Below, one piece after another: positions 1-31,193 of a stretch of 31,193 nucleotides of DNA (position 1 is the first letter of the stretch; each line of letters opens with the position of its first letter). The translations under genes were made by a program, and so were the position numbers. The stretch comes from a bacterium (GTDB lineage: Bacteria > BMS3Abin14), in the NCBI GenBank assembly GCA_020349685.1, contig CP070698.1, positions 1,693,208 to 1,724,400 on the forward strand, given 5' to 3'. Under the pieces are notes generated by a model. It searched no databases, was not told where the DNA came from, and was given only the letters and a program-made list of their open reading frames with translations.

Positions 1-352
1 TGTACTCCTTGACTCTGTCGGTGATGGCGGACAAGGAGGAAAGCACGGCCAGGATCCCCAGGAGGGTCGTCAGCAGAACCAGCAGAAGGCTGATCCCGTC
101 CACACCCATGAGATACTGGATCCCGAGGCTCTGGATCCAGGTGGCTCTTTCCATCAACTGGAAACCCGGAACCCCGATCCGGAACTGGAGGAGGAGAACC
201 AGGGAGGCCGCGAAATCGACCAGGGCGATCCCCAGAGCCGCGTTTCTGATAGCCCCGGCTTTTTTGCCTGGAATGAAGAGGGCCATCAGGACAGCGCCGA
301 CGGCAGGGATGTAGGTGATGATAGAGAGTAACGGTAGGCTCATTTCGCTCAT
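1..352 (-). CDS. nuoM: NADH-quinone oxidoreductase subunit M, 5' part (runs off the window edge)
   Basis: Manual translation from ATG at 352: MSEMSLPLLSIITYIPAVGAVLMALF...FQLMERATWIQSLGIQYLMGVDGISLLLVLLTT...ITDRVKEY. The W-I-x-x-L-G-I-x-Y-x-x-G-V-D-G-I-S pattern is typical of NuoM, and the gene follows nuoL. Not in the ORF track because no stop lies in the window; ATG at 343 is an alternative start. Confidence 0.93.
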   Translation of the reverse strand, partial: MSEMSLPLLSIITYIPAVGAVLMALFIPGKKAGAIRNAALGIALVDFAASLVLLLQFRIGVPGFQLMERATWIQSLGIQYLMGVDGISLLLVLLTTLLGILAVLSSLSAITDRVKEY

Positions 353-391
353 TTAAGGCTCTTCCTGTTAATTTGAACTGTTTTTTCGTCT

Positions 392-426
392 CATGGATTC
401 TGGATCCTGCATTCTGAATTCTGGAT
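392..426. repeat. Imperfect 7-bp tandem repeat (5 units) in the nuoL-nuoM spacer
   Basis: CATGGAT TCTGGAT CCTGCAT TCTGAAT TCTGGAT read directly from the + strand. Confidence 0.75.
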
Positions 427-428
427 CA

Positions 429-2363
429 CTACAACAGCACCCAGATCAGTACCAGAACGAGTCCCGCCGCCATGGAAAGGGCATAGTTCTGAACAAAACC
501 TGTCTGCAGCTTCGAGAGGAACCCTCCCGAACGGGCGGCTCCGCCCGCGATCCCGTGCAGCGTCCCGTCGATCCCCTTGCCGTCGAATTCCGTCCAGAAG
601 ATGCTGGCGATCCGGTTCAGAGGACGGACGATGACGGCATGGTAGAGCTCATCCACCCACCACTTGTTGAGAAAAAGATCGTAAAGGAAACTGTAGTCGC
701 TCCTGATCTCCTCGGTGATGTAAGGGCGCTTGAGTATCAGAGTCAGGGCAAGGAGGATGCCTCCCACGGCGACGAGAACCGAAAGTCCCATGAGCCCGAG
801 TTCCGTGCTCAGACTGTGAACAGCGCCGGCCGCCTCACTCCCGTGTTCGGCAGCGGCTTCAAAGATGGGACCGAGCCAGTTGTGCATGACGTTGGCCTTG
901 AGGAAGATGGGGATCCCGAGAAAGCCGCCCACAGCCGAGAGAAAAGCCAGAATGGAAAGCGGTATCGTAATGACCGGCGGCGATTCGTGCGCGTGCTCCT
1001 CCACCTCCGGATCCATTCGTGATTCGCCATGGAAGGTCTTGAATACCAGCCGGAACATGTAGAAGGCGGTCATGAAGGCCGTGATGATTCCGACCAGCCA
1101 GAGAAGGACACCCGCCCCGCCCGGATGGGTGGAATTGAAGGTCGAGTAGAGGATCTCATCCTTGGACATGAATCCTGCCAGCGGCGGGATCCCCGCGATG
1201 GCCAGAGAAGCGATGACAAAAGTCCTGTACGTCGTTGGCATGATCTTCCTCAGGCCGCCCATTTTCCTTATATCCTGTTCGTCCGACAGCGCGTGGATCA
1301 CGCTGCCCGCTCCAAGAAACAGCAAAGCCTTGAAGAAGGCGTGGGTCATGAGGTGGAAGATGGCCGCCGTGTAGGCGCCCACGCCGGCCGCCAGGAACAT
1401 GTATCCCAGCTGGCTCACGGTGGAGTAGGCAAGGACACGCTTGATGTCGTTCTGGACGAGGGCGATGGTGCCGGCGAAAAAGGCTGTGAGACAGCCCACG
1501 ATGGCGACCACCAGAAGCGAAGCGGGAGCCAGGTCAAACAGGACGTGGCTGCGGGAGACCATATACACGCCTGCGGTGACCATGGTTGCCGCGTGGATGA
1601 GGGCTGACACCGGGGTCGGACCTTCCATGGCGTCGGGAAGCCAGACGTGAAGGGGCAGTTGGGCCGACTTTCCGCAGGCTCCGACAAAGAGGAGGAGCGT
1701 GATGAGGACGATCAAGGGGTCGCCCGAGTGGAACATGTCAGGAGCTTCGGCAAAGACCTTGGTGAAGGAAAGGGTCCCGAACTGGATGGCGATCAGGAGC
1801 ATCCCCAGCATGAAGCCGAAATCCCCGATCCTGTTGACGATGAAAGCTTTCTTGCCCGCGTCGGCAGCGCTGTCCCGCTTATACCAGAACCCTATGAGAA
1901 GGTAAGAGCACAGACCCACGCCCTCCCAGCCGATGAAAAGCAGCAGGTAGCTGTTCCCGAGAACCAGGAGGAGCATGGCGAAGACGAAAAGGTTCAGGTA
2001 AAGGAAGTACCTCGCGAACCCGGGGTCGTGGTGCATGTACCCGATGGAGTAGACGTGGATGAGGAAGCCCACGCCCGTAACGACCAGGATCATCACGGCT
2101 GACAGGGGGTCGAGCAGGAAACCGATATCGGCCGAAAAGGTCCCCGAACCGATCCACTCGTAAAGGACAACTTCCACTGTTCGGTGTCCTGGTGCCATCC
2201 CGGCCAGGCCCACCACCGAGATGATGGAGGCGAGGAAGGAGGCGCCAATGGCGCCGCTTCCCATAATACCCACCATCCCCTCCGACAGGCGGCGGCCGAT
2301 GAGGAGGTTGGCCAGAACGGCCAGCAGGGGAAACAGTGGGACAAGGACTATGGCGTCAGTCAT
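429..2363 (-). CDS. nuoL: NADH-quinone oxidoreductase subunit L (644 aa)
   Basis: Motifs WEGVGLCSYLLIGFW, KAFIVNRIGDFG, GKSAQLPLHVWLPDAMEGPTPVSALIHAATMV, KRVLAYSTVSQLGYM, SKDEI; C-terminal lateral-helix region ending LQTGFVQNY; operon position. Confidence 0.97.
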   Translation of the reverse strand: MTDAIVLVPLFPLLAVLANLLIGRRLSEGMVGIMGSGAIGASFLASIISVVGLAGMAPGHRTVEVVLYEWIGSGTFSADIGFLLDPLSAVMILVVTGVGFLIHVYSIGYMHHDPGFARYFLYLNLFVFAMLLLVLGNSYLLLFIGWEGVGLCSYLLIGFWYKRDSAADAGKKAFIVNRIGDFGFMLGMLLIAIQFGTLSFTKVFAEAPDMFHSGDPLIVLITLLLFVGACGKSAQLPLHVWLPDAMEGPTPVSALIHAATMVTAGVYMVSRSHVLFDLAPASLLVVAIVGCLTAFFAGTIALVQNDIKRVLAYSTVSQLGYMFLAAGVGAYTAAIFHLMTHAFFKALLFLGAGSVIHALSDEQDIRKMGGLRKIMPTTYRTFVIASLAIAGIPPLAGFMSKDEILYSTFNSTHPGGAGVLLWLVGIITAFMTAFYMFRLVFKTFHGESRMDPEVEEHAHESPPVITIPLSILAFLSAVGGFLGIPIFLKANVMHNWLGPIFEAAAEHGSEAAGAVHSLSTELGLMGLSVLVAVGGILLALTLILKRPYITEEIRSDYSFLYDLFLNKWWVDELYHAVIVRPLNRIASIFWTEFDGKGIDGTLHGIAGGAARSGGFLSKLQTGFVQNYALSMAAGLVLVLIWVLL

Positions 2364-2374
2364 CGTATTTTCTC

Positions 2375-2677
2375 CTAGCCCTTCATTTGGTTGATCTCAT
2401 CCACATTGACCGTTTCCAGGTTCCGGAAGAGGGCCACCACGATGGCCAGCCCCAGTGTCGCCTCCGCTGCGGCGACGGTCATCACGAAGAAGACGAAAAC
2501 CTGCCCGGCGGGATTCTCGAGATAGTGGGAAAAGGCCACAAGGTTGATGTTCACGGCGCTGAGCATGAGCTCGATGGAAAGAAGGATGATGATCACGTTC
2601 CTTCTCATCAGCACACCCGTCACACCGATGACGAACAGGATGGCCGCAAGTATCAGGTAGTGAGACCGGGTGATCAT
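2375..2677 (-). CDS. nuoK: NADH-quinone oxidoreductase subunit K (100 aa)
   Basis: Three hydrophobic helices, RRN loop, both conserved Glu (SIELML, VAAAEA); ATGA overlap with the nuoJ stop. Confidence 0.96.
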
Positions 2678-3186
2678 TCCTTCTCCTCCCTTCTGGCGAG
2701 GACCATGGCCCCGAACATGACCACGAGAAGCACCAGAGAGGCCAGTTCGAAGGGGAAGAGGAATCTGGTGTAAAGGGAACCACCCACGGTAGAGGTGCTG
2801 TCTGCTCCGAGGCTCTCCACCAGTTCCACGAAGGGACCCGGGAAAATGCCCTGGACGGACAGGACGATGAGCAGGAGGATCAGAAGCACACCCACGATGC
2901 CCGCGAGGAAAGACTGACGGTGGGTGATCCGCTTTCCCTTTATCTCGGAGAGGTTAAAGAGGAAGACGACGAACAGGTAGAGGATCATGAGCGCCCCCGC
3001 CGGCACGAGGATCTGTATGGCAGCCAGGAATTCCGCCCCGAGGAGCACAAAGATCCCCGCCACGTGAAAGAAACACGGCACGAGGAAGATGACGGCGTGT
3101 ACCGGGTTGCCCCTCGAAACGGCCAGGAGGGCCGTTACCACAATCACAACGGCAAAATAGTAGAACATTATTTCTTGCAGACCCAT
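2674..3186 (-). CDS. nuoJ: NADH-quinone oxidoreductase subunit J (170 aa)
   Basis: [22 protein letters not shown] and [12 protein letters not shown] motifs; lies between nuoI and nuoK. Confidence 0.94.
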
Positions 3187-3196
3187 CTCTTCGCTC

Positions 3197-3643
3197 CTAA
3201 AGCCGATCGTAGCGGGGGTTATCCCCCTTTGTGAGCATCTGTTCCTTGGTGACCTTGAGTTTTCCGGGGTCCGTGATCGTCAACTCGAAATCCTGACCCA
3301 TGAAAACAGCATCCACAGGGCAAACTTCCTGGCAGTAACCGCAGTAGATGCAGAGCCCCAGATCGATGACGTAGCTGTTCACCACTTTCTCGTGATCCTC
3401 ACCTTCCGATGTCTCCATGGCGATGGCCCGGGAGGGACAGATCTCGGCGCAGAGCCCGCAACCCACGCAGCGTTCCTTGCCGTCCTCGTGACGCTTGAGG
3501 ATCTGTGCCCCCCGGAACCGCTCCGGGAGGTCGTAATAGACCTCCGGATACCTGAGGGTCACCGGCTTGGAAAAAAAGTAGCGGATCGTCAAGCTGAGGC
3601 CCTTGATCAGATCTGTCTGCAGGATGTTCGTCATCAAACCCAC
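3197..3643 (-). CDS. nuoI: NADH-quinone oxidoreductase subunit I, 2x[4Fe-4S] (148 aa)
   Basis: VTLRYPE, RFRG, CVGCGLCAEICP and CIYCGYCQEVCP. Confidence 0.96.
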   Translation of the reverse strand: MGLMTNILQTDLIKGLSLTIRYFFSKPVTLRYPEVYYDLPERFRGAQILKRHEDGKERCVGCGLCAEICPSRAIAMETSEGEDHEKVVNSYVIDLGLCIYCGYCQEVCPVDAVFMGQDFELTITDPGKLKVTKEQMLTKGDNPRYDRL

Positions 3644-3659
3644 TGTACTCTCCCGTTCC

Positions 3660-4700
3660 CTAATTGAGTTGGATCACTCTCAAAATGCCCGAGATGAAGA
3701 TGTTGAAGATGGCCAGCGGCAGAAGGACCTTCCACCCCAGCGACATGAGCTGGTCGTAACGGAGCCTGGGAAAGGTCCATCGAACCCAGACGAAGAAGAA
3801 CATGAATACGGCGACCTTGGAGAGGAACCAGACCACCGGCATGGCGTACAGGACCACGCCGGCCGGCAGCAGCCCCTCGATCATGGGCCCGATGACCGGC
3901 AGGGGCAGCCAGCCTCCGAAGAAGAGGGTCACCACGACACACGACGCGGAGATCATGGCCACGTATTCGGCCATCATGAACATGGCCCATCTCAGGCTTC
4001 CGTACTCGACAAAGTATCCGGCCACGAGCTCGCTCTCGGCTTCGGGCAGGTCAAATGGCAAGCGGTTGGTCTCGGCAAAAGCCGCCACCAGGAAAAGGAT
4101 GAAGCCGAGGAACTGGGGGATCACGAACCACTTGGGGATAAAGCCGAACCAGAGACCCTGCTGTGCCATGACGATCTTGGTCATGGACAGGGATCCCGAA
4201 TACATGAGCACCCCGATGACCGAAAGACCCAGGGAGATCTCGTAGCTGATCATCTGGGCGGAGGAGCGAAGCCCTCCAAGGAGGGCGTATTTGTTGTTCG
4301 AAGCCCAACCGGCCATGACGATCCCGAATACACCCAGCGAGGACACCGAGAGGATGTAAACCAGTCCGATGTTGATGTCGGATATCATGAGGTGCGGCCC
4401 CACCGGAATCACGGCAAAGGTTAGGAGAGCCGGCACAAAGGCCATGAGAGGGGCAGCGATGAAAAGGACCCGGTCCACATTGGTGGGGGTGATGTCCTCC
4501 TTGAGGAACAGCTTCAGACCGTCGGCAATGGGCTGGAAGATCCCAAGGGGGCCCACATACAGGGGCCCGTGGCGGTGCTGTATGTGGCCGCAGACCTTGC
4601 GTTCCACCCAGTTCATCACGGTCACTCCCCCGAGGGCCACCGTGATGATCCCGATGATCTTGAGGATGATGATAAGCAGATACAGACCGATGTTTTCCAT
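3660..4700 (-). CDS. nuoH: NADH-quinone oxidoreductase subunit H (346 aa)
   Basis: ERKV, QPIADGLKLFLKE, RSSAQMISYE, AETNRLPFDLPEAESELVAG, PRLRYDQLM. Confidence 0.97.
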   Translation of the reverse strand: MENIGLYLLIIILKIIGIITVALGGVTVMNWVERKVCGHIQHRHGPLYVGPLGIFQPIADGLKLFLKEDITPTNVDRVLFIAAPLMAFVPALLTFAVIPVGPHLMISDINIGLVYILSVSSLGVFGIVMAGWASNNKYALLGGLRSSAQMISYEISLGLSVIGVLMYSGSLSMTKIVMAQQGLWFGFIPKWFVIPQFLGFILFLVAAFAETNRLPFDLPEAESELVAGYFVEYGSLRWAMFMMAEYVAMISASCVVVTLFFGGWLPLPVIGPMIEGLLPAGVVLYAMPVVWFLSKVAVFMFFFVWVRWTFPRLRYDQLMSLGWKVLLPLAIFNIFISGILRVIQLN

Positions 4701-4723
4701 GGTTCTCCCCTGATCCTGAGCCC

Positions 4724-5722
4724 TCAGTACTCCATGGCGCCGGAGCGCTTGATCTCTCCCACCTTTTCCAGGAGGAAGAAGGCCTGGGTGTTTTCCGGGT
4801 TGAGCCTTATAGCCTCATTGAGGGTTTGTTCGGCCTTGTCGAGCATGCCGAGGTGGATGTAGCTGTTGCCCAGGTGATAGAGGGCGGCTGAATCCTGAGG
4901 ATCGAGTTCCCTGACTTTGCCAAAGCTCGAAGCGGCGTCCTCGTGCTGCCCTTTCCTTGCCTGTGCCACACCCCGGTGGTAGTAGGCGGAGGCGAATTTC
5001 GGCGACAGGGACAGCGCCCTGTCAAAAGCCTCGATGGTGTCGGTCATGTTCCCCTTGTGGAAGTAGACCTGCCCCAGCCAGTAGTAGGCCATGACGTATC
5101 CAGGGGAGATTTCCACCACTTTCTTGAGGGACTCGGCAGCCTCCTTGAGCATACCTTTCTGGAAATAGACGGTCCCGAGAACGTACAGCGCACGGGCAAA
5201 GCTGGGCGACCTTTCCAGGGCCTGGTTCAGCTCCTCCACCGCTGCATCCAGTTTGGCGTTCTTCTGGTGCAGCAGGGCCAGGCGGTAGTGGATCTGGGCC
5301 GTGTCCGGTATGATGCTGCGGACCTTCTTGAAGTGAAATTCGGAATCGGGAAGCAGGCCCATGGAGTAGTAGGCCATGCCCAGCCGGTAGTGGATCGCCG
5401 GCGAAGGGGGGTTTGCGGCCTCGGCCTTCTTGAAATAATCCAGTGCCAGCGAGAGCATGCCCTTGTCGTAATAGGCGACGCCCATGTAGTAATTGGTCAT
5501 CTGGAAGTCAGGAACCAGCTCGAGGGTCTCCTCCCAGCTCTTCAGGGCTTCATCGAAAAGACCCTGATGATACTGGGAGATCCCCTCCCGGTAAAGCCGC
5601 TCGGCCTTTTCCTGGTTGGAAAGGGTCTCCTGCTCCCGGGCAGAGACCTCCAACTTGTTGCCGCACTCCTTGCAGAAGCGGCTGTCATCGGGGATGATTA
5701 GGTTGCACTCCGGGCAGATCAT
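4724..5722 (-). CDS. Zinc-ribbon + tetratricopeptide-repeat protein (332 aa)
   Basis: N-terminal CPEC-x10-CKEC, then 8 consecutive 34-aa repeats of pattern Y-x-L-G-x-x-Y...A...P. Starts 1 bp after the nuoG2 stop, with GGGAGGG upstream. Confidence 0.88.
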   Translation of the reverse strand: MICPECNLIIPDDSRFCKECGNKLEVSAREQETLSNQEKAERLYREGISQYHQGLFDEALKSWEETLELVPDFQMTNYYMGVAYYDKGMLSLALDYFKKAEAANPPSPAIHYRLGMAYYSMGLLPDSEFHFKKVRSIIPDTAQIHYRLALLHQKNAKLDAAVEELNQALERSPSFARALYVLGTVYFQKGMLKEAAESLKKVVEISPGYVMAYYWLGQVYFHKGNMTDTIEAFDRALSLSPKFASAYYHRGVAQARKGQHEDAASSFGKVRELDPQDSAALYHLGNSYIHLGMLDKAEQTLNEAIRLNPENTQAFFLLEKVGEIKRSGAMEY

Positions 5723-5723
5723 C

Positions 5724-8504
5724 TTATTTCCCTCCCGAGACTCCGGGCCCTGTCTCCTCCGTGGCCCGGCGTTTCTTGTCCTGAATTTCCTGAACGGTTT
5801 TCTTTAGCCTGGTAACCTGGCTTTCACCGGCTCTTCGCTCGGCCTCAACTCTCTCTATCCTCTCGATACCGACATAGGTCAGGCCCCTTTCCCTGACGGT
5901 ATCGTACCCGACGAGGGCGTTGACGGGCACCTCCCTGAAGTGGGTCGGCACGAAGACCGTCCCGGGCATGCTCCTCTCGGTAACCTTGACCTTGACCTCT
6001 GTTATTCCCTTGAGACTGGTCAGGCGGACCCAGTCATTGGTTTCCAGTTCCAGCTCCTGGGCATCCGAGGGATGGATCTCGGCAACGGCTGTGGACGCAA
6101 CGGTATTGAGCCCTTTGGCCATGGTCGTGGTGGTTCCCGAGTGATAGAGGATCGTTCCGGGTATGAGCAGGTAGGGATAGTTGGCCGTGGCTTTTTTGGG
6201 CTCATGGAAACGGACCGGACGGGTGCGGCCCAGGCCGCTGGGAAAACGATCGTGGTGAAGGACCTCGGTACCGGGATGGTCGGGTCTGGGGCAGGGCCAG
6301 TGGATCCCGCTCTTCTCGAGACGTTCCGGGGTGATCCCCGCGTAAAAGGGGATCATGCGCGTGATCTCCCCGAGCACCTCCATGGCGGATCCGATCCCGT
6401 TGCTGTAACCCATGGCCTCCGACATTTCGGTCAGGATCCTCCAGTCGTCCCTCGTCTTGCCGGGGGAATCGATGGCCTTCCTGACCCTTTGGACCCGCCT
6501 GTCGGTATTGGTGAAGGTGCCGTTCTTTTCAGGCCCGCAGGAGGAGGGGAGAACCACGTCCGCAAAGAGAGCCGTCTCGGTGAGGAACATGTCCTGTACC
6601 ACCAGAAGATCCAGCTTTTTCATGGCCTCGATCACCCGCTCCTGATCGGGGAAAGAGGAGAGCGGGTTCTCGCCCATTATGTACATGCCCTTGAGCTTCC
6701 CCCCGGCGGCGGCTTCGATCATCCCCATGGCGTCCAGTCCAGGTTGAGAAGGAAGCTTGACACCCCACTGACCTTCGAACCAGTTTCTGATACCGTCATC
6801 GGTTACGGGCTGGTATCCGGGGAGGAACTCGGCCAGAGCCCCCATGTCCATGCACCCCTGGATGTTGTTGTACTCCGAGAGAGGGATGATCCCGGCGCCT
6901 ACCTTGCCGACGTTGCCGGTGACAAGAGCCAGGTTCGCGGCAGCTGCAACGGTATCCTCTCCCGTGTAGGGGCTGGCACCTCCCAGCGTGATGAGGATGG
7001 TGACCTTGCCGGCTGAGGCGATGGCCCTGGCCGCCTCCCTGATGGTCTCAGCCTTTATCCCGGTGACCTTCTCCATCCTTTCAGGTTCCGCACCCTTGAG
7101 AGACTCTCTGAGCTCCTCGAGACCCGTCACCCGTGACTGGCAGAACTTCTTGTTCTCAAGGCCTTCCTCCAGGATCACGGCGATTATGGAATTTAACAGC
7201 GCCACGCTGGTCCCCGGTTTGTGCTGCATCCAGGTCTGGGCGAAACGCGTGACCTTCACGCGTCTGCTGTTGGCCGCGATGAGTTTGGCCTTCCCTGACC
7301 GGACCTGCTTGAGGACCTTGAGTCCCGCGACATGGTCGTCCTCGGTGATGTTGGAGTCGATGGCAAGGATCAGGTTCGAATGCTGGAGGTCGTTCAGGGA
7401 GTTGGTCGGGGCTTCGACACCGAAGGCCTTCCTGAGGGCCTCCATCCCCGGGAAGTGGCCGAACCGGGCGATGGAGTCGACGTTGTTCGTGCCGACGACC
7501 GCCCTCATGAACTTCTGGAAAAGGTAGTTGTCCTCGTTGGTGCATCTGGCCGAAGAGATGCCGCCGAAGGCATCGGGACCTGCCTGAGAGCGGATCTTCT
7601 CAATTCCCCGCGCGATATGGTCGTAGGCCTCCTCCCAGGTCACCGGAACCAGTTCGCCATCCTGGCGCACCATCGGTTCGGTGATCCTGTCCGGGTGGTG
7701 GACGTACTCGTAGCCGAAGCGTCCCTTGCAGCAGAGGAACCCGTTGTTGTTGGAACCCTCGTCATCCACCCCCAGCACGTGGTAGATGTGGTTGCCCTTC
7801 ACCTCCAGGTGCAGAGTGCAGCCCACTCCGCAGAAGGGACAGGTCGTCCTCACCGGCGTCAACTCCCAGGCCGGCGCCGTGTGCTTGAAGATCCGGCTGT
7901 AGAGGGAGCCCACCGGACAGGCCTGCACACATTGACCGCAGAACTCGCAGTTCATCGGCTTGGCAAAGGAGGGCTCGACCACGGTGGGGAACCCGCGGCT
8001 GGCGAAATCGAATTCGCCCTCCGCCTGAACCTCGTCACATATCCTGACGCAGCGTCCGCAGAGGATGCAGCGGTTCTGGTTCATCTCGATGAGGGGGGAC
8101 AGGTGGTCGATCCTCTTTTCCACCTCGATGTGCCCGAACCTGCCGTAGTCACGGCCGTGCTCGAACACAAGGTCCTGGAGCAGGCACCGGCCCGACTGCG
8201 GGCACACGGGGCACTCCAGCGGATGGTAGGTGAGAAGAAGCTCCAGCACGGCCTCTCGGGCACGCTTGACCCGGGCCGTGTTCGAATGGACCTCCATACC
8301 ATCGGTCACAGGAACCACGCAGGAGGCGAAAAGCCTGTCCGTTCCCTCTACCTCGACCACGCACATGCGGCACGATCCGAAGGGGAGCAGGTACTTGTGA
8401 TCGCAGAACGTGGGGATGTCTATGTCCAGCTCCCGCGCTGCGTTCAGTATGGTGGTACCGCGCGGCACCTGGATTTTTTTACCGTCTATGGTGATCGTGA
8501 ACAT
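5724..8504 (-). CDS. nuoG: NuoG / formate-dehydrogenase-alpha-like Fe-S protein, copy 2 (926 aa); probably lacks a catalytic Mo/W centre
   Basis: [2Fe-2S] ligands (FCDH, GSCRMC, ASC), HPLECPVCPQSGRC, CILCGRCVRIC, CEFCGQCVQACP, CPFCGVGC..LCCKG, then a molybdopterin-oxidoreductase fold (MGENP, EKNGTFTNTDRRVQ). The metal-ligand position reads ARFGH. Confidence 0.85.
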   Translation of the reverse strand: MFTITIDGKKIQVPRGTTILNAARELDIDIPTFCDHKYLLPFGSCRMCVVEVEGTDRLFASCVVPVTDGMEVHSNTARVKRAREAVLELLLTYHPLECPVCPQSGRCLLQDLVFEHGRDYGRFGHIEVEKRIDHLSPLIEMNQNRCILCGRCVRICDEVQAEGEFDFASRGFPTVVEPSFAKPMNCEFCGQCVQACPVGSLYSRIFKHTAPAWELTPVRTTCPFCGVGCTLHLEVKGNHIYHVLGVDDEGSNNNGFLCCKGRFGYEYVHHPDRITEPMVRQDGELVPVTWEEAYDHIARGIEKIRSQAGPDAFGGISSARCTNEDNYLFQKFMRAVVGTNNVDSIARFGHFPGMEALRKAFGVEAPTNSLNDLQHSNLILAIDSNITEDDHVAGLKVLKQVRSGKAKLIAANSRRVKVTRFAQTWMQHKPGTSVALLNSIIAVILEEGLENKKFCQSRVTGLEELRESLKGAEPERMEKVTGIKAETIREAARAIASAGKVTILITLGGASPYTGEDTVAAAANLALVTGNVGKVGAGIIPLSEYNNIQGCMDMGALAEFLPGYQPVTDDGIRNWFEGQWGVKLPSQPGLDAMGMIEAAAGGKLKGMYIMGENPLSSFPDQERVIEAMKKLDLLVVQDMFLTETALFADVVLPSSCGPEKNGTFTNTDRRVQRVRKAIDSPGKTRDDWRILTEMSEAMGYSNGIGSAMEVLGEITRMIPFYAGITPERLEKSGIHWPCPRPDHPGTEVLHHDRFPSGLGRTRPVRFHEPKKATANYPYLLIPGTILYHSGTTTTMAKGLNTVASTAVAEIHPSDAQELELETNDWVRLTSLKGITEVKVKVTERSMPGTVFVPTHFREVPVNALVGYDTVRERGLTYVGIERIERVEAERRAGESQVTRLKKTVQEIQDKKRRATEETGPGVSGGK

Positions 8505-8553
8505 CTGATTCCCTCTGCAAGCTCATCAGTTCATTAGAGAGTCCGGTCAGACC

Positions 8554-11500
8554 CTACTCTTCCGTGTCGCATCGGAGGCACCGTCGCGCCTCCTTGAGTG
8601 CCATCTCCTTGGTATAACCGAACTCCACCTCGGCGAAGTCCTTGAGCCTCTTTTCCAGCTCCATGGTCGGCATGGAAGGACGGACGAGATGCATGTCCTC
8701 CTCGGTGAGCTCAATGGCCTCCACGGGTTCCGTGTTGGGGATGGTTACCGAATACTTCGGGAGCACTTCCTCGCCGTTCAGGTAAAGCTCCATGTGGGCC
8801 GCGGCCCTCTTGCCGGCGCCGATGGCATCGATGACCATCCAGGGGCCTGTCACCACATCGCCCCCGGCGAAAACGCCCTCGACATTGGTCATCTGGGTGA
8901 AGGGGTGGACGTCGATGCTGTTCCACTTGCTGATGCTCAGACCGTGACCCTCCCCGAGGAAACTTAGATCGGGCTGTCCGCTGACCGCCACGATGAGGTT
9001 GTCCAGTTCGAGCTCGAACTCCGATCCCTCCACCGGAACGGGCCTGCGGCGCCCCGAAGAGTCAGGTTCGCCCAGCTCCATGCGGATGCACTGCACACCG
9101 GTGAGCTTGCCGCCCTTTGTCAGGACCTTTACGGGAGCCACGAGCAGTTCCAGGTTGGCTCCCTCGTGGAGGGCTTCTTCGATCTCCATATCGTCGGCGG
9201 GCATCTCCTTGCGCGTTCTGCGGTAGAGGATCGTCACCTCCGACCCCATTCTCAGGGAGACCCGGGTGGCATCGATAGCCGTGTTCCCGCCACCGACGAC
9301 GGCGACCTTTTTCCCCAGGGGCACCTTTTCCCCCAGGTTGATCTTCCGAAGGAAGGCCAGGCTCTCGTACACCCCTTGGGCGTCCTCTCCGGGGATGCCC
9401 ATTTTCAGATCCACGTGGGCGCCGGTGGCGATGAAGATGGCCTCGTAATCGAGCCGCAGCTGCTCGAAGGGGACCTTGACCCCTATGGGCGTTTTCAGGT
9501 GGAACTCCGCCCCCATCTTTTCGATGGCACTGATCTCGTGCTGGAGGGTGTCCCGCGGCAGACGGTACTCAGGGATGCCCAGCGTGAGCATGCCTCCCAT
9601 GATCCTCTGGGCTTCGAAGATAACGGGGCTGAAATCGCTCTTGCCCAGGTAGTGGGCCGCCGTCAGTCCTGCCGGTCCTCCGCCGACGATGGCGACTCTC
9701 TTTCCTTTTCCGGAGATCTTTTTCACGTGGATGCTGTACTTGCCCGAGATCTCCTCCTTGGCGGCGAAATCGGCCGCGACCCTTTTGAGAGTCCTGATGC
9801 TGATGGGTTCGTCCAGGTCGCCCCGCCTGCACTTGCTCTCGCAGGGGTGGTGGCATACCCGCCCGCAGACCGCCGGGAGGGGGTTGGTCATGCGTATGAG
9901 TTCCAGGGCTTCGCTGTACTTGCCCTGGCCGATCAGTGTCACGTAGGCGGGAACGTCTGTCTCAATGGGGCAGACGTGCTGGCACGGGGAAGAGATGATC
10001 TTCTTGCAGACGACAGCCGGACATCTCTTTTCCGTGATGTGGGCCTCGTACTCTTTCCGGAAGTACCGGATGGTGGAAAGGACCGGGTTGGCGGCCGTCT
10101 GTCCAAGGCCGCAAAGGGATGTGTTCTTGATCTCCTGGCCCAGTTCCTCCAGGTTCTTGAGGTCCTCCATGTTGCCATGTCCCGAAGTGATCCTGTCCAG
10201 GATCCCGAGCATGGTCCTCGTTCCCATGCGGCACGGGACGCACTTTCCGCATGATTCGGCTGTGGTAAAGTTCAGGAAGAACCTTGCCACGTCCACCATG
10301 CAGGTGCGTTCGTCCATGATGACCACACCGCCCGACCCCATCATGGCTCCGGCCTGGATCAGAGAATCATAGTCGATGGGAGTTTCCACGATCTCGGCGG
10401 GCAGGCATCCTCCGGAGGGACCTCCGAGCTGGGCTGCCTTGAACTTGCCGCCGCCAACGATACCACCGCCTATGTCATAGATGATCTCCTTGAGCTGGGT
10501 GCCCGCGGGGACCTCGATGAGTCCGGTGTGGTTGATCTTGCCGGTGAGGGCAAAAACCTTGGTGCCTTTGGTGCCCTCGGTGCCGATCCCGGCATACCTG
10601 TCCGCACCCTTCAGTATGATGGGCGGCACACATGCGAAGGTCTCGACGTTGTTGATGTTCGAAGGCTGGCCGTAAAGACCCTTGTGCGCCGGGAAGGGGG
10701 GTCGTGACCGCGGCATTCCCCTCTTGCCCTCGATGGAGGCCATAAGGGCCGTTTCCTCACCGCAGACGAAGGCCCCGGCCCCTTCCTTGATCCTCAGATG
10801 GAAGGAGAAGTCGGTGCCGAAGATCTTCTCTCCCAGGTAGTTCCTTTCCTCGGCCTGTCCGATGGCTGTTTTGAGCCTCTCGATAGCCAGGGGGTACTCT
10901 GCCCTGCAGTAAATGTAGCCGTATTGCGCGCCGATGGCATAGGCCGCGATGACCATACCCTCGATGACGGCGTGGGGATCCCCTTCGAGAACGCTGCGGT
11001 CCATGAAGGCTCCCGGGTCGCCCTCGTCGGCGTTGCAGATCAGGTATTTGGGGTCGCCTGCGGCATTGGCGCAGAACTCCCATTTCAGGCCTGTGGGGAA
11101 ACCGCCGCCACCGCGTCCCCTCAGCCCGGATTTCTTAACCACCTCCCGGACGATGGTGGGAGACATGGTCGTCAGCGCTTTTTCCGCCGCCTGGTAACCG
11201 TCGCTGTCCAGGTAGTCCTCGATCTTGTCCGGGTCTATGAAACCGCAGCGCCGCAGGACGATGCGGTTCTGCTTCTTGAAGAAGTCCAGTTCGTCGTAGG
11301 TGGGGATACCCTTGTAGATCTTTTCCCCGTTGGTGGTTATCTGTCCGATGGCGTAATCGGTTATCGGCTTGCCCTTGATCACGTGGTTCTCGATGATCTG
11401 CTGGATCATCTCTGGTTCGACCTTGGCATAGGTGACCCTGGCCATCCCCGGCAGGGAAACGTCTACAAGGACCTCCTGGTAGCACATGCCTATGCAGCCG

Positions 11501-11634
11501 GTCTTCAGGATCGGCACATCGATGGACATCTTGCCCATCTGCTGCTCCACCTCCGCCAGTACGCCCCTTGCGCCGGACGCGAGGCCGCAGGTCCCCATTC
11601 CAATGACGATAAGTTTGTCGCTGTCGTTTCCCAT
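8554..11634 (-). CDS. HydB/NuoF-like flavoprotein fused to a GltD/NfnB/SfrB-like FAD/NADP(H) oxidoreductase domain (1026 aa)
   Basis: N-terminal thioredoxin-like Fe-S domain (GTCG..GCIGMC); NuoF core (GLRGRGGGGFP, CNADEGDPGAFMDR, GAGAFVCGEETAL, ESCGKCVPCR..SLCGLG); then PCQHVCP, CGRVCHHPCESKC, GGGPAG, GIPEYRLP, GGGNTAID, YRR, FAGGD. Confidence 0.92.
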   Translation of the reverse strand: MGNDSDKLIVIGMGTCGLASGARGVLAEVEQQMGKMSIDVPILKTGCIGMCYQEVLVDVSLPGMARVTYAKVEPEMIQQIIENHVIKGKPITDYAIGQITTNGEKIYKGIPTYDELDFFKKQNRIVLRRCGFIDPDKIEDYLDSDGYQAAEKALTTMSPTIVREVVKKSGLRGRGGGGFPTGLKWEFCANAAGDPKYLICNADEGDPGAFMDRSVLEGDPHAVIEGMVIAAYAIGAQYGYIYCRAEYPLAIERLKTAIGQAEERNYLGEKIFGTDFSFHLRIKEGAGAFVCGEETALMASIEGKRGMPRSRPPFPAHKGLYGQPSNINNVETFACVPPIILKGADRYAGIGTEGTKGTKVFALTGKINHTGLIEVPAGTQLKEIIYDIGGGIVGGGKFKAAQLGGPSGGCLPAEIVETPIDYDSLIQAGAMMGSGGVVIMDERTCMVDVARFFLNFTTAESCGKCVPCRMGTRTMLGILDRITSGHGNMEDLKNLEELGQEIKNTSLCGLGQTAANPVLSTIRYFRKEYEAHITEKRCPAVVCKKIISSPCQHVCPIETDVPAYVTLIGQGKYSEALELIRMTNPLPAVCGRVCHHPCESKCRRGDLDEPISIRTLKRVAADFAAKEEISGKYSIHVKKISGKGKRVAIVGGGPAGLTAAHYLGKSDFSPVIFEAQRIMGGMLTLGIPEYRLPRDTLQHEISAIEKMGAEFHLKTPIGVKVPFEQLRLDYEAIFIATGAHVDLKMGIPGEDAQGVYESLAFLRKINLGEKVPLGKKVAVVGGGNTAIDATRVSLRMGSEVTILYRRTRKEMPADDMEIEEALHEGANLELLVAPVKVLTKGGKLTGVQCIRMELGEPDSSGRRRPVPVEGSEFELELDNLIVAVSGQPDLSFLGEGHGLSISKWNSIDVHPFTQMTNVEGVFAGGDVVTGPWMVIDAIGAGKRAAAHMELYLNGEEVLPKYSVTIPNTEPVEAIELTEEDMHLVRPSMPTMELEKRLKDFAEVEFGYTKEMALKEARRCLRCDTEE

Positions 11635-11664
11635 CAGCTCCTGTATCCTCCTGAAGAGTGGTGC

Positions 11665-12210
11665 CTATTCTGCTCTCTTCATCGTGTCCATTTCTCGAAG
11701 GTTATCCATGATCCTCTCGGTCTTGACGGAGTCAAGCGTTCCGTGGGCATCGTTGTCGATCATGATGACGGGGGCCAGGCCGCAGGCGCCGAGGCAGGCC
11801 ACCTTTTCGAAGGAGGCGAACATGTCCTCGGTCGTTTCTCCATGGCCTATGCCGAGCATGTGCTCGAGCTTGCTGATCACCGTTTTCCCGCCCCTGACGT
11901 GACAGGCCGTCCCGCTACACGCCCGGATGATGTGCCTGCCGCGAGGGGTCAGATGGAACTGGGTATAGAAGGTCAGGACCCCGTAGACCTGGCTGCGGTA
12001 AAGCCGCATCCTGTCGGCCACAACGTTGGCCGCCTCCTCGGGCACGTAACCGTAGACCGTCTGGACATCCTGAAGGACGGGGATCAGCATCCCCTTTGTT
12101 TCCTTGAGGGAATCGATGATCCTGTGCACCGGAGCCAGGTCTATCTGCTCCTCCTCTTCCTCGATCCCGGCGTCCTGCTTGACATCCTCTAGAGTGACAT
12201 CGGCGCTCAC
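11665..12210 (-). CDS. nuoE: NuoE/HydC-like [2Fe-2S] subunit, copy 2 (about 181 aa)
   Basis: CSGTACHVRG and ACLGACGLAPV. Start placed at GTG 12210 (GGAGGT upstream, GTGA overlap with the upstream stop); the ORF track extends to 12222. Confidence 0.9.
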   Translation of the reverse strand: MSADVTLEDVKQDAGIEEEEEQIDLAPVHRIIDSLKETKGMLIPVLQDVQTVYGYVPEEAANVVADRMRLYRSQVYGVLTFYTQFHLTPRGRHIIRACSGTACHVRGGKTVISKLEHMLGIGHGETTEDMFASFEKVACLGACGLAPVIMIDNDAHGTLDSVKTERIMDNLREMDTMKRAE

Positions 12211-12674
12211 CGCCACCTCCACATGTAGTTCACCATATCGATATATCTTTCGTTCATACTCCGCAGCTGGTCGATCAGTTCCCCCACCAGGAGCTTCATA
12301 ATCTTCACGGCATCGGCGGGATACTTCTCGACGAACCTGTCGAAGTCGTTCTTGTCGAGAAGGTAGAGGGCACAGTCACCATGTGCCGAAGCGTTGGCCG
12401 AGTGGGTGCCCTCCGAGAGGAAGGTCATGATACCAGCGAACCCGCCCGCGTTCACCATGCCCAGGCTCTGGGCTTCCCCTTCCTTGGCCCTCTTGGTGAT
12501 CTTGACGACACCGCTCCCCACCAGATAGAGGTCGCCTCCCAGCGTGCCTTCGTTGAAAATGGACTCCTTGTCCTGATAGGTCCTCTTCTGCAGAGCGCCG
12601 GCCAGATATGAGAGCGCCTCCTCCGAGATTTCCTTGAGGGACTCTATCTCCTTGAGTTGGCTAATTTCGATCAT
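12207..12674 (-). CDS. Stand-alone cyclic-nucleotide-binding-fold (Crp N-terminal type) protein, no HTH (155 aa)
   Basis: IFNEG..LYLVGSGVVKI..LGMVNAGGFAG..HSANASA followed by a C-helix. ATG 12674 is preceded by GAGGAGG; the ORF track start at 12737 overlaps nuoG1. Confidence 0.85.
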   Translation of the reverse strand: MIEISQLKEIESLKEISEEALSYLAGALQKRTYQDKESIFNEGTLGGDLYLVGSGVVKITKRAKEGEAQSLGMVNAGGFAGIMTFLSEGTHSANASAHGDCALYLLDKNDFDRFVEKYPADAVKIMKLLVGELIDQLRSMNERYIDMVNYMWRWR

Positions 12675-12687
12675 TTGGTAATCCTCC

Positions 12688-15369
12688 TCAGGCTTTGACC
12701 ACACGCACGTGGACGATGGCCGTTCGTGCCTGGTCATCGGGACCTGGAATCATGAGGGCGCTCACGGGAGCGTTTTTAAAGTGGCGCGGCAAAAAGAGCA
12801 TCCCTGGGGCTATATCCTCGGAATAGCTGACAGTAACGGTAAATTCACCCTGGGTTGAGACGGCGCGGACCGAGCTTCCGTCCTGGACATCGAGACCCAT
12901 GCCCGTCTGGGGGTTCATCAAAAGGGTGGCCTGGGCAGCCAGCTGGTTCAAGGATTCCGAATACCTGGTAAAGCTGCCGGAATGGAAAAGCAGGTCTCCG
13001 AGCACCAGCGTCATGGGATATTTGGAATCGGCACTGTGCGTTTCCCAAACAGGCACAGCAGCGAAAAACTGCTTATCCTTGCTCAGGCCTTCCGGCAGAA
13101 GGTGCCTCGTACCCAGATATCCCTCGTGATAGACCTCCCGGGCGTCATCGCGGGAGAAAGGCCATTGAAGCCCGTTGTCGGCCAGGATCTGATGGTTGAT
13201 ACCGGAATAGAAGGGCACCACACTGGCTATCTCGTCCATTACCTCGGAGGAGTTCAGATAGTTCATCCCCTCTTCGCCGCAGGCGACACCAAGGTCGGAG
13301 AAGATCTTCCAATCGGGCAGGCTGTGTCCCAAGCCGTCGATGGCTTTGCTGGTTTTCTGGACGCGCCTTTCAACGTTGGTAAGCGTACCGTTCTTCTCTG
13401 CCAGGGAAGTGGCGGGAAGCACCACGTCGGCCAGTTTGGCGGTATCGGTCAGGAAGAGCTCCTGGACCACGAGGAACTCCATCTTCTTGAGCGCCTTTTC
13501 CAGGTCCTCCCCTCCCGGGAACGTTGCCAGAGGGTTGACGCCGGCGAGATAGAGGGCTTTCAGCTTCCCGGCCGCGGCGGCCTGGATCATCTCATAGGCA
13601 CTCTTCCCCCCGTCCTTGGGCACTTTGCCATTCCAGGCCTTCTCCACTCTCTTTCTTTCGGAATCAGAACTGACTGCGGCATGCCCGGGCAGCCAGTTGG
13701 GGGAAACGCCCATGTCCAGAGCGCCCTGGAAGTTGGTGCCTGACAGGATGGGGTAGAGACCGCATCCTTCCTGTCCCAGCTTTCCCGTGAGCACGAGCAG
13801 ATCGATGACCGCCTCCAGGACCTTCTCACCCCCGGCCTGCAGTACCGCTGTCTCGCCGAAGATGATGGAGGCCTTCTTGGCACCGGCGAACTCCCTGGCC
13901 GTCTGGGTGATCTCATCGACGCTGCAATCCGTTTCCCGTGCGATCTCCTTGAGGCTCTTGTCCCTGACGGAGAATTCGAGTTCGGAGAATTTGCCGTACT
14001 TCCCCAGGGTCTCGCTGTCGTAGAGCCCCTCCTCCAGGATCACCTTGATCAGCCCCTTCACCAGGGCGAGCTCTTTCCCCACCGGGACGGCGAGGGATCT
14101 CCGGGCCAATCTGGAAAGAGCTGTCTTTCCGGGGTTGACCTCCGTTACGAGCCCTCCCCGGCGGATAGCCTGTTTCACTTTCAGTCCGGAAATGGGGTTG
14201 GCCACGGTGATGTCGCAGCCGACAATGAGCAGGGCGTCGGTATAGTTGAGATCGTCCAGGGAGTTGGTGGCGGCCCGCACGCCCATCCGCTTTTCCAGGA
14301 CGGGAACGACCGTCCTGGACCAGAGGCCGGAGGGAGTATCCACGTTGTTGCTGGAAAAGACCATCCGCATGAGCTTCTGGAAAAGGTAGAGATCCTCGTT
14401 GGTGAGCCTGTCGGAAGCGATGCCGCCGACGGCTTTGCCACCGCTTTCCCGGGATATGCGCTTCATGTTCCTGGCAACCTCTTCCAGGGCGCTTTGCCAG
14501 GTCGTTCGTCTCAAGACACCATCGGCGTCCCGCACCATCGGGGCGGTGATCCTGTCAGGGTGATTGATGACGTCATAGCCGAAGAAGCCCTTGGAACAGA
14601 GGCTTCCCATGTTGAGCCCCCGCCCCTCGGCGTGCGTGACACGATACACGACGTTGTCGCGATAGTTGTAGCTGAGGGTGCAGCCGCAGCTGCAGTAGGG
14701 ACAGATAGCTTCCGATTTTTCCATCTCCCAGGTCCGGACCTTGTGTTTCATGGCCCTGGAAGTAATGGCACCAACGGGACAGGACCAGATGCAGTGGCTG
14801 CAGTATTCACAGTCCAGCGATTTGTCCATGAACGGGCCCACCACGGTGGCTGCGCCCCTGTAGGACATGCCCAGGGCGGTCACTCCCTGGATCTCTTCAC
14901 AGACCCTGACGCAGCGCTTGCACTGGATGCATCTGTTGAGGTTTCGATCGATGAGGGGGCTGATGATATGGTCCCTGAGAATCCTTTTTTTACCTTTGAA
15001 GCGCGTCTCCGCGCTGCCGTGCTTGAAAGCCAGGTCCTGGAGGGTGCACTCGCCGGAGGCATCGCATACCGTGCACTCCAGGGGATGGTTGATGAGAAGG
15101 AACTCCAGCATCATCCTCCGGGCCTTCTCGACCCTCGGCGTGTCGGTGCGGACCACCATCCCGTCGTTGACGGCGAGGGTGCAGGCGGTCTGCAGTTTCC
15201 CCATCCCTTCGACCTCCACGAGACACATCCGGCACGCCCCGAGATCACTCAGGCGCGCCTGGTGGCAGAAGGTGGGAATGTGGATCCCGAGCTTGCTGGC
15301 CGCATCGAGGACGTTGACGTGGCCGTCGACCATGATCTGCCTGCCATCTATTGTAAGCCGAACCATCAT
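12688..15369 (-). CDS. nuoG: NADH-quinone oxidoreductase subunit G, copy 1 (893 aa)
   Basis: FCHQ, GACRMC, TAC, HPLECTVCDASGEC, CIQCKRCVRVC, CEYCSHCIWSCPVGA, CPYCSCGC..LCSKG, followed by a degenerate molybdopterin-type fold; overlaps the nuoF1 stop. Confidence 0.92.
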   Translation of the reverse strand: MMVRLTIDGRQIMVDGHVNVLDAASKLGIHIPTFCHQARLSDLGACRMCLVEVEGMGKLQTACTLAVNDGMVVRTDTPRVEKARRMMLEFLLINHPLECTVCDASGECTLQDLAFKHGSAETRFKGKKRILRDHIISPLIDRNLNRCIQCKRCVRVCEEIQGVTALGMSYRGAATVVGPFMDKSLDCEYCSHCIWSCPVGAITSRAMKHKVRTWEMEKSEAICPYCSCGCTLSYNYRDNVVYRVTHAEGRGLNMGSLCSKGFFGYDVINHPDRITAPMVRDADGVLRRTTWQSALEEVARNMKRISRESGGKAVGGIASDRLTNEDLYLFQKLMRMVFSSNNVDTPSGLWSRTVVPVLEKRMGVRAATNSLDDLNYTDALLIVGCDITVANPISGLKVKQAIRRGGLVTEVNPGKTALSRLARRSLAVPVGKELALVKGLIKVILEEGLYDSETLGKYGKFSELEFSVRDKSLKEIARETDCSVDEITQTAREFAGAKKASIIFGETAVLQAGGEKVLEAVIDLLVLTGKLGQEGCGLYPILSGTNFQGALDMGVSPNWLPGHAAVSSDSERKRVEKAWNGKVPKDGGKSAYEMIQAAAAGKLKALYLAGVNPLATFPGGEDLEKALKKMEFLVVQELFLTDTAKLADVVLPATSLAEKNGTLTNVERRVQKTSKAIDGLGHSLPDWKIFSDLGVACGEEGMNYLNSSEVMDEIASVVPFYSGINHQILADNGLQWPFSRDDAREVYHEGYLGTRHLLPEGLSKDKQFFAAVPVWETHSADSKYPMTLVLGDLLFHSGSFTRYSESLNQLAAQATLLMNPQTGMGLDVQDGSSVRAVSTQGEFTVTVSYSEDIAPGMLFLPRHFKNAPVSALMIPGPDDQARTAIVHVRVVKA

Positions 15370-16652
15370 GATGCTGCCTCTGTTTCCGCCTCACCGGAAC
15401 CGCTGTTCCTCAAATAGGCAAGATATTCCCCCCGGAATTTCTTGATCGTACTCTCCACACAGCTGACGGACGCCTCGCCCAGGCCGCAGAAGGATGTGGA
15501 CCGGATCCCTTCGCATATCTCCAGGAGGAGATCCAGATCCTGCTCGCTGGCGCTGCCTTCGAGGATCTGGTCGAGGATCCTGCGCACCCAGAACAGACCC
15601 TCCCGGCAGGGCGTGCATTTACCGCACGATTCGTGCTCGAAAAACTTGATGAGCACGTGGGTGGCCTTGACCATATCGGCCGTGTCATCCAGTACGATGA
15701 CAGCCCCCGAACCCAGCATGCTCCCGGCTACGGCCAGGGAGTTGAAATCCAGCTTGACGTCCAGCTGGGACTCGTCGAGGCAGGCCGACGAGGCCCCCCC
15801 GGGGAAGGCCGCCTTGAAGGTTCTTCCTTCTCTCATGCCTCCCGCGTTATCGAAGATAAGCTCCCGCAGGGTCACCCCCATGGGAAGCTCGTAGACACCG
15901 GGGCGGGCCACATGTCCGCTCACGGAATAGAGCTTGGTTCCCGGGCATTCGGGAGTGCCGATGGAGGCGTACCAGGCGCCGCCCCTGAGGATGATGGGGG
16001 GCACCGATGCCAGGGTCTCGACGTTGTTGACGACGGTGGGAAGGTTGCTGTAGCCCACATTCACCGGGAAGGGAGGGCGGATCCTCGACTGTCCCCTTTT
16101 TCCCTCGAGAGATTCGATAAGGGCCGTTTCCTCACCGCAGACGTAAGCCCCGGCACCGCGGTGTACCGTTACGGAGAAGTTGAAACCGGAGTTGAGGATG
16201 TTGTCGCCAAGGAAGGAACGGCTCGTGGCTTCCGCGATGGCCCTTTCCAGGATCCTGGCGCCCTGGGGGTACTCTCCCCGGATGTAGATAAAGCCCTTTT
16301 CGGCGCCTGCGGCGTAACCGGCCAGCGCCATCCCCTCCAGGATGGCATGGGGGTCGTTCTCGATGAGCACCCGGTCCTTGAAGGTACCCGGCTCCCCCTC
16401 ATCGGCGTTGCAAATTATGTATTTGGGCTTCCTGCGGTCCCGGGAGGCGAAATCCCATTTCATCCCGGCTGGGAACCCGGCTCCTCCCCGCCCCCTCAAC
16501 CGTGCGATCTTGACCTCGTCGATAACTTCTTCGGGGGTCATCTCATTGAGGGCACGCGGCAGGGCCACATACCCCTCGTTGACCAGGTACGAGTCGATAT
16601 GGGCCGGGTTGGGCCTGCTTACGTTTCGTGTAAGGATCTTCAGTTCGCTCAC
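15366..16652 (-). CDS. nuoF: NADH-quinone oxidoreductase subunit F, copy 1 (428 aa)
   Basis: LRGRGGAGFPAG, CNADEGEPGTFKDR, GAGAYVCGEETAL, ESCGKCTPCREG..SFCGLG; canonical length with no extra domains. Confidence 0.96.
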   Translation of the reverse strand: MSELKILTRNVSRPNPAHIDSYLVNEGYVALPRALNEMTPEEVIDEVKIARLRGRGGAGFPAGMKWDFASRDRRKPKYIICNADEGEPGTFKDRVLIENDPHAILEGMALAGYAAGAEKGFIYIRGEYPQGARILERAIAEATSRSFLGDNILNSGFNFSVTVHRGAGAYVCGEETALIESLEGKRGQSRIRPPFPVNVGYSNLPTVVNNVETLASVPPIILRGGAWYASIGTPECPGTKLYSVSGHVARPGVYELPMGVTLRELIFDNAGGMREGRTFKAAFPGGASSACLDESQLDVKLDFNSLAVAGSMLGSGAVIVLDDTADMVKATHVLIKFFEHESCGKCTPCREGLFWVRRILDQILEGSASEQDLDLLLEICEGIRSTSFCGLGEASVSCVESTIKKFRGEYLAYLRNSGSGEAETEAAS

Positions 16653-17140
16653 GGCTTCTCTCGGTATGAGTTAAGGATCCGGCTGACCGAATCCACCGTT
16701 ACGCTCCGGTGCAGGTCGCCGTCGATCATCATGGCCGGGGCATGATCGCAGGCGCCGATGCACTCCACTTCCACGAGAGTGAAGACACGGTCAGGGGTCG
16801 TGGCGCCGACGTCGATGCCGAGCTCTCTTTTGAGCCCCTGAAGGACCTCCTCGGCCCCGTTGACGTGGCAGCTGAGGTTGCGGCAAACCTGAACCAGGTG
16901 CCTGCCGACCGGCTCCGTGAAAAGCATGGTGTAGTAGGTCGCGACCTCGAAGGTCCGGACGTGGGGCACCCCGATGAATTCTGCCACAAAGGTCAGGGCC
17001 TGTTCGGAAAGGTGTCCCTGCGCCCCCTGCACGTAATGCAGCAGAGGAAGGATAGCTGAGGCAGGTTCCTGGTAGCGGGCCCGAATGTTCTCCATGTCAG
17101 AGAACTCCTTGGCGCTGAAGACCTCCGTGCTTTTCATCAT
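16649..17140 (-). CDS. nuoE: NADH-quinone oxidoreductase subunit E, copy 1 (163 aa)
   Basis: VCRNLSC and ECIGACDHAP; 4-bp overlaps with nuoD and nuoF1. Confidence 0.95.
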   Translation of the reverse strand: MMKSTEVFSAKEFSDMENIRARYQEPASAILPLLHYVQGAQGHLSEQALTFVAEFIGVPHVRTFEVATYYTMLFTEPVGRHLVQVCRNLSCHVNGAEEVLQGLKRELGIDVGATTPDRVFTLVEVECIGACDHAPAMMIDGDLHRSVTVDSVSRILNSYREKP

Positions 17141-18309
17141 CGGTCGATCTCCCCCAGCACGATGTCCAGGCTTCCGATAATGGCGACGACGTCCGCCAGC
17201 ATGTTCCCCTTTGCCATCGTCAGCAGGGACTGAAGGTTAATGAATGACGGGGGGCGGATCCGGAGCCTGTACGGTTTGGGGCTGCCATCGCTCACGATGT
17301 AGAATCCGATCTCGCCCTTGGGGGCCTCGATGGTGGAATAAACCTCGCCCCTGGGGGGAGCCAGACCCTCTACCACAAGCTTGAAATGGTGGATCATGGC
17401 TTCTATGGAACCCTCCAGGCGCTCCTTGTCAGGCATGACGAACTTGGCCGAGCGCTCGATGAAGGGACCTTCGGGCATGCCCTCGATGAGCTGCCGCAGC
17501 ATCCTGGAGCTCTGACGCATCTCCCTGATCCTCACCATGTACCGGGCGTAGACGTCGCCTTCCTCAAGAACGGGGACCATGAAATCGAGTTCCCCGTAAA
17601 CCTCGTAGGGTTCGTCCCTCCTGATATCCCAGTCCACCCCGGACGCCCTCAAGGCCGGGCCTGAGAGACCGAGGCTCAGGGCGTCCTCCCGGCTGATGAA
17701 ACCGACATTCTTCGTGCGCCTGAGCCAGATGCGGTTCTTGCTCAGAAGCCTCTCGTATTCGTTGATCTTGACGTCGAACTTGTCCAGGAAGGTTTTGATC
17801 TTGCCGGTGAAACCGGGGGTCATGTCCCTGACCACCCCGCCAGGGCGGAAATAGGTGGGCATCATCCGGGTGCCGGCGATCTCCTCGATGAGGTCCAGGA
17901 TGTCCTCCCGTTCCCTCAGGCCGTACATCAGGACGGTGACGGCACCGATATCAGCCGCGTGGGTTCCGAGCCAAAGGAGATGGCTCATGATCCTGGTCAG
18001 CTCGGCAATGGTGGTCCTTATGTACTGAGCCCTTCTGGGAACCTCGATGCCCAGGAGCTTTTCCACCGCCAGGATGTAGGCCAGGTTGTTGCTCCCGGAG
18101 GCGAGGTAGTCCAATCTGTCCGTAAGGGGAAGGACCTGCAGATATTTTTTGCTCTCGGAAAGCTTCTCGACGCCCCTGTGCAGATAACCGATATCCGGCA
18201 CCGCATTGACGACCACCTCACCGTCCAGCTCCAGAATGATCCGGAGAACCCCGTGTGTGGAGGGGTGGTGGGGACCCATGTTGATTGTCATGATCTCCTG
18301 CCTGGCCAC
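17137..18309 (-). CDS. nuoD: NADH-quinone oxidoreductase subunit D (390 aa)
   Basis: NMGPHHPSTHGVLR, GYLHRGVEK, RLDY, EAPKGE, terminal GSLDIVLGEIDR; no NiFe CxxC motifs. Confidence 0.97.
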   Translation of the reverse strand: MARQEIMTINMGPHHPSTHGVLRIILELDGEVVVNAVPDIGYLHRGVEKLSESKKYLQVLPLTDRLDYLASGSNNLAYILAVEKLLGIEVPRRAQYIRTTIAELTRIMSHLLWLGTHAADIGAVTVLMYGLREREDILDLIEEIAGTRMMPTYFRPGGVVRDMTPGFTGKIKTFLDKFDVKINEYERLLSKNRIWLRRTKNVGFISREDALSLGLSGPALRASGVDWDIRRDEPYEVYGELDFMVPVLEEGDVYARYMVRIREMRQSSRMLRQLIEGMPEGPFIERSAKFVMPDKERLEGSIEAMIHHFKLVVEGLAPPRGEVYSTIEAPKGEIGFYIVSDGSPKPYRLRIRPPSFINLQSLLTMAKGNMLADVVAIIGSLDIVLGEIDR

Positions 18310-18320
18310 CTTGACCTCCC

Positions 18321-18830
18321 TTACCAGCGCACCCTTCCCCTGAGGGGGAACTCCTTGCGGAGCGGGTAGCCGTCAAATTGTTCAGGGTTCAGGATCCTTC
18401 TCGGATCCGGATGACCTTTGAACTGGATCCCGAACATGTCGTAGACTTCCCTTTCGAGCCAGTCGGCGGTCATCCAGATCCCGCTGGCCGTCTCCATCTC
18501 CTTTCCCTCCTCCAACTGGACCTTGAGACGGAAGCGGAGGTTCTTGGAGATGGAATAGAGCTGGAAGACGACTTCGAACTCAGCTCCCTTGCGCCCCGGC
18601 CAGTGGACGGCTGTCAGGTCAGAGAGGAACTCCAGATCAAGTTCCGGGTCGCCTTTCAGGGACCGCAGGATCTCCAGGGCTCTTTCAGGTTGCACCGTGA
18701 CCCAGACCTGGCCGCAGGAAGAGCCCACTTCGACTATGGCAGAGGCGAAATCGCGCCTGATGGCGCCGACGGCCGGATGTTTTTCCGGCTCCCCTCCTGT
18801 AAATCCCTGGCGGTTCAGATTTACCGTCAA
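18321..18830 (-). CDS. nuoC: NADH-quinone oxidoreductase subunit C (about 169 aa)
   Basis: [41 protein letters not shown]. Start placed at TTG 18830 (TTGA overlap with the nuoB stop, GGAGGGAG upstream) rather than 18965. Confidence 0.93.
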
Positions 18831-19381
18831 ACTATCTCCCTCCTGCCGGGGCCAGTGAAGCCCGGCTTGATCTTCCTGGGATTGGCTGAAAAGTTCACCT
18901 GCCCGTCGATCTTCATCTGCAAGGTCATGATCCCGTGGATCAGGGCTTCCGGCCTGGGAGGGCACCCGGGAACGTAAACGTCAACCGGGAGAATGTAGTT
19001 GACACCCGGTACCACGCTGTAGGTCTGAAAGATCCCGCCGCAGGTGGCGCAGCTTCCCATGGCCAGAACCCATTTCGGTTCGGCCATCTGGTCATAGAGT
19101 TTCTTGACCACGGGGGCCATCTTGTTGGTGACCGTTCCGGCCACGATCATGAGGTCCGCCTGCCTCGGCGAAGCTCTGAAAACCTCCCACCCGAAACGCG
19201 CCATGTCGTACCTGGCAGCTGCGGCCGAGATCATCTCGATAGCGCAGCAGGCCAGCCCGAAGGTGAGCGGCCACAGGGAGGACCTCTGAGCCCAGTTAAT
19301 GACCGTACTGGCCGAGGTAAGGAGGATATTGGCTTCTTTGGGGCCGGGCCCCTTGTACACTCGTGTGGGTTTCTTCCTCAT
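18827..19381 (-). CDS. nuoB: NADH-quinone oxidoreductase subunit B (184 aa)
   Basis: [32 protein letters not shown] (N2 cluster ligands). Confidence 0.97.
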
Positions 19382-19764
19382 CGCCAGCTCAACGCACCCT
19401 TTCTCCAGATATAGACGTATCCGAGCAACAGGATCACTATGAAGATGACCATCTCGATGAAACCGAAGATGACCGGATCGAACTTTTCAAACAGTATGGC
19501 CCACGGGTACATGAACACCACCTCGATGTCGAAAACGATGAAAAGCATGGCCACGAGGTAAAAGCGGATATCGAAGCGCTGGCGGGCATCCTTGATGGGG
19601 ATCATGCCGCATTCGTAGGTTGAGGATTTTTCATCGGTGGGATAGTGGCGTCCCGCCACGTAGCCGAATATCTGGGAAGCGATCAGCATGACCGCTCCGA
19701 GAAAAAAGATGCAGAGAAGAAAGATAAAGATGGGCAGATACCCTAAGATTAGGTTTTCACCCAC
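19378..19764 (-). CDS. nuoA: NADH-quinone oxidoreductase subunit A (about 128 aa)
   Basis: [34 protein letters not shown]. Start placed at GTG 19764, 6 nt after GAGGGAGGG. Confidence 0.95.
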
Positions 19765-19841
19765 GATAAGCCCTCCCTCGGAAAAGCTGCTCGGACCGGC
19801 ACAAAACGACACCATGCGGCGCCTTGAGTGCGGCTCATGAC

Positions 19842-19858
19842 AATTGGTCAAACCACAA
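19842..19858. promoter_or_regulatory. Candidate FadR/PdhR/LldR-type (GntR family) operator
   Basis: AATTGGTCAAACCACAA with a TGGT-N3-ACCA palindromic core, compared with AATTGGT-N3-ACCAATT; about 80 bp upstream of nuoA. Confidence 0.4.
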
Positions 19859-19866
19859 ACAGTATT

Positions 19867-19906
19867 CTGTATACACTTTTAATGCACAGGCAGTAAGCTG
19901 TATACA
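19867..19906. promoter_or_regulatory. Two copies of CTGTATACA (palindromic TGTATACA core), 31 bp apart; candidate paired operator
   Basis: Copies at 19867-19875 and 19898-19906 in the divergent nuoA-hemL spacer. Confidence 0.45.
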
Positions 19907-19921
19907 ACAGGTGGGACTGAC

Positions 19922-19940
19922 TTGTCTATAGATTTCACAA
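19922..19940. promoter_or_regulatory. Candidate imperfect Rex operator
   Basis: TTGTCTA-N5-TTCACAA: one perfect and one 5/7 half-site versus TTGTGAA-N4-TTCACAA, with the spacer one base longer; rex is encoded in the window. Confidence 0.4.
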
Positions 19941-20037
19941 TACACGGAGCAACTTTTTTGGTTTTTAAAGCCAGAATCGGCATTTTCCCTTAATTTGGAG
20001 GTGTTTGACGCCCGCCGCCTGGATCCATCCTTTCCCC

Positions 20038-20066
20038 TTGACAGTCACAGACCGCCATGCTAGATG
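20038..20066 (+). promoter_or_regulatory. Putative sigma70 promoter of hemL
   Basis: TTGACA-N17-TAGATG with an extended -10 TG dinucleotide, 45 bp upstream of the ATG. Confidence 0.65.
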
Positions 20067-20111
20067 GAAACTCTTCAATTTTAAAGGGAAAAAAGAAAGG
20101 GAGGCCACGAC

Positions 20112-21392
20112 ATGAGCAGATCCAACGACTTTTTCAGCGACGCAAAGTCCGTTATTCCAGGCGGTGTTAACAGCCCCGTCCGTGCCTTCAGATCGGTGGG
20201 TGCCGACCCCCTTTTCATAGACAGCGCGTCCGGAGCGACCATCACCGATGCCGACGGCCTCACCTATATAGACTATGTCGGCTCCTGGGGGCCCATGATC
20301 GTCGGGCACGCCAACGAGGAGGTCCTGGATGCGATCGTGGAGGCAGCCCGCGGCGGGACCAGTTTCGGGGCTCCGACAGAAAGGGAGACCATCCTGGCGC
20401 ACATGGTGATCGACGCGGTTCCCTCCATGGAGAAGGTGCGCATGGTCAACTCCGGTACCGAGGCCACCATGAGCGCTATCAGGGTTGCCCGCGGCGTTAC
20501 GGGAAGGGACAGGATCGTCAAGTTCAACGGATGTTACCATGGTCACGCCGACGGGCTCCTGGTGAAAGCAGGGTCGGGAGCCCTCACGCTGGGTGTCCCG
20601 GACAGCCCGGGGGTTCCGGAAGATTATGCAAGGAACACTCTCATCGCAGAGTACAACGACCTGGCTTCCGTGGAAAAACTCTTCGAGAGCAACCAGGGCC
20701 AGATCGCCGCAGTCATCGTGGAGCCGGTCCCGGGCAACATGGGGGTCATGATCCCTGCCGAAGGTTTCCTGGAGGGGCTGCGGAAACTGTGCACCGATCA
20801 GGGCTCCCTTCTGATCTTCGACGAGGTCATGAGCGGCTTCAGGGTGGCTCTCGGGGGCGCTCAGGAGCTTTACGGGATAACGCCGGACCTGACGACACTC
20901 GGTAAGATCATTGGAGGCGGCCTGCCGGTGGGAGCCTATGGCGGGAAGGCAGAATACATGTCCCAGGTAGCACCGGAAGGGCCCATCTACCAGGCGGGGA
21001 CCCTTTCGGGCAACCCTCTTGCCATGGCCGCCGGCATCGCGACGCTCAGGATCCTCAGCCGCCCCGGAACATATGAATCCCTGGAGGCAAGATCCTCGGC
21101 CCTGGCCAGAGGCCTGTCTCAAGCCAATGAAAAGCTCGGGATGGAACTGGCTTTCAACAGGGTGGGCAGCATGTTCACCACCTTCTTCACACCCGGACCT
21201 GTGACGGACTTTGCAGGTGCGAAAGCCTCGGACACCTCATCCTTCGGCTCCTATTTCAGGGCCATGCTGGAGGAGGGCGTCTACCTCGCTCCCTCCCAGT
21301 TCGAGGCCGCTTTTGTCTCCCTGGCCCACAGTGAAGATCATATCGAGGCCACCATCGTGGCCCACGAGAGGGCTCTGCTGCGTTTATTATAG
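20112..21392 (+). CDS. hemL: Glutamate-1-semialdehyde 2,1-aminomutase (426 aa)
   Basis: [56 protein letters not shown] (PLP lysine), [17 protein letters not shown]; SD GGGAGG. Confidence 0.97.
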
Positions 21393-21395
21393 AGC

Positions 21396-21494
21396 GAGAT
21401 TAGAAATTAGAAATTGGAGATTGGAACTGACTGGACTCACAAGGACACTTCACTCGCGGTTTACTCTAATTTCTAATTTCCATTTTCTGATTTC
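21396..21494. repeat. Inverted heptamer-array element A
   Basis: GAGATTA GAAATTA GAAATTG GAGATTG (21396-21423), a spacer, then TAATTTC TAATTTC CATTTTC TGATTTC (21467-21494). Confidence 0.8.
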
Positions 21495-21526
21495 CCACTG
21501 AGGTTCATTAACGACTCTCGGGGCTG

Positions 21527-21556
21527 TTGACAACGCGAAAGGGCGTCTGTTAGAAA
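21527..21556 (+). promoter_or_regulatory. Putative sigma70 promoter of the atp F0 genes
   Basis: TTGACA-N18-TAGAAA with extended TG; it lies awkwardly close to the ATG at 21558. Confidence 0.45.
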
Positions 21557-21557
21557 A

Positions 21558-21794
21558 ATGGCAAAATCCAGAGGGCTCTACGAACTGCTGAAATTGAGCA
21601 GTCTCGGTCTGGAAATGGGGGCCGCTGTCGTTATCGGCCTCCTGATGGGGGTCTGGCTGGACCGCCAGTTTTCCACCGAACCATGGTTGACCCTGCTGTT
21701 CCTGGGCTTCGGTTTTGCCGCCGCCGTCAAAGCTGTGGTGCGGGCCCTCAGGAAGGGCATCTTCGCCGATGAGAACGATGCCCCAGAGGAATGA
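21558..21794 (+). CDS. atpZ: AtpZ/AtpI-family small membrane protein (78 aa)
   Basis: Two hydrophobic helices joined by G-x-W-L-D-R-x-F-x-T-x-P-W; first gene before atpI-atpB. Confidence 0.8.
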   Translation: MAKSRGLYELLKLSSLGLEMGAAVVIGLLMGVWLDRQFSTEPWLTLLFLGFGFAAAVKAVVRALRKGIFADENDAPEE

Positions 21795-22167
21795 GGCCGT
21801 CAGGATCAACCGCCTGCGATGGTGGATTGCGACCCTGACCTTAGTCCCCGGGGCTTTAGCCGCGCTCCTGGGCCGCCTGGACATCGGAAGCGGACTGGCG
21901 GCAGGTGGGCTTATCATGGTGCTCAACCTTCTGGGCACCCAGTTCTCCATATCCCGCCTGCTTGCCGGTGAGGCCCTGGAGAGGATCGCAGCGGTTATCG
22001 TCTGGGTCGGCAAGTTCGGTATGACGGCCGCGTTTATCATGTTCCTGCTCTATTTTCACCTGGTCGACCCCCTCGCCCTGCTCATCGGGCTGGGGGCTCT
22101 TCCGGCGTCAATAGTGTTTGACATTTTTCTGTTTCCCGTTAATAAAGGGGAGGCGAAAATACCTTAA
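21769..22167 (+). CDS. atpI: ATP synthase protein I-like membrane protein (about 132 aa)
   Basis: Four hydrophobic segments immediately upstream of atpB; start uncertain (ATG 21769 or 21778). Confidence 0.72.
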   Translation: MRTMPQRNEAVRINRLRWWIATLTLVPGALAALLGRLDIGSGLAAGGLIMVLNLLGTQFSISRLLAGEALERIAAVIVWVGKFGMTAAFIMFLLYFHLVDPLALLIGLGALPASIVFDIFLFPVNKGEAKIP

Positions 22168-22177
22168 AGGAGTTTGA

Positions 22178-22933
22178 ATGTCCGCAGATACCTTCATCTT
22201 CCTCGATCACACACCGCTTTATACAGCCATTGAGCAACCTGCAACCGTCGAAAAATTCGGGGGGATGGTCAACAACGGTCTCGAGGCTTCCCCCATCATT
22301 CATGCCGCCCTGGCCTCGGCGCTGCTCGTGGGCATAGCGTTCCTCGTCAACCGGTCCTACACCAACCGGGGCAGGAACGGCCTCGCTCCCGCCGAGAAAA
22401 CCTTCTCGGTGAGCAACCTCATGGAGCTGGCCGTCACCGGGCTCCTCCAGTTCATGGAGAGCCTTATGGGCAGCGAGGCCAGAAGGTTCGTACCGCTTAT
22501 CGGCGGCACGGCGTTCTTCATCCTGTTCAACAACCTCATGGGCCTGGTGCCCGGCCTGGACGGCGCCACCGCGAACTTCAACACGACCCTGGCCTGCGCT
22601 CTGGTGATCTTTGTGGCGACCCACGTCGTCGGGGTCAGGACCCACGGCGCTGCCTACATCAAGCAGTTCCTCGGTCCCGTGTGGTGGCTGGCCTGGCTCA
22701 TGTTCCCCATCGAGCTCATCGGCCACTTTGCGCGGATCCTCAGCCTGTCCGTCCGGCTTTACGGCAACATGATGGGCGACCACAGGGTGCTGGCCATCTT
22801 TCTGGCCCTCGTGGCCCTGGGAGTCCCGGTCATCTTCATGGGAATGGGGATCTTCATCGCACTGGTCCAGACTTTCGTGTTTACGCTTCTGTCTATTCTC
22901 TACATCACCTTTGCTTTGGAAGAAGCCCATTGA
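22178..22933 (+). CDS. atpB: ATP synthase F0 subunit a (251 aa)
   Basis: FNNLMGLVPG, ATANFN, PIELIGHFARILSLSVRLYGNM (essential Arg), LVQTFVFTLLSILY. Confidence 0.96.
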   Translation: MSADTFIFLDHTPLYTAIEQPATVEKFGGMVNNGLEASPIIHAALASALLVGIAFLVNRSYTNRGRNGLAPAEKTFSVSNLMELAVTGLLQFMESLMGSEARRFVPLIGGTAFFILFNNLMGLVPGLDGATANFNTTLACALVIFVATHVVGVRTHGAAYIKQFLGPVWWLAWLMFPIELIGHFARILSLSVRLYGNMMGDHRVLAIFLALVALGVPVIFMGMGIFIALVQTFVFTLLSILYITFALEEAH

Positions 22934-22985
22934 TATTTGAAAAAAGCTTTTTAATAATACCGCTTATGAAAGGAGGCAATCCTCA

Positions 22986-23312
22986 ATGAAGAAAGCATCC
23001 ACCATTGCACTTATCACCGCCCTGCTGATCGTGGTCATGGCACCCGGTGCCTTCGCGGCCACGGAGGAAGGCGGATCCGCCGGCCTGATGGGCTTCGGCA
23101 TCGCTCTGGCAACGGGGCTGGCCATCGGCATCGCCGCTCTGGGCGGCGCCATCGGGCAGGGCAACGCTGTCAGGGGAGCTATGGAAGGGATCGCAAGGAA
23201 CCCCGGCGCGTCCGGCAAGATCATGACCACGCTGATCATCGGTCTGGCCCTCATCGAGTCACTGGTCATCTACGCCCTGGTCATCTCCTTCATACTTCAG
23301 GGTAAACTGTAA
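22986..23312 (+). CDS. atpE: ATP synthase F0 subunit c with a signal-peptide-like N-terminal extension (108 aa)
   Basis: GGAIGQG, IARNPG loop, [11 protein letters not shown]; SD AAGGAGG. Confidence 0.96.
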
Positions 23313-23319
23313 CAGCACC

Positions 23320-23352
23320 AGGGAGGAGAACTTTTTATTTCTCCTCCTTTTT
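23320..23352 (+). terminator. Intrinsic terminator after atpE
   Basis: Stem GGAGGAGAA (23322-30) / TTCTCCTCC (23339-47) followed by TTTTT. Confidence 0.7.
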
Positions 23353-23442
23353 CCTGAGGATGCTTGTGAAAAAGAAAACTTTATCATGTGAGGTCCTCCG
23401 GTGCCTGAAAGGCCTCCGGGGGGATTATAGGGGGAGAGATCG

Positions 23443-24591
23443 ATGCCTAAAGCGCTTATAGTCACCATCGTGCTCCTCACTGCCGTGTCCTCGTCCCTGG
23501 CGATGAGTACTTCCGATTGCTTCGACTGCCATTCGGACGACACGCTCACCAAGGTCGTGAGGGGCAATGAGGTCTCCCTGTTCATCGACGAGGAGATCTA
23601 CGGCAAGTCCGCTCATGGAGAACTGGATTGCACAGACTGCCATGAAGACCTTGCCGGCCTCGAGGATGAGCACGGGGAAGAGCTGAAACCGGTCCAGTGT
23701 TCCAACTGCCATGATGACGCGGCCGAGGAAATGACGGCGGCCGAGCACCCCGCAGAATGTTCCGACTGCCACGGCAAGCACGACATCCTGCCGCCCTCCG
23801 ATTCCCGCTCATCGGTCTATGATCTGAACGTTCCCGGCACCTGCTGCACCTGTCATTCGGAGCAGGAAACGCCTGATGTCTGCGTACAGTACGAGAGCGG
23901 AATGCACGGGATGGTACTGCTAAGAAGCGGCATGATCTTTTCGGCCGTCTGCAACGACTGTCATGGGAGCCACGACATCCGCGGCGCCGGCGACCCGGAG
24001 TCCATGATCGCCCGGGCCAACATCAACGACACATGTGCCGCATGCCACAAGGGTGTTGTGGAAACCTACAGGCAGAGCATCCACGGCGAGATCTTCCGGG
24101 ACAGTCCGGAGGACGCCCCCGTGTGCACGTCGTGCCACTCGGCCCACGATACCGAACGGGCCATGGACGACGCGTTTCTCATCACCGTGGTCAAGCGATG
24201 CTCCACCTGTCACGAGGAGATGGGATACACCTTCAGCAAGAACTACCACGGCCAGGTCACGGGAATGGGGTATACCCGGGCAGCTCAATGTCCCGACTGC
24301 CATGGAGCCCACGACATCCTCTCCAGGGATGACCCTGAATCCATGGTCCACCCTGACAACCTCGTCGCCACCTGCGGAAAGTGTCACCCCGGTGCCAACA
24401 GGAATTTCACCATGTACATGCCCCATGCCGACTACCACGACGCCCAGCGCTATCCAATGCTTTATTATGTCTACCTCGCCATGGTCATCCTTCTGACGGG
24501 AACCTTTGCTTTCTTCGGGATCCACACCCTGCTCTGGTTCATCCGCGCCTATCTAGAGAATCTGCGTAACAGGTCCGGTGGGGCCCATTGA
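23443..24591 (+). CDS. Membrane-anchored 11-heme cytochrome c (382 aa), resembling the N-terminal half of CbcL
   Basis: Sec-type signal peptide, 11 CxxCH (CFDCH, CTDCH, CSNCH, CSDCH, CCTCH, CNDCH, CAACH, CTSCH, CSTCH, CPDCH, CGKCH) and a C-terminal TM helix containing His (GIHTLLW). Confidence 0.9.
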   Translation: MPKALIVTIVLLTAVSSSLAMSTSDCFDCHSDDTLTKVVRGNEVSLFIDEEIYGKSAHGELDCTDCHEDLAGLEDEHGEELKPVQCSNCHDDAAEEMTAAEHPAECSDCHGKHDILPPSDSRSSVYDLNVPGTCCTCHSEQETPDVCVQYESGMHGMVLLRSGMIFSAVCNDCHGSHDIRGAGDPESMIARANINDTCAACHKGVVETYRQSIHGEIFRDSPEDAPVCTSCHSAHDTERAMDDAFLITVVKRCSTCHEEMGYTFSKNYHGQVTGMGYTRAAQCPDCHGAHDILSRDDPESMVHPDNLVATCGKCHPGANRNFTMYMPHADYHDAQRYPMLYYVYLAMVILLTGTFAFFGIHTLLWFIRAYLENLRNRSGGAH

Positions 24592-24608
24592 TCAGGGAGG
24601 GTAAATCA

Positions 24609-25475
24609 ATGACCCAATATTCTCACAGTGAAAATAGCGGCCGCCAGGAACGCTGGTACCTGAGGTTCAACTACTTCCACCGCTTTCTCCACGCCCTTAT
24701 CATCATCAGTTTTCTGGGGCTGGTCCTGACAGGAATGCCCCTCAAATATTCCCACACGGCCTGGGCCCAGGCCCTGGCACGCTACATGGGAGGGATCGGC
24801 ACAGCTGGTTACATCCACCGGGTGTGCGGTGCCATTACCTGGCTTTATTTCCTTCTGCACCTCATCTTCGCGGCATATTACATCCTCAAGCTCAGGGACG
24901 AACCGCTCGGCAAGTGGGTGTTCGGCCCCAACTCCATGGTGCCCTGGATCAAGGATCTGAAGGACGTTGTCGGCCACGTTCTCTGGTTCATCGGAGTGGG
25001 CGAACGCCCCAGGTTCGACCGTTTCACCTACTGGGAGAAGTTCGACTACCTGGCCGTGTTCTGGGGGGTCGGCATCATCGGTTTTTCAGGTCTGACACTC
25101 TGGTTCCCCGAGTTTTTCGCTCGCTTCATGCCGGGATGGAGCTTCAACGTCGCCATCATCCTCCACTCCGACGAGGCTCTTCTGGCGGCGGGCTTTATCT
25201 TCACGATCCACTTCTTTAACACCCACCTGAGGCCGGAGAAGTTCCCGCTGGACCATGTTATCTTCACCGGGAGGATCTCGGAGGAGGAGTTCAAGCATGA
25301 GCGGCCCCTCGAATATGAAAGGATGCTGCAGCAGGGCAAGCTGGACAAGATCGAATCCACACCACCGACCCAAACAAGCCTGGTCTGGGCCCGCATCGTC
25401 GGGTTCATCGCATACGGTGCCGGGCTTGTCATGATCCTGTTCATCATCTATTCAGCCCTCAAGGAGCTTCACTGA
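24609..25475 (+). CDS. HydC/FdnI-type di-heme cytochrome b (about 288 aa), resembling the C-terminal half of CbcL
   Basis: RFNYFHRFLH, YIHRVC, FDRFTYWEKFDYLAVFWG, LHSDEALLAAGFIFTIHFFNTHLRPEKFP. ATG 24609 follows GGGAGG; TTG 24588 is an alternative start. Confidence 0.88.
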   Translation: MTQYSHSENSGRQERWYLRFNYFHRFLHALIIISFLGLVLTGMPLKYSHTAWAQALARYMGGIGTAGYIHRVCGAITWLYFLLHLIFAAYYILKLRDEPLGKWVFGPNSMVPWIKDLKDVVGHVLWFIGVGERPRFDRFTYWEKFDYLAVFWGVGIIGFSGLTLWFPEFFARFMPGWSFNVAIILHSDEALLAAGFIFTIHFFNTHLRPEKFPLDHVIFTGRISEEEFKHERPLEYERMLQQGKLDKIESTPPTQTSLVWARIVGFIAYGAGLVMILFIIYSALKELH

Positions 25476-25485
25476 CAACTTGTTC

Positions 25486-25514
25486 CCCGCGGCGGTGCCA
25501 GGCGCCGCCGCGGG
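25486..25514. terminator. GC-rich hairpin after the cytochrome b gene (no U-tract; terminator or mRNA-stabilising stem)
   Basis: CCCGCGGCGG (25486-95) pairs perfectly with CCGCCGCGGG (25505-14). Confidence 0.5.
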
Positions 25515-25558
25515 ATCACCTCAGGCGTTCTGTCTGCCCCCTTAAATCGGCACATTCA

Positions 25559-25588
25559 TTGACACTGAAAAGAAGGGTGTGCTAAAAA
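25559..25588 (+). promoter_or_regulatory. Putative sigma70 promoter of the Rieske/cytochrome b ... rex unit
   Basis: TTGACA-N18-TAAAAA with extended TG; a TTCACAA Rex half-site lies at 25608-25614. Confidence 0.6.
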
Positions 25589-25636
25589 TCTCAAATGACG
25601 GTTGTTGTTCACAAGCTCTGCCGGGGGTGACCAGCA

Positions 25637-26080
25637 TTGCCTTCCTCCCACAAAAGCGCATACCGCGGTACCGACTACCTCCTCGGCATCCTGGTTCTTC
25701 TCGCGGCAGGCCTTCTGCTGATCTGGACCGCCCGCTACCTGCAGCCTGTACGACTGCCCCCTCTGTCACCTGGTTCCTATCACTTCATAGCCAGGCTTGA
25801 CGACGTGGCTCCCGGCAGCTCCCTCTCTTTCATGCTGGAGGGCCGACCCTGGCTTCTTGCAAGGAGGGAGAGTGAAATCATGGCGGTCTCGGGCCTCTGC
25901 ACTTTTCGCGGCTCGAAGATCCTCTGGGATGAGGACAACCAGGTTTTCCTTTGCGAGGGCCACGGCTGTACCTTCGGATATCGCGGTCACCGCATTCAGG
26001 GCCTTGCGGCAGATCCCCTCGAAACACTGAGGATCAAGATCGTGGGTGAGCGCATTTACGGTGCAAGGCGGCGATCATGA
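25637..26080 (+). CDS. Rieske-fold protein with degenerate cluster motifs (147 aa)
   Basis: N-terminal TM helix + YLQP hinge, then AVSGLCTFRGSKILW...FLCEGHGCTFGYRG..G...PL, which has Rieske spacing. TTG start after GGGGGTG; ATGA overlap with the cytochrome b gene. Confidence 0.82.
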   Translation: MPSSHKSAYRGTDYLLGILVLLAAGLLLIWTARYLQPVRLPPLSPGSYHFIARLDDVAPGSSLSFMLEGRPWLLARRESEIMAVSGLCTFRGSKILWDEDNQVFLCEGHGCTFGYRGHRIQGLAADPLETLRIKIVGERIYGARRRS

Positions 26081-26787
26081 GCAGCAGGGAACGCTCCCAT
26101 CACAAAGGCTCTTCCAGAAGCACCCGGGACCTGTTCGGCCTCCGCGGGTTCCTGTTTGGGTCGGCAGACAGCAGGGCCTCGATGAAGGGAGCCTGGGAAG
26201 CAACCCTCAGAAGACCCGTGGCCCACAGCGGCTGGTCCTCCTGCTTCGGCGGCATCGCCCTCTTTCTTTTTCTCATCCAGGCCGCCACCGGCATCCTCCT
26301 CATGTTCTTTTACATACCGGCCGATCCGGAAGCCTACCGCTCGACGCTCTACATGGCCGGGCAGGCGCCCTTCGGATGGTTTTTCAGGATCATCCACCAC
26401 TGGGCAGGCATAGCCATGATGTTCGCGGTTTCCCTTCACGTCCTGAGGGTGCTCTTCAAGGGCGCTTACCAGGACCCAAGGGACCTGAACTGGATCGTGG
26501 GTTCGGTTCTGTTCTTCCTGACCGCGGGCTTCGTCCTGACCGGTGACCTTCTGCCCTGGACACGATCGGCCTACTGGTCCGCCGAATGGTGGACCAGTCT
26601 GGTGGGAAGCTTCCCCCTCATAGGTCACCAGATCATGCTGTTCCTGCGCGGAGGCGAGAACGTCACCGGATCCACAGTGACAAGGTTCTACGTTTTCCAC
26701 GTCTTCGTGCTTCCGGCCCTTTCCACGCTTTTCATGGTCCTTCATTTTGCCATGGTCAGGAAACTGGGCATTTCGGAGCCGCTGTGA
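26077..26787 (+). CDS. petB: Cytochrome b6-like subunit (4-TM N-terminal half of a split cytochrome b) (236 aa)
   Basis: CFGG, QAATGILLMFFY, RIIHHW..LHVLRV, RFYVFHVFVLP..LHFAMVRKLGISEPL; all four b-heme His present. Confidence 0.9.
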   Translation: MSSRERSHHKGSSRSTRDLFGLRGFLFGSADSRASMKGAWEATLRRPVAHSGWSSCFGGIALFLFLIQAATGILLMFFYIPADPEAYRSTLYMAGQAPFGWFFRIIHHWAGIAMMFAVSLHVLRVLFKGAYQDPRDLNWIVGSVLFFLTAGFVLTGDLLPWTRSAYWSAEWWTSLVGSFPLIGHQIMLFLRGGENVTGSTVTRFYVFHVFVLPALSTLFMVLHFAMVRKLGISEPL

Positions 26788-27209
26788 GAACGTACAAAGG
26801 CAGAAAGAGGCAAACCAGGGGATCGGTCCGGAGGGAGTATCCCTTCTATCCCAACCAGCTCCTCAGGATCCTTATGGCGATCATGGGGACCCTGGCTGCG
26901 GTGGCTGTGCTTTCGGCTCTTTTTCCCCTGTCCCTCGACCTTATCGCCGACCCCTTTGCCAGGCCCGAAGCCGGGACCCGGGCGCTCTGGATCCTGAAAC
27001 CGGTCATCCTGCTCGGCGGCATGCTAAAAAGGCCGGGTCTCACCATAGTCCTTGTTACTTTCCTGGCAGCCCTTTTCGTCCTTCTTCCCGCGCTGGACAG
27101 GTCAGGACAGCGCACCCTGAAACGCAGGCTGCTGATGGCCACCCCGTTCCTGCTCTGGGTCCTCTTTCTGGCTGTCTCGCTGCTGTTTTCGGTGGGAGTT
27201 CCGGGATGA
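26784..27209 (+). CDS. petD: Subunit IV-like (C-terminal half of a split cytochrome b), PEWY motif absent (141 aa)
   Basis: PFYPN, TM helix, ADP..P, TM helix ending LPALDRS, RR, third TM. GTG 26784 overlaps the petB stop, with GGAG upstream. Confidence 0.8.
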   Translation: MRTYKGRKRQTRGSVRREYPFYPNQLLRILMAIMGTLAAVAVLSALFPLSLDLIADPFARPEAGTRALWILKPVILLGGMLKRPGLTIVLVTFLAALFVLLPALDRSGQRTLKRRLLMATPFLLWVLFLAVSLLFSVGVPG

Positions 27210-28468
27210 GGGTCTGCCTGGTCGCAGCGGCCTTTCTACTGATATTCGCACCGGGCGTCCAGGGCATGACGGCCTCCTCCTGTGTTTCCTGCCACGGCGC
27301 CCTCGACCAGAGAAACTCCGAACCGGTCAGGCTCTGGGAAACAGACCTCCACATGGAGTCCGGGCTCGGGTGTCACGATTGTCACGGCGGCGATCCGGGC
27401 AGCATTGATTCGGCCATGTCCCCTTCCAGCGGTTTTAAAACAGCCCCCTCCGGAAGGGAGTCTGTTCAGCTGTGCGGGGGATGTCATTCCCAAGCCGACC
27501 GCATTCCCGACCCCACCACCGCCACGGATCAGATGCACCAGTACCTATCAGGCTCCCACGGCAGGTCCAGCCGAAGCGACAGCCCCACCTGTGTCACCTG
27601 CCACGGCAGCCACGGCATCACCCGTGTCTCGGCCCCTTCCTCACCGGTGTTTCCGACCCGTGTGGTCTCCCTTTGCATCGGCTGCCATGGAGAGGAGACC
27701 GCTTCCGGCCAACCATCACCGGCACTCTACCTTGACGATGTGCATGGGCGCACCCTGTCTGCCGCTGCAAACCCTCGTTCGCCGGCCTGTCCCGATTGCC
27801 ACGGGAGCCACCGCGCCGCAGTGCCCGATACCAGGGGCGCCGTGATGATCTGCGGGAATTGTCACACGATGGAGTACGCCTATTTTCAGGACGGACCCCA
27901 TGGAGATTCCCTGGCCAGGACAGGAGAGCCGTCCTGCATACACTGTCACGGTTATCACGGGATCGTAGCAACGGGGATCGATGAGATCATCGGTCAGATC
28001 GCCGACAACTGCCAGGGGTGCCACCAGGCCGGCAACACCGCCTGGGAGACGGGACGGAAGATCGATGAAGGCCTTGGGGTCGCCATGAGCTTTCTCAGTG
28101 GCCTGGTCAGCAAGTCTGAGGATTTCAGGGCTTCCGGTGTGGACACCGCTGAAATGGACAGGCTGTACAGAGAGGCCCGCGTCCAGCTCCTGCAGGTCGA
28201 ATCGGCCATCCACTCCGTTGACAGCCAATGGGAAGAGTTGACAGGAATGGCTAAAGTGAAGATGATGGCATCCTGGGACCTTGCGAGGGACTACAACCTG
28301 GAGAAAGGGATACGAAGGGTCGTTCTGCTGCTCATGGCCCTTCTGGCCGCCGCCATTCTCGCCCTGCTTTTTTATAAACTCAAGCTCGTCGAAAAGGATC
28401 AGCAAAGGAGGCACCTGCTGGGCAGCCCGGAGGCAATGCAGAGGGAACAGGAGTATCGCCGCAAATGA
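27206..28468 (+). CDS. Membrane-anchored 9-heme cytochrome c (420 aa)
   Basis: ATG 27206 (ATGA overlap, GGGAG upstream), signal peptide, 9 CxxCH (CVSCH, CHDCH, CGGCH, CVTCH, CIGCH, CPDCH, CGNCH, CIHCH, CQGCH), helical stalk and C-terminal TM helix. Confidence 0.9.
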   Translation: MRVCLVAAAFLLIFAPGVQGMTASSCVSCHGALDQRNSEPVRLWETDLHMESGLGCHDCHGGDPGSIDSAMSPSSGFKTAPSGRESVQLCGGCHSQADRIPDPTTATDQMHQYLSGSHGRSSRSDSPTCVTCHGSHGITRVSAPSSPVFPTRVVSLCIGCHGEETASGQPSPALYLDDVHGRTLSAAANPRSPACPDCHGSHRAAVPDTRGAVMICGNCHTMEYAYFQDGPHGDSLARTGEPSCIHCHGYHGIVATGIDEIIGQIADNCQGCHQAGNTAWETGRKIDEGLGVAMSFLSGLVSKSEDFRASGVDTAEMDRLYREARVQLLQVESAIHSVDSQWEELTGMAKVKMMASWDLARDYNLEKGIRRVVLLLMALLAAAILALLFYKLKLVEKDQQRRHLLGSPEAMQREQEYRRK

Positions 28469-29826
28469 AGGCCGCGGGTAAATACTTTTCCCTGATTCGT
28501 AGATTGCGGTTCTACGAGATCCTGCTCCTTGCATGCATAGCTATCGTGCTCGGTGCCTGGAGCGTCAAGGAGATAACCGAATCCGCCCTTTTCTGCGGAA
28601 GCAGCTGCCACGTCATGCGACCGTATTACGAGGACTGGAAGACCTCGGCCCACAGTACCGTGCGGTGCGTCGACTGCCATCTCGAACCTTCGGACGAACA
28701 GCAGTTCGTGCCCCAGTTCAAGGCTGTCAGCCAGGTCGCCAGCTACCTGACGCGTACCTACGGCGAACACAGAAGGGCCGAGGTAAGCGACGCCAATTGC
28801 CTGAGGGAAGGCTGTCATTCCAGGAGGCTCCTGGACGGTAAAGTCACCTTTTCAGGGACCATCCGTTTCGACCACACACCCCACCTCCAGCAGCTCAGGA
28901 GAGGCAAGATCCTCAGATGCACAACCTGTCATTCCCGCGTCGCCATGGGCGAGCATGTAACAGTGGTTCTGGACCCCTGTTTCCTGTGTCATTTCAAGAA
29001 CAGGGAAAAGGGTACGGCCACGATGGAGTGCCTGCTGTGTCACAGCACAGGAGGCGAGGATACCACAACACCGGGGGGCGTCTTCGATCATCGCACCATG
29101 AGACAGAGGGGTGTTCCCTGTACCAGCTGCCACCAGTCCGTCACCAGGGGCAACGGAGAGCTGAGGGCCGCATCGTGCCAGGAGTGCCACGGGCAGCCCA
29201 TGGAGGAAGCTCTTGGTGAACCTGTCGAACTGCTTCACCGGGTCCACGTCACCGACCACAAGGTTGAATGCACGCTCTGCCATGAGCCGATACAGCATTT
29301 CATACCGGATGAGGCTTCCCCTGAAGCCCTCTCCCTTTATTGCAGCTCCTGCCACGAGGGTAAACACAAGGGCATCCTGGACATGTTCCGGGGGACAGGG
29401 GCCAGGGGGGTGGCTTCTTCGCCATCGCCGATGCACAAGGCCCACGTGGGCTGCAACGGCTGCCACATCGTGACGGATCCGGATGCTGGAACACGGGCGT
29501 CCTTTGCGGGCATGAACATGATCGCCGTCAAGGAGGCCTGCCGGGCGTGTCATCCTGCAGGTTATGCTCAAAAGGTCGTTCAATGGGAACGGGACATTTC
29601 CTCGGCCCTTCAGGCCGCAGAAAGGAAACTGAGGACTGCGGGCGAAAAACCGGGCGACGGACCAGAGGGCGACCCCCGCTCTCGCCGCATCCTCGAAAAC
29701 ACCCGGTACAACATCCTCTTTGTCAAGAACAGCGCCCCCATACACAACAGGGACTATGCCGTTCAGATCCTGGAAAAAGCTGCCCAGGACCTGTCAGGCC
29801 TTATCGAACAACCAGAACAGAGGTGA
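28465..29826 (+). CDS. NapC/NirT-like membrane-anchored multiheme cytochrome c, 10 canonical + 2 atypical heme motifs (453 aa)
   Basis: N-terminal TM, TESALFCGSSCHVMRPYYEDWKTSAH..CVDCH (NapC/NirT-type start); 10 CxxCH plus CGSSCH and CLREGCH. Confidence 0.88.
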   Translation: MKAAGKYFSLIRRLRFYEILLLACIAIVLGAWSVKEITESALFCGSSCHVMRPYYEDWKTSAHSTVRCVDCHLEPSDEQQFVPQFKAVSQVASYLTRTYGEHRRAEVSDANCLREGCHSRRLLDGKVTFSGTIRFDHTPHLQQLRRGKILRCTTCHSRVAMGEHVTVVLDPCFLCHFKNREKGTATMECLLCHSTGGEDTTTPGGVFDHRTMRQRGVPCTSCHQSVTRGNGELRAASCQECHGQPMEEALGEPVELLHRVHVTDHKVECTLCHEPIQHFIPDEASPEALSLYCSSCHEGKHKGILDMFRGTGARGVASSPSPMHKAHVGCNGCHIVTDPDAGTRASFAGMNMIAVKEACRACHPAGYAQKVVQWERDISSALQAAERKLRTAGEKPGDGPEGDPRSRRILENTRYNILFVKNSAPIHNRDYAVQILEKAAQDLSGLIEQPEQR

Positions 29827-29830
29827 GAAA

Positions 29831-30475
29831 ATGGCTTTCAAAAAAGTAAGTCGCATCAAAATACCGGATGCTACGATCAGACGCCTGTCCCTTTATGACC
29901 GATGCCTGGAAGGCTTTCTCAAGTCGGGGAAAAAGGTCGTTTCGTCTTCCGACATCGCGAGGAAGTGCGGCACCAATCCGGCCCAGATACGAAAGGACTT
30001 CGCCTACTTCGGCGAGTTCGGCGTACGGGGAGTGGGGTATTACGTGGAAAACCTTCAGGGCGACATCAAGAGGGCTCTGGGAATCGACCGCTCGTGGAAC
30101 TGCGCCCTTGTAGGAGCCGGCAACCTGGGGTTTGCTCTCCTCGGCACCGACTCCCTTGCCAAGCGCGGTTTCAAGATCTCGGCCATCTTCGAGCGCGACC
30201 CCATCCTCGTGGAGATGGGGAGTTTCCAGGGCATCCCCCTCTACCCCATGGAAGAGATGGTGCGCGTCATCCCCGAACTGGGAATACAGATCGGCATCAT
30301 AGCCGTTTCTCCGGATAGCGCCATCAAGGTCGCCCTCAAGCTGACAGACGCCGGTGTGAGAGGCATCCTTAACTTCACACCCACCACCATCAAGGTCCCC
30401 CCCGGGATCATCCTGAAAAATGTCGACTTCGCCATCGACCTGGAGGGGATCGCGTTTCAGCTTAACAACGAATAG
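29831..30475 (+). CDS. rex: Redox-sensing transcriptional repressor Rex (214 aa)
   Basis: IPDATIRRLSLY, QIRKDFAYFGEFGVRGVGY, VGAGNLG, GILNFTP; ATG 29831 after GAGGTGA. Confidence 0.96.
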   Translation: MAFKKVSRIKIPDATIRRLSLYDRCLEGFLKSGKKVVSSSDIARKCGTNPAQIRKDFAYFGEFGVRGVGYYVENLQGDIKRALGIDRSWNCALVGAGNLGFALLGTDSLAKRGFKISAIFERDPILVEMGSFQGIPLYPMEEMVRVIPELGIQIGIIAVSPDSAIKVALKLTDAGVRGILNFTPTTIKVPPGIILKNVDFAIDLEGIAFQLNNE

Positions 30476-30490
30476 AAGCCTTGTGGAGGC

Positions 30491-30562
30491 GAAATTGGAA
30501 AATGGAAATTGGAAATTGGGAAAGAAGTAATGGCCTCCATCTAATTTCTAATCTCTAATTTC
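30491..30562. repeat. Inverted heptamer-array element B
   Basis: GAAATTG GAAAATG GAAATTG GAAATTG (30491-30518), a spacer, then TAATTTC TAATCTC TAATTTC (30542-30562). Confidence 0.8.
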
Positions 30563-30579
30563 TTTTGGGACAGACCCTT

Positions 30580-31167
30580 ATGAAAAAATTCGAGGAACTC
30601 GTCATCCAGAGGGGGAGGGAGTCGGCCTCCCTTATGGGGCAGTTCTGTTCCGAGAAGGCGGGAACAGTGGCCCACATAGCCAATACCATCGTCAAAGCCA
30701 TAAGAGCGGGGGGGAAGGTGCTGGTCCTCGGCAACGGCGGCAGCGCGGCCGACGCCCAGCACTTTGCCGCCGAACTGGTGAACAGGTTCCTCATGGAAAG
30801 GAAAGCCCTGCCCGCAGTGGCCCTCACCACGGACACCTCCGTTCTGACCTCCATCGCCAACGATTACTCTTTCGAACAGGTCTTCAGCCGTCAGGTCGAG
30901 GCGCTCGGACGGGAGGATGACGTCCTCCTGGCCATCTCCACAAGCGGAACATCGCCCAACGTTCTGAAAGCCCTCGAACAGGCCAACCTGCTGTCCATGG
31001 TCACCATCGGCATGACCGGCAGCGATCCCGGCAAACTCTCTCCCCTCTGTGATATCTGCATGGATGTTCCCAGCGGTTCGACCCCGCGGATCCAGGAGGT
31101 CCACCACATGGCCCTGCACATAATATGCGAGATCATGGAGATCATGCTTTTTTCCCATGGAACCTGA
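30580..31167 (+). CDS. gmhA: Phosphoheptose isomerase (D-sedoheptulose-7-phosphate isomerase) (about 195 aa)
   Basis: GNGGSAADAQHFAAEL, ALTTDTS, IANDY, FSRQVEALG, ISTSG, RIQEVH. Confidence 0.92.
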   Translation: MKKFEELVIQRGRESASLMGQFCSEKAGTVAHIANTIVKAIRAGGKVLVLGNGGSAADAQHFAAELVNRFLMERKALPAVALTTDTSVLTSIANDYSFEQVFSRQVEALGREDDVLLAISTSGTSPNVLKALEQANLLSMVTIGMTGSDPGKLSPLCDICMDVPSGSTPRIQEVHHMALHIICEIMEIMLFSHGT

Positions 31168-31193
31168 GGACCGGTATCCCCATACTCCCTTGA

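Follow-up and report, generated by a model that had tools for sequence, protein, structure and literature searches.

The cluster described here is most likely one complex I (nuo) operon, and it carries two NuoEFG-type electron-input trios on a single set of core genes. By sequence, trio 1 (E1-F1-G1) is canonical and trio 2 (E2-F2-G2) is of the bifurcating HydBC/Bfu type. We tentatively read trio 2 as an enzyme complete in itself, linked to NADH and NADPH, descended from complex I and co-expressed with it, a reading that we favor while holding it to be somewhat short of probable.

The observations concern gene order, domain make-up, conservation of cofactor ligands, loss of formate dehydrogenase (FDH) catalytic residues and family placement of each subunit in the window, by which we mean the whole 31,193-nt stretch of DNA that was analyzed. 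Genes were called across these 31 kb as open reading frames (ORFs) with Pfam and NCBIfam profile matches:

19378-19851, minus strand: nuoA (Pfam Oxidored_q4)
18827-19381, minus strand: nuoB (Pfam Oxidored_q6)
18321-18965, minus strand: nuoC (Pfam Complex1_30kDa)
17137-18309, minus strand: nuoD (Pfam Complex1_49kDa)
16649-17140, minus strand: E1, canonical NuoE, 163 aa (NCBIfam NF005722, TIGR01958)
15366-16652, minus strand: F1, canonical NuoF, 428 aa (TIGR01959)
12688-15369, minus strand: G1, NuoG, 893 aa (TIGR01973)
12207-12674, minus strand: cNMP-fold gene, 155 aa (Pfam PF00027)
11665-12222, minus strand: E2, NuoE/HydC(BfuC)-like [2Fe-2S] subunit, 185 aa (Pfam 2Fe-2S_thioredx)
8554-11634, minus strand: F2, NuoF core plus GltD-like half, 1026 aa (Complex1_51K, NADH_4Fe-4S, Fer4_20, Pyr_redox_2)
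5724-8504, minus strand: G2, NuoG/FdhA-like Fe-S subunit, 926 aa (TIGR01591 and TIGR01973, both below cut-off)
4724-5722, minus strand: Zn-ribbon/TPR gene, 332 aa (Pfam TPR_1)
3660-4700, minus strand: nuoH (Pfam NADHdh)
3197-3643, minus strand: nuoI (Pfam Fer4)
2674-3186, minus strand: nuoJ (Pfam Oxidored_q3)
2375-2677, minus strand: nuoK (Pfam Oxidored_q2)
429-2363, minus strand: nuoL (Pfam Proton_antipo_M / Oxidored_q5_N, listed for the nuoL and nuoM region)
2-352, minus strand: start of nuoM, membrane arm, at the window edge (Pfam)

All of these genes are co-directional. nuoA-D (17137..19851) form the start of the operon and part of the Q module, and the nuoH-M block (2..4700, minus strand) encodes the membrane arm and NuoI. 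The order from nuoD to nuoH given in the earlier note is borne out gene by gene, as is its statement that the genes overlap or lie less than 50 bp apart: spacing computed from the gene coordinates gives overlaps of 4 nt each at D/E1, E1/F1 and F1/G1 and of 16 nt between the cNMP-fold gene and E2, and gaps of 13 nt from G1 to the cNMP-fold gene, 30 nt from E2 to F2, 49 nt (the largest) from F2 to G2, 1 nt from G2 to the TPR gene and 23 nt from there to nuoH. The single copy of the Q-module and membrane-arm genes was likewise recovered, nuoA-M occurring once each in the window; the position of nuoN would be past the left edge. Upstream of nuoA, a 260-nt intergenic region is followed by a divergent aminotransferase gene (20112-21392).

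Between 3000 and 20500 we found no excess of promoter-like sites (3, against 4.7 expected from shuffles) or of terminator-like sites (16 against 14.5), and the minus-strand intergenic gaps in that interval held none of either. The suggestion that 4724-12674 is an inserted cassette was weakened: we saw neither a compositional break there nor flanking repeats marking a mobile insert. A one-off misassembly is also unlikely, because F2 orthologues 80-92% identical putatively share contigs, in other assemblies, with orthologues of the cNMP-fold protein or NuoH. Trios 1 and 2 diverged long ago as paralogues and are not recent copies, judging by identities of 35% between E1 and E2, 47% between F1 and the F2 core and 40% between G1 and G2 (over 884 aa).

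By sequence, trio 1 is a canonical NADH-input N-module of complex I: its three subunits pass NCBIfam cut-offs, and E1 and F1 group with E. coli and rhizobial Nuo subunits. E1 scores 159.7 for NF005722 (cut-off 141) and 152 for TIGR01958 (cut-off 142.4), and clusters with NuoE of rhizobial nuo2 (support 99/93). [quoted passage not shown] G1 passes the TIGR01973 NuoG cut-off (471.2 against 470.05), has a full-length FdhA-like fold, groups weakly with rhizobial NuoG (90/72) and has a 73%-identical orthologue, P0302. Its FDH active-site columns contain no Cys, His or Arg, with Trp-Ser and Leu instead. E1-F1-G1 would be the constitutive NADH-input head of complex I.

As judged from sequence, trio 2 is a HydBC/Bfu-type flavoprotein pair with an NADPH-binding GltD domain. 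E2 matches Pfam 2Fe-2S_thioredx (E=1.9e-48), falls below the TIGR01958 cut-off (128 against 142.4), has an acidic N-terminal extension and sits among Bfu-type E subunits in the tree at no resolved position. F2 consists of a HydB/BfuB-like NADH/FMN part (residues 1-548) and a GltD/NfnB-like 2x[4Fe-4S]/FAD/NADPH domain (549-1026). Residues 10-548 align with bifurcating HydB, NfnB and StnB (PDB 7t2r_B, 9n5u_B, 9bov_B, 8oh5_B, 7q4v_B; 745-695 bits), and residues 549-1023 match 9bov_A 102-567 (405.8 bits), the GltD-like parts of 9n5u_A and 8oh5_C, and NfnB (4ylf_B, 5jca_L). Residues 9-100 form the Bfu-type N-terminal thioredoxin-like domain, which aligns with 7t2r_B, 9n5u_B, 9bov_B and 8oh5_B and keeps the GxCG...TGCIGMC motif; the whole domain is missing from F1. 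Bfu B subunits have a Zn/B2 linker site of one His and three Cys (PMC12018979, section 6). In F2, C445 (TCMVD), H532, C538 and C543 align with this 'AHIxDKxCPAxxC' site in four solved B subunits and are invariant in 15 fusion homologues; none of the four is present in F1.

The HydB/NfnB/StnB alignment stops at residue 548, and the Bfu C-terminal ferredoxin-like domain (two CX2CX2CX3CP) has no match in F2. In Stn, Nfn and Hyd enzymes, ferredoxin is proposed to bind at this domain (PMC10482914; PMC12018979, section 6); since the GltD-like domain of F2 occupies its place, the proposed site is missing. Trio 2 looks functional: its FMN/NADH loops and N3 cysteines are intact, as are all eight cysteines of the GltD domain and the two Rossmann motifs, and none of these varies among the 15 fusion homologues. 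Orthologues 73-92% identical occur in 20 other clusters; F2 and G2 both fail NCBIfam equivalog cut-offs. In the tree, the NuoF core of F2 is sister (98/97) to its nearest sampled relative, F of the Geobacteraceae nuo operon L018, and not to the main group of soluble fusions, although an AU test did not reject placement with the latter (p=0.096). The GltD half groups with the GltD domains of other F-GltD fusions (99 SH-aLRT). The closeness of the F2 core to a nuo-operon F suggests that a complex I head may have been the ancestor of trio 2, which would then not be foreign.

G2 scores 651.8 for the FDH alpha-subunit family TIGR01591 (below 666.25) and 432.1 for NuoG, TIGR01973 (below 470.05), and ends in a charged C-terminal tail of ~58 aa. 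Its active site is degenerate, with Gly349 for Cys/Sec, His350 kept and Ser543 for Arg, and the same G-H-S residues occur in its nearest representative, P0279 (66% identity). Sequence thus identifies G2 as an FdhA-like protein without the FDH catalytic residues (Mo-ligand Cys, Arg). An intact C/U-H plus R site is present in 13 of the 24 locus G subunits. The nearest cluster representatives of G2 are non-catalytic, and in a quick tree it lies beside the Geobacteraceae-type NuoG group (SH-aLRT 93); placement with the FDH clade was not rejected (AU test, p=0.319).

Two further genes flank trio 2. The cNMP-fold ORF extends to 12737, and we placed its start at the second ATG because 29 of 38 clusters in its family (53-93% identity) are exactly 155 aa long. 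The protein is stand-alone, with an invariant C-terminal tail, ..YIDMVNYMWRWR; it matches PF00027 (E=1.9e-17, 63.4 bits), and Pfam found no HTH or other output domain in its 155 aa. An AF2 model (pLDDT 89.4) has a CNB beta-roll and a long C-terminal helix, and Foldseek matched it to the CNB domains of CRP, PKA and PKG (TM-scores by query 0.6-0.83). The phosphate-binding cassette motif of cyclic-nucleotide receptors we take to be FGE[LIV]A...R[ST]A, with its Glu and Arg. Measured against this motif, the family lacks both residues: the consensus is G-I-M-T-F-L...H-S-A, in which Ile stands for Glu and an invariant His for Arg. The earlier note paired this gene with the TPR gene as brackets of trio 2, and here our results point elsewhere. 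In six cases a cNMP-fold orthologue is putatively on the same contig as NuoH; one such contig, of 1587 nt, has room for both only if they are adjacent. In a Nitrospirae MAG, a 35%-identical homologue also follows the G gene of a soluble formate dehydrogenase of Bfu type. The cNMP-fold gene therefore seems to belong with the nuo/EFG core and not with the cassette. The Zn-ribbon/TPR protein, which starts 1 nt past the G2 stop, has CxxC..CxxC and six TPR_1 stretches (E=1.5e-58); its Atlas neighbors are generic TPR proteins only. Switch or assembly-factor roles for the two proteins are guesses.

The closest solved counterparts of trio 2 are the Nfn-Bfu enzymes StnABC and NfnABC (PDB 8oh5, 9bov, 9n5u; PMC10482914, PMC12018979). 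Shared are a NuoE-like [2Fe-2S] subunit, a HydB-like subunit, a GltD/NfnB-like FAD/NADPH domain with two [4Fe-4S] and a NuoG/FdhF-like domain without catalytic residues. In StnABC, the FdhF-like domain is described as inactive and the GltD domain as feeding the HydBC-like core (PMC10482914). The GltD domain is inserted in the NuoG-like subunit of Stn/Nfn, whereas here it forms the C-terminus of the HydB-like F2, and the genes of trio 2, unlike those enzymes, sit inside a nuo operon. The Stn arrangement, with GltD in the NuoG-like large subunit, was found in 16 of 80 fetched loci and is absent from the window. A second resemblance is to the Geobacter-type complex I predicted as 'Nuo-Bfu' (PMC9304861) and to NUO-2 of Nitrospina and Kuenenia (PMC3578206), which share Bfu-type E, F and G genes in mid nuo cluster. 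Likeness extends to the non-catalytic, FdhA-like G and to the F2 core, sister to L018 F. Such clusters have a Bfu-type head only, which replaces canonical NuoEFG, and keep the ferredoxin-like C-terminal domain (L018 F, 594 aa); here canonical NuoEFG is also in the cluster, and GltD stands in place of that domain.

F-GltD fusions are widespread (8000 scored matches). As a single ORF the fusion occurred in 10 of 80 fetched loci, none of them in a nuo operon (no nuoA-D or nuoH-K in the fetched flanks). The same three genes form stand-alone operons in L003 (Dehalococcoidia), L004 (Desulfobacteraceae), L075 (Anaerolineales) and L071 (Desulfobacterales), with fusions of ~1020-1060 aa, like F2, whose GltD halves group with that of F2. 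They differ in having no nuo genes nearby and in the tree position of their F cores, away from that of F2. Three of the four loci with full-length G (L003, L004, L075) encode a true FDH (Cys/Sec and Arg) as G, while L071 has a non-catalytic G with a MetF gene directly upstream; the third substrate of stand-alone trios is encoded in or beside G. Their occurrence in other phyla marks the trio as an independent plug-in enzyme module. The two distinct input modules of the earlier note thus stand as two NuoEFG-type trios, one canonical and one bifurcating-type with a predicted NADPH-binding GltD; what qualifies the claim is that relatives of trio 2 also occur without nuo genes.

The Geobacter NADPH oxidoreductase SfrAB joins a GltD-like NADPH/FAD unit to a non-catalytic FdhA-like Fe-S subunit and has no HydBC-like NADH/FMN core. 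SfrB-like proteins are described as NADPH-oxidizing partners (PMC3543383). G2 also aligns end to end with FdsA (Rhodobacter-type; 608.6 bits) of the NAD-dependent formate dehydrogenase FdsGBA; its Fe-S motifs are retained, as is a large part of the pterin-domain sequence. The equivalent of FdsA Cys386 is Gly in G2, and the Arg of PLRGQNN is Ser. Compared with FdsGBA (PDB 6tg9, 9wxb), the trio 2 flavoprotein has extra domains. Trio 2 would be related to Stn/NfnABC and to SfrAB.

If trio 2 is a self-contained enzyme, as we prefer, E2-F2-G2 would derive from HydBC/Bfu-type complex I heads like those of Geobacteraceae-type nuo operons. The ferredoxin-binding C-terminal domain of F2 would have been swapped for the GltD/NfnB-like FAD/NADPH-binding domain, and G2 would be an iron-sulfur wire that resembles formate dehydrogenase but whose active site is dead. 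The trio would act as a cytoplasmic or peripheral iron-sulfur flavoenzyme, possibly with the TPR protein, linking the NADH pool (at the F2 FMN site) to the NADPH pool (at the FAD site of the GltD half), while G2 would provide a scaffold and the contact for a third one-electron partner, e.g. ferredoxin. Because the trio would be transcribed together with complex I, the supply of NADPH would be tied to the oxidation of NADH; solubility, substrates and direction of electron flow are what we infer. It counts for this reading that the predicted domain set is that of the solved soluble transhydrogenases StnABC and NfnABC, that related trios occur without nuo genes, that the cofactor sites of trio 2 are conserved, and that a complete canonical head is already present in the operon. 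Complex I has a single NuoG docking site. The cassette may also be dispensable: the 1587-nt contig, with the cNMP-fold gene putatively directly beside nuoH in one relative, would mean an operon without trio 2. Against it, the lack of a ferredoxin-like domain in F2 means that trio 2 cannot be a straightforward Stn/Nfn enzyme; there are only two obvious substrate sites, and the G2 wire has no evident end. The sister relation of the F2 core to L018 F fits a head that still docks, the closest relatives of G2 are non-catalytic and lie beside the Geobacteraceae-type NuoG group, and the trio sits mid-operon, in the stretch from nuoG1 to nuoH, where no gap exceeds 49 nt or holds a terminator-like site.

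Our second choice, though we think it unlikely, is that E2-F2-G2 is instead an alternative N-module that can take the position of E1-F1-G1 on the shared NuoBCDI/membrane core, giving a second form of complex I. By Bfu logic, FMN would take NADH, the ferredoxin branch would end at the GltD FAD/NADP(H), and the G2 wire would lead to NuoI and menaquinone. NADH and NADPH would then be burned on menaquinone, or NADH electrons would be split between menaquinone (downhill) and NADP+ (uphill), with NADPH made at the expense of proton pumping. Bfu-type complex I heads have been predicted in print, with 51 'Nuo-Bfu' sequences (PMC9304861) and NUO-2 of Nitrospina and Kuenenia (PMC3578206). Since the nuo operon of L018 has no other EFG set, its F, sister to the F2 core, has to belong to a head that docks. 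G2 itself lacks a catalytic end, the operon is tightly spaced, and where other F-GltD trios have a third redox partner in or next to G, the neighbors here are nuo genes. Set against this are the complete canonical head in the same transcript-like unit, the AU tests, which do not reject F2 with the soluble fusions or G2 with the FDH clade, the grouping of the GltD half with other fusions, and the retention of FDH-conserved columns, 149 of 180 in G2 versus 130 in G1 and 118, 109 and 70 in known nuo-operon G subunits. To our knowledge, two heads sharing one complex I core have no precedent. We are equally doubtful of two interchangeable heads on one core, with the Bfu-type head as a quinone-driven bifurcating transhydrogenase from NADH to menaquinone and NADP+ that in reverse would burn NADH and NADPH together, and with the cNMP-fold and TPR proteins perhaps governing mounting.

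A super-assembly, in which trio 2 would sit on assembled complex I through G1-G2 FdhA-like dimer contacts or the TPR protein and pass NADPH electrons to module 1, seems very unlikely. We know of no example of such an assembly, and no physical link to module 1 is needed for electrons from NADPH to be passed to NAD+ at the FMN site of F2. In its favor are the paralogy of G1 and G2, the TPR scaffold gene immediately after G2, and the oligomerization of StnABC through FdhF-like domains (PMC10482914). Least likely of all, in our estimate, is that trio 2 merely shares the operon and serves another membrane core, such as an 11-subunit nuo cluster without EFG. The window is 31 kb of a ~2.03 Mb contig, and genomes with both canonical and Bfu-type complex I are described, with scattered NUO-2 genes in Nitrospina gracilis (PMC3578206); however, nothing within the window points to a second core, and scattered heads usually do not lie inside the operon of another complex.

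Bfu-type ('HydBC-like') complex I heads have so far been predicted from gene order only (Geobacter, Nitrospina, Kuenenia). This locus combines a canonical head and one of Bfu type with a single core gene set, an unusual arrangement built from known parts. It also presents a clean domain swap, NADPH/FAD for a ferredoxin-type domain, exactly at the linker through which the low-potential branch exits the bifurcating core. A candidate for a new accessory subunit is the small cNMP-fold protein, which has an invariant tail and occurs beside NuoEFG-like modules in two phyla. If trio 2 is soluble only, it would represent a new layout of the Stn/Nfn family and a displaced complex I head put to new use. 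Two questions become testable in one organism: whether a complex I core can take different heads, and whether the Bfu 'ferredoxin branch' can be re-aimed at NADP+.

The nuo genes in the window form an unbroken, co-directional run on the minus strand, in which adjacent genes overlap by 4–16 nt or are separated by gaps of 1–49 nt. Two NuoEFG-like sets, which we call trio 1 (E1-F1-G1) and trio 2 (E2-F2-G2), lie within it, in the following order.

19378-19851, minus strand: nuoA, first gene of the nuo run, followed by nuoB and nuoC
17137-18309, minus strand: nuoD, directly before E1
16649-17140, minus strand: E1, trio 1
15366-16652, minus strand: F1, trio 1
12688-15369, minus strand: G1, trio 1
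12207-12674, minus strand: cNMP-fold gene, between the trios
11665-12222, minus strand: E2, trio 2
8554-11634, minus strand: F2, trio 2
5724-8504, minus strand: G2, trio 2
4724-5722, minus strand: Zn-ribbon/TPR gene, between G2 and nuoH
3660-4700, minus strand: nuoH, followed by nuoI, nuoJ and nuoK
429-2363, minus strand: nuoL, after nuoK
2-352, minus strand: start of nuoM, the last nuo gene in the window

The longest ORF of nuoC (GTG start at 18965) shares 139 nt with nuoB (18827-18965); its true start is probably further downstream, because the Pfam domain begins only at residue 89. A spacer of 260 nt separates nuoA from an upstream, divergently oriented aminotransferase gene. Between 3000 and 20500, promoter-like matches numbered 3 against 4.7 expected from shuffling, and terminator-like matches 16 against 14.5. 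GC content is even (0.57–0.62) and, apart from short matches of low identity, no repeats in direct or inverted orientation flank the inner block of cNMP-fold gene, trio 2 and Zn-ribbon/TPR gene. The gene set and arrangement described in an earlier note are thus confirmed in every point readable from sequence. Its proposal that the block 4724-12674 is an inserted cassette found no such backing: sequence marks of mobility, in the form of a GC break or flanking repeats, are absent.

Sequence comparisons identify trio 1 as a canonical head of complex I. All three subunits pass the NCBI curated cut-offs (E1, 159.7 against 141 for NuoE; F1, 580.5 against 558.65 for NuoF; G1, 471.2 against 470.05 for NuoG), and F1 is by architecture a plain NuoF of 428 aa, sharing 55% identity with the NuoF encoded by a rhizobial nuo operon on a plasmid. 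Tree references were taken from annotated records, namely two rhizobial nuo loci (L081 and L082) and that of E. coli (L083). F1 and the Nuo F subunits formed one clade (ultrafast bootstrap/SH-aLRT 100/98, 43 rows), as did E1 and rhizobial NuoE (99/93, 32 rows); G1 was weakly joined to rhizobial NuoG (90/72) and is degenerate at the same formate dehydrogenase (FDH) active-site columns as G2.

Trio 2 is built around F2, a protein of 1026 aa. Its residues 10–548 resemble solved bifurcating B subunits far more than complex I NuoF, with bit scores of 745.8 for 7t2r_B, 715 for NfnB (9n5u_B), 711 for 9bov_B and 705 for 8oh5_B against 404.6 for Thermus Nqo1. In excerpts of two structural papers (PMC12018979, PMC10482914), the hallmarks of the B subunit in the bifurcating HydABC-type (Bfu) family include an N-terminal thioredoxin-like domain, a His/Cys linker site and a C-terminal ferredoxin-like domain, the last being the proposed ferredoxin site. 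F2 carries the first two, with C445, H532, C538 and C543 of the linker site aligned to 'AHIxDKxCPAxxC', and the C-terminal ferredoxin-like domain is absent from it. From residue 549 onwards F2 is instead GltD/NfnB-like (Pfam Fer4_20 and Pyr_redox_2); this half aligns with the GltD-like region of the large subunit in Stn/Nfn structures and with NfnB itself. All eight of its cysteines, and its two dinucleotide folds, are conserved without exception in 15 homologues. E2 is a [2Fe-2S] protein similar to NuoE/HydC. G2 can be aligned over its whole length with Rhodobacter-type FdsA (608.6 bits), and carries Gly349 and Ser543 at the columns that we take to hold, in FDH, the Mo-ligand Cys/Sec and the Arg of PLRGQNN, respectively. 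By these residues and domains, trio 2 combines one site for NADH/FMN with another for NADPH/FAD, and has a long Fe-S wire without a catalytic end.

G2 also ends in a charged, probably helical tail of ~58 aa (residues ~869–926; 5724-5900 in the window), which is missing in G1 and in FDH relatives, whose alignments stop near residue 865. In the closest database representative of G2, P0279 (66% identity, same G-H-S residues), the tail is shorter, with 27 residues beyond column 866. A single nucleotide separates the G2 stop from the start of the TPR gene.

Fusions of an F subunit to GltD are widespread, with 8000 scored matches, and the names given span many phyla. The F2 clade itself comprises 20 further clusters at 73–92% identity, below which the next relatives drop to 55%. 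A scan of genome contigs with generic NuoF patterns returned at least 80 loci; identity was at most 61% among those listed, which included no close relative. Of the 80 listed, 10 carry the fusion as a single ORF and 16 have the Stn order, E - F - (2Fe2S-GltD-G); nuoA-D or nuoH-K occur in the flanks of none of the 10 fusion loci. Just one of the 80 is a nuo operon, that of a Geobacteraceae MAG (L018), which has a single EFG set, of the Bfu type, in which the F subunit is 594 aa long. When a plasmid collection was searched with F2, one of 625 records covered >80% of the query, and this was a Stn-type rather than a nuo locus. Four fusion loci have a full-length G alongside, which is a genuine FDH in three of them (with Cys in L003 and L004, and Sec in L075) and non-catalytic in the fourth, L071, where a MetF gene lies directly upstream. 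This last locus, from a Desulfobacterales MAG (5892-13069), runs from MetF (methylene-THF reductase family) through a non-catalytic FdhA-like G and E to the F-GltD fusion; it may be a Bfu-type NAD(P)H-linked methylene-THF reductase module. These trios thus behave as plug-in modules, in which G itself or a gene next to it determines the third substrate.

There are published predictions of Bfu-type heads within nuo clusters. In PMC9304861, 'Nuo-Bfu' comprises 51 sequences, and PMC3578206 describes NUO-2 of Nitrospina and Kuenenia; structures of Stn and NfnABC have been solved, according to excerpts of PMC10482914 and PMC12018979. In the full-text literature searched, which covered few subscription journals, we found no nuo operon that combines a canonical EFG set with one of the Bfu type. 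Nor did that full text yield a nuo operon with a Bfu B subunit in which GltD replaces the ferredoxin domain; this search covered main texts, and supplements such as those of PMC9304861 may list such operons.

Where did trio 2 come from? In trees of the NuoF core, the F subunit of the L018 nuo operon is the sister of the F2 clade, which lies within the Bfu clade and away from other fusions (SH-aLRT 97 with 95 rows; 95/98 with 38 rows; 98/97 with 43 rows). Constraining F2 to the main fusion clade cost 36 log-likelihood units, a placement that the AU test did not reject (p=0.096). The GltD half clusters with the GltD domains of other F-GltD fusions (SH-aLRT 99; quick tree, 10 rows). The G subunit gave a less settled picture. 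G1 and G2 were sisters at SH-aLRT 90 in one tree, and in a 61-row quick tree G2 fell in a non-catalytic group adjoining Geobacteraceae-type NuoG (SH-aLRT 93); its relation to G1, Geobacteraceae NuoG and the FDH clade shifts with sampling and model, and a careful 34-row tree gives no supported placement. FDH affinity of G2 was not rejected (AU p=0.319). At most 11 columns qualified as signatures separating nuo-operon G from FDH, and even the known G subunits of nuo operons did not have these in common. The combination Cys-His-Arg occurs in 42 of 152 G sequences (the best 150 cluster representatives plus G1 and G2), which may be an undercount because a library of this kind would contain Sec forms only as truncated sequences. 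Mainly on the basis of the F tree, trio 2 probably descends from a Geobacter-type complex I head that gained a GltD domain.

Across the F-GltD family (L003–L075 and P0023–P0120), the fusions occupy at least four separate positions in the NuoF-core tree and their GltD halves fall mostly together, a pattern that suggests repeated domain exchange or loss.

The two accessory genes that bracket trio 2 encode a cNMP-fold protein and a protein in which about 8 TPRs accompany an N-terminal CxxC...CxxC ribbon; in the ESM Atlas, both had generic cNMP and TPR neighbours only. The cNMP-fold family comprises 38 clusters at 53–93% identity, 29 of them exactly 155 aa long, with the invariant tail YIDMVNYMWRWR. 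Its model (pLDDT 89.4; Foldseek) shows a CNB fold and, at the C-terminus, a long helix; there is no output domain. In the phosphate-binding cassette, Ile and an invariant His stand at the positions of what we take to be the Glu and Arg of the cyclic-nucleotide receptor motif. A predicted complex of the protein with G1 (residues 79–893) scored 0.00, which says nothing either way.

Co-occurrence was assessed from equal longest-contig sizes across the F2, cNMP and NuoH match lists, where a match is an indirect positive and unequal sizes are uninformative (the window's own NuoH cluster appears at 2743 nt, against ~2.03 Mb in the F2 list). Orthologues of the cNMP-fold protein and NuoH shared contig sizes in six cases (2,159,603; 120,561; 2,777,263; 48,387; 111,156; and 1,587 nt), and those of the cNMP-fold protein and F2 in two (21,007 and 102,548 nt). 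In one relative the cNMP gene seems to adjoin nuoH, because 1,587 nt accommodates a 111-aa C-terminal cNMP piece and a 339-aa NuoH only in that way; this case hints that relatives without trio 2 exist. A homologue with 35% identity and a related tail is encoded in a Nitrospirae MAG (L020), after the Sec-containing G of a soluble FDH of the Bfu type and next to formate-THF ligase. Given the NuoH co-occurrence and L020, we assign the cNMP-fold protein to NuoEFG-like modules in general rather than to the cassette. The order at L020 (9413-17160) is E, F, a 23S-rRNA-IVP-family gene, FdhA split at TGA, the 152-aa cNMP-fold protein and formate-THF ligase; the Glu of the phosphate-binding cassette is kept in this homologue, and His stands at the Arg position. 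Among annotated proteins, the closest relatives of E1 and F1 are encoded by the nuo operons on rhizobial plasmids. A CBS-domain gene lies next to nuoI and nuoH in these operons (L081, 12928-13368; L082, 12940-13380), a further case of a complex I cluster that includes a small protein with a ligand-sensor fold.

Elsewhere in the window, a Rex-type redox-sensing repressor gene (29720-30475, plus strand; Put_DNA-bind_N and CoA_binding) lies 10 kb from the operon start. A search with the exact Rex operator pattern gave no matches. The imperfect palindrome TTGTCTATAGATTTCACAA at 19922-19940, in the spacer upstream of nuoA, is a single match with 2 mismatches to this consensus, against 0.04 expected, for a pattern whose own spacer length was set after the site had been seen; as a candidate Rex operator it is a lead only. 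Six ORFs of 101–295 aa had no Pfam match at E<=1e-5; they lie in 21450-23585 (minus), 24588-25475 (plus) and 30541-31158 (minus). A plus-strand cluster at 23443-29826 encodes a Rieske protein (25637-26080), cytochrome b (26077-26787) and three multihaem cytochromes c:

23443-24591, plus strand: multihaem cytochrome c gene
26747-28468, plus strand: multihaem cytochrome c gene
28465-29826, plus strand: multihaem cytochrome c gene

It resembles the bc-like multihaem cytochrome operons of Nitrospina, Kuenenia and Methylomirabilis, as excerpts of PMC3578206 describe them.

How might trio 2 work beside a complete complex I? We tentatively favour, at a little under an even chance, the reading that it is a self-contained enzyme linked to NADH and NADPH and expressed together with complex I; G2 would serve as its scaffold and as contact for a third carrier. 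Its domain inventory is that of the soluble Stn/NfnABC enzymes, related trios occur alone elsewhere, and a complete canonical head is already encoded for the single NuoG docking site. Three other points favour a true alternative head for complex I, the swappable module of the earlier note, which we rank second and consider less likely: the ferredoxin site of Stn/NfnABC enzymes is missing from trio 2, the G2 wire has no end of its own, and the core of F2 is nearest to that of a head that must dock. Were trio 2 such a head, the wiring of Bfu enzymes would make NADP(H) the low-potential and menaquinone the high-potential branch, which would be thermodynamically sensible. A super-assembly in which trio 2 attaches to assembled complex I, also raised in that note, seems to us highly improbable, and service to a second core encoded elsewhere a shade more so. 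Operon position does not decide between the two leading readings, because in-situ descent from a displaced head explains it under either.

Follow-up and report, generated by a model that had tools for sequence, protein, structure and literature searches.

A candidate NADP(H)-type second input module encoded with complex I in an uncultured anaerobe from sediment

In bifurcating (Bfu) enzymes, a C-terminal 2x[4Fe-4S] domain passes low-potential electrons to ferredoxin. The closest described system, Nuo-Bfu, is a predicted complex I with BfuABC in the place of NuoEFG, as in Geobacter sulfurreducens (Schut et al. 2022, PMC9304861). In the Stn/NfnABC (Nfn-Bfu) transhydrogenases, with structures from S. 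ovata (8oh5), C. saccharolyticus (9bov) and T. sibiricus (9n5u), the A (NuoG-like) subunit carries a GltD-like cassette as an insertion following its [2Fe-2S] domain. The cassette supplies the mid-potential chain, and a ferredoxin tail is retained on the B subunit, ferredoxin being the third substrate. In BfuB 'sub-type I' of Hydrogenedentota [FeFe] hydrogenases, DPD_II and FAD/NAD(P) domains replace the B3/B4 tail (PMC11406978). According to Degli Esposti (2015, PMC4758237), Mbx-like complex-I-type operons have a GltD-related flavoprotein in the place of NuoI. A further relative is the three-subunit FdsABG NAD+-dependent formate dehydrogenase of R. capsulatus (6tg9).

How does the present locus compare with these systems? 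We analysed a stretch of 31,193 nt (hereafter the window; contig CP070698.1, positions 1,693,208 to 1,724,400) from the genome of an uncultured sediment anaerobe, whose one nuo operon holds two input modules (Table 1). As in Nuo-Bfu, a HydABC-like set of BfuABC-type genes, E2-F2-G2, lies in the middle of the nuo cluster, between nuoD and nuoH. Unlike in Nuo-Bfu, the canonical E1F1G1 is kept in the same operon, the B subunit has an NADP(H)/FAD cassette instead of the B3/B4 ferredoxin tail, and genes for a cNMP-domain protein and a TPR protein have been added. The cNMP-domain gene was present in 11 of the 11 dual-module loci and in none of the three single-module loci. G1 passes the NuoG model (471.2 bits; cut-off, 470.05), and the genome has exactly one NuoD match. 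Along cNMP-E2-F2-G2-TPR-nuoH the intergenic distances range from -16 to 49 nt; 21 terminator-like sites were found, against 14.6 +/- 4.0 in shuffled sequences.

Table 1. Coordinates of the two input modules, the domains of F2 and the neighbouring genes in the window
Feature	Position (nt)	Strand	Description
nuoL	429-2363	minus	Pfam
nuoK	2375-2677	minus	Pfam
nuoJ	2674-3186	minus	Pfam
nuoI	3197-3643	minus	Pfam
nuoH	3660-4700	minus	Pfam
TPR protein	4724-5722	minus	Between G2 and nuoH; Pfam TPR families; kept at the same place in relatives
G2	5724-8504	minus	FdsA-like NuoG/BfuA, five cluster motifs
F2	8554-11634	minus	1026 aa; BfuB-type NuoF fused to GltD-like FAD/NADP(H) cassette
F2 permuted tail, residues 989-1026	8557-8670	minus	Ends RCLRCD; C1019, C1022, two further cluster ligands
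F2 FAD and NADP(H) Rossmann folds, residues 646-955	8770-9699	minus	GGGNTA 781-786, YRRT..EMPA 804-813; Pfam Pyr_redox_2
F2 cassette, cluster-binding part, residues 549-628	9751-9990	minus	C551, C555, C590, C594, C598, C602, K617; Pfam Fer4_20
F2 hinge, residues 532-543	10006-10041	minus	H532, C538, C543 of the B2 (zinc-type) site; C445, T483 upstream
F2 NuoF core, residues ~120-548	9991-11277	minus	FMN/NAD(H) site, B1 [4Fe-4S] C462, C465, C468, C508, four-helix bundle
F2 N-terminal thioredoxin-like domain (B5 site), residues 1-100	11335-11634	minus	C16, C47, C51
E2	11665-12222	minus	BfuC/HydC-type NuoE, [2Fe-2S] Cys pairs; Pfam 2Fe-2S_thioredx 1.9e-48
cNMP-binding-domain protein (small)	12207-12737	minus	Between G1 and E2; probable start M22, nt 12674; Pfam cNMP_binding 1.9e-17
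G1	12688-15369	minus	Canonical input module; Pfam, NCBIfam
F1	15366-16652	minus	Canonical input module; Pfam, NCBIfam
E1	16649-17140	minus	Canonical input module; Pfam, NCBIfam
nuoD	17137-18309	minus	Pfam
nuoC	18321-18965	minus	Pfam
nuoB	18827-19381	minus	Pfam
nuoA	19378-19851	minus	Pfam

Judged by its sequence, F2 is a HydB/BfuB-type NuoF in which the 2x[4Fe-4S] ferredoxin tail has been swapped, at the same junction, for a GltD-like FAD/NADP(H) cassette. Its Pfam scores are far above the chance level: Complex1_51K, 1e-47; NADH_4Fe-4S, 1.5e-34; Fer4_20, 1.5e-25 (residues 530-628); and Pyr_redox_2, 1.6e-29 (646-939). On the NCBIfam model nuoF_fam (TIGR01959), F2 scores 494.3 bits and falls below the cut-off of 558.65, which F1 passes (580.5). 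In PDB sequence searches, residues 10-548 aligned with the solved bifurcating B subunits 7t2r_B, 9n5u_B, 9bov_B, 8oh5_B and 7q4v_B (3.5e-222 to 5.9e-207) and more weakly with Nqo1 of T. thermophilus (8.8e-120), whereas residues 549-1023 matched the GltD-like part of NfnA and StnC (9bov_A, 102-567; 8oh5_C, 102-566). The NuoF-like core, with its FMN/NAD(H) site and B1 [4Fe-4S] cluster, was identified by Pfam (Complex1_51K, SLBB and NADH_4Fe-4S) and by alignment to 7t2r_B, 9n5u_B and 9bov_B; VIA-align of the core to 9bp5_B (NfnB) gave a Z of 57.7 and an rmsd of 1.7, and the AF2 model of F2 has a mean pLDDT of 89.1 and a pTM of 0.82. The PDB matches, alignments and ligand columns thus bear out the original prediction, made from the window alone, that F2 is a bifurcating-type (BfuB) subunit, and Pfam, the PDB matches and the motifs bear out its claim that an NADP(H)-type GltD/NfnB-like domain stands in for the ferredoxin-binding tail. 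The fusion is no assembly artefact, and sediment-metagenome contigs from three runs in three studies span its junction (nt 9990/9991). One of these runs is possibly the source sample.

All the strings that had been quoted for the two NuoF proteins were located in the translations: EGDPGAFMDR (204-213), GTKVF (357-361), GGPSGGCLP (404-412), TCMVD (444-448), HITEKRCPAVVC (532-543), GGGNTA (781-786) and YRR (804-806) in F2, and EGEPGTFKDR, TKLY and GGASS in F1, which has no extension at its N- or C-terminus. As a discriminator between bifurcating and non-bifurcating subunits, three of these motifs separated 9 of 9 F1-type from 96 of 97 Bfu-type sequences in the sets assembled here, a separation that is partly built in for the first motif, because loci L008-L087 were retrieved by a pattern containing DEGDP. 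Membership does not follow from the motifs. The published definition of a bifurcating BfuB includes the B3/B4 tail (PMC9304861), a ferredoxin-like domain with two CX2CX2CX3CP motifs; F2 has Fer4_20 and Pyr_redox_2 instead, and its 'bifurcation signatures' therefore fall short of that definition. The tail is kept in the F2 orthologues of three relatives (G001, G007 and G012).

The proposed description of two metal sites needs correcting. The N-terminal domain is thioredoxin-like, as stated, and the 9n5u_B and 9bov_B alignments extend over it; its labelling as an Fe-S domain is unsupported, because T. sibiricus NfnB (9n5u_B) carries the same three Cys and holds zinc at this B5 site (PMC12018979). 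Similarly, the Cys/His set is real, as a 3Cys+His(+Thr) site whose ligands (C445, T483, H532, C538 and C543) were mapped by alignment on the ligand lists in PMC9304861 and PMC12018979; however, C410, the Cys of GGC, stands outside the published lists and occurs also in F1 (GGASSAC), and the 2025 cryo-EM papers assign the B2 site to zinc rather than to a cluster. F1 lacks four of the five B2 ligands. Across 117 fusion sequences, the ligand columns of the core, four B2 residues (H532, C538, C543 and C445), the cassette ligand columns with K617, and C1019 and C1022 are invariant; T483 is the variable fifth position of the B2 site.

On sequence grounds, the cassette belongs to the Stn/NfnABC type: it is circularly permuted and has a Lys at the proximal cluster. 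Residues C555, C594, C598 and K617 align with C108, C147, C151 and K170 of NfnA/StnC, and the tail of F2 aligns with N-terminal residues 9-44 of 4ylf_B (T. maritima NfnB) and with NfnA/StnC up to residues 566-567. Its motifs are shared with 9bov_A, 9n5u_A, 8oh5_C and 4ylf_B, which are NADPH-binding enzymes according to their papers. F2 thus resembles Stn/NfnABC in its BfuBC-type core (with E2), permuted cassette, proximal Lys and NADPH-type motifs. Unlike those enzymes, F2 bears the cassette at its own C-terminus, has no ferredoxin tail, and keeps C590, which NfnA and StnC lack. The statement that the NfnB-like domain of Stn/NfnABC belongs to the HydA/NuoG-like subunit is borne out by PDB alignments and PMC10482914. 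The cassette begins 7 residues past the last hinge ligand (C543 to C551), and the CxxCxxCxxxCP tail of ferredoxin-type homologues in the same family begins 12 residues past the same Cys. When the AF2 model was rigidly superposed on full-length B subunits (9bp5_B, 1-576; 8oh5_B, 1-579; 9n5u_B, 3-585; 9n5v_B, 2-591), residues up to 607-614 aligned with their tails, reaching 8 to about 25 residues past the core. From this predicted model and the linker length, we infer that the cassette probably sits where the low-potential branch ends.

E2 and G2, the partners of F2, are likewise of the Bfu type. E2 matches HydC/NfnC chains best (7t2r_C, 2.8e-48, versus about 1e-23 for NuoE chains), with both Cys pairs in place as in a BfuC partner with the C1 [2Fe-2S] cluster. 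G2 has its cluster Cys in common with G1. Its Fer2_4 domain (2-76) is followed directly by NADH-G_4Fe-4S_3 (83-119) with no inserted cassette, and Pfam found molybdopterin-type domains and no H-cluster domain.

The relatives place this architecture in an evolutionary setting. Within the 16-genome phylum, nuo operons hold E1F1G1 only, a Bfu-type set with a ferredoxin tail only, or both sets, and where both are present the F2 tail is either of the ferredoxin type or the cassette. The arrangement seen in the window recurs in eight relatives at 73-94% identity and without stop codons. In G001 (same genus, 99% complete) and G007, which have exactly the Nuo-Bfu form, the one EFG set lying between nuoD and nuoH is E2-F2(ferredoxin tail)-G2, and no F1-type match was found in either genome (E <= 1e-50); because these operons hold no other EFG set, the G2 lineage can serve as the sole NuoG. 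A stand-alone E2-F2(cassette) pair is present in G007 as well, and no G gene belonging to this pair lies close by. In the tree, the family's F2 cores fall into a single clade (support 100) whichever tail they carry. This clade adjoins a Geobacteraceae Nuo-Bfu subunit (91), and one ferredoxin-type F2 has as its sister (98) a cassette-type F2 from the same genus; the tail has been swapped on a common core. The domain architecture is that of BfuB sub-type I, but sub-type I has a hydrogenase partner encoded in a soluble cluster, F2 has a NuoG/FdsA-like partner in a nuo operon, and the family's F2 core groups apart from sub-type I-style hydrogenase fusions. The expectation that NuoF-GltD fusions occur elsewhere was confirmed, and they are widespread, in that 120 of 120 database relatives, among the matches listed, carry PF01512, PF14691 and PF07992; fusions of the same kind with HydA partners occur in loci of Bacillota, Nitrospiraceae and Armatimonadota. 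Beside the 13 fusions outside the phylum whose flanks were examined, several on short contigs, no nuo membrane genes were found, and the partners are of soluble type ([FeFe] hydrogenase, FDH-like or NiFe). The Mbx-like operons are similar in that they join a GltD-like NAD(P)H module to a membrane machine of the complex I type; there the module occupies another subunit position, without a NuoF/Bfu core and in a different complex.

We consider it about an even chance (probability roughly 0.5) that E2-F2-G2 is an alternative input module of complex I in which a ferredoxin port has been turned into an NADP(H) port. It would be a second electron-input (N) module for the single complex I of this genome, derived from a complex of the Nuo-Bfu kind, where NuoEFG has given way to a HydABC-like BfuABC set. 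In F2, the mobile C-terminal 2x[4Fe-4S] domain has been replaced at the same hinge by a self-contained, circularly permuted GltD-like cassette with two [4Fe-4S] clusters, an FAD and an NADP(H) site. With this exchange, the module would have three ports: NAD(H) at the F2 FMN, NADP(H) at the cassette FAD through the gated E2 [2Fe-2S] branch, and menaquinone through the G2 cluster chain, NuoI and NuoB. With an NADPH-binding flavin domain in the place of the ferredoxin tail, the enzyme may connect NADH and NADPH with quinone; most likely, complex I would co-oxidise NADPH and NADH (NADH + NADPH + 2 MQ -> 2 MQH2), or run in reverse. Both the docking of E2F2G2 on the membrane complex and energetic coupling through it are presumed here. 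In the literature, the Bfu mechanism has been established for enzymes with ferredoxin in the low-potential role, and it is doubtful whether NADP(H), at about -380 mV, counts as 'low potential'; the coupling logic may therefore differ, which counts against the input-module reading.

A soluble enzyme is a possible, if doubtful, alternative: E2F2G2 may be a rearranged, ferredoxin-independent Stn/NfnABC-like NADH/NADPH transhydrogenase or diaphorase whose genes share a transcript with complex I although the protein does not dock on it. All three subunits are closest to soluble NfnABC/Stn, HydABC and FdsA, and the score of G2 (609 bits to soluble FdsA versus 278 to any solved NuoG) counts against docking. 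Moreover, the fusions elsewhere lie in E-F-G clusters in which no nuo genes were found, complex I already has a canonical E1F1G1, and PMC10482914 describes the dead FDH-like domain of StnC as mediating tetramer formation in a soluble enzyme. On the other hand, all the dual-module loci examined have the set between nuoD/G1 and nuoH, the nuo operons of G001 and G007 contain no EFG set other than its ferredoxin-type orthologue, and the F2 core groups with a Geobacteraceae Nuo-Bfu subunit. We think it improbable that true flavin-based bifurcation takes place at the F2 FMN, with NADH as the mid-potential donor of one electron downhill to menaquinone and one uphill to NADP+; this was the first option of the original prediction, and it implies a quinone-driven transhydrogenase, linked in reverse to the proton-motive force. 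All elements of the B1-FMN-C1 'flavobicluster' (cf. PMC11829005) are present, the cassette is placed by the model at the end of the low-potential branch, and PntB was not found in the genome (one contig; marker completeness, 81.9%). Yet the characterised Bfu enzymes all use NAD(H) as the high-potential partner with a mid-potential A-branch (PMC9304861), the stoichiometry would be new, and the Lys ligand marks a Stn-type cassette, whose FAD is non-bifurcating (PMC10482914). The genome also carries an ordinary NfnAB-like pair, so that its NADH and NADPH pools have a connection besides E2-F2-G2; this speaks against bifurcation and against the input-module reading alike. Just as improbable, in our view, is an elaboration in which one complex I takes either of two heads from its own operon, a plain NADH module or a bifurcating Bfu-type module that would make it a quinone/pmf-linked NADH/NADPH transhydrogenase, the cNMP protein helping to choose between them.

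Is G2 instead the catalytic subunit of an NAD(P)+-dependent formate dehydrogenase, or of another FdsGBA-type molybdopterin enzyme? The layout is that of FdsABG, E2 matches the FDH gamma model, and G2 aligns end to end with R. capsulatus FdsA (6tg9_A, 1.9e-178), its best full-length match, and scores 651.8 bits on the NCBIfam Fdh-alpha model, below the cut-off of 666.25. We nevertheless regard this as very unlikely, since the Mo-ligand Cys386 of FdsA is replaced by Gly (G349, nt 7458-7460) and the catalytic Arg587 by Ser (S543, nt 6876-6878), although His387 is kept. The orthologues of G001 and G012 also have no Cys at the catalytic position, PMC10482914 and PMC11829005 describe the FDH-like domains of StnC and NfnA as inactive remnants too, and FdsB has neither the zinc-site His nor the cassette of F2. 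That the second set is a decaying, functionless duplicate is scarcely credible. Two EFG sets in one operon look redundant, and the F2 gene of one relative (G004) is split between two distant places, but 10 full-length orthologues at 73-94% identity contain no stop codons, the cofactor ligands are all invariant, and near-identical copies of the stretch occur in sediment metagenomes of at least eight studies. One metatranscriptome library contains short contigs that differ from G2, the cassette, G1 and nuoD at 0-2 positions, a weak hint only, because such libraries can contain DNA.

BfuB-GltD fusions and Nuo-Bfu operons are each already in print. The location inside a nuo operon, which had been singled out as the unusual part, is therefore not unusual in itself, as BfuABC in a nuo operon is the known 'Nuo-Bfu' (PMC9304861); the unusual part is the NADP(H) cassette and the adjoining canonical NuoEFG, a combination that was not found in the literature searched. 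The entry of NADPH and ferredoxin electrons into the quinone pool of anaerobes is poorly resolved, and Nuo-Bfu complexes have until now been predictions only. A natural experiment is available in this small phylum, with a canonical head, a ferredoxin-type Bfu head, an NADP(H)-type Bfu head or two together, and E2-F2-G2 is a defined three-gene set suited to expression and assay. If the second head docks, this would be a complex I with exchangeable input modules and a direct NADPH port, which would bear on the evolution of the N module and on the mechanism of the Bfu flavobicluster, a two-electron nucleotide replacing ferredoxin on the gated branch. Because near-identical sequences recur across those metagenome studies, such a head would also be relevant to redox balancing in sediment bacteria.

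The second set of head subunits in this operon, the Bfu-type E2-F2-G2, contains an F2 protein in which a GltD-like FAD/NADP(H) cassette stands where B subunits of the bifurcating Bfu family have a 2x[4Fe-4S] ferredoxin tail (B3/B4). Pfam places Complex1_51K, SLBB and NADH_4Fe-4S within residues 166-532 of F2, Fer4_20 at 530-628 and Pyr_redox_2 at 646-939, and F2 scores below the cut-off of the curated NuoF model (494 vs 559 bits), with F1 of the canonical E1-F1-G1 set above it (580). In sediment metagenomes, contigs of three runs, each from a different study, span the junction, which shows that the fusion exists as real DNA. Residues 10-548 aligned with B subunits whose bifurcating complexes have been solved (NiFe-HydABCSL, NfnABC, Stn and HydABC) at E values of 1e-222 to 1e-207, compared with only 1e-120 for Nqo1, which upholds the original prediction that F2 is a bifurcating-type B subunit; every string cited in its favour was found in F2, and the contrasting strings were found in F1. 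When an AF2 model (pLDDT 89.1, pTM 0.82; 117-row alignment) was superposed on NfnB (9bp5_B), Z was 57.7 and rmsd 1.7.

Although the observation behind that prediction is thus confirmed, two corrections concern metals. Published ligands mapped through the alignment place the hinge metal site (B2) of F2 at C445, T483, H532, C538 and C543. The proposed Cys/His set is therefore real as regards H532, C445, C538 and C543, but the Cys of GGC, also present in F1, lies outside the published ligand lists, and the metal of such a 3Cys+His site with Thr in fifth position is assigned as zinc in 2025 cryo-EM papers (PMC11829005; PMC12018979). The N-terminal domain had been read as Fe-S; this is doubtful, because its three Cys are identical to those of T. 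sibiricus NfnB, which has zinc in place of [2Fe-2S].

The cassette itself, F2 549-1023, aligned with NfnA 102-567 (9bov_A, 5e-121) and StnC 102-566. Its C555, C594, C598 and K617 align with C108, C147, C151 and K170, given as the proximal-cluster ligands of NfnA in PMC11829005; PMC10482914 describes Lys170 in StnC too, with Glu at this place in NfnB. The N-terminus of T. maritima NfnB has its counterpart in the final 38 residues, whose closing motif is RCLRCD, and the cassette is therefore circularly permuted, like StnC and NfnA; C1019 and C1022 are predicted to complete its cluster ligands, those of the distal cluster presumably being among C551, C602, C1019 and C1022. GGGNTA and YRRT..EMPA are common to four NADPH-binding homologues, and these positions and those of the cluster ligands are invariant among 117 fusion proteins. 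Together with the NfnA/StnC alignment, these conserved motifs bear out a GltD/NfnB-like domain of NADP type.

Where did this cassette come from? In a quick IQ-TREE analysis of 45 cassettes, with SH-aLRT support only, the cassettes of the family were monophyletic (100) and sister to that of another fusion, in the relative G017 (92); 13 of 14 A-inserted cassettes fell elsewhere, as did a group (100) of seven solo GltD-like genes from other genomes. We rejected derivation from a Stn-type A subunit because the tree groups the family cassettes with fusions, away from those 13. We likewise rejected the NfnB-like gene of this genome as the source: that gene, which has no row in the tree, is 42% identical to the cassette and non-permuted, and the solo GltD group is separate. 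In a Dehalococcoidia MAG, locus L012 encodes three GltD-type modules. The first is an A-like protein of 732 aa into which a cassette is inserted, the second a B-cassette fusion of 1028 aa accompanied by an FDH-like partner (913 aa), and the third a solo GltD-like protein (465 aa). Its A-inserted and B-fusion cassettes are sisters (100).

In a FastTree phylogeny of the N-terminal part (96 rows; one of 97 sequences, with <481 residues, was dropped), the 13 family F2 cores formed one clade (100), whatever their tail, adjoining a Geobacteraceae subunit of Nuo-Bfu, the predicted complex I in which BfuABC replaces NuoEFG, and Nitrospirota sequences (support 91). The F2 cores of G012, with a ferredoxin tail, and G006, with a cassette, were sisters (98), and other fusions were scattered, requiring at least four changes. 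Taken together, the two trees indicate that in a B subunit of Nuo-Bfu type the tail gave way to a fusion-type cassette, and that the tail changed at least twice inside the family.

The phylum, comprising 16 species genomes of one family, presents several operon types. Both sets, with a cassette-type F2, occur in the window and in G002, G003, G005, G006, G008, G010, G011 and G013 (some cut by contig ends), and both with a ferredoxin-tail F2 in G012. In G001, of the same genus, and in G007, E2-F2(ferredoxin tail)-G2 stands alone between nuoD and nuoH, and no F1-type match at E <= 1e-50 was found in either genome; G009 has E1F1G1 only. Ferredoxin tails and cassette begin at one common junction. 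Besides its ferredoxin-type operon, G007 carries a stand-alone E2-F2(cassette) pair (L110), without a nearby G gene, whose neighbours encode a Glx-tRNA synthetase, an AMP-binding enzyme and a FadL-like protein. In G004 the cassette type is divided between two places of one contig, with F2 split near residue 412 (L121, L122): nuoD-E1-F1-G1-cNMP-E2 with F2 residues 1-415, and, ~1.46 Mb off, F2 from 412 to the end, followed by G2, TPR and the genes from nuoH on. Either the locus was rearranged or the assembly is wrong here.

In the window, Pfam gives the operon order, on the minus strand, nuoA-B-C-D, E1-F1-G1, cNMP-domain gene, E2-F2-G2, TPR gene, nuoH-I-J-K-L. The operon is tightly packed, with intergenic gaps of -16 to 49 nt around the second set, and a promoter and terminator scan of the operon found nothing splitting it (terminator-like sites: 21 vs 14.6 +/- 4.0 in shuffles). 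In the X20 RNA library 11 of 30 bins were without cover, which is not a sign of silence. As listed, the ORFs of nuoB and nuoC share 139 nt; nuoC probably begins later than that, because the relatives' alignment begins at residue 24-46. Within the family, all 11 dual-module loci carry the cNMP-domain gene and none of the three single-module loci does; the gene product may be a regulator or assembly factor choosing between the two heads. Dual-module loci retain the TPR gene, as does G007 in its Bfu-only operon; the operons of G001 and G009 lack it.

Features and loci in window coordinates, or in locus coordinates where a locus is named
Feature	Position	Strand	Remark
TPR protein	4724-5722	-	between G2 and nuoH
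C-terminal extension of G2	5724-5870	-	residues ~880-926
F2	8554-11634	-	1026 aa
cNMP-binding-domain protein, stand-alone	12207-12737	-	~155 aa from M22; between G1 and E2
nuoB/nuoC overlap	18827-18965		
Three multihaem cytochromes c and cytochrome b cluster	23443-29826	+	11, 9 and 10 CXXCH; one NapC/NirT-like
Put_DNA-bind_N + CoA_binding protein	29720-30475	+	
NfnAB-like pair, source genome, L003 (G000:C1:545501-549751)	1477-3808	-	non-permuted GltD-like 480 aa, PyrK-like 292 aa; ordinary type
Three GltD-type modules, L012	7052-17977		
E2-F2(cassette) pair, L110 (G007:C155)	9748-13397		

The genome is a single 2.03 Mb contig with marker completeness of 81.9%; it has one NuoD and seven POR_N matches, and at this completeness neither a PntB nor a haem-copper oxidase match was found. 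This gene content suggests an anaerobic organism whose metabolism is linked to ferredoxin and which has just one complex I body. The multihaem cytochrome cluster is possibly a quinol-oxidising module of the extracellular-electron-transfer type, and the Put_DNA-bind_N and CoA_binding protein has the architecture of Rex-type redox-sensing repressors.

That NuoF-GltD fusions occur elsewhere, as originally supposed, was substantiated by the domain search: among the matches listed, all 120 database relatives have the same three domains as F2, those beyond the close clade being 52-59% identical and, in the few cases with a named taxon, belonging to Pirellulales, Latescibacterota, KSB1 and Omnitrophica. 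Fusions were also flagged in 11 of 80 genome loci (L074 being an end-of-contig fragment) which, with G017 and G033, makes 13. The partner gene, typed in ten of them (L034, L061 and L074 left out), was an [FeFe] hydrogenase in three, FDH-like in two, truncated molybdopterin-like in three, NiFe-linked in one and a polyferredoxin in one. The supposed rarity of the nuo-operon setting stands in part: nuo membrane genes were found near none of the 13 fusions outside the phylum, but Nuo-Bfu was already predicted when the Bfu family was defined (Schut 2022, PMC9304861). The nearest cases in the literature searched are Nuo-Bfu, Nitrospina NUO-2 (PMC3578206), Stn/Nfn and the Hydrogenedentota hydrogenases, whose BfuB has DPD_II and FAD/NAD(P) domains replacing B3/B4 (PMC11406978); GltD-like subunits also appear in Mbx-like operons (PMC4758237). 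SfrAB and the P. carbinolicus genome paper contributed nothing to this comparison. In that literature, supplements aside, we found no description of a cassette-type subunit in a nuo operon, nor of an operon with two EFG sets. The F2 case combines known kinds, Nuo-Bfu and a cassette-type BfuB.

What might the second set do? E2, F2 and G2 together come to ~2140 residues. E2 is BfuC/HydC-like (2.8e-48 vs ~1e-23 for NuoE chains). G2 aligned over its full length with FdsA of R. capsulatus (1.9e-178), and its five cluster motifs are all common to G1. FdsA Cys386 is replaced by Gly and Arg587 by Ser, on which grounds we rejected G2 as a formate dehydrogenase; by its sequence, it is thus probably an FDH-like NuoG/BfuA without activity, comparable to that of Stn/Nfn. 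Its charged C-terminal extension of ~45 residues is shared with G012 and missing in G1 and in G2 of G001. In Bfu enzymes, A-chain electrons arrive at B1-FMN-C1. The cassette starts seven residues past the hinge ligand C543, and in the model its cluster region overlies the tails of full-length B subunits (model residues up to 607-614), which suggests that FAD/NADP(H) may terminate the gated branch.

The original prediction had offered two roles, a split of NADH oxidation between quinone and NADP+, or NADPH input to complex I, and this interpretation is partly supported. True bifurcation from NADH to quinone and NADP+ seems improbable to us, bifurcating-type core of F2 and predicted cassette position notwithstanding. 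That E2F2G2 is a soluble enzyme, detached from the membrane arm, is somewhat less improbable, though still unlikely; the genes lie in the nuo operon. A complex prediction of G2 81-860 with NuoI, made without control runs, scored 0.00 and 0.16 (mark, 0.32), which speaks neither for nor against docking. With G2 acting as NuoG, the module would link NAD(H), NADP(H) and menaquinone, and most simply E2-F2-G2 would be an NADH+NADPH:quinone input head that could in principle also run in reverse. What is notable here is the presence of two heads in one operon and, within one small phylum, a natural series of operon types.

Follow-up and report, generated by a model that had tools for sequence, protein, structure and literature searches.

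The only cytochrome b complex found in the genome of an uncultured sediment bacterium retains all of its hemes and appears to have lost the Rieske iron-sulfur site, and electrons probably pass between the quinone pool and multiheme cytochromes by a non-classical route. Within the 31,193-nucleotide stretch of DNA analyzed here (the window), positions 25637-28468 would encode a membrane complex of four subunits whose ancestor was a Rieske/cytochrome b complex of the b6 type. The subunits would be a Rieske-fold protein, a four-helix cytochrome b that carries hemes bL, bH, and ci, subunit IV, and, where cytochrome f would be expected, a 9-heme cytochrome anchored in the membrane. Our best reading, to which we assign a probability of about one-half, is that this complex is a non-bifurcating derivative that provides a transmembrane heme path from a cytoplasm-side quinone site to periplasmic multiheme cytochromes. 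Gene structure, motif loss, conservation, selection, and fold are shown by the data below.

A Four-gene Module Lies within a Resident Cytochrome Cluster

As the original prediction had stated, the five genes at 25637-29826 are intact, and the four junctions between them are 4-bp overlaps reading ATGA, GTGA, ATGA, and ATGA (Table 1). The overlaps, the ribosome-binding site, and the promoter are all conserved, with TTGACA and most of the second promoter block invariant in seven genomes; a generic promoter scan did not flag this promoter. The invariant TTCACAA of the operator-like element downstream equals one half of the Rex box, and a search for the full Rex box consensus at up to three mismatches gave no match. 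Both promoter and operator-like element are kept across genera. The upstream hairpin, folded with RNAalifold over six genomes, has 14 pairs, of which four carry compensatory changes, with an energy of -28 kcal/mol, and may act as a terminator or as an RNA-stabilizing stem.

Table 1. Features of the locus, in window coordinates
Feature	Position	Strand	Remarks
CbcA-like multiheme cytochrome c	23443..24591	+	382 aa, 11 CXXCH, C-terminal membrane helix
CbcB-like b-type membrane cytochrome	24588..25475	+	295 aa; 4-bp overlap with cbcA (TTGA)
G+C-rich hairpin	25484..25516	+	directly 3' of cbcB stop codon
Conserved promoter	25559..25589	+	TTGACA (25559-25564) and GTGTGCTAAAAAT (25577-25589)
Operator-like element	25602..25616	+	TTGTTGTTCACAAGC; conserved, TTCACAA invariant
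Rieske-fold protein gene	25637..26080	+	147 aa, TTG start, open frame
Cytochrome b6-like subunit gene	26077..26787	+	236 aa, open frame
Subunit IV-like protein gene	26784..27209	+	141 aa, GTG start, open frame
9-heme cytochrome c gene	27206..28468	+	420 aa, open frame
NapC/NrfH-like 12-heme cytochrome gene	28465..29826	+	453 aa, open frame
Rex redox-sensing repressor	29831..30475	+	NCBIfam NF003993, 249 bits (cut-off 217); synteny

The surrounding genes cbcA-cbcB-napC-like-rex, including the CbcA-like gene of the window, form a phylum-wide cluster in which rex is by synteny the last gene in every case. The CbcA-like protein, whose orthologues share 57-86% identity, matches Pfam cytochrome c3/c7 families; the CbcB-like protein gives weak matches to Ni_hydr_CYTB (20.3 bits, below the 30.1 cut-off) and to formate dehydrogenase gamma, and cbcB is present in 15 of 16 genomes of the phylum. 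The CbcBA-like pair lies directly upstream of the locus.

In four of five examined relatives that lack the Rieske-like, cytochrome b, subunit IV, and 9-heme genes, the NapC-like gene adjoins cbcB and rex behind the same promoter. Four module-lacking genomes were examined for the promoter: ahead of the NapC-like gene all of them have an exact TTGACA, and two have the second block exactly and the other two a close variant of it. Because the NapC-like gene is found without the b6 module, the unit is a four-gene module plus one resident gene, and the idea that the NapC-like protein is a dedicated substitute subunit had to be given up. The module sits between the conserved promoter and the resident gene for a 12-heme protein of quinol-dehydrogenase type, with which it would be co-transcribed.

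The Rieske-like Protein Has Lost Cluster Ligands in a Retained Fold

The Rieske-like protein matches the Pfam Rieske family (29 bits against a cut-off of 20.3), and we aligned it with solved Rieske proteins. Box I reads CTFRGS (C88-T-F90-R-G-S93) where the solved proteins have CTHLGC, and box II reads CEGHGC (C106-E-G108-H109-G-C111) where they have CPCHG; the first cluster histidine and both disulfide cysteines are missing, and the second histidine is retained in this copy. The eight operon-bearing genomes, all from a single small, uncultured phylum, have non-canonical motifs without exception, as do all 16 f1-type metagenome contigs on which the gene is found and all 31 protein clusters. The copy in genome G011 and the distant relatives P0009-P0011 have no histidine at either ligand position. 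Across 21 Rieske-like sequences, C88 and C106 are the only invariant cysteines or histidines, C111 and H109 not being conserved. Canonical motifs are found at about 130 other cytochrome b loci, which limits the altered state to this clade in our data.

At its N terminus the protein carries a membrane helix, and a twin-arginine motif is lacking. Of 79 canonical Rieske ORFs adjacent to cytochrome b, 75 have a Tat motif, compared with none of seven f1 loci and none of the 31 clusters; TatC is still encoded in the genome. Mean pLDDT is 87 for the AlphaFold2 model and, averaged over blocks of ten residues, 93-96 throughout the soluble domain; Foldseek ranks the Rieske domain of Chlorobaculum first (TM 0.79, rmsd 1.8 Å), so that we are confident from the predicted structure that the Rieske fold is retained. 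The ligand pattern in turn suggests that the 2Fe-2S cluster is absent. The subunit would then have given up this center and persisted in the periplasm as a scaffold without cofactor, probably crossing the membrane unfolded, and its two invariant former cluster cysteines may form a disulfide. This copy retains C88, C106, H109, and C111, which may provide a different metal site in its sub-group.

Heme Sites Are Kept and Qo Motifs Are Altered in Cytochrome b and Subunit IV

The alignment of cytochrome b to solved b6 is gap-free (E = 5.7e-49), with H107, H121, H208, and H223 corresponding to b6 His86, His100, His187, and His202, C56 to Cys35 of the heme ci motif (CFGG), and Arg228 to the retained Arg207, which bears out the expectation that the four b-heme histidines and the heme ci cysteine are kept. 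The f1-type sequences form one clade (22 rows, SH-aLRT 100 in a quick tree), pointing to a single origin, and they keep the four heme histidines in 24-25 of the 25 rows covering them, the ci cysteine in 23 of 25, and Arg207 in 22 of 24. D157 occupies the near-universally tyrosine position of Tyr136, and PWDQ has become PWTR. Tyrosine fills the Tyr136 column at 144 of 145 non-f1 cytochrome b loci compared with 5 of 25 f1-type rows, and it is retained in three genomes of the clade (G003, G010, and G011). The subunit IV-like protein aligns to solved subunit IV (E = 3.8e-06), and its A67-L68-W69-I70 (ALWI) corresponds to PEWY, the fourth position of which is Tyr or Phe at 136 of 137 other loci and at 1 of 23 f1-type loci. 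A new W-x-x-[KR]-P motif is conserved within the clade, and the cytoplasm-side PFYP-R motif is invariant there.

The original prediction held that every Qo-forming element is altered. This is correct for the Rieske histidine and disulfide, the cytochrome b tyrosine, and PEWY, and the three defects recur in homologous operons, the Rieske defect in every one of the eight genomes and the Tyr136 and PEWY losses in most f1-type rows. It does not extend to the cd1 helix: on the periplasmic side of cytochrome b, 28 of 34 outgroup-conserved positions (conserved at ≥80% in 79 outgroup sequences) are kept and only six are replaced in the clade, and the cd loop (P160, W161, W167, W172, T173, G177, P180, and G183) is invariant within it. 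Given the loss of the cluster, of the PEWY glutamate, and, in most members, of Tyr136, there would be no bifurcating quinol oxidation at Qo and hence no Q cycle, as had been proposed; loss of the cluster ligands excludes the canonical bifurcating reaction, and the Tat signal is lost too.

The mostly conserved periplasmic side nevertheless leaves room for a modified quinol pocket and, together with Tyr136 in three genomes, counts against the heme-path reading. In such a modified Q cycle, the pocket would oxidize quinol, a c heme of the 9-heme (or NapC-like) cytochrome would replace the Rieske cluster as first acceptor, and bifurcation and proton translocation would persist with new ligands. We consider this unlikely. 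In its favor, the PEWY tryptophan is retained along with the new W-x-x-[KR]-P motif, and the part of Kao and Hunte (2014) drawn on here describes PEWY-Glu mutants that remain partly active and reports APWY and PAWY as natural variants. Against it, the Rieske histidine and the PEWY glutamate, the usual hydrogen-bond partners of quinol, are lost together, and the genome search turned up no high-potential chain of acceptors such as a Q cycle requires. Moreover, it is the moving Rieske head that gates bifurcation in bc1, which a fixed heme cannot copy.

Multiheme Cytochromes Accompany the b6-like Core

The original prediction had a 9-heme and a NapC-like cytochrome replacing cytochrome c1/f, and of these two only the first stands, as the counterpart of cytochrome f/c1 by position. 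Its nine CXXCH motifs are invariant in 16 sequences, and it has a signal peptide, a C-terminal membrane anchor, and long C-terminal helices, the latter taken from a low-confidence model. The NapC-like protein (Pfam Cytochrom_NNT, 45.6 bits against a cut-off of 24.1) combines an N-terminal membrane helix with 10 CXXCH, one CX3CH, and one conserved CX4CH motif, all 12 being invariant in nine sequences. Heme 1 is bound at the CX3CH motif, followed by an NrfH-type methionine (C44-C48-H49-x-M51), and a lysine or arginine usually aligns to NrfH Lys82.

These NrfH-type features (membrane helix, CH-x-M motif, and basic residue), the presence of the gene without the module in four of five sister genomes, and at least two losses of the module within the family, which mark it as dispensable, also fit a purely anchoring role, in which the Rieske-like protein, cytochrome b, and subunit IV would hold the 9-heme cytochrome while the NapC/NrfH-like protein (with CbcBA) did all of the quinol chemistry and the b hemes lay off the main path. 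We find such a role doubtful, since purifying selection has maintained all four b-heme histidines, CxGG, Arg207, and the subunit IV motif on the cytoplasmic side throughout the clade, which is hard to explain for hemes without a role.

The Module Is Maintained by Selection

Between G001 and G002, an unsaturated pair, dN/dS is 0.31 for the Rieske-like protein, 0.24 for cytochrome b, 0.26 for subunit IV, 0.26 for the 9-heme cytochrome, and 0.14 for the NapC-like protein, compared with 0.09-0.12 for the neighbors CbcA, CbcB, and Rex. The higher values of the Rieske-like, subunit IV, and 9-heme genes relative to these neighbors and the absence of the module from 8 of 16 species are what might be expected if the genes were the functionless, dying remnant of a canonical complex. 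This explanation is already close to refuted and we regard it as very improbable, because dN/dS stays far below 1, the heme motifs do not vary, the overlaps and expression signals are conserved, the frames are intact in eight genomes and 16 of 17 metagenome contigs (the 1.2-kb contig L134 has a split cytochrome b frame), and the two lineages that diverge at the clade's deepest split share the same altered state. Three sediment DNA runs showed no indels. With the changes fixed clade-wide under purifying selection, the earlier preference for repurposing over decay is upheld. One near-identical 241-base RNA contig lies on the 9-heme gene, from a single RNA library that may contain DNA.

Proposed Route of Electrons

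A search for a second canonical complex found no further cytochrome b or Rieske gene in the source genome (G000). Complex I and ATP synthase are encoded next door, and 29 ORFs have at least three CXXCH motifs, one of them 31. Neither heme-copper oxidase, bd oxidase, NrfA, nor a NIR_SIR-type sulfite/nitrite reductase was found; among quinone genes there was no MqnA, and MenB appeared only below its cut-off. These absences are provisional, the genome being 82% complete with 34,231 masked bases.

A transmembrane wire remains our best reading. We infer both the formation of a complex and the direction and coupling of electron flow: electrons would pass from a cytoplasm-side quinone site at heme ci/bH to bL, to the 9-heme cytochrome, and on to the periplasmic multiheme network. 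The pumping redox loop first envisaged fails on thermodynamic grounds, as a path whose quinol site on the periplasmic side and quinone site on the cytoplasmic side draw on one pool is a closed loop without driving force, and hence an outside donor or acceptor is needed. In an outward mode, quinol would be oxidized on the cytoplasmic side and the membrane potential would drive electrons to low-potential outside acceptors; an inward mode would be a half loop generating proton motive force, like that of formate dehydrogenase-N.

Comparison with Known Systems

The module resembles b6f-type complexes, in which b6 and subunit IV are split and heme ci/cn is present, in its gap-free four-helix cytochrome b with four histidines, the CxGG cysteine, and Arg207, in its three-helix subunit IV, in a subunit of Rieske fold that has a helix at its N terminus, and in a C-terminally anchored c-type cytochrome. 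It differs in having no full set of Rieske cluster ligands, no Tat signal, and no PEWY, in the replacement of Tyr136 in most members, and in carrying nine hemes where cytochrome f has one.

In Geobacter sulfurreducens, a metal-respiring anaerobe, the portions of the sources used here (PMC5877670, PMC2825233, and the Joshi preprint) place Rieske ExtO, cytochrome b ExtP, and membrane protein ExtQ of Cbc6/ExtMNOPQS (GSU2930-2935) beside 10- and 12-heme cytochromes, an association like the present one; a 2026 review, in the part consulted, gives the role of GSU2930-2935 as unknown. Among the NCBIfam models, ExtP fits this cytochrome b best, at 200 bits, below its cut-off of 290 and no better than generic b6. 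The gene order is different, however, and the other subunits match no Ext-named NCBIfam family.

The passages of PMC12954380 used here describe, for anammox Kuenenia (kuste4569-4574 and kustd1480-1485), a b6-like cytochrome b and subunit IV with hexa- and octaheme cytochromes replacing cytochrome f, and propose a non-standard use of these Rieske/cytochrome b complexes. The shared traits are the b6-like cytochrome b and subunit IV and a multiheme cytochrome in the place of cytochrome f, and anammox Rieske domains are among the best matches to the Rieske-like protein (9rk3 and 9rk4 by sequence, 9rk4 by fold). In contrast to the present case, crystal structures show the anammox Rieske proteins to bind 2Fe-2S, and the anammox complexes include NAD(P) oxidoreductase subunits with no counterpart here.

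The first 100 residues of the 453-residue NapC-like protein align with Desulfovibrio NrfH (2j7a), sharing the membrane helix, heme 1 and its methionine, heme 2, and lysine at Lys82. Unlike NrfH, NapC, and CymA, it has 12 hemes rather than four, with CX3CH as first motif in the clade and serine at NrfH Asp89, and it scores 45.8 against the NrfH equivalog, far below the cut-off of 134.2. CbcBA of Geobacter is a low-potential, low-yield route in the portion of the Joshi preprint cited. Cytochrome b6 has no homology to CbcBA or to the other di-heme b anchors of redox loops, FdnI and hydrogenase cytochrome b; the likeness is one of mechanism only, in which a stack of b hemes would bridge periplasmic centers and a cytoplasm-side quinone site.

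Gene layout of the module

The genes for a Rieske-like protein, a cytochrome b6-like protein, a subunit IV-like protein and a 9-heme cytochrome, which together form the module, and the NapC-like gene that comes next are joined by successive 4-bp start/stop overlaps (ATGA, GTGA, ATGA and ATGA). 5′ of the module lie two genes, here termed cbcA and cbcB, for an 11-heme cytochrome that ends in a C-terminal helix and for a membrane cytochrome of b type. The pair resembles Geobacter CbcA/CbcB in architecture alone (a multiheme c-type cytochrome with a C-terminal helix and an FdnI/hydrogenase-type b protein), with weak family matches. Farther upstream come ATP synthase genes (subunits I, a and c) and the complex I operon, and the 3′ neighbor encodes Rex, which scores above its NCBIfam cut-off. 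The complex I operon (window 429-19851, minus strand) contains two successive NuoE/NuoF/NuoG-like sets. One NuoF-like gene (8554-11634, 1026 amino acids) is a fusion that also encodes a pyridine nucleotide-disulfide oxidoreductase and a 4Fe-4S domain of the dihydropyrimidine dehydrogenase type, and the operon further includes genes for a TPR protein (4724-5722) and for a cNMP-binding protein (12207-12737).

Genes of the module and the adjoining NapC-like gene, in window coordinates
Gene	Position	Strand	Open reading frame
Rieske-like	25637-26080	+	147 aa
Cytochrome b6-like	26077-26787	+	236 aa
Subunit IV-like	26784-27209	+	141 aa, GTG start
9-heme cytochrome c	27206-28468	+	420 aa
NapC-like cytochrome	28465-29826	+	453 aa

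The Rieske-like protein has lost cluster ligands

The product of the first gene matches the Pfam Rieske [2Fe-2S] domain (PF00355) with 29 bits against a cut-off of 20.3, and its AlphaFold2 model (mean pLDDT 87) shows a Rieske domain preceded by an N-terminal helix. The top Foldseek matches of this model are Rieske domains at a probability of 1.00, the best of them from Chlorobaculum and Kuenenia. When the protein is aligned with solved Rieske proteins by HMMER, C88-T-F90-R-G-S93 falls on CTHLGC of box I, and C106-E-G108-H109-G-C111 on CPCHG(A/S) of box II. The first histidine ligand and both disulfide cysteines are missing from the protein of this genome (G000) and the second histidine is kept; neither the 2Fe-2S ligand set CxH...CxxH nor the loop disulfide is found in its CTFRGS and CEGHGC sequences. 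Across 21 sequences the only invariant cysteine or histidine residues are the former cluster cysteines C88 and C106, and because only these two ligands are conserved a 2Fe-2S cluster could not be held; C88 and C106 may form a disulfide. We also considered a replacement cluster of three cysteines and one histidine using C111, and rejected it: position 111 is Ser, Gly or Glu and position 109 Asn, Ser or Gly in other members, and the lack of conservation of C111 argues against such a site.

Canonical Rieske proteins leave the cell folded, by the Tat system. A twin-arginine motif precedes the membrane helix in 75 of 79 canonical Rieske open reading frames found beside cytochrome b, as against 0 of 7 loci of the clade to which G000 belongs (f1-type) and 0 of 31 protein clusters of the Rieske-like protein, and TatC is present in the G000 genome. 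The missing Tat signal lends independent support to the loss of the cluster.

Partial replacement of cluster ligands also occurs elsewhere: in at least 7 of the 150 best Rieske-like representatives, unrelated-looking proteins of 125-270 amino acids (P0020, P0032, P0059, P0078, P0094, P0096 and P0117), Tyr or Phe replaces the first cluster His, with CPCH and the disulfide cysteines kept, so that a change from His to an aromatic residue is recurrent.

The cytochrome b6-like and subunit IV-like proteins

The cytochrome b6-like protein (Pfam Cytochrome_B, 143 bits) aligns without gaps to solved b6. C56 takes the place of Cys35 in CxGG, the heme ci motif; H107, H121, H208 and H223 correspond to the heme bL and bH ligands His86, His100, His187 and His202, and R228 to Arg207; D157 stands in place of Tyr136, and PWDQ has become PWTR. 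The four heme histidines are invariant in the eight genomes that carry the module and in every f1-type row covering those columns (24-25 rows), and C56-F-G-G is likewise invariant in the eight genomes, with the ci cysteine present in 23 of 25 f1-type rows. One f1-type sub-lineage, seen on the metagenome contigs L122 and L124, has Tyr for the heme ci Cys (SYFGG) and may also have lost the attachment of heme ci. The hallmarks of the b6f-type subfamily are all here: a b6 of four helices, CxGG, and a subunit IV of three helices made as a protein of its own. Against NCBIfam NF040969, the ExtP cytochrome b of Geobacter Ext/Cbc6, the protein scores 200 bits, under the equivalog cut-off of 290.

The subunit IV-like protein has no Pfam match and a weak match to NCBIfam cytb6_f_IV (26.3 bits against TIGR01156, cut-off 127), and it aligns to solved subunit IV chains with an E value of 3.8e-06. 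PEWY of the ef loop aligns to A67-L68-W69-I70, which differs from the accepted variant xxW[YF]. The fourth position of the motif is Tyr in 0 and Phe in 1 of 23 f1-type sequences, whereas 136 of 137 other loci have one or the other, and the Tyr136 column holds Tyr in 5 of 25 f1-type rows (Asp, Asn, His or Ser in the rest) compared with 144 of 145 other loci.

The original prediction had listed these motifs as altered, together with the cd1 helix, and the heme ligands as kept; the list is correct for the Rieske protein, Tyr136, PEWY and the hemes, and weak for the cd1 helix. The stronger view that cytochrome b has been dismantled on the periplasmic side, where the Qo quinol site lies, does not survive comparison with 79 outgroup sequences. 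Among 49 outgroup-conserved positions 7 are replaced, 6 of 34 on the periplasmic and 1 of 15 on the cytoplasmic side, a comparison of small numbers; the cd loop does not vary among clade members, and three genomes retain Tyr136. Several of the f1-specific replacements are in fact ordinary b6-type residues, because the outgroup belongs mostly to the APWY clade. The retained features would also fit a modified Q cycle in which a heme takes the first electron, a less likely account of the complex.

Distribution and conservation

A search of G000 (2.03 Mb, one contig) for a second, canonical complex, a check that the original prediction had proposed, returned a single cytochrome b gene and a single Rieske gene. 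The phylum is represented in the collection by 16 species genomes of one family, eight of which carry the Rieske-like gene with the matching cytochrome b. In these the order cbcA, cbcB, Rieske-like, cytochrome b, subunit IV, 9-heme, NapC-like, rex is kept as far as the contigs reach (the downstream part being masked in G004), and the Rieske-like motifs are non-canonical in eight of eight; those of G003 read CSEGSG/CPSHGG and those of G011 CSETGG/CPSNGG, the latter without any ligand histidine.

The pattern extends beyond these genomes. In a scan of one genome per species, 5 of 80 cytochrome b loci were f1-type, all with a non-canonical Rieske protein, and 72 were canonical; of the other three, two run off the end of a contig, and the third, on a contig of low coverage, has its frame split. 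Metagenomes gave 17 f1-type contigs (cytochrome b 57-92% identical) and 53 other loci, which are canonical. The Rieske-like gene is readable on 16 of the 17 and non-canonical in 16 of 16, the 17th contig holding only the last 47 residues at its edge, and the eight-gene order from cbcA to rex is found on all six contigs that span it. All 31 clusters of Rieske-like proteins (63-100% identity, each 147 amino acids) are non-canonical. A profile search of 1.84 billion representatives returned the same Rieske-like family as best matches, and its slightly more distant members P0009-P0011 have His at neither ligand position. Splits of the Rieske gene into two frames at L061, a low-coverage contig, and of cytochrome b at L134 (1.2 kb) are probably assembly errors.

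The observation behind the original prediction is thereby borne out and widened from one locus to a whole clade. The f1-type cytochromes b form a single clade in a quick tree (22 rows, SH-aLRT 100), so that the co-occurring defects represent one evolutionary event; the anticipated co-variation of the three defects holds in that they track the same clade, but not as a repeated association.

The same order of Rieske, cytochrome b, 9-heme and NapC-like genes is found in G039, the one genome that represents another orphan phylum in the collection, and here the Rieske protein is canonical, with Glu at Tyr136 and ISWY for PEWY. A metagenome protein, P0039, is 48% identical to this canonical Rieske protein (L038:4796-5260) and has Arg and Asp in place of the two ligand histidines, with the twin arginines and disulfide cysteines kept. 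P0039 may be a second, independent cluster loss, a hint that the multiheme-linked architecture may shed the cluster repeatedly.

Three module-carrying genomes, G003, G010 (C135) and G011 (C166), have an additional Rieske/cytochrome b set with a fused cytochrome b of 470-477 amino acids and APWY type. That of G003 (L034, G003:C1:2563000-2574000) combines a canonical Rieske protein (CTHLGC/CPCHAS) with a 760-amino acid cytochrome bearing 7 CXXCH and one longer-spaced heme motif. The Rieske-like protein is most eroded in these three genomes, yet their b6-like cytochrome b keeps Tyr136.

Selection and expression

Repurposing rather than decay had been argued from losses confined to a single functional site in three intact genes, and this reading is upheld by the conserved Rieske fold, by purifying dN/dS values and by the absence of indels from the module in the three runs compared with the window. 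Between G001 and G002, the closest pair of genomes (dS 0.14-0.26), dN/dS is 0.31, 0.24, 0.26, 0.26 and 0.14 for the Rieske-like, cytochrome b, subunit IV, 9-heme and NapC-like genes, and 0.10, 0.12 and 0.09 for CbcA, CbcB and Rex. Near-identical DNA is present in 19 sediment or estuary runs from 8 studies. An RNA library (X20), which may contain carried-over DNA, gave a 241-base contig on the 9-heme gene with 1 mismatch and a 158-base contig on cbcB with 0 mismatches, three other pieces being short conserved parts; for expression of the 9-heme gene this is weak support.

Promoter, operator and origin of the cassette

Window 25559-25616 contains a promoter, TTGACA with the extended −10-like element GTGTGCTAAAAAT, and an operator-like element, TTGTTGTTCACAAGC, conserved across genera. 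In loci L201-L203 and L205 both recur, in the interval that separates cbcB from the NapC-like gene. The CbcB-like gene occurs in 15 of the 16 genomes of the phylum, and four of the five module-lacking genomes examined have the order cbcA, cbcB, NapC-like, rex, the elements TTGACA ... TGTGCTAA ... TTCACAA that precede the Rieske-like gene here standing there before the NapC-like gene. The four module genes thus make up a cassette, flanked by a conserved promoter on one side and by the NapC-like gene on the other. The NapC-like protein, which had been proposed as a dedicated substitute subunit, belongs rather to an older unit that occurs with cbcA, cbcB and rex in the absence of the module.

TTCACAA matches one half of the Rex box, and rex is always the last gene of the cluster. 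The full Rex consensus has no match in the window even when up to 3 mismatches are allowed, and a generic promoter/terminator scan did not flag the conserved promoter. A G+C-rich hairpin lies directly 3′ of the cbcB stop (window 25484-25516), with compensatory changes at 4 of 14 pairs across 6 genomes. A clear T-run does not follow it, and its role between cbcBA and the next operon may be that of a terminator, of an attenuator or of a stem that stabilizes mRNA. In a quick, unrooted tree of CbcA and CbcB from 11 of the 16 genomes, the cassette must have been gained or lost at least twice. As the tree of the cassette itself has the same deep split, our reading is that the cassette was probably ancestral, with two losses.

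Multiheme cytochromes and the redox context

The 9-heme cytochrome contains nine CXXCH motifs; it had no match in a sequence search of the PDB, and its AlphaFold2 model is poor (pLDDT 62.9, pTM 0.35). In the NapC-like protein ten motifs are CXXCH and two are more widely spaced, one CX3CH and one CX4CH; the protein matches the NapC/NirT N-terminal family (PF03264) with 45.6 bits against a cut-off of 24.1. Aligned to 2j7a chain C, it has the hallmarks of NapC/NirT/NrfH proteins, namely an N-terminal membrane helix, heme 1 with CH-x-M, and heme 2; C48, H49, M51, C68, C71 and H72 are invariant in 9 sequences, and the first cysteine spacing is CX3CH in this clade. Of the residues linked in NrfH to quinol dehydrogenase activity, Lys82 aligns to Lys or Arg in all but one of the 7 clade sequences (6 of 7, the exception having Ser) and to Gln in the outgroup G039, and Asp89 aligns to Ser. 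From this alignment, the NapC-like protein is a plausible separate periplasm-side quinol site. Its residues 227-443 match a solved 526-amino acid "uncharacterized protein" (6i5b, E value 2.1e-06), including the conserved HN-x-DYA helix.

G000 encodes complex I, ATP synthase, two NrfD-type genes and NiFe hydrogenases, and 29 of its open reading frames have at least three CXXCH motifs, the maximum of 31 occurring in an 843-amino acid frame at G000:C1:158900-161428. Heme-copper oxidase, bd oxidase, NrfA and NIR_SIR-type sulfite/nitrite reductase were not found, absences that are provisional at 82% marker completeness and with 34,231 masked bases. With the same masked bases, MqnA of the futalosine route was not found and MenB scored only below its cut-off, despite several quinone-type modules and complex I. 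The organism looks like an anaerobe whose electron exchange is with low-potential partners outside the cell. An acceptor of high potential, which a Q cycle needs, was not found in G000, so that the loss of the Rieske center fits this physiology.

Proposed working of the complex

Conservation covers the bL/bH/ci stack, Arg207, the PFYP-R motif that subunit IV carries on its cytoplasmic side, and a 9-heme cytochrome whose membrane anchor resembles that of cytochrome f. Together these features suggest that hemes form a path across the membrane, connecting a quinone site on the cytoplasmic side with a network of periplasmic hemes. A purely structural role for the module is unlikely beside this conserved set. 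We tentatively favor, at a probability of about 0.4, a non-bifurcating wire coupled to the membrane potential, in which a Sec-exported Rieske scaffold without its cluster, perhaps stapled by a disulfide, would accompany bL, bH and ci as they link the cytoplasm-side quinone site to the 9-heme cytochrome.

Along this wire, inward electron flow would generate membrane potential, as it does in formate dehydrogenase-N. In outward flow, the membrane potential would drive electrons to acceptors below the potential of the quinone, the mode put forward for CbcBA in the Joshi preprint. The original prediction had instead closed the path into a redox loop that could pump. A loop that takes electrons from quinol on the periplasmic side and returns them to quinone on the cytoplasmic side of one pool has no driving force, and on this reasoning it cannot pump. 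The earlier interpretation stands in part, and the mechanism is a proposal. If the wire is correct, a strictly anaerobic, cytochrome-rich sediment bacterium would spend or harvest membrane potential in low-potential electron exchange with outside partners, a candidate new coupling mode for extracellular electron transfer at low potential.

Relation to known systems

The Rieske cluster and the Qo site give cytochrome bc complexes their energy conservation; reviews define the family by the Rieske/cytochrome b pair, and the Rieske center and Q cycle are normally taken as its defining core. A selected complex that has bL, bH and ci but no cluster is a natural experiment on the cytochrome b core and heme ci without a Q cycle, and possibly an intermediate or derived state for ideas relating bc complexes to membrane anchors of the simple di-heme kind. 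In public sources the protein is labeled "Rieske 2Fe-2S domain-containing protein", and metabolic reconstructions would thus wrongly credit these organisms with complex III.

A full-text literature search, covering main texts, found no conserved cluster-less Rieske protein kept in a cytochrome b operon, and the available text of PMC9386147, on the candidate phylum MBNT15, does not mention a Rieske or cytochrome b cluster. Kao and Hunte describe PEWY variants such as APWY, PAWY and PDWY, as well as a single branch that lacks a Rieske gene, and Dibrova et al. (2017) the CxGG motif and odd small forms of cytochrome b. Gene clusters that combine a b6-type Rieske/cytochrome b with multiheme cytochromes are described for Geobacter Cbc6/Ext (PMC5877670, PMC2825233 and the Joshi preprint), whose role is still unknown according to a 2026 review, and for anammox bacteria (PMC12954380). 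Such b6-type complexes with multiheme cytochromes are already known, and the bioenergetic interest of the present module lies in its cluster-less Rieske protein.
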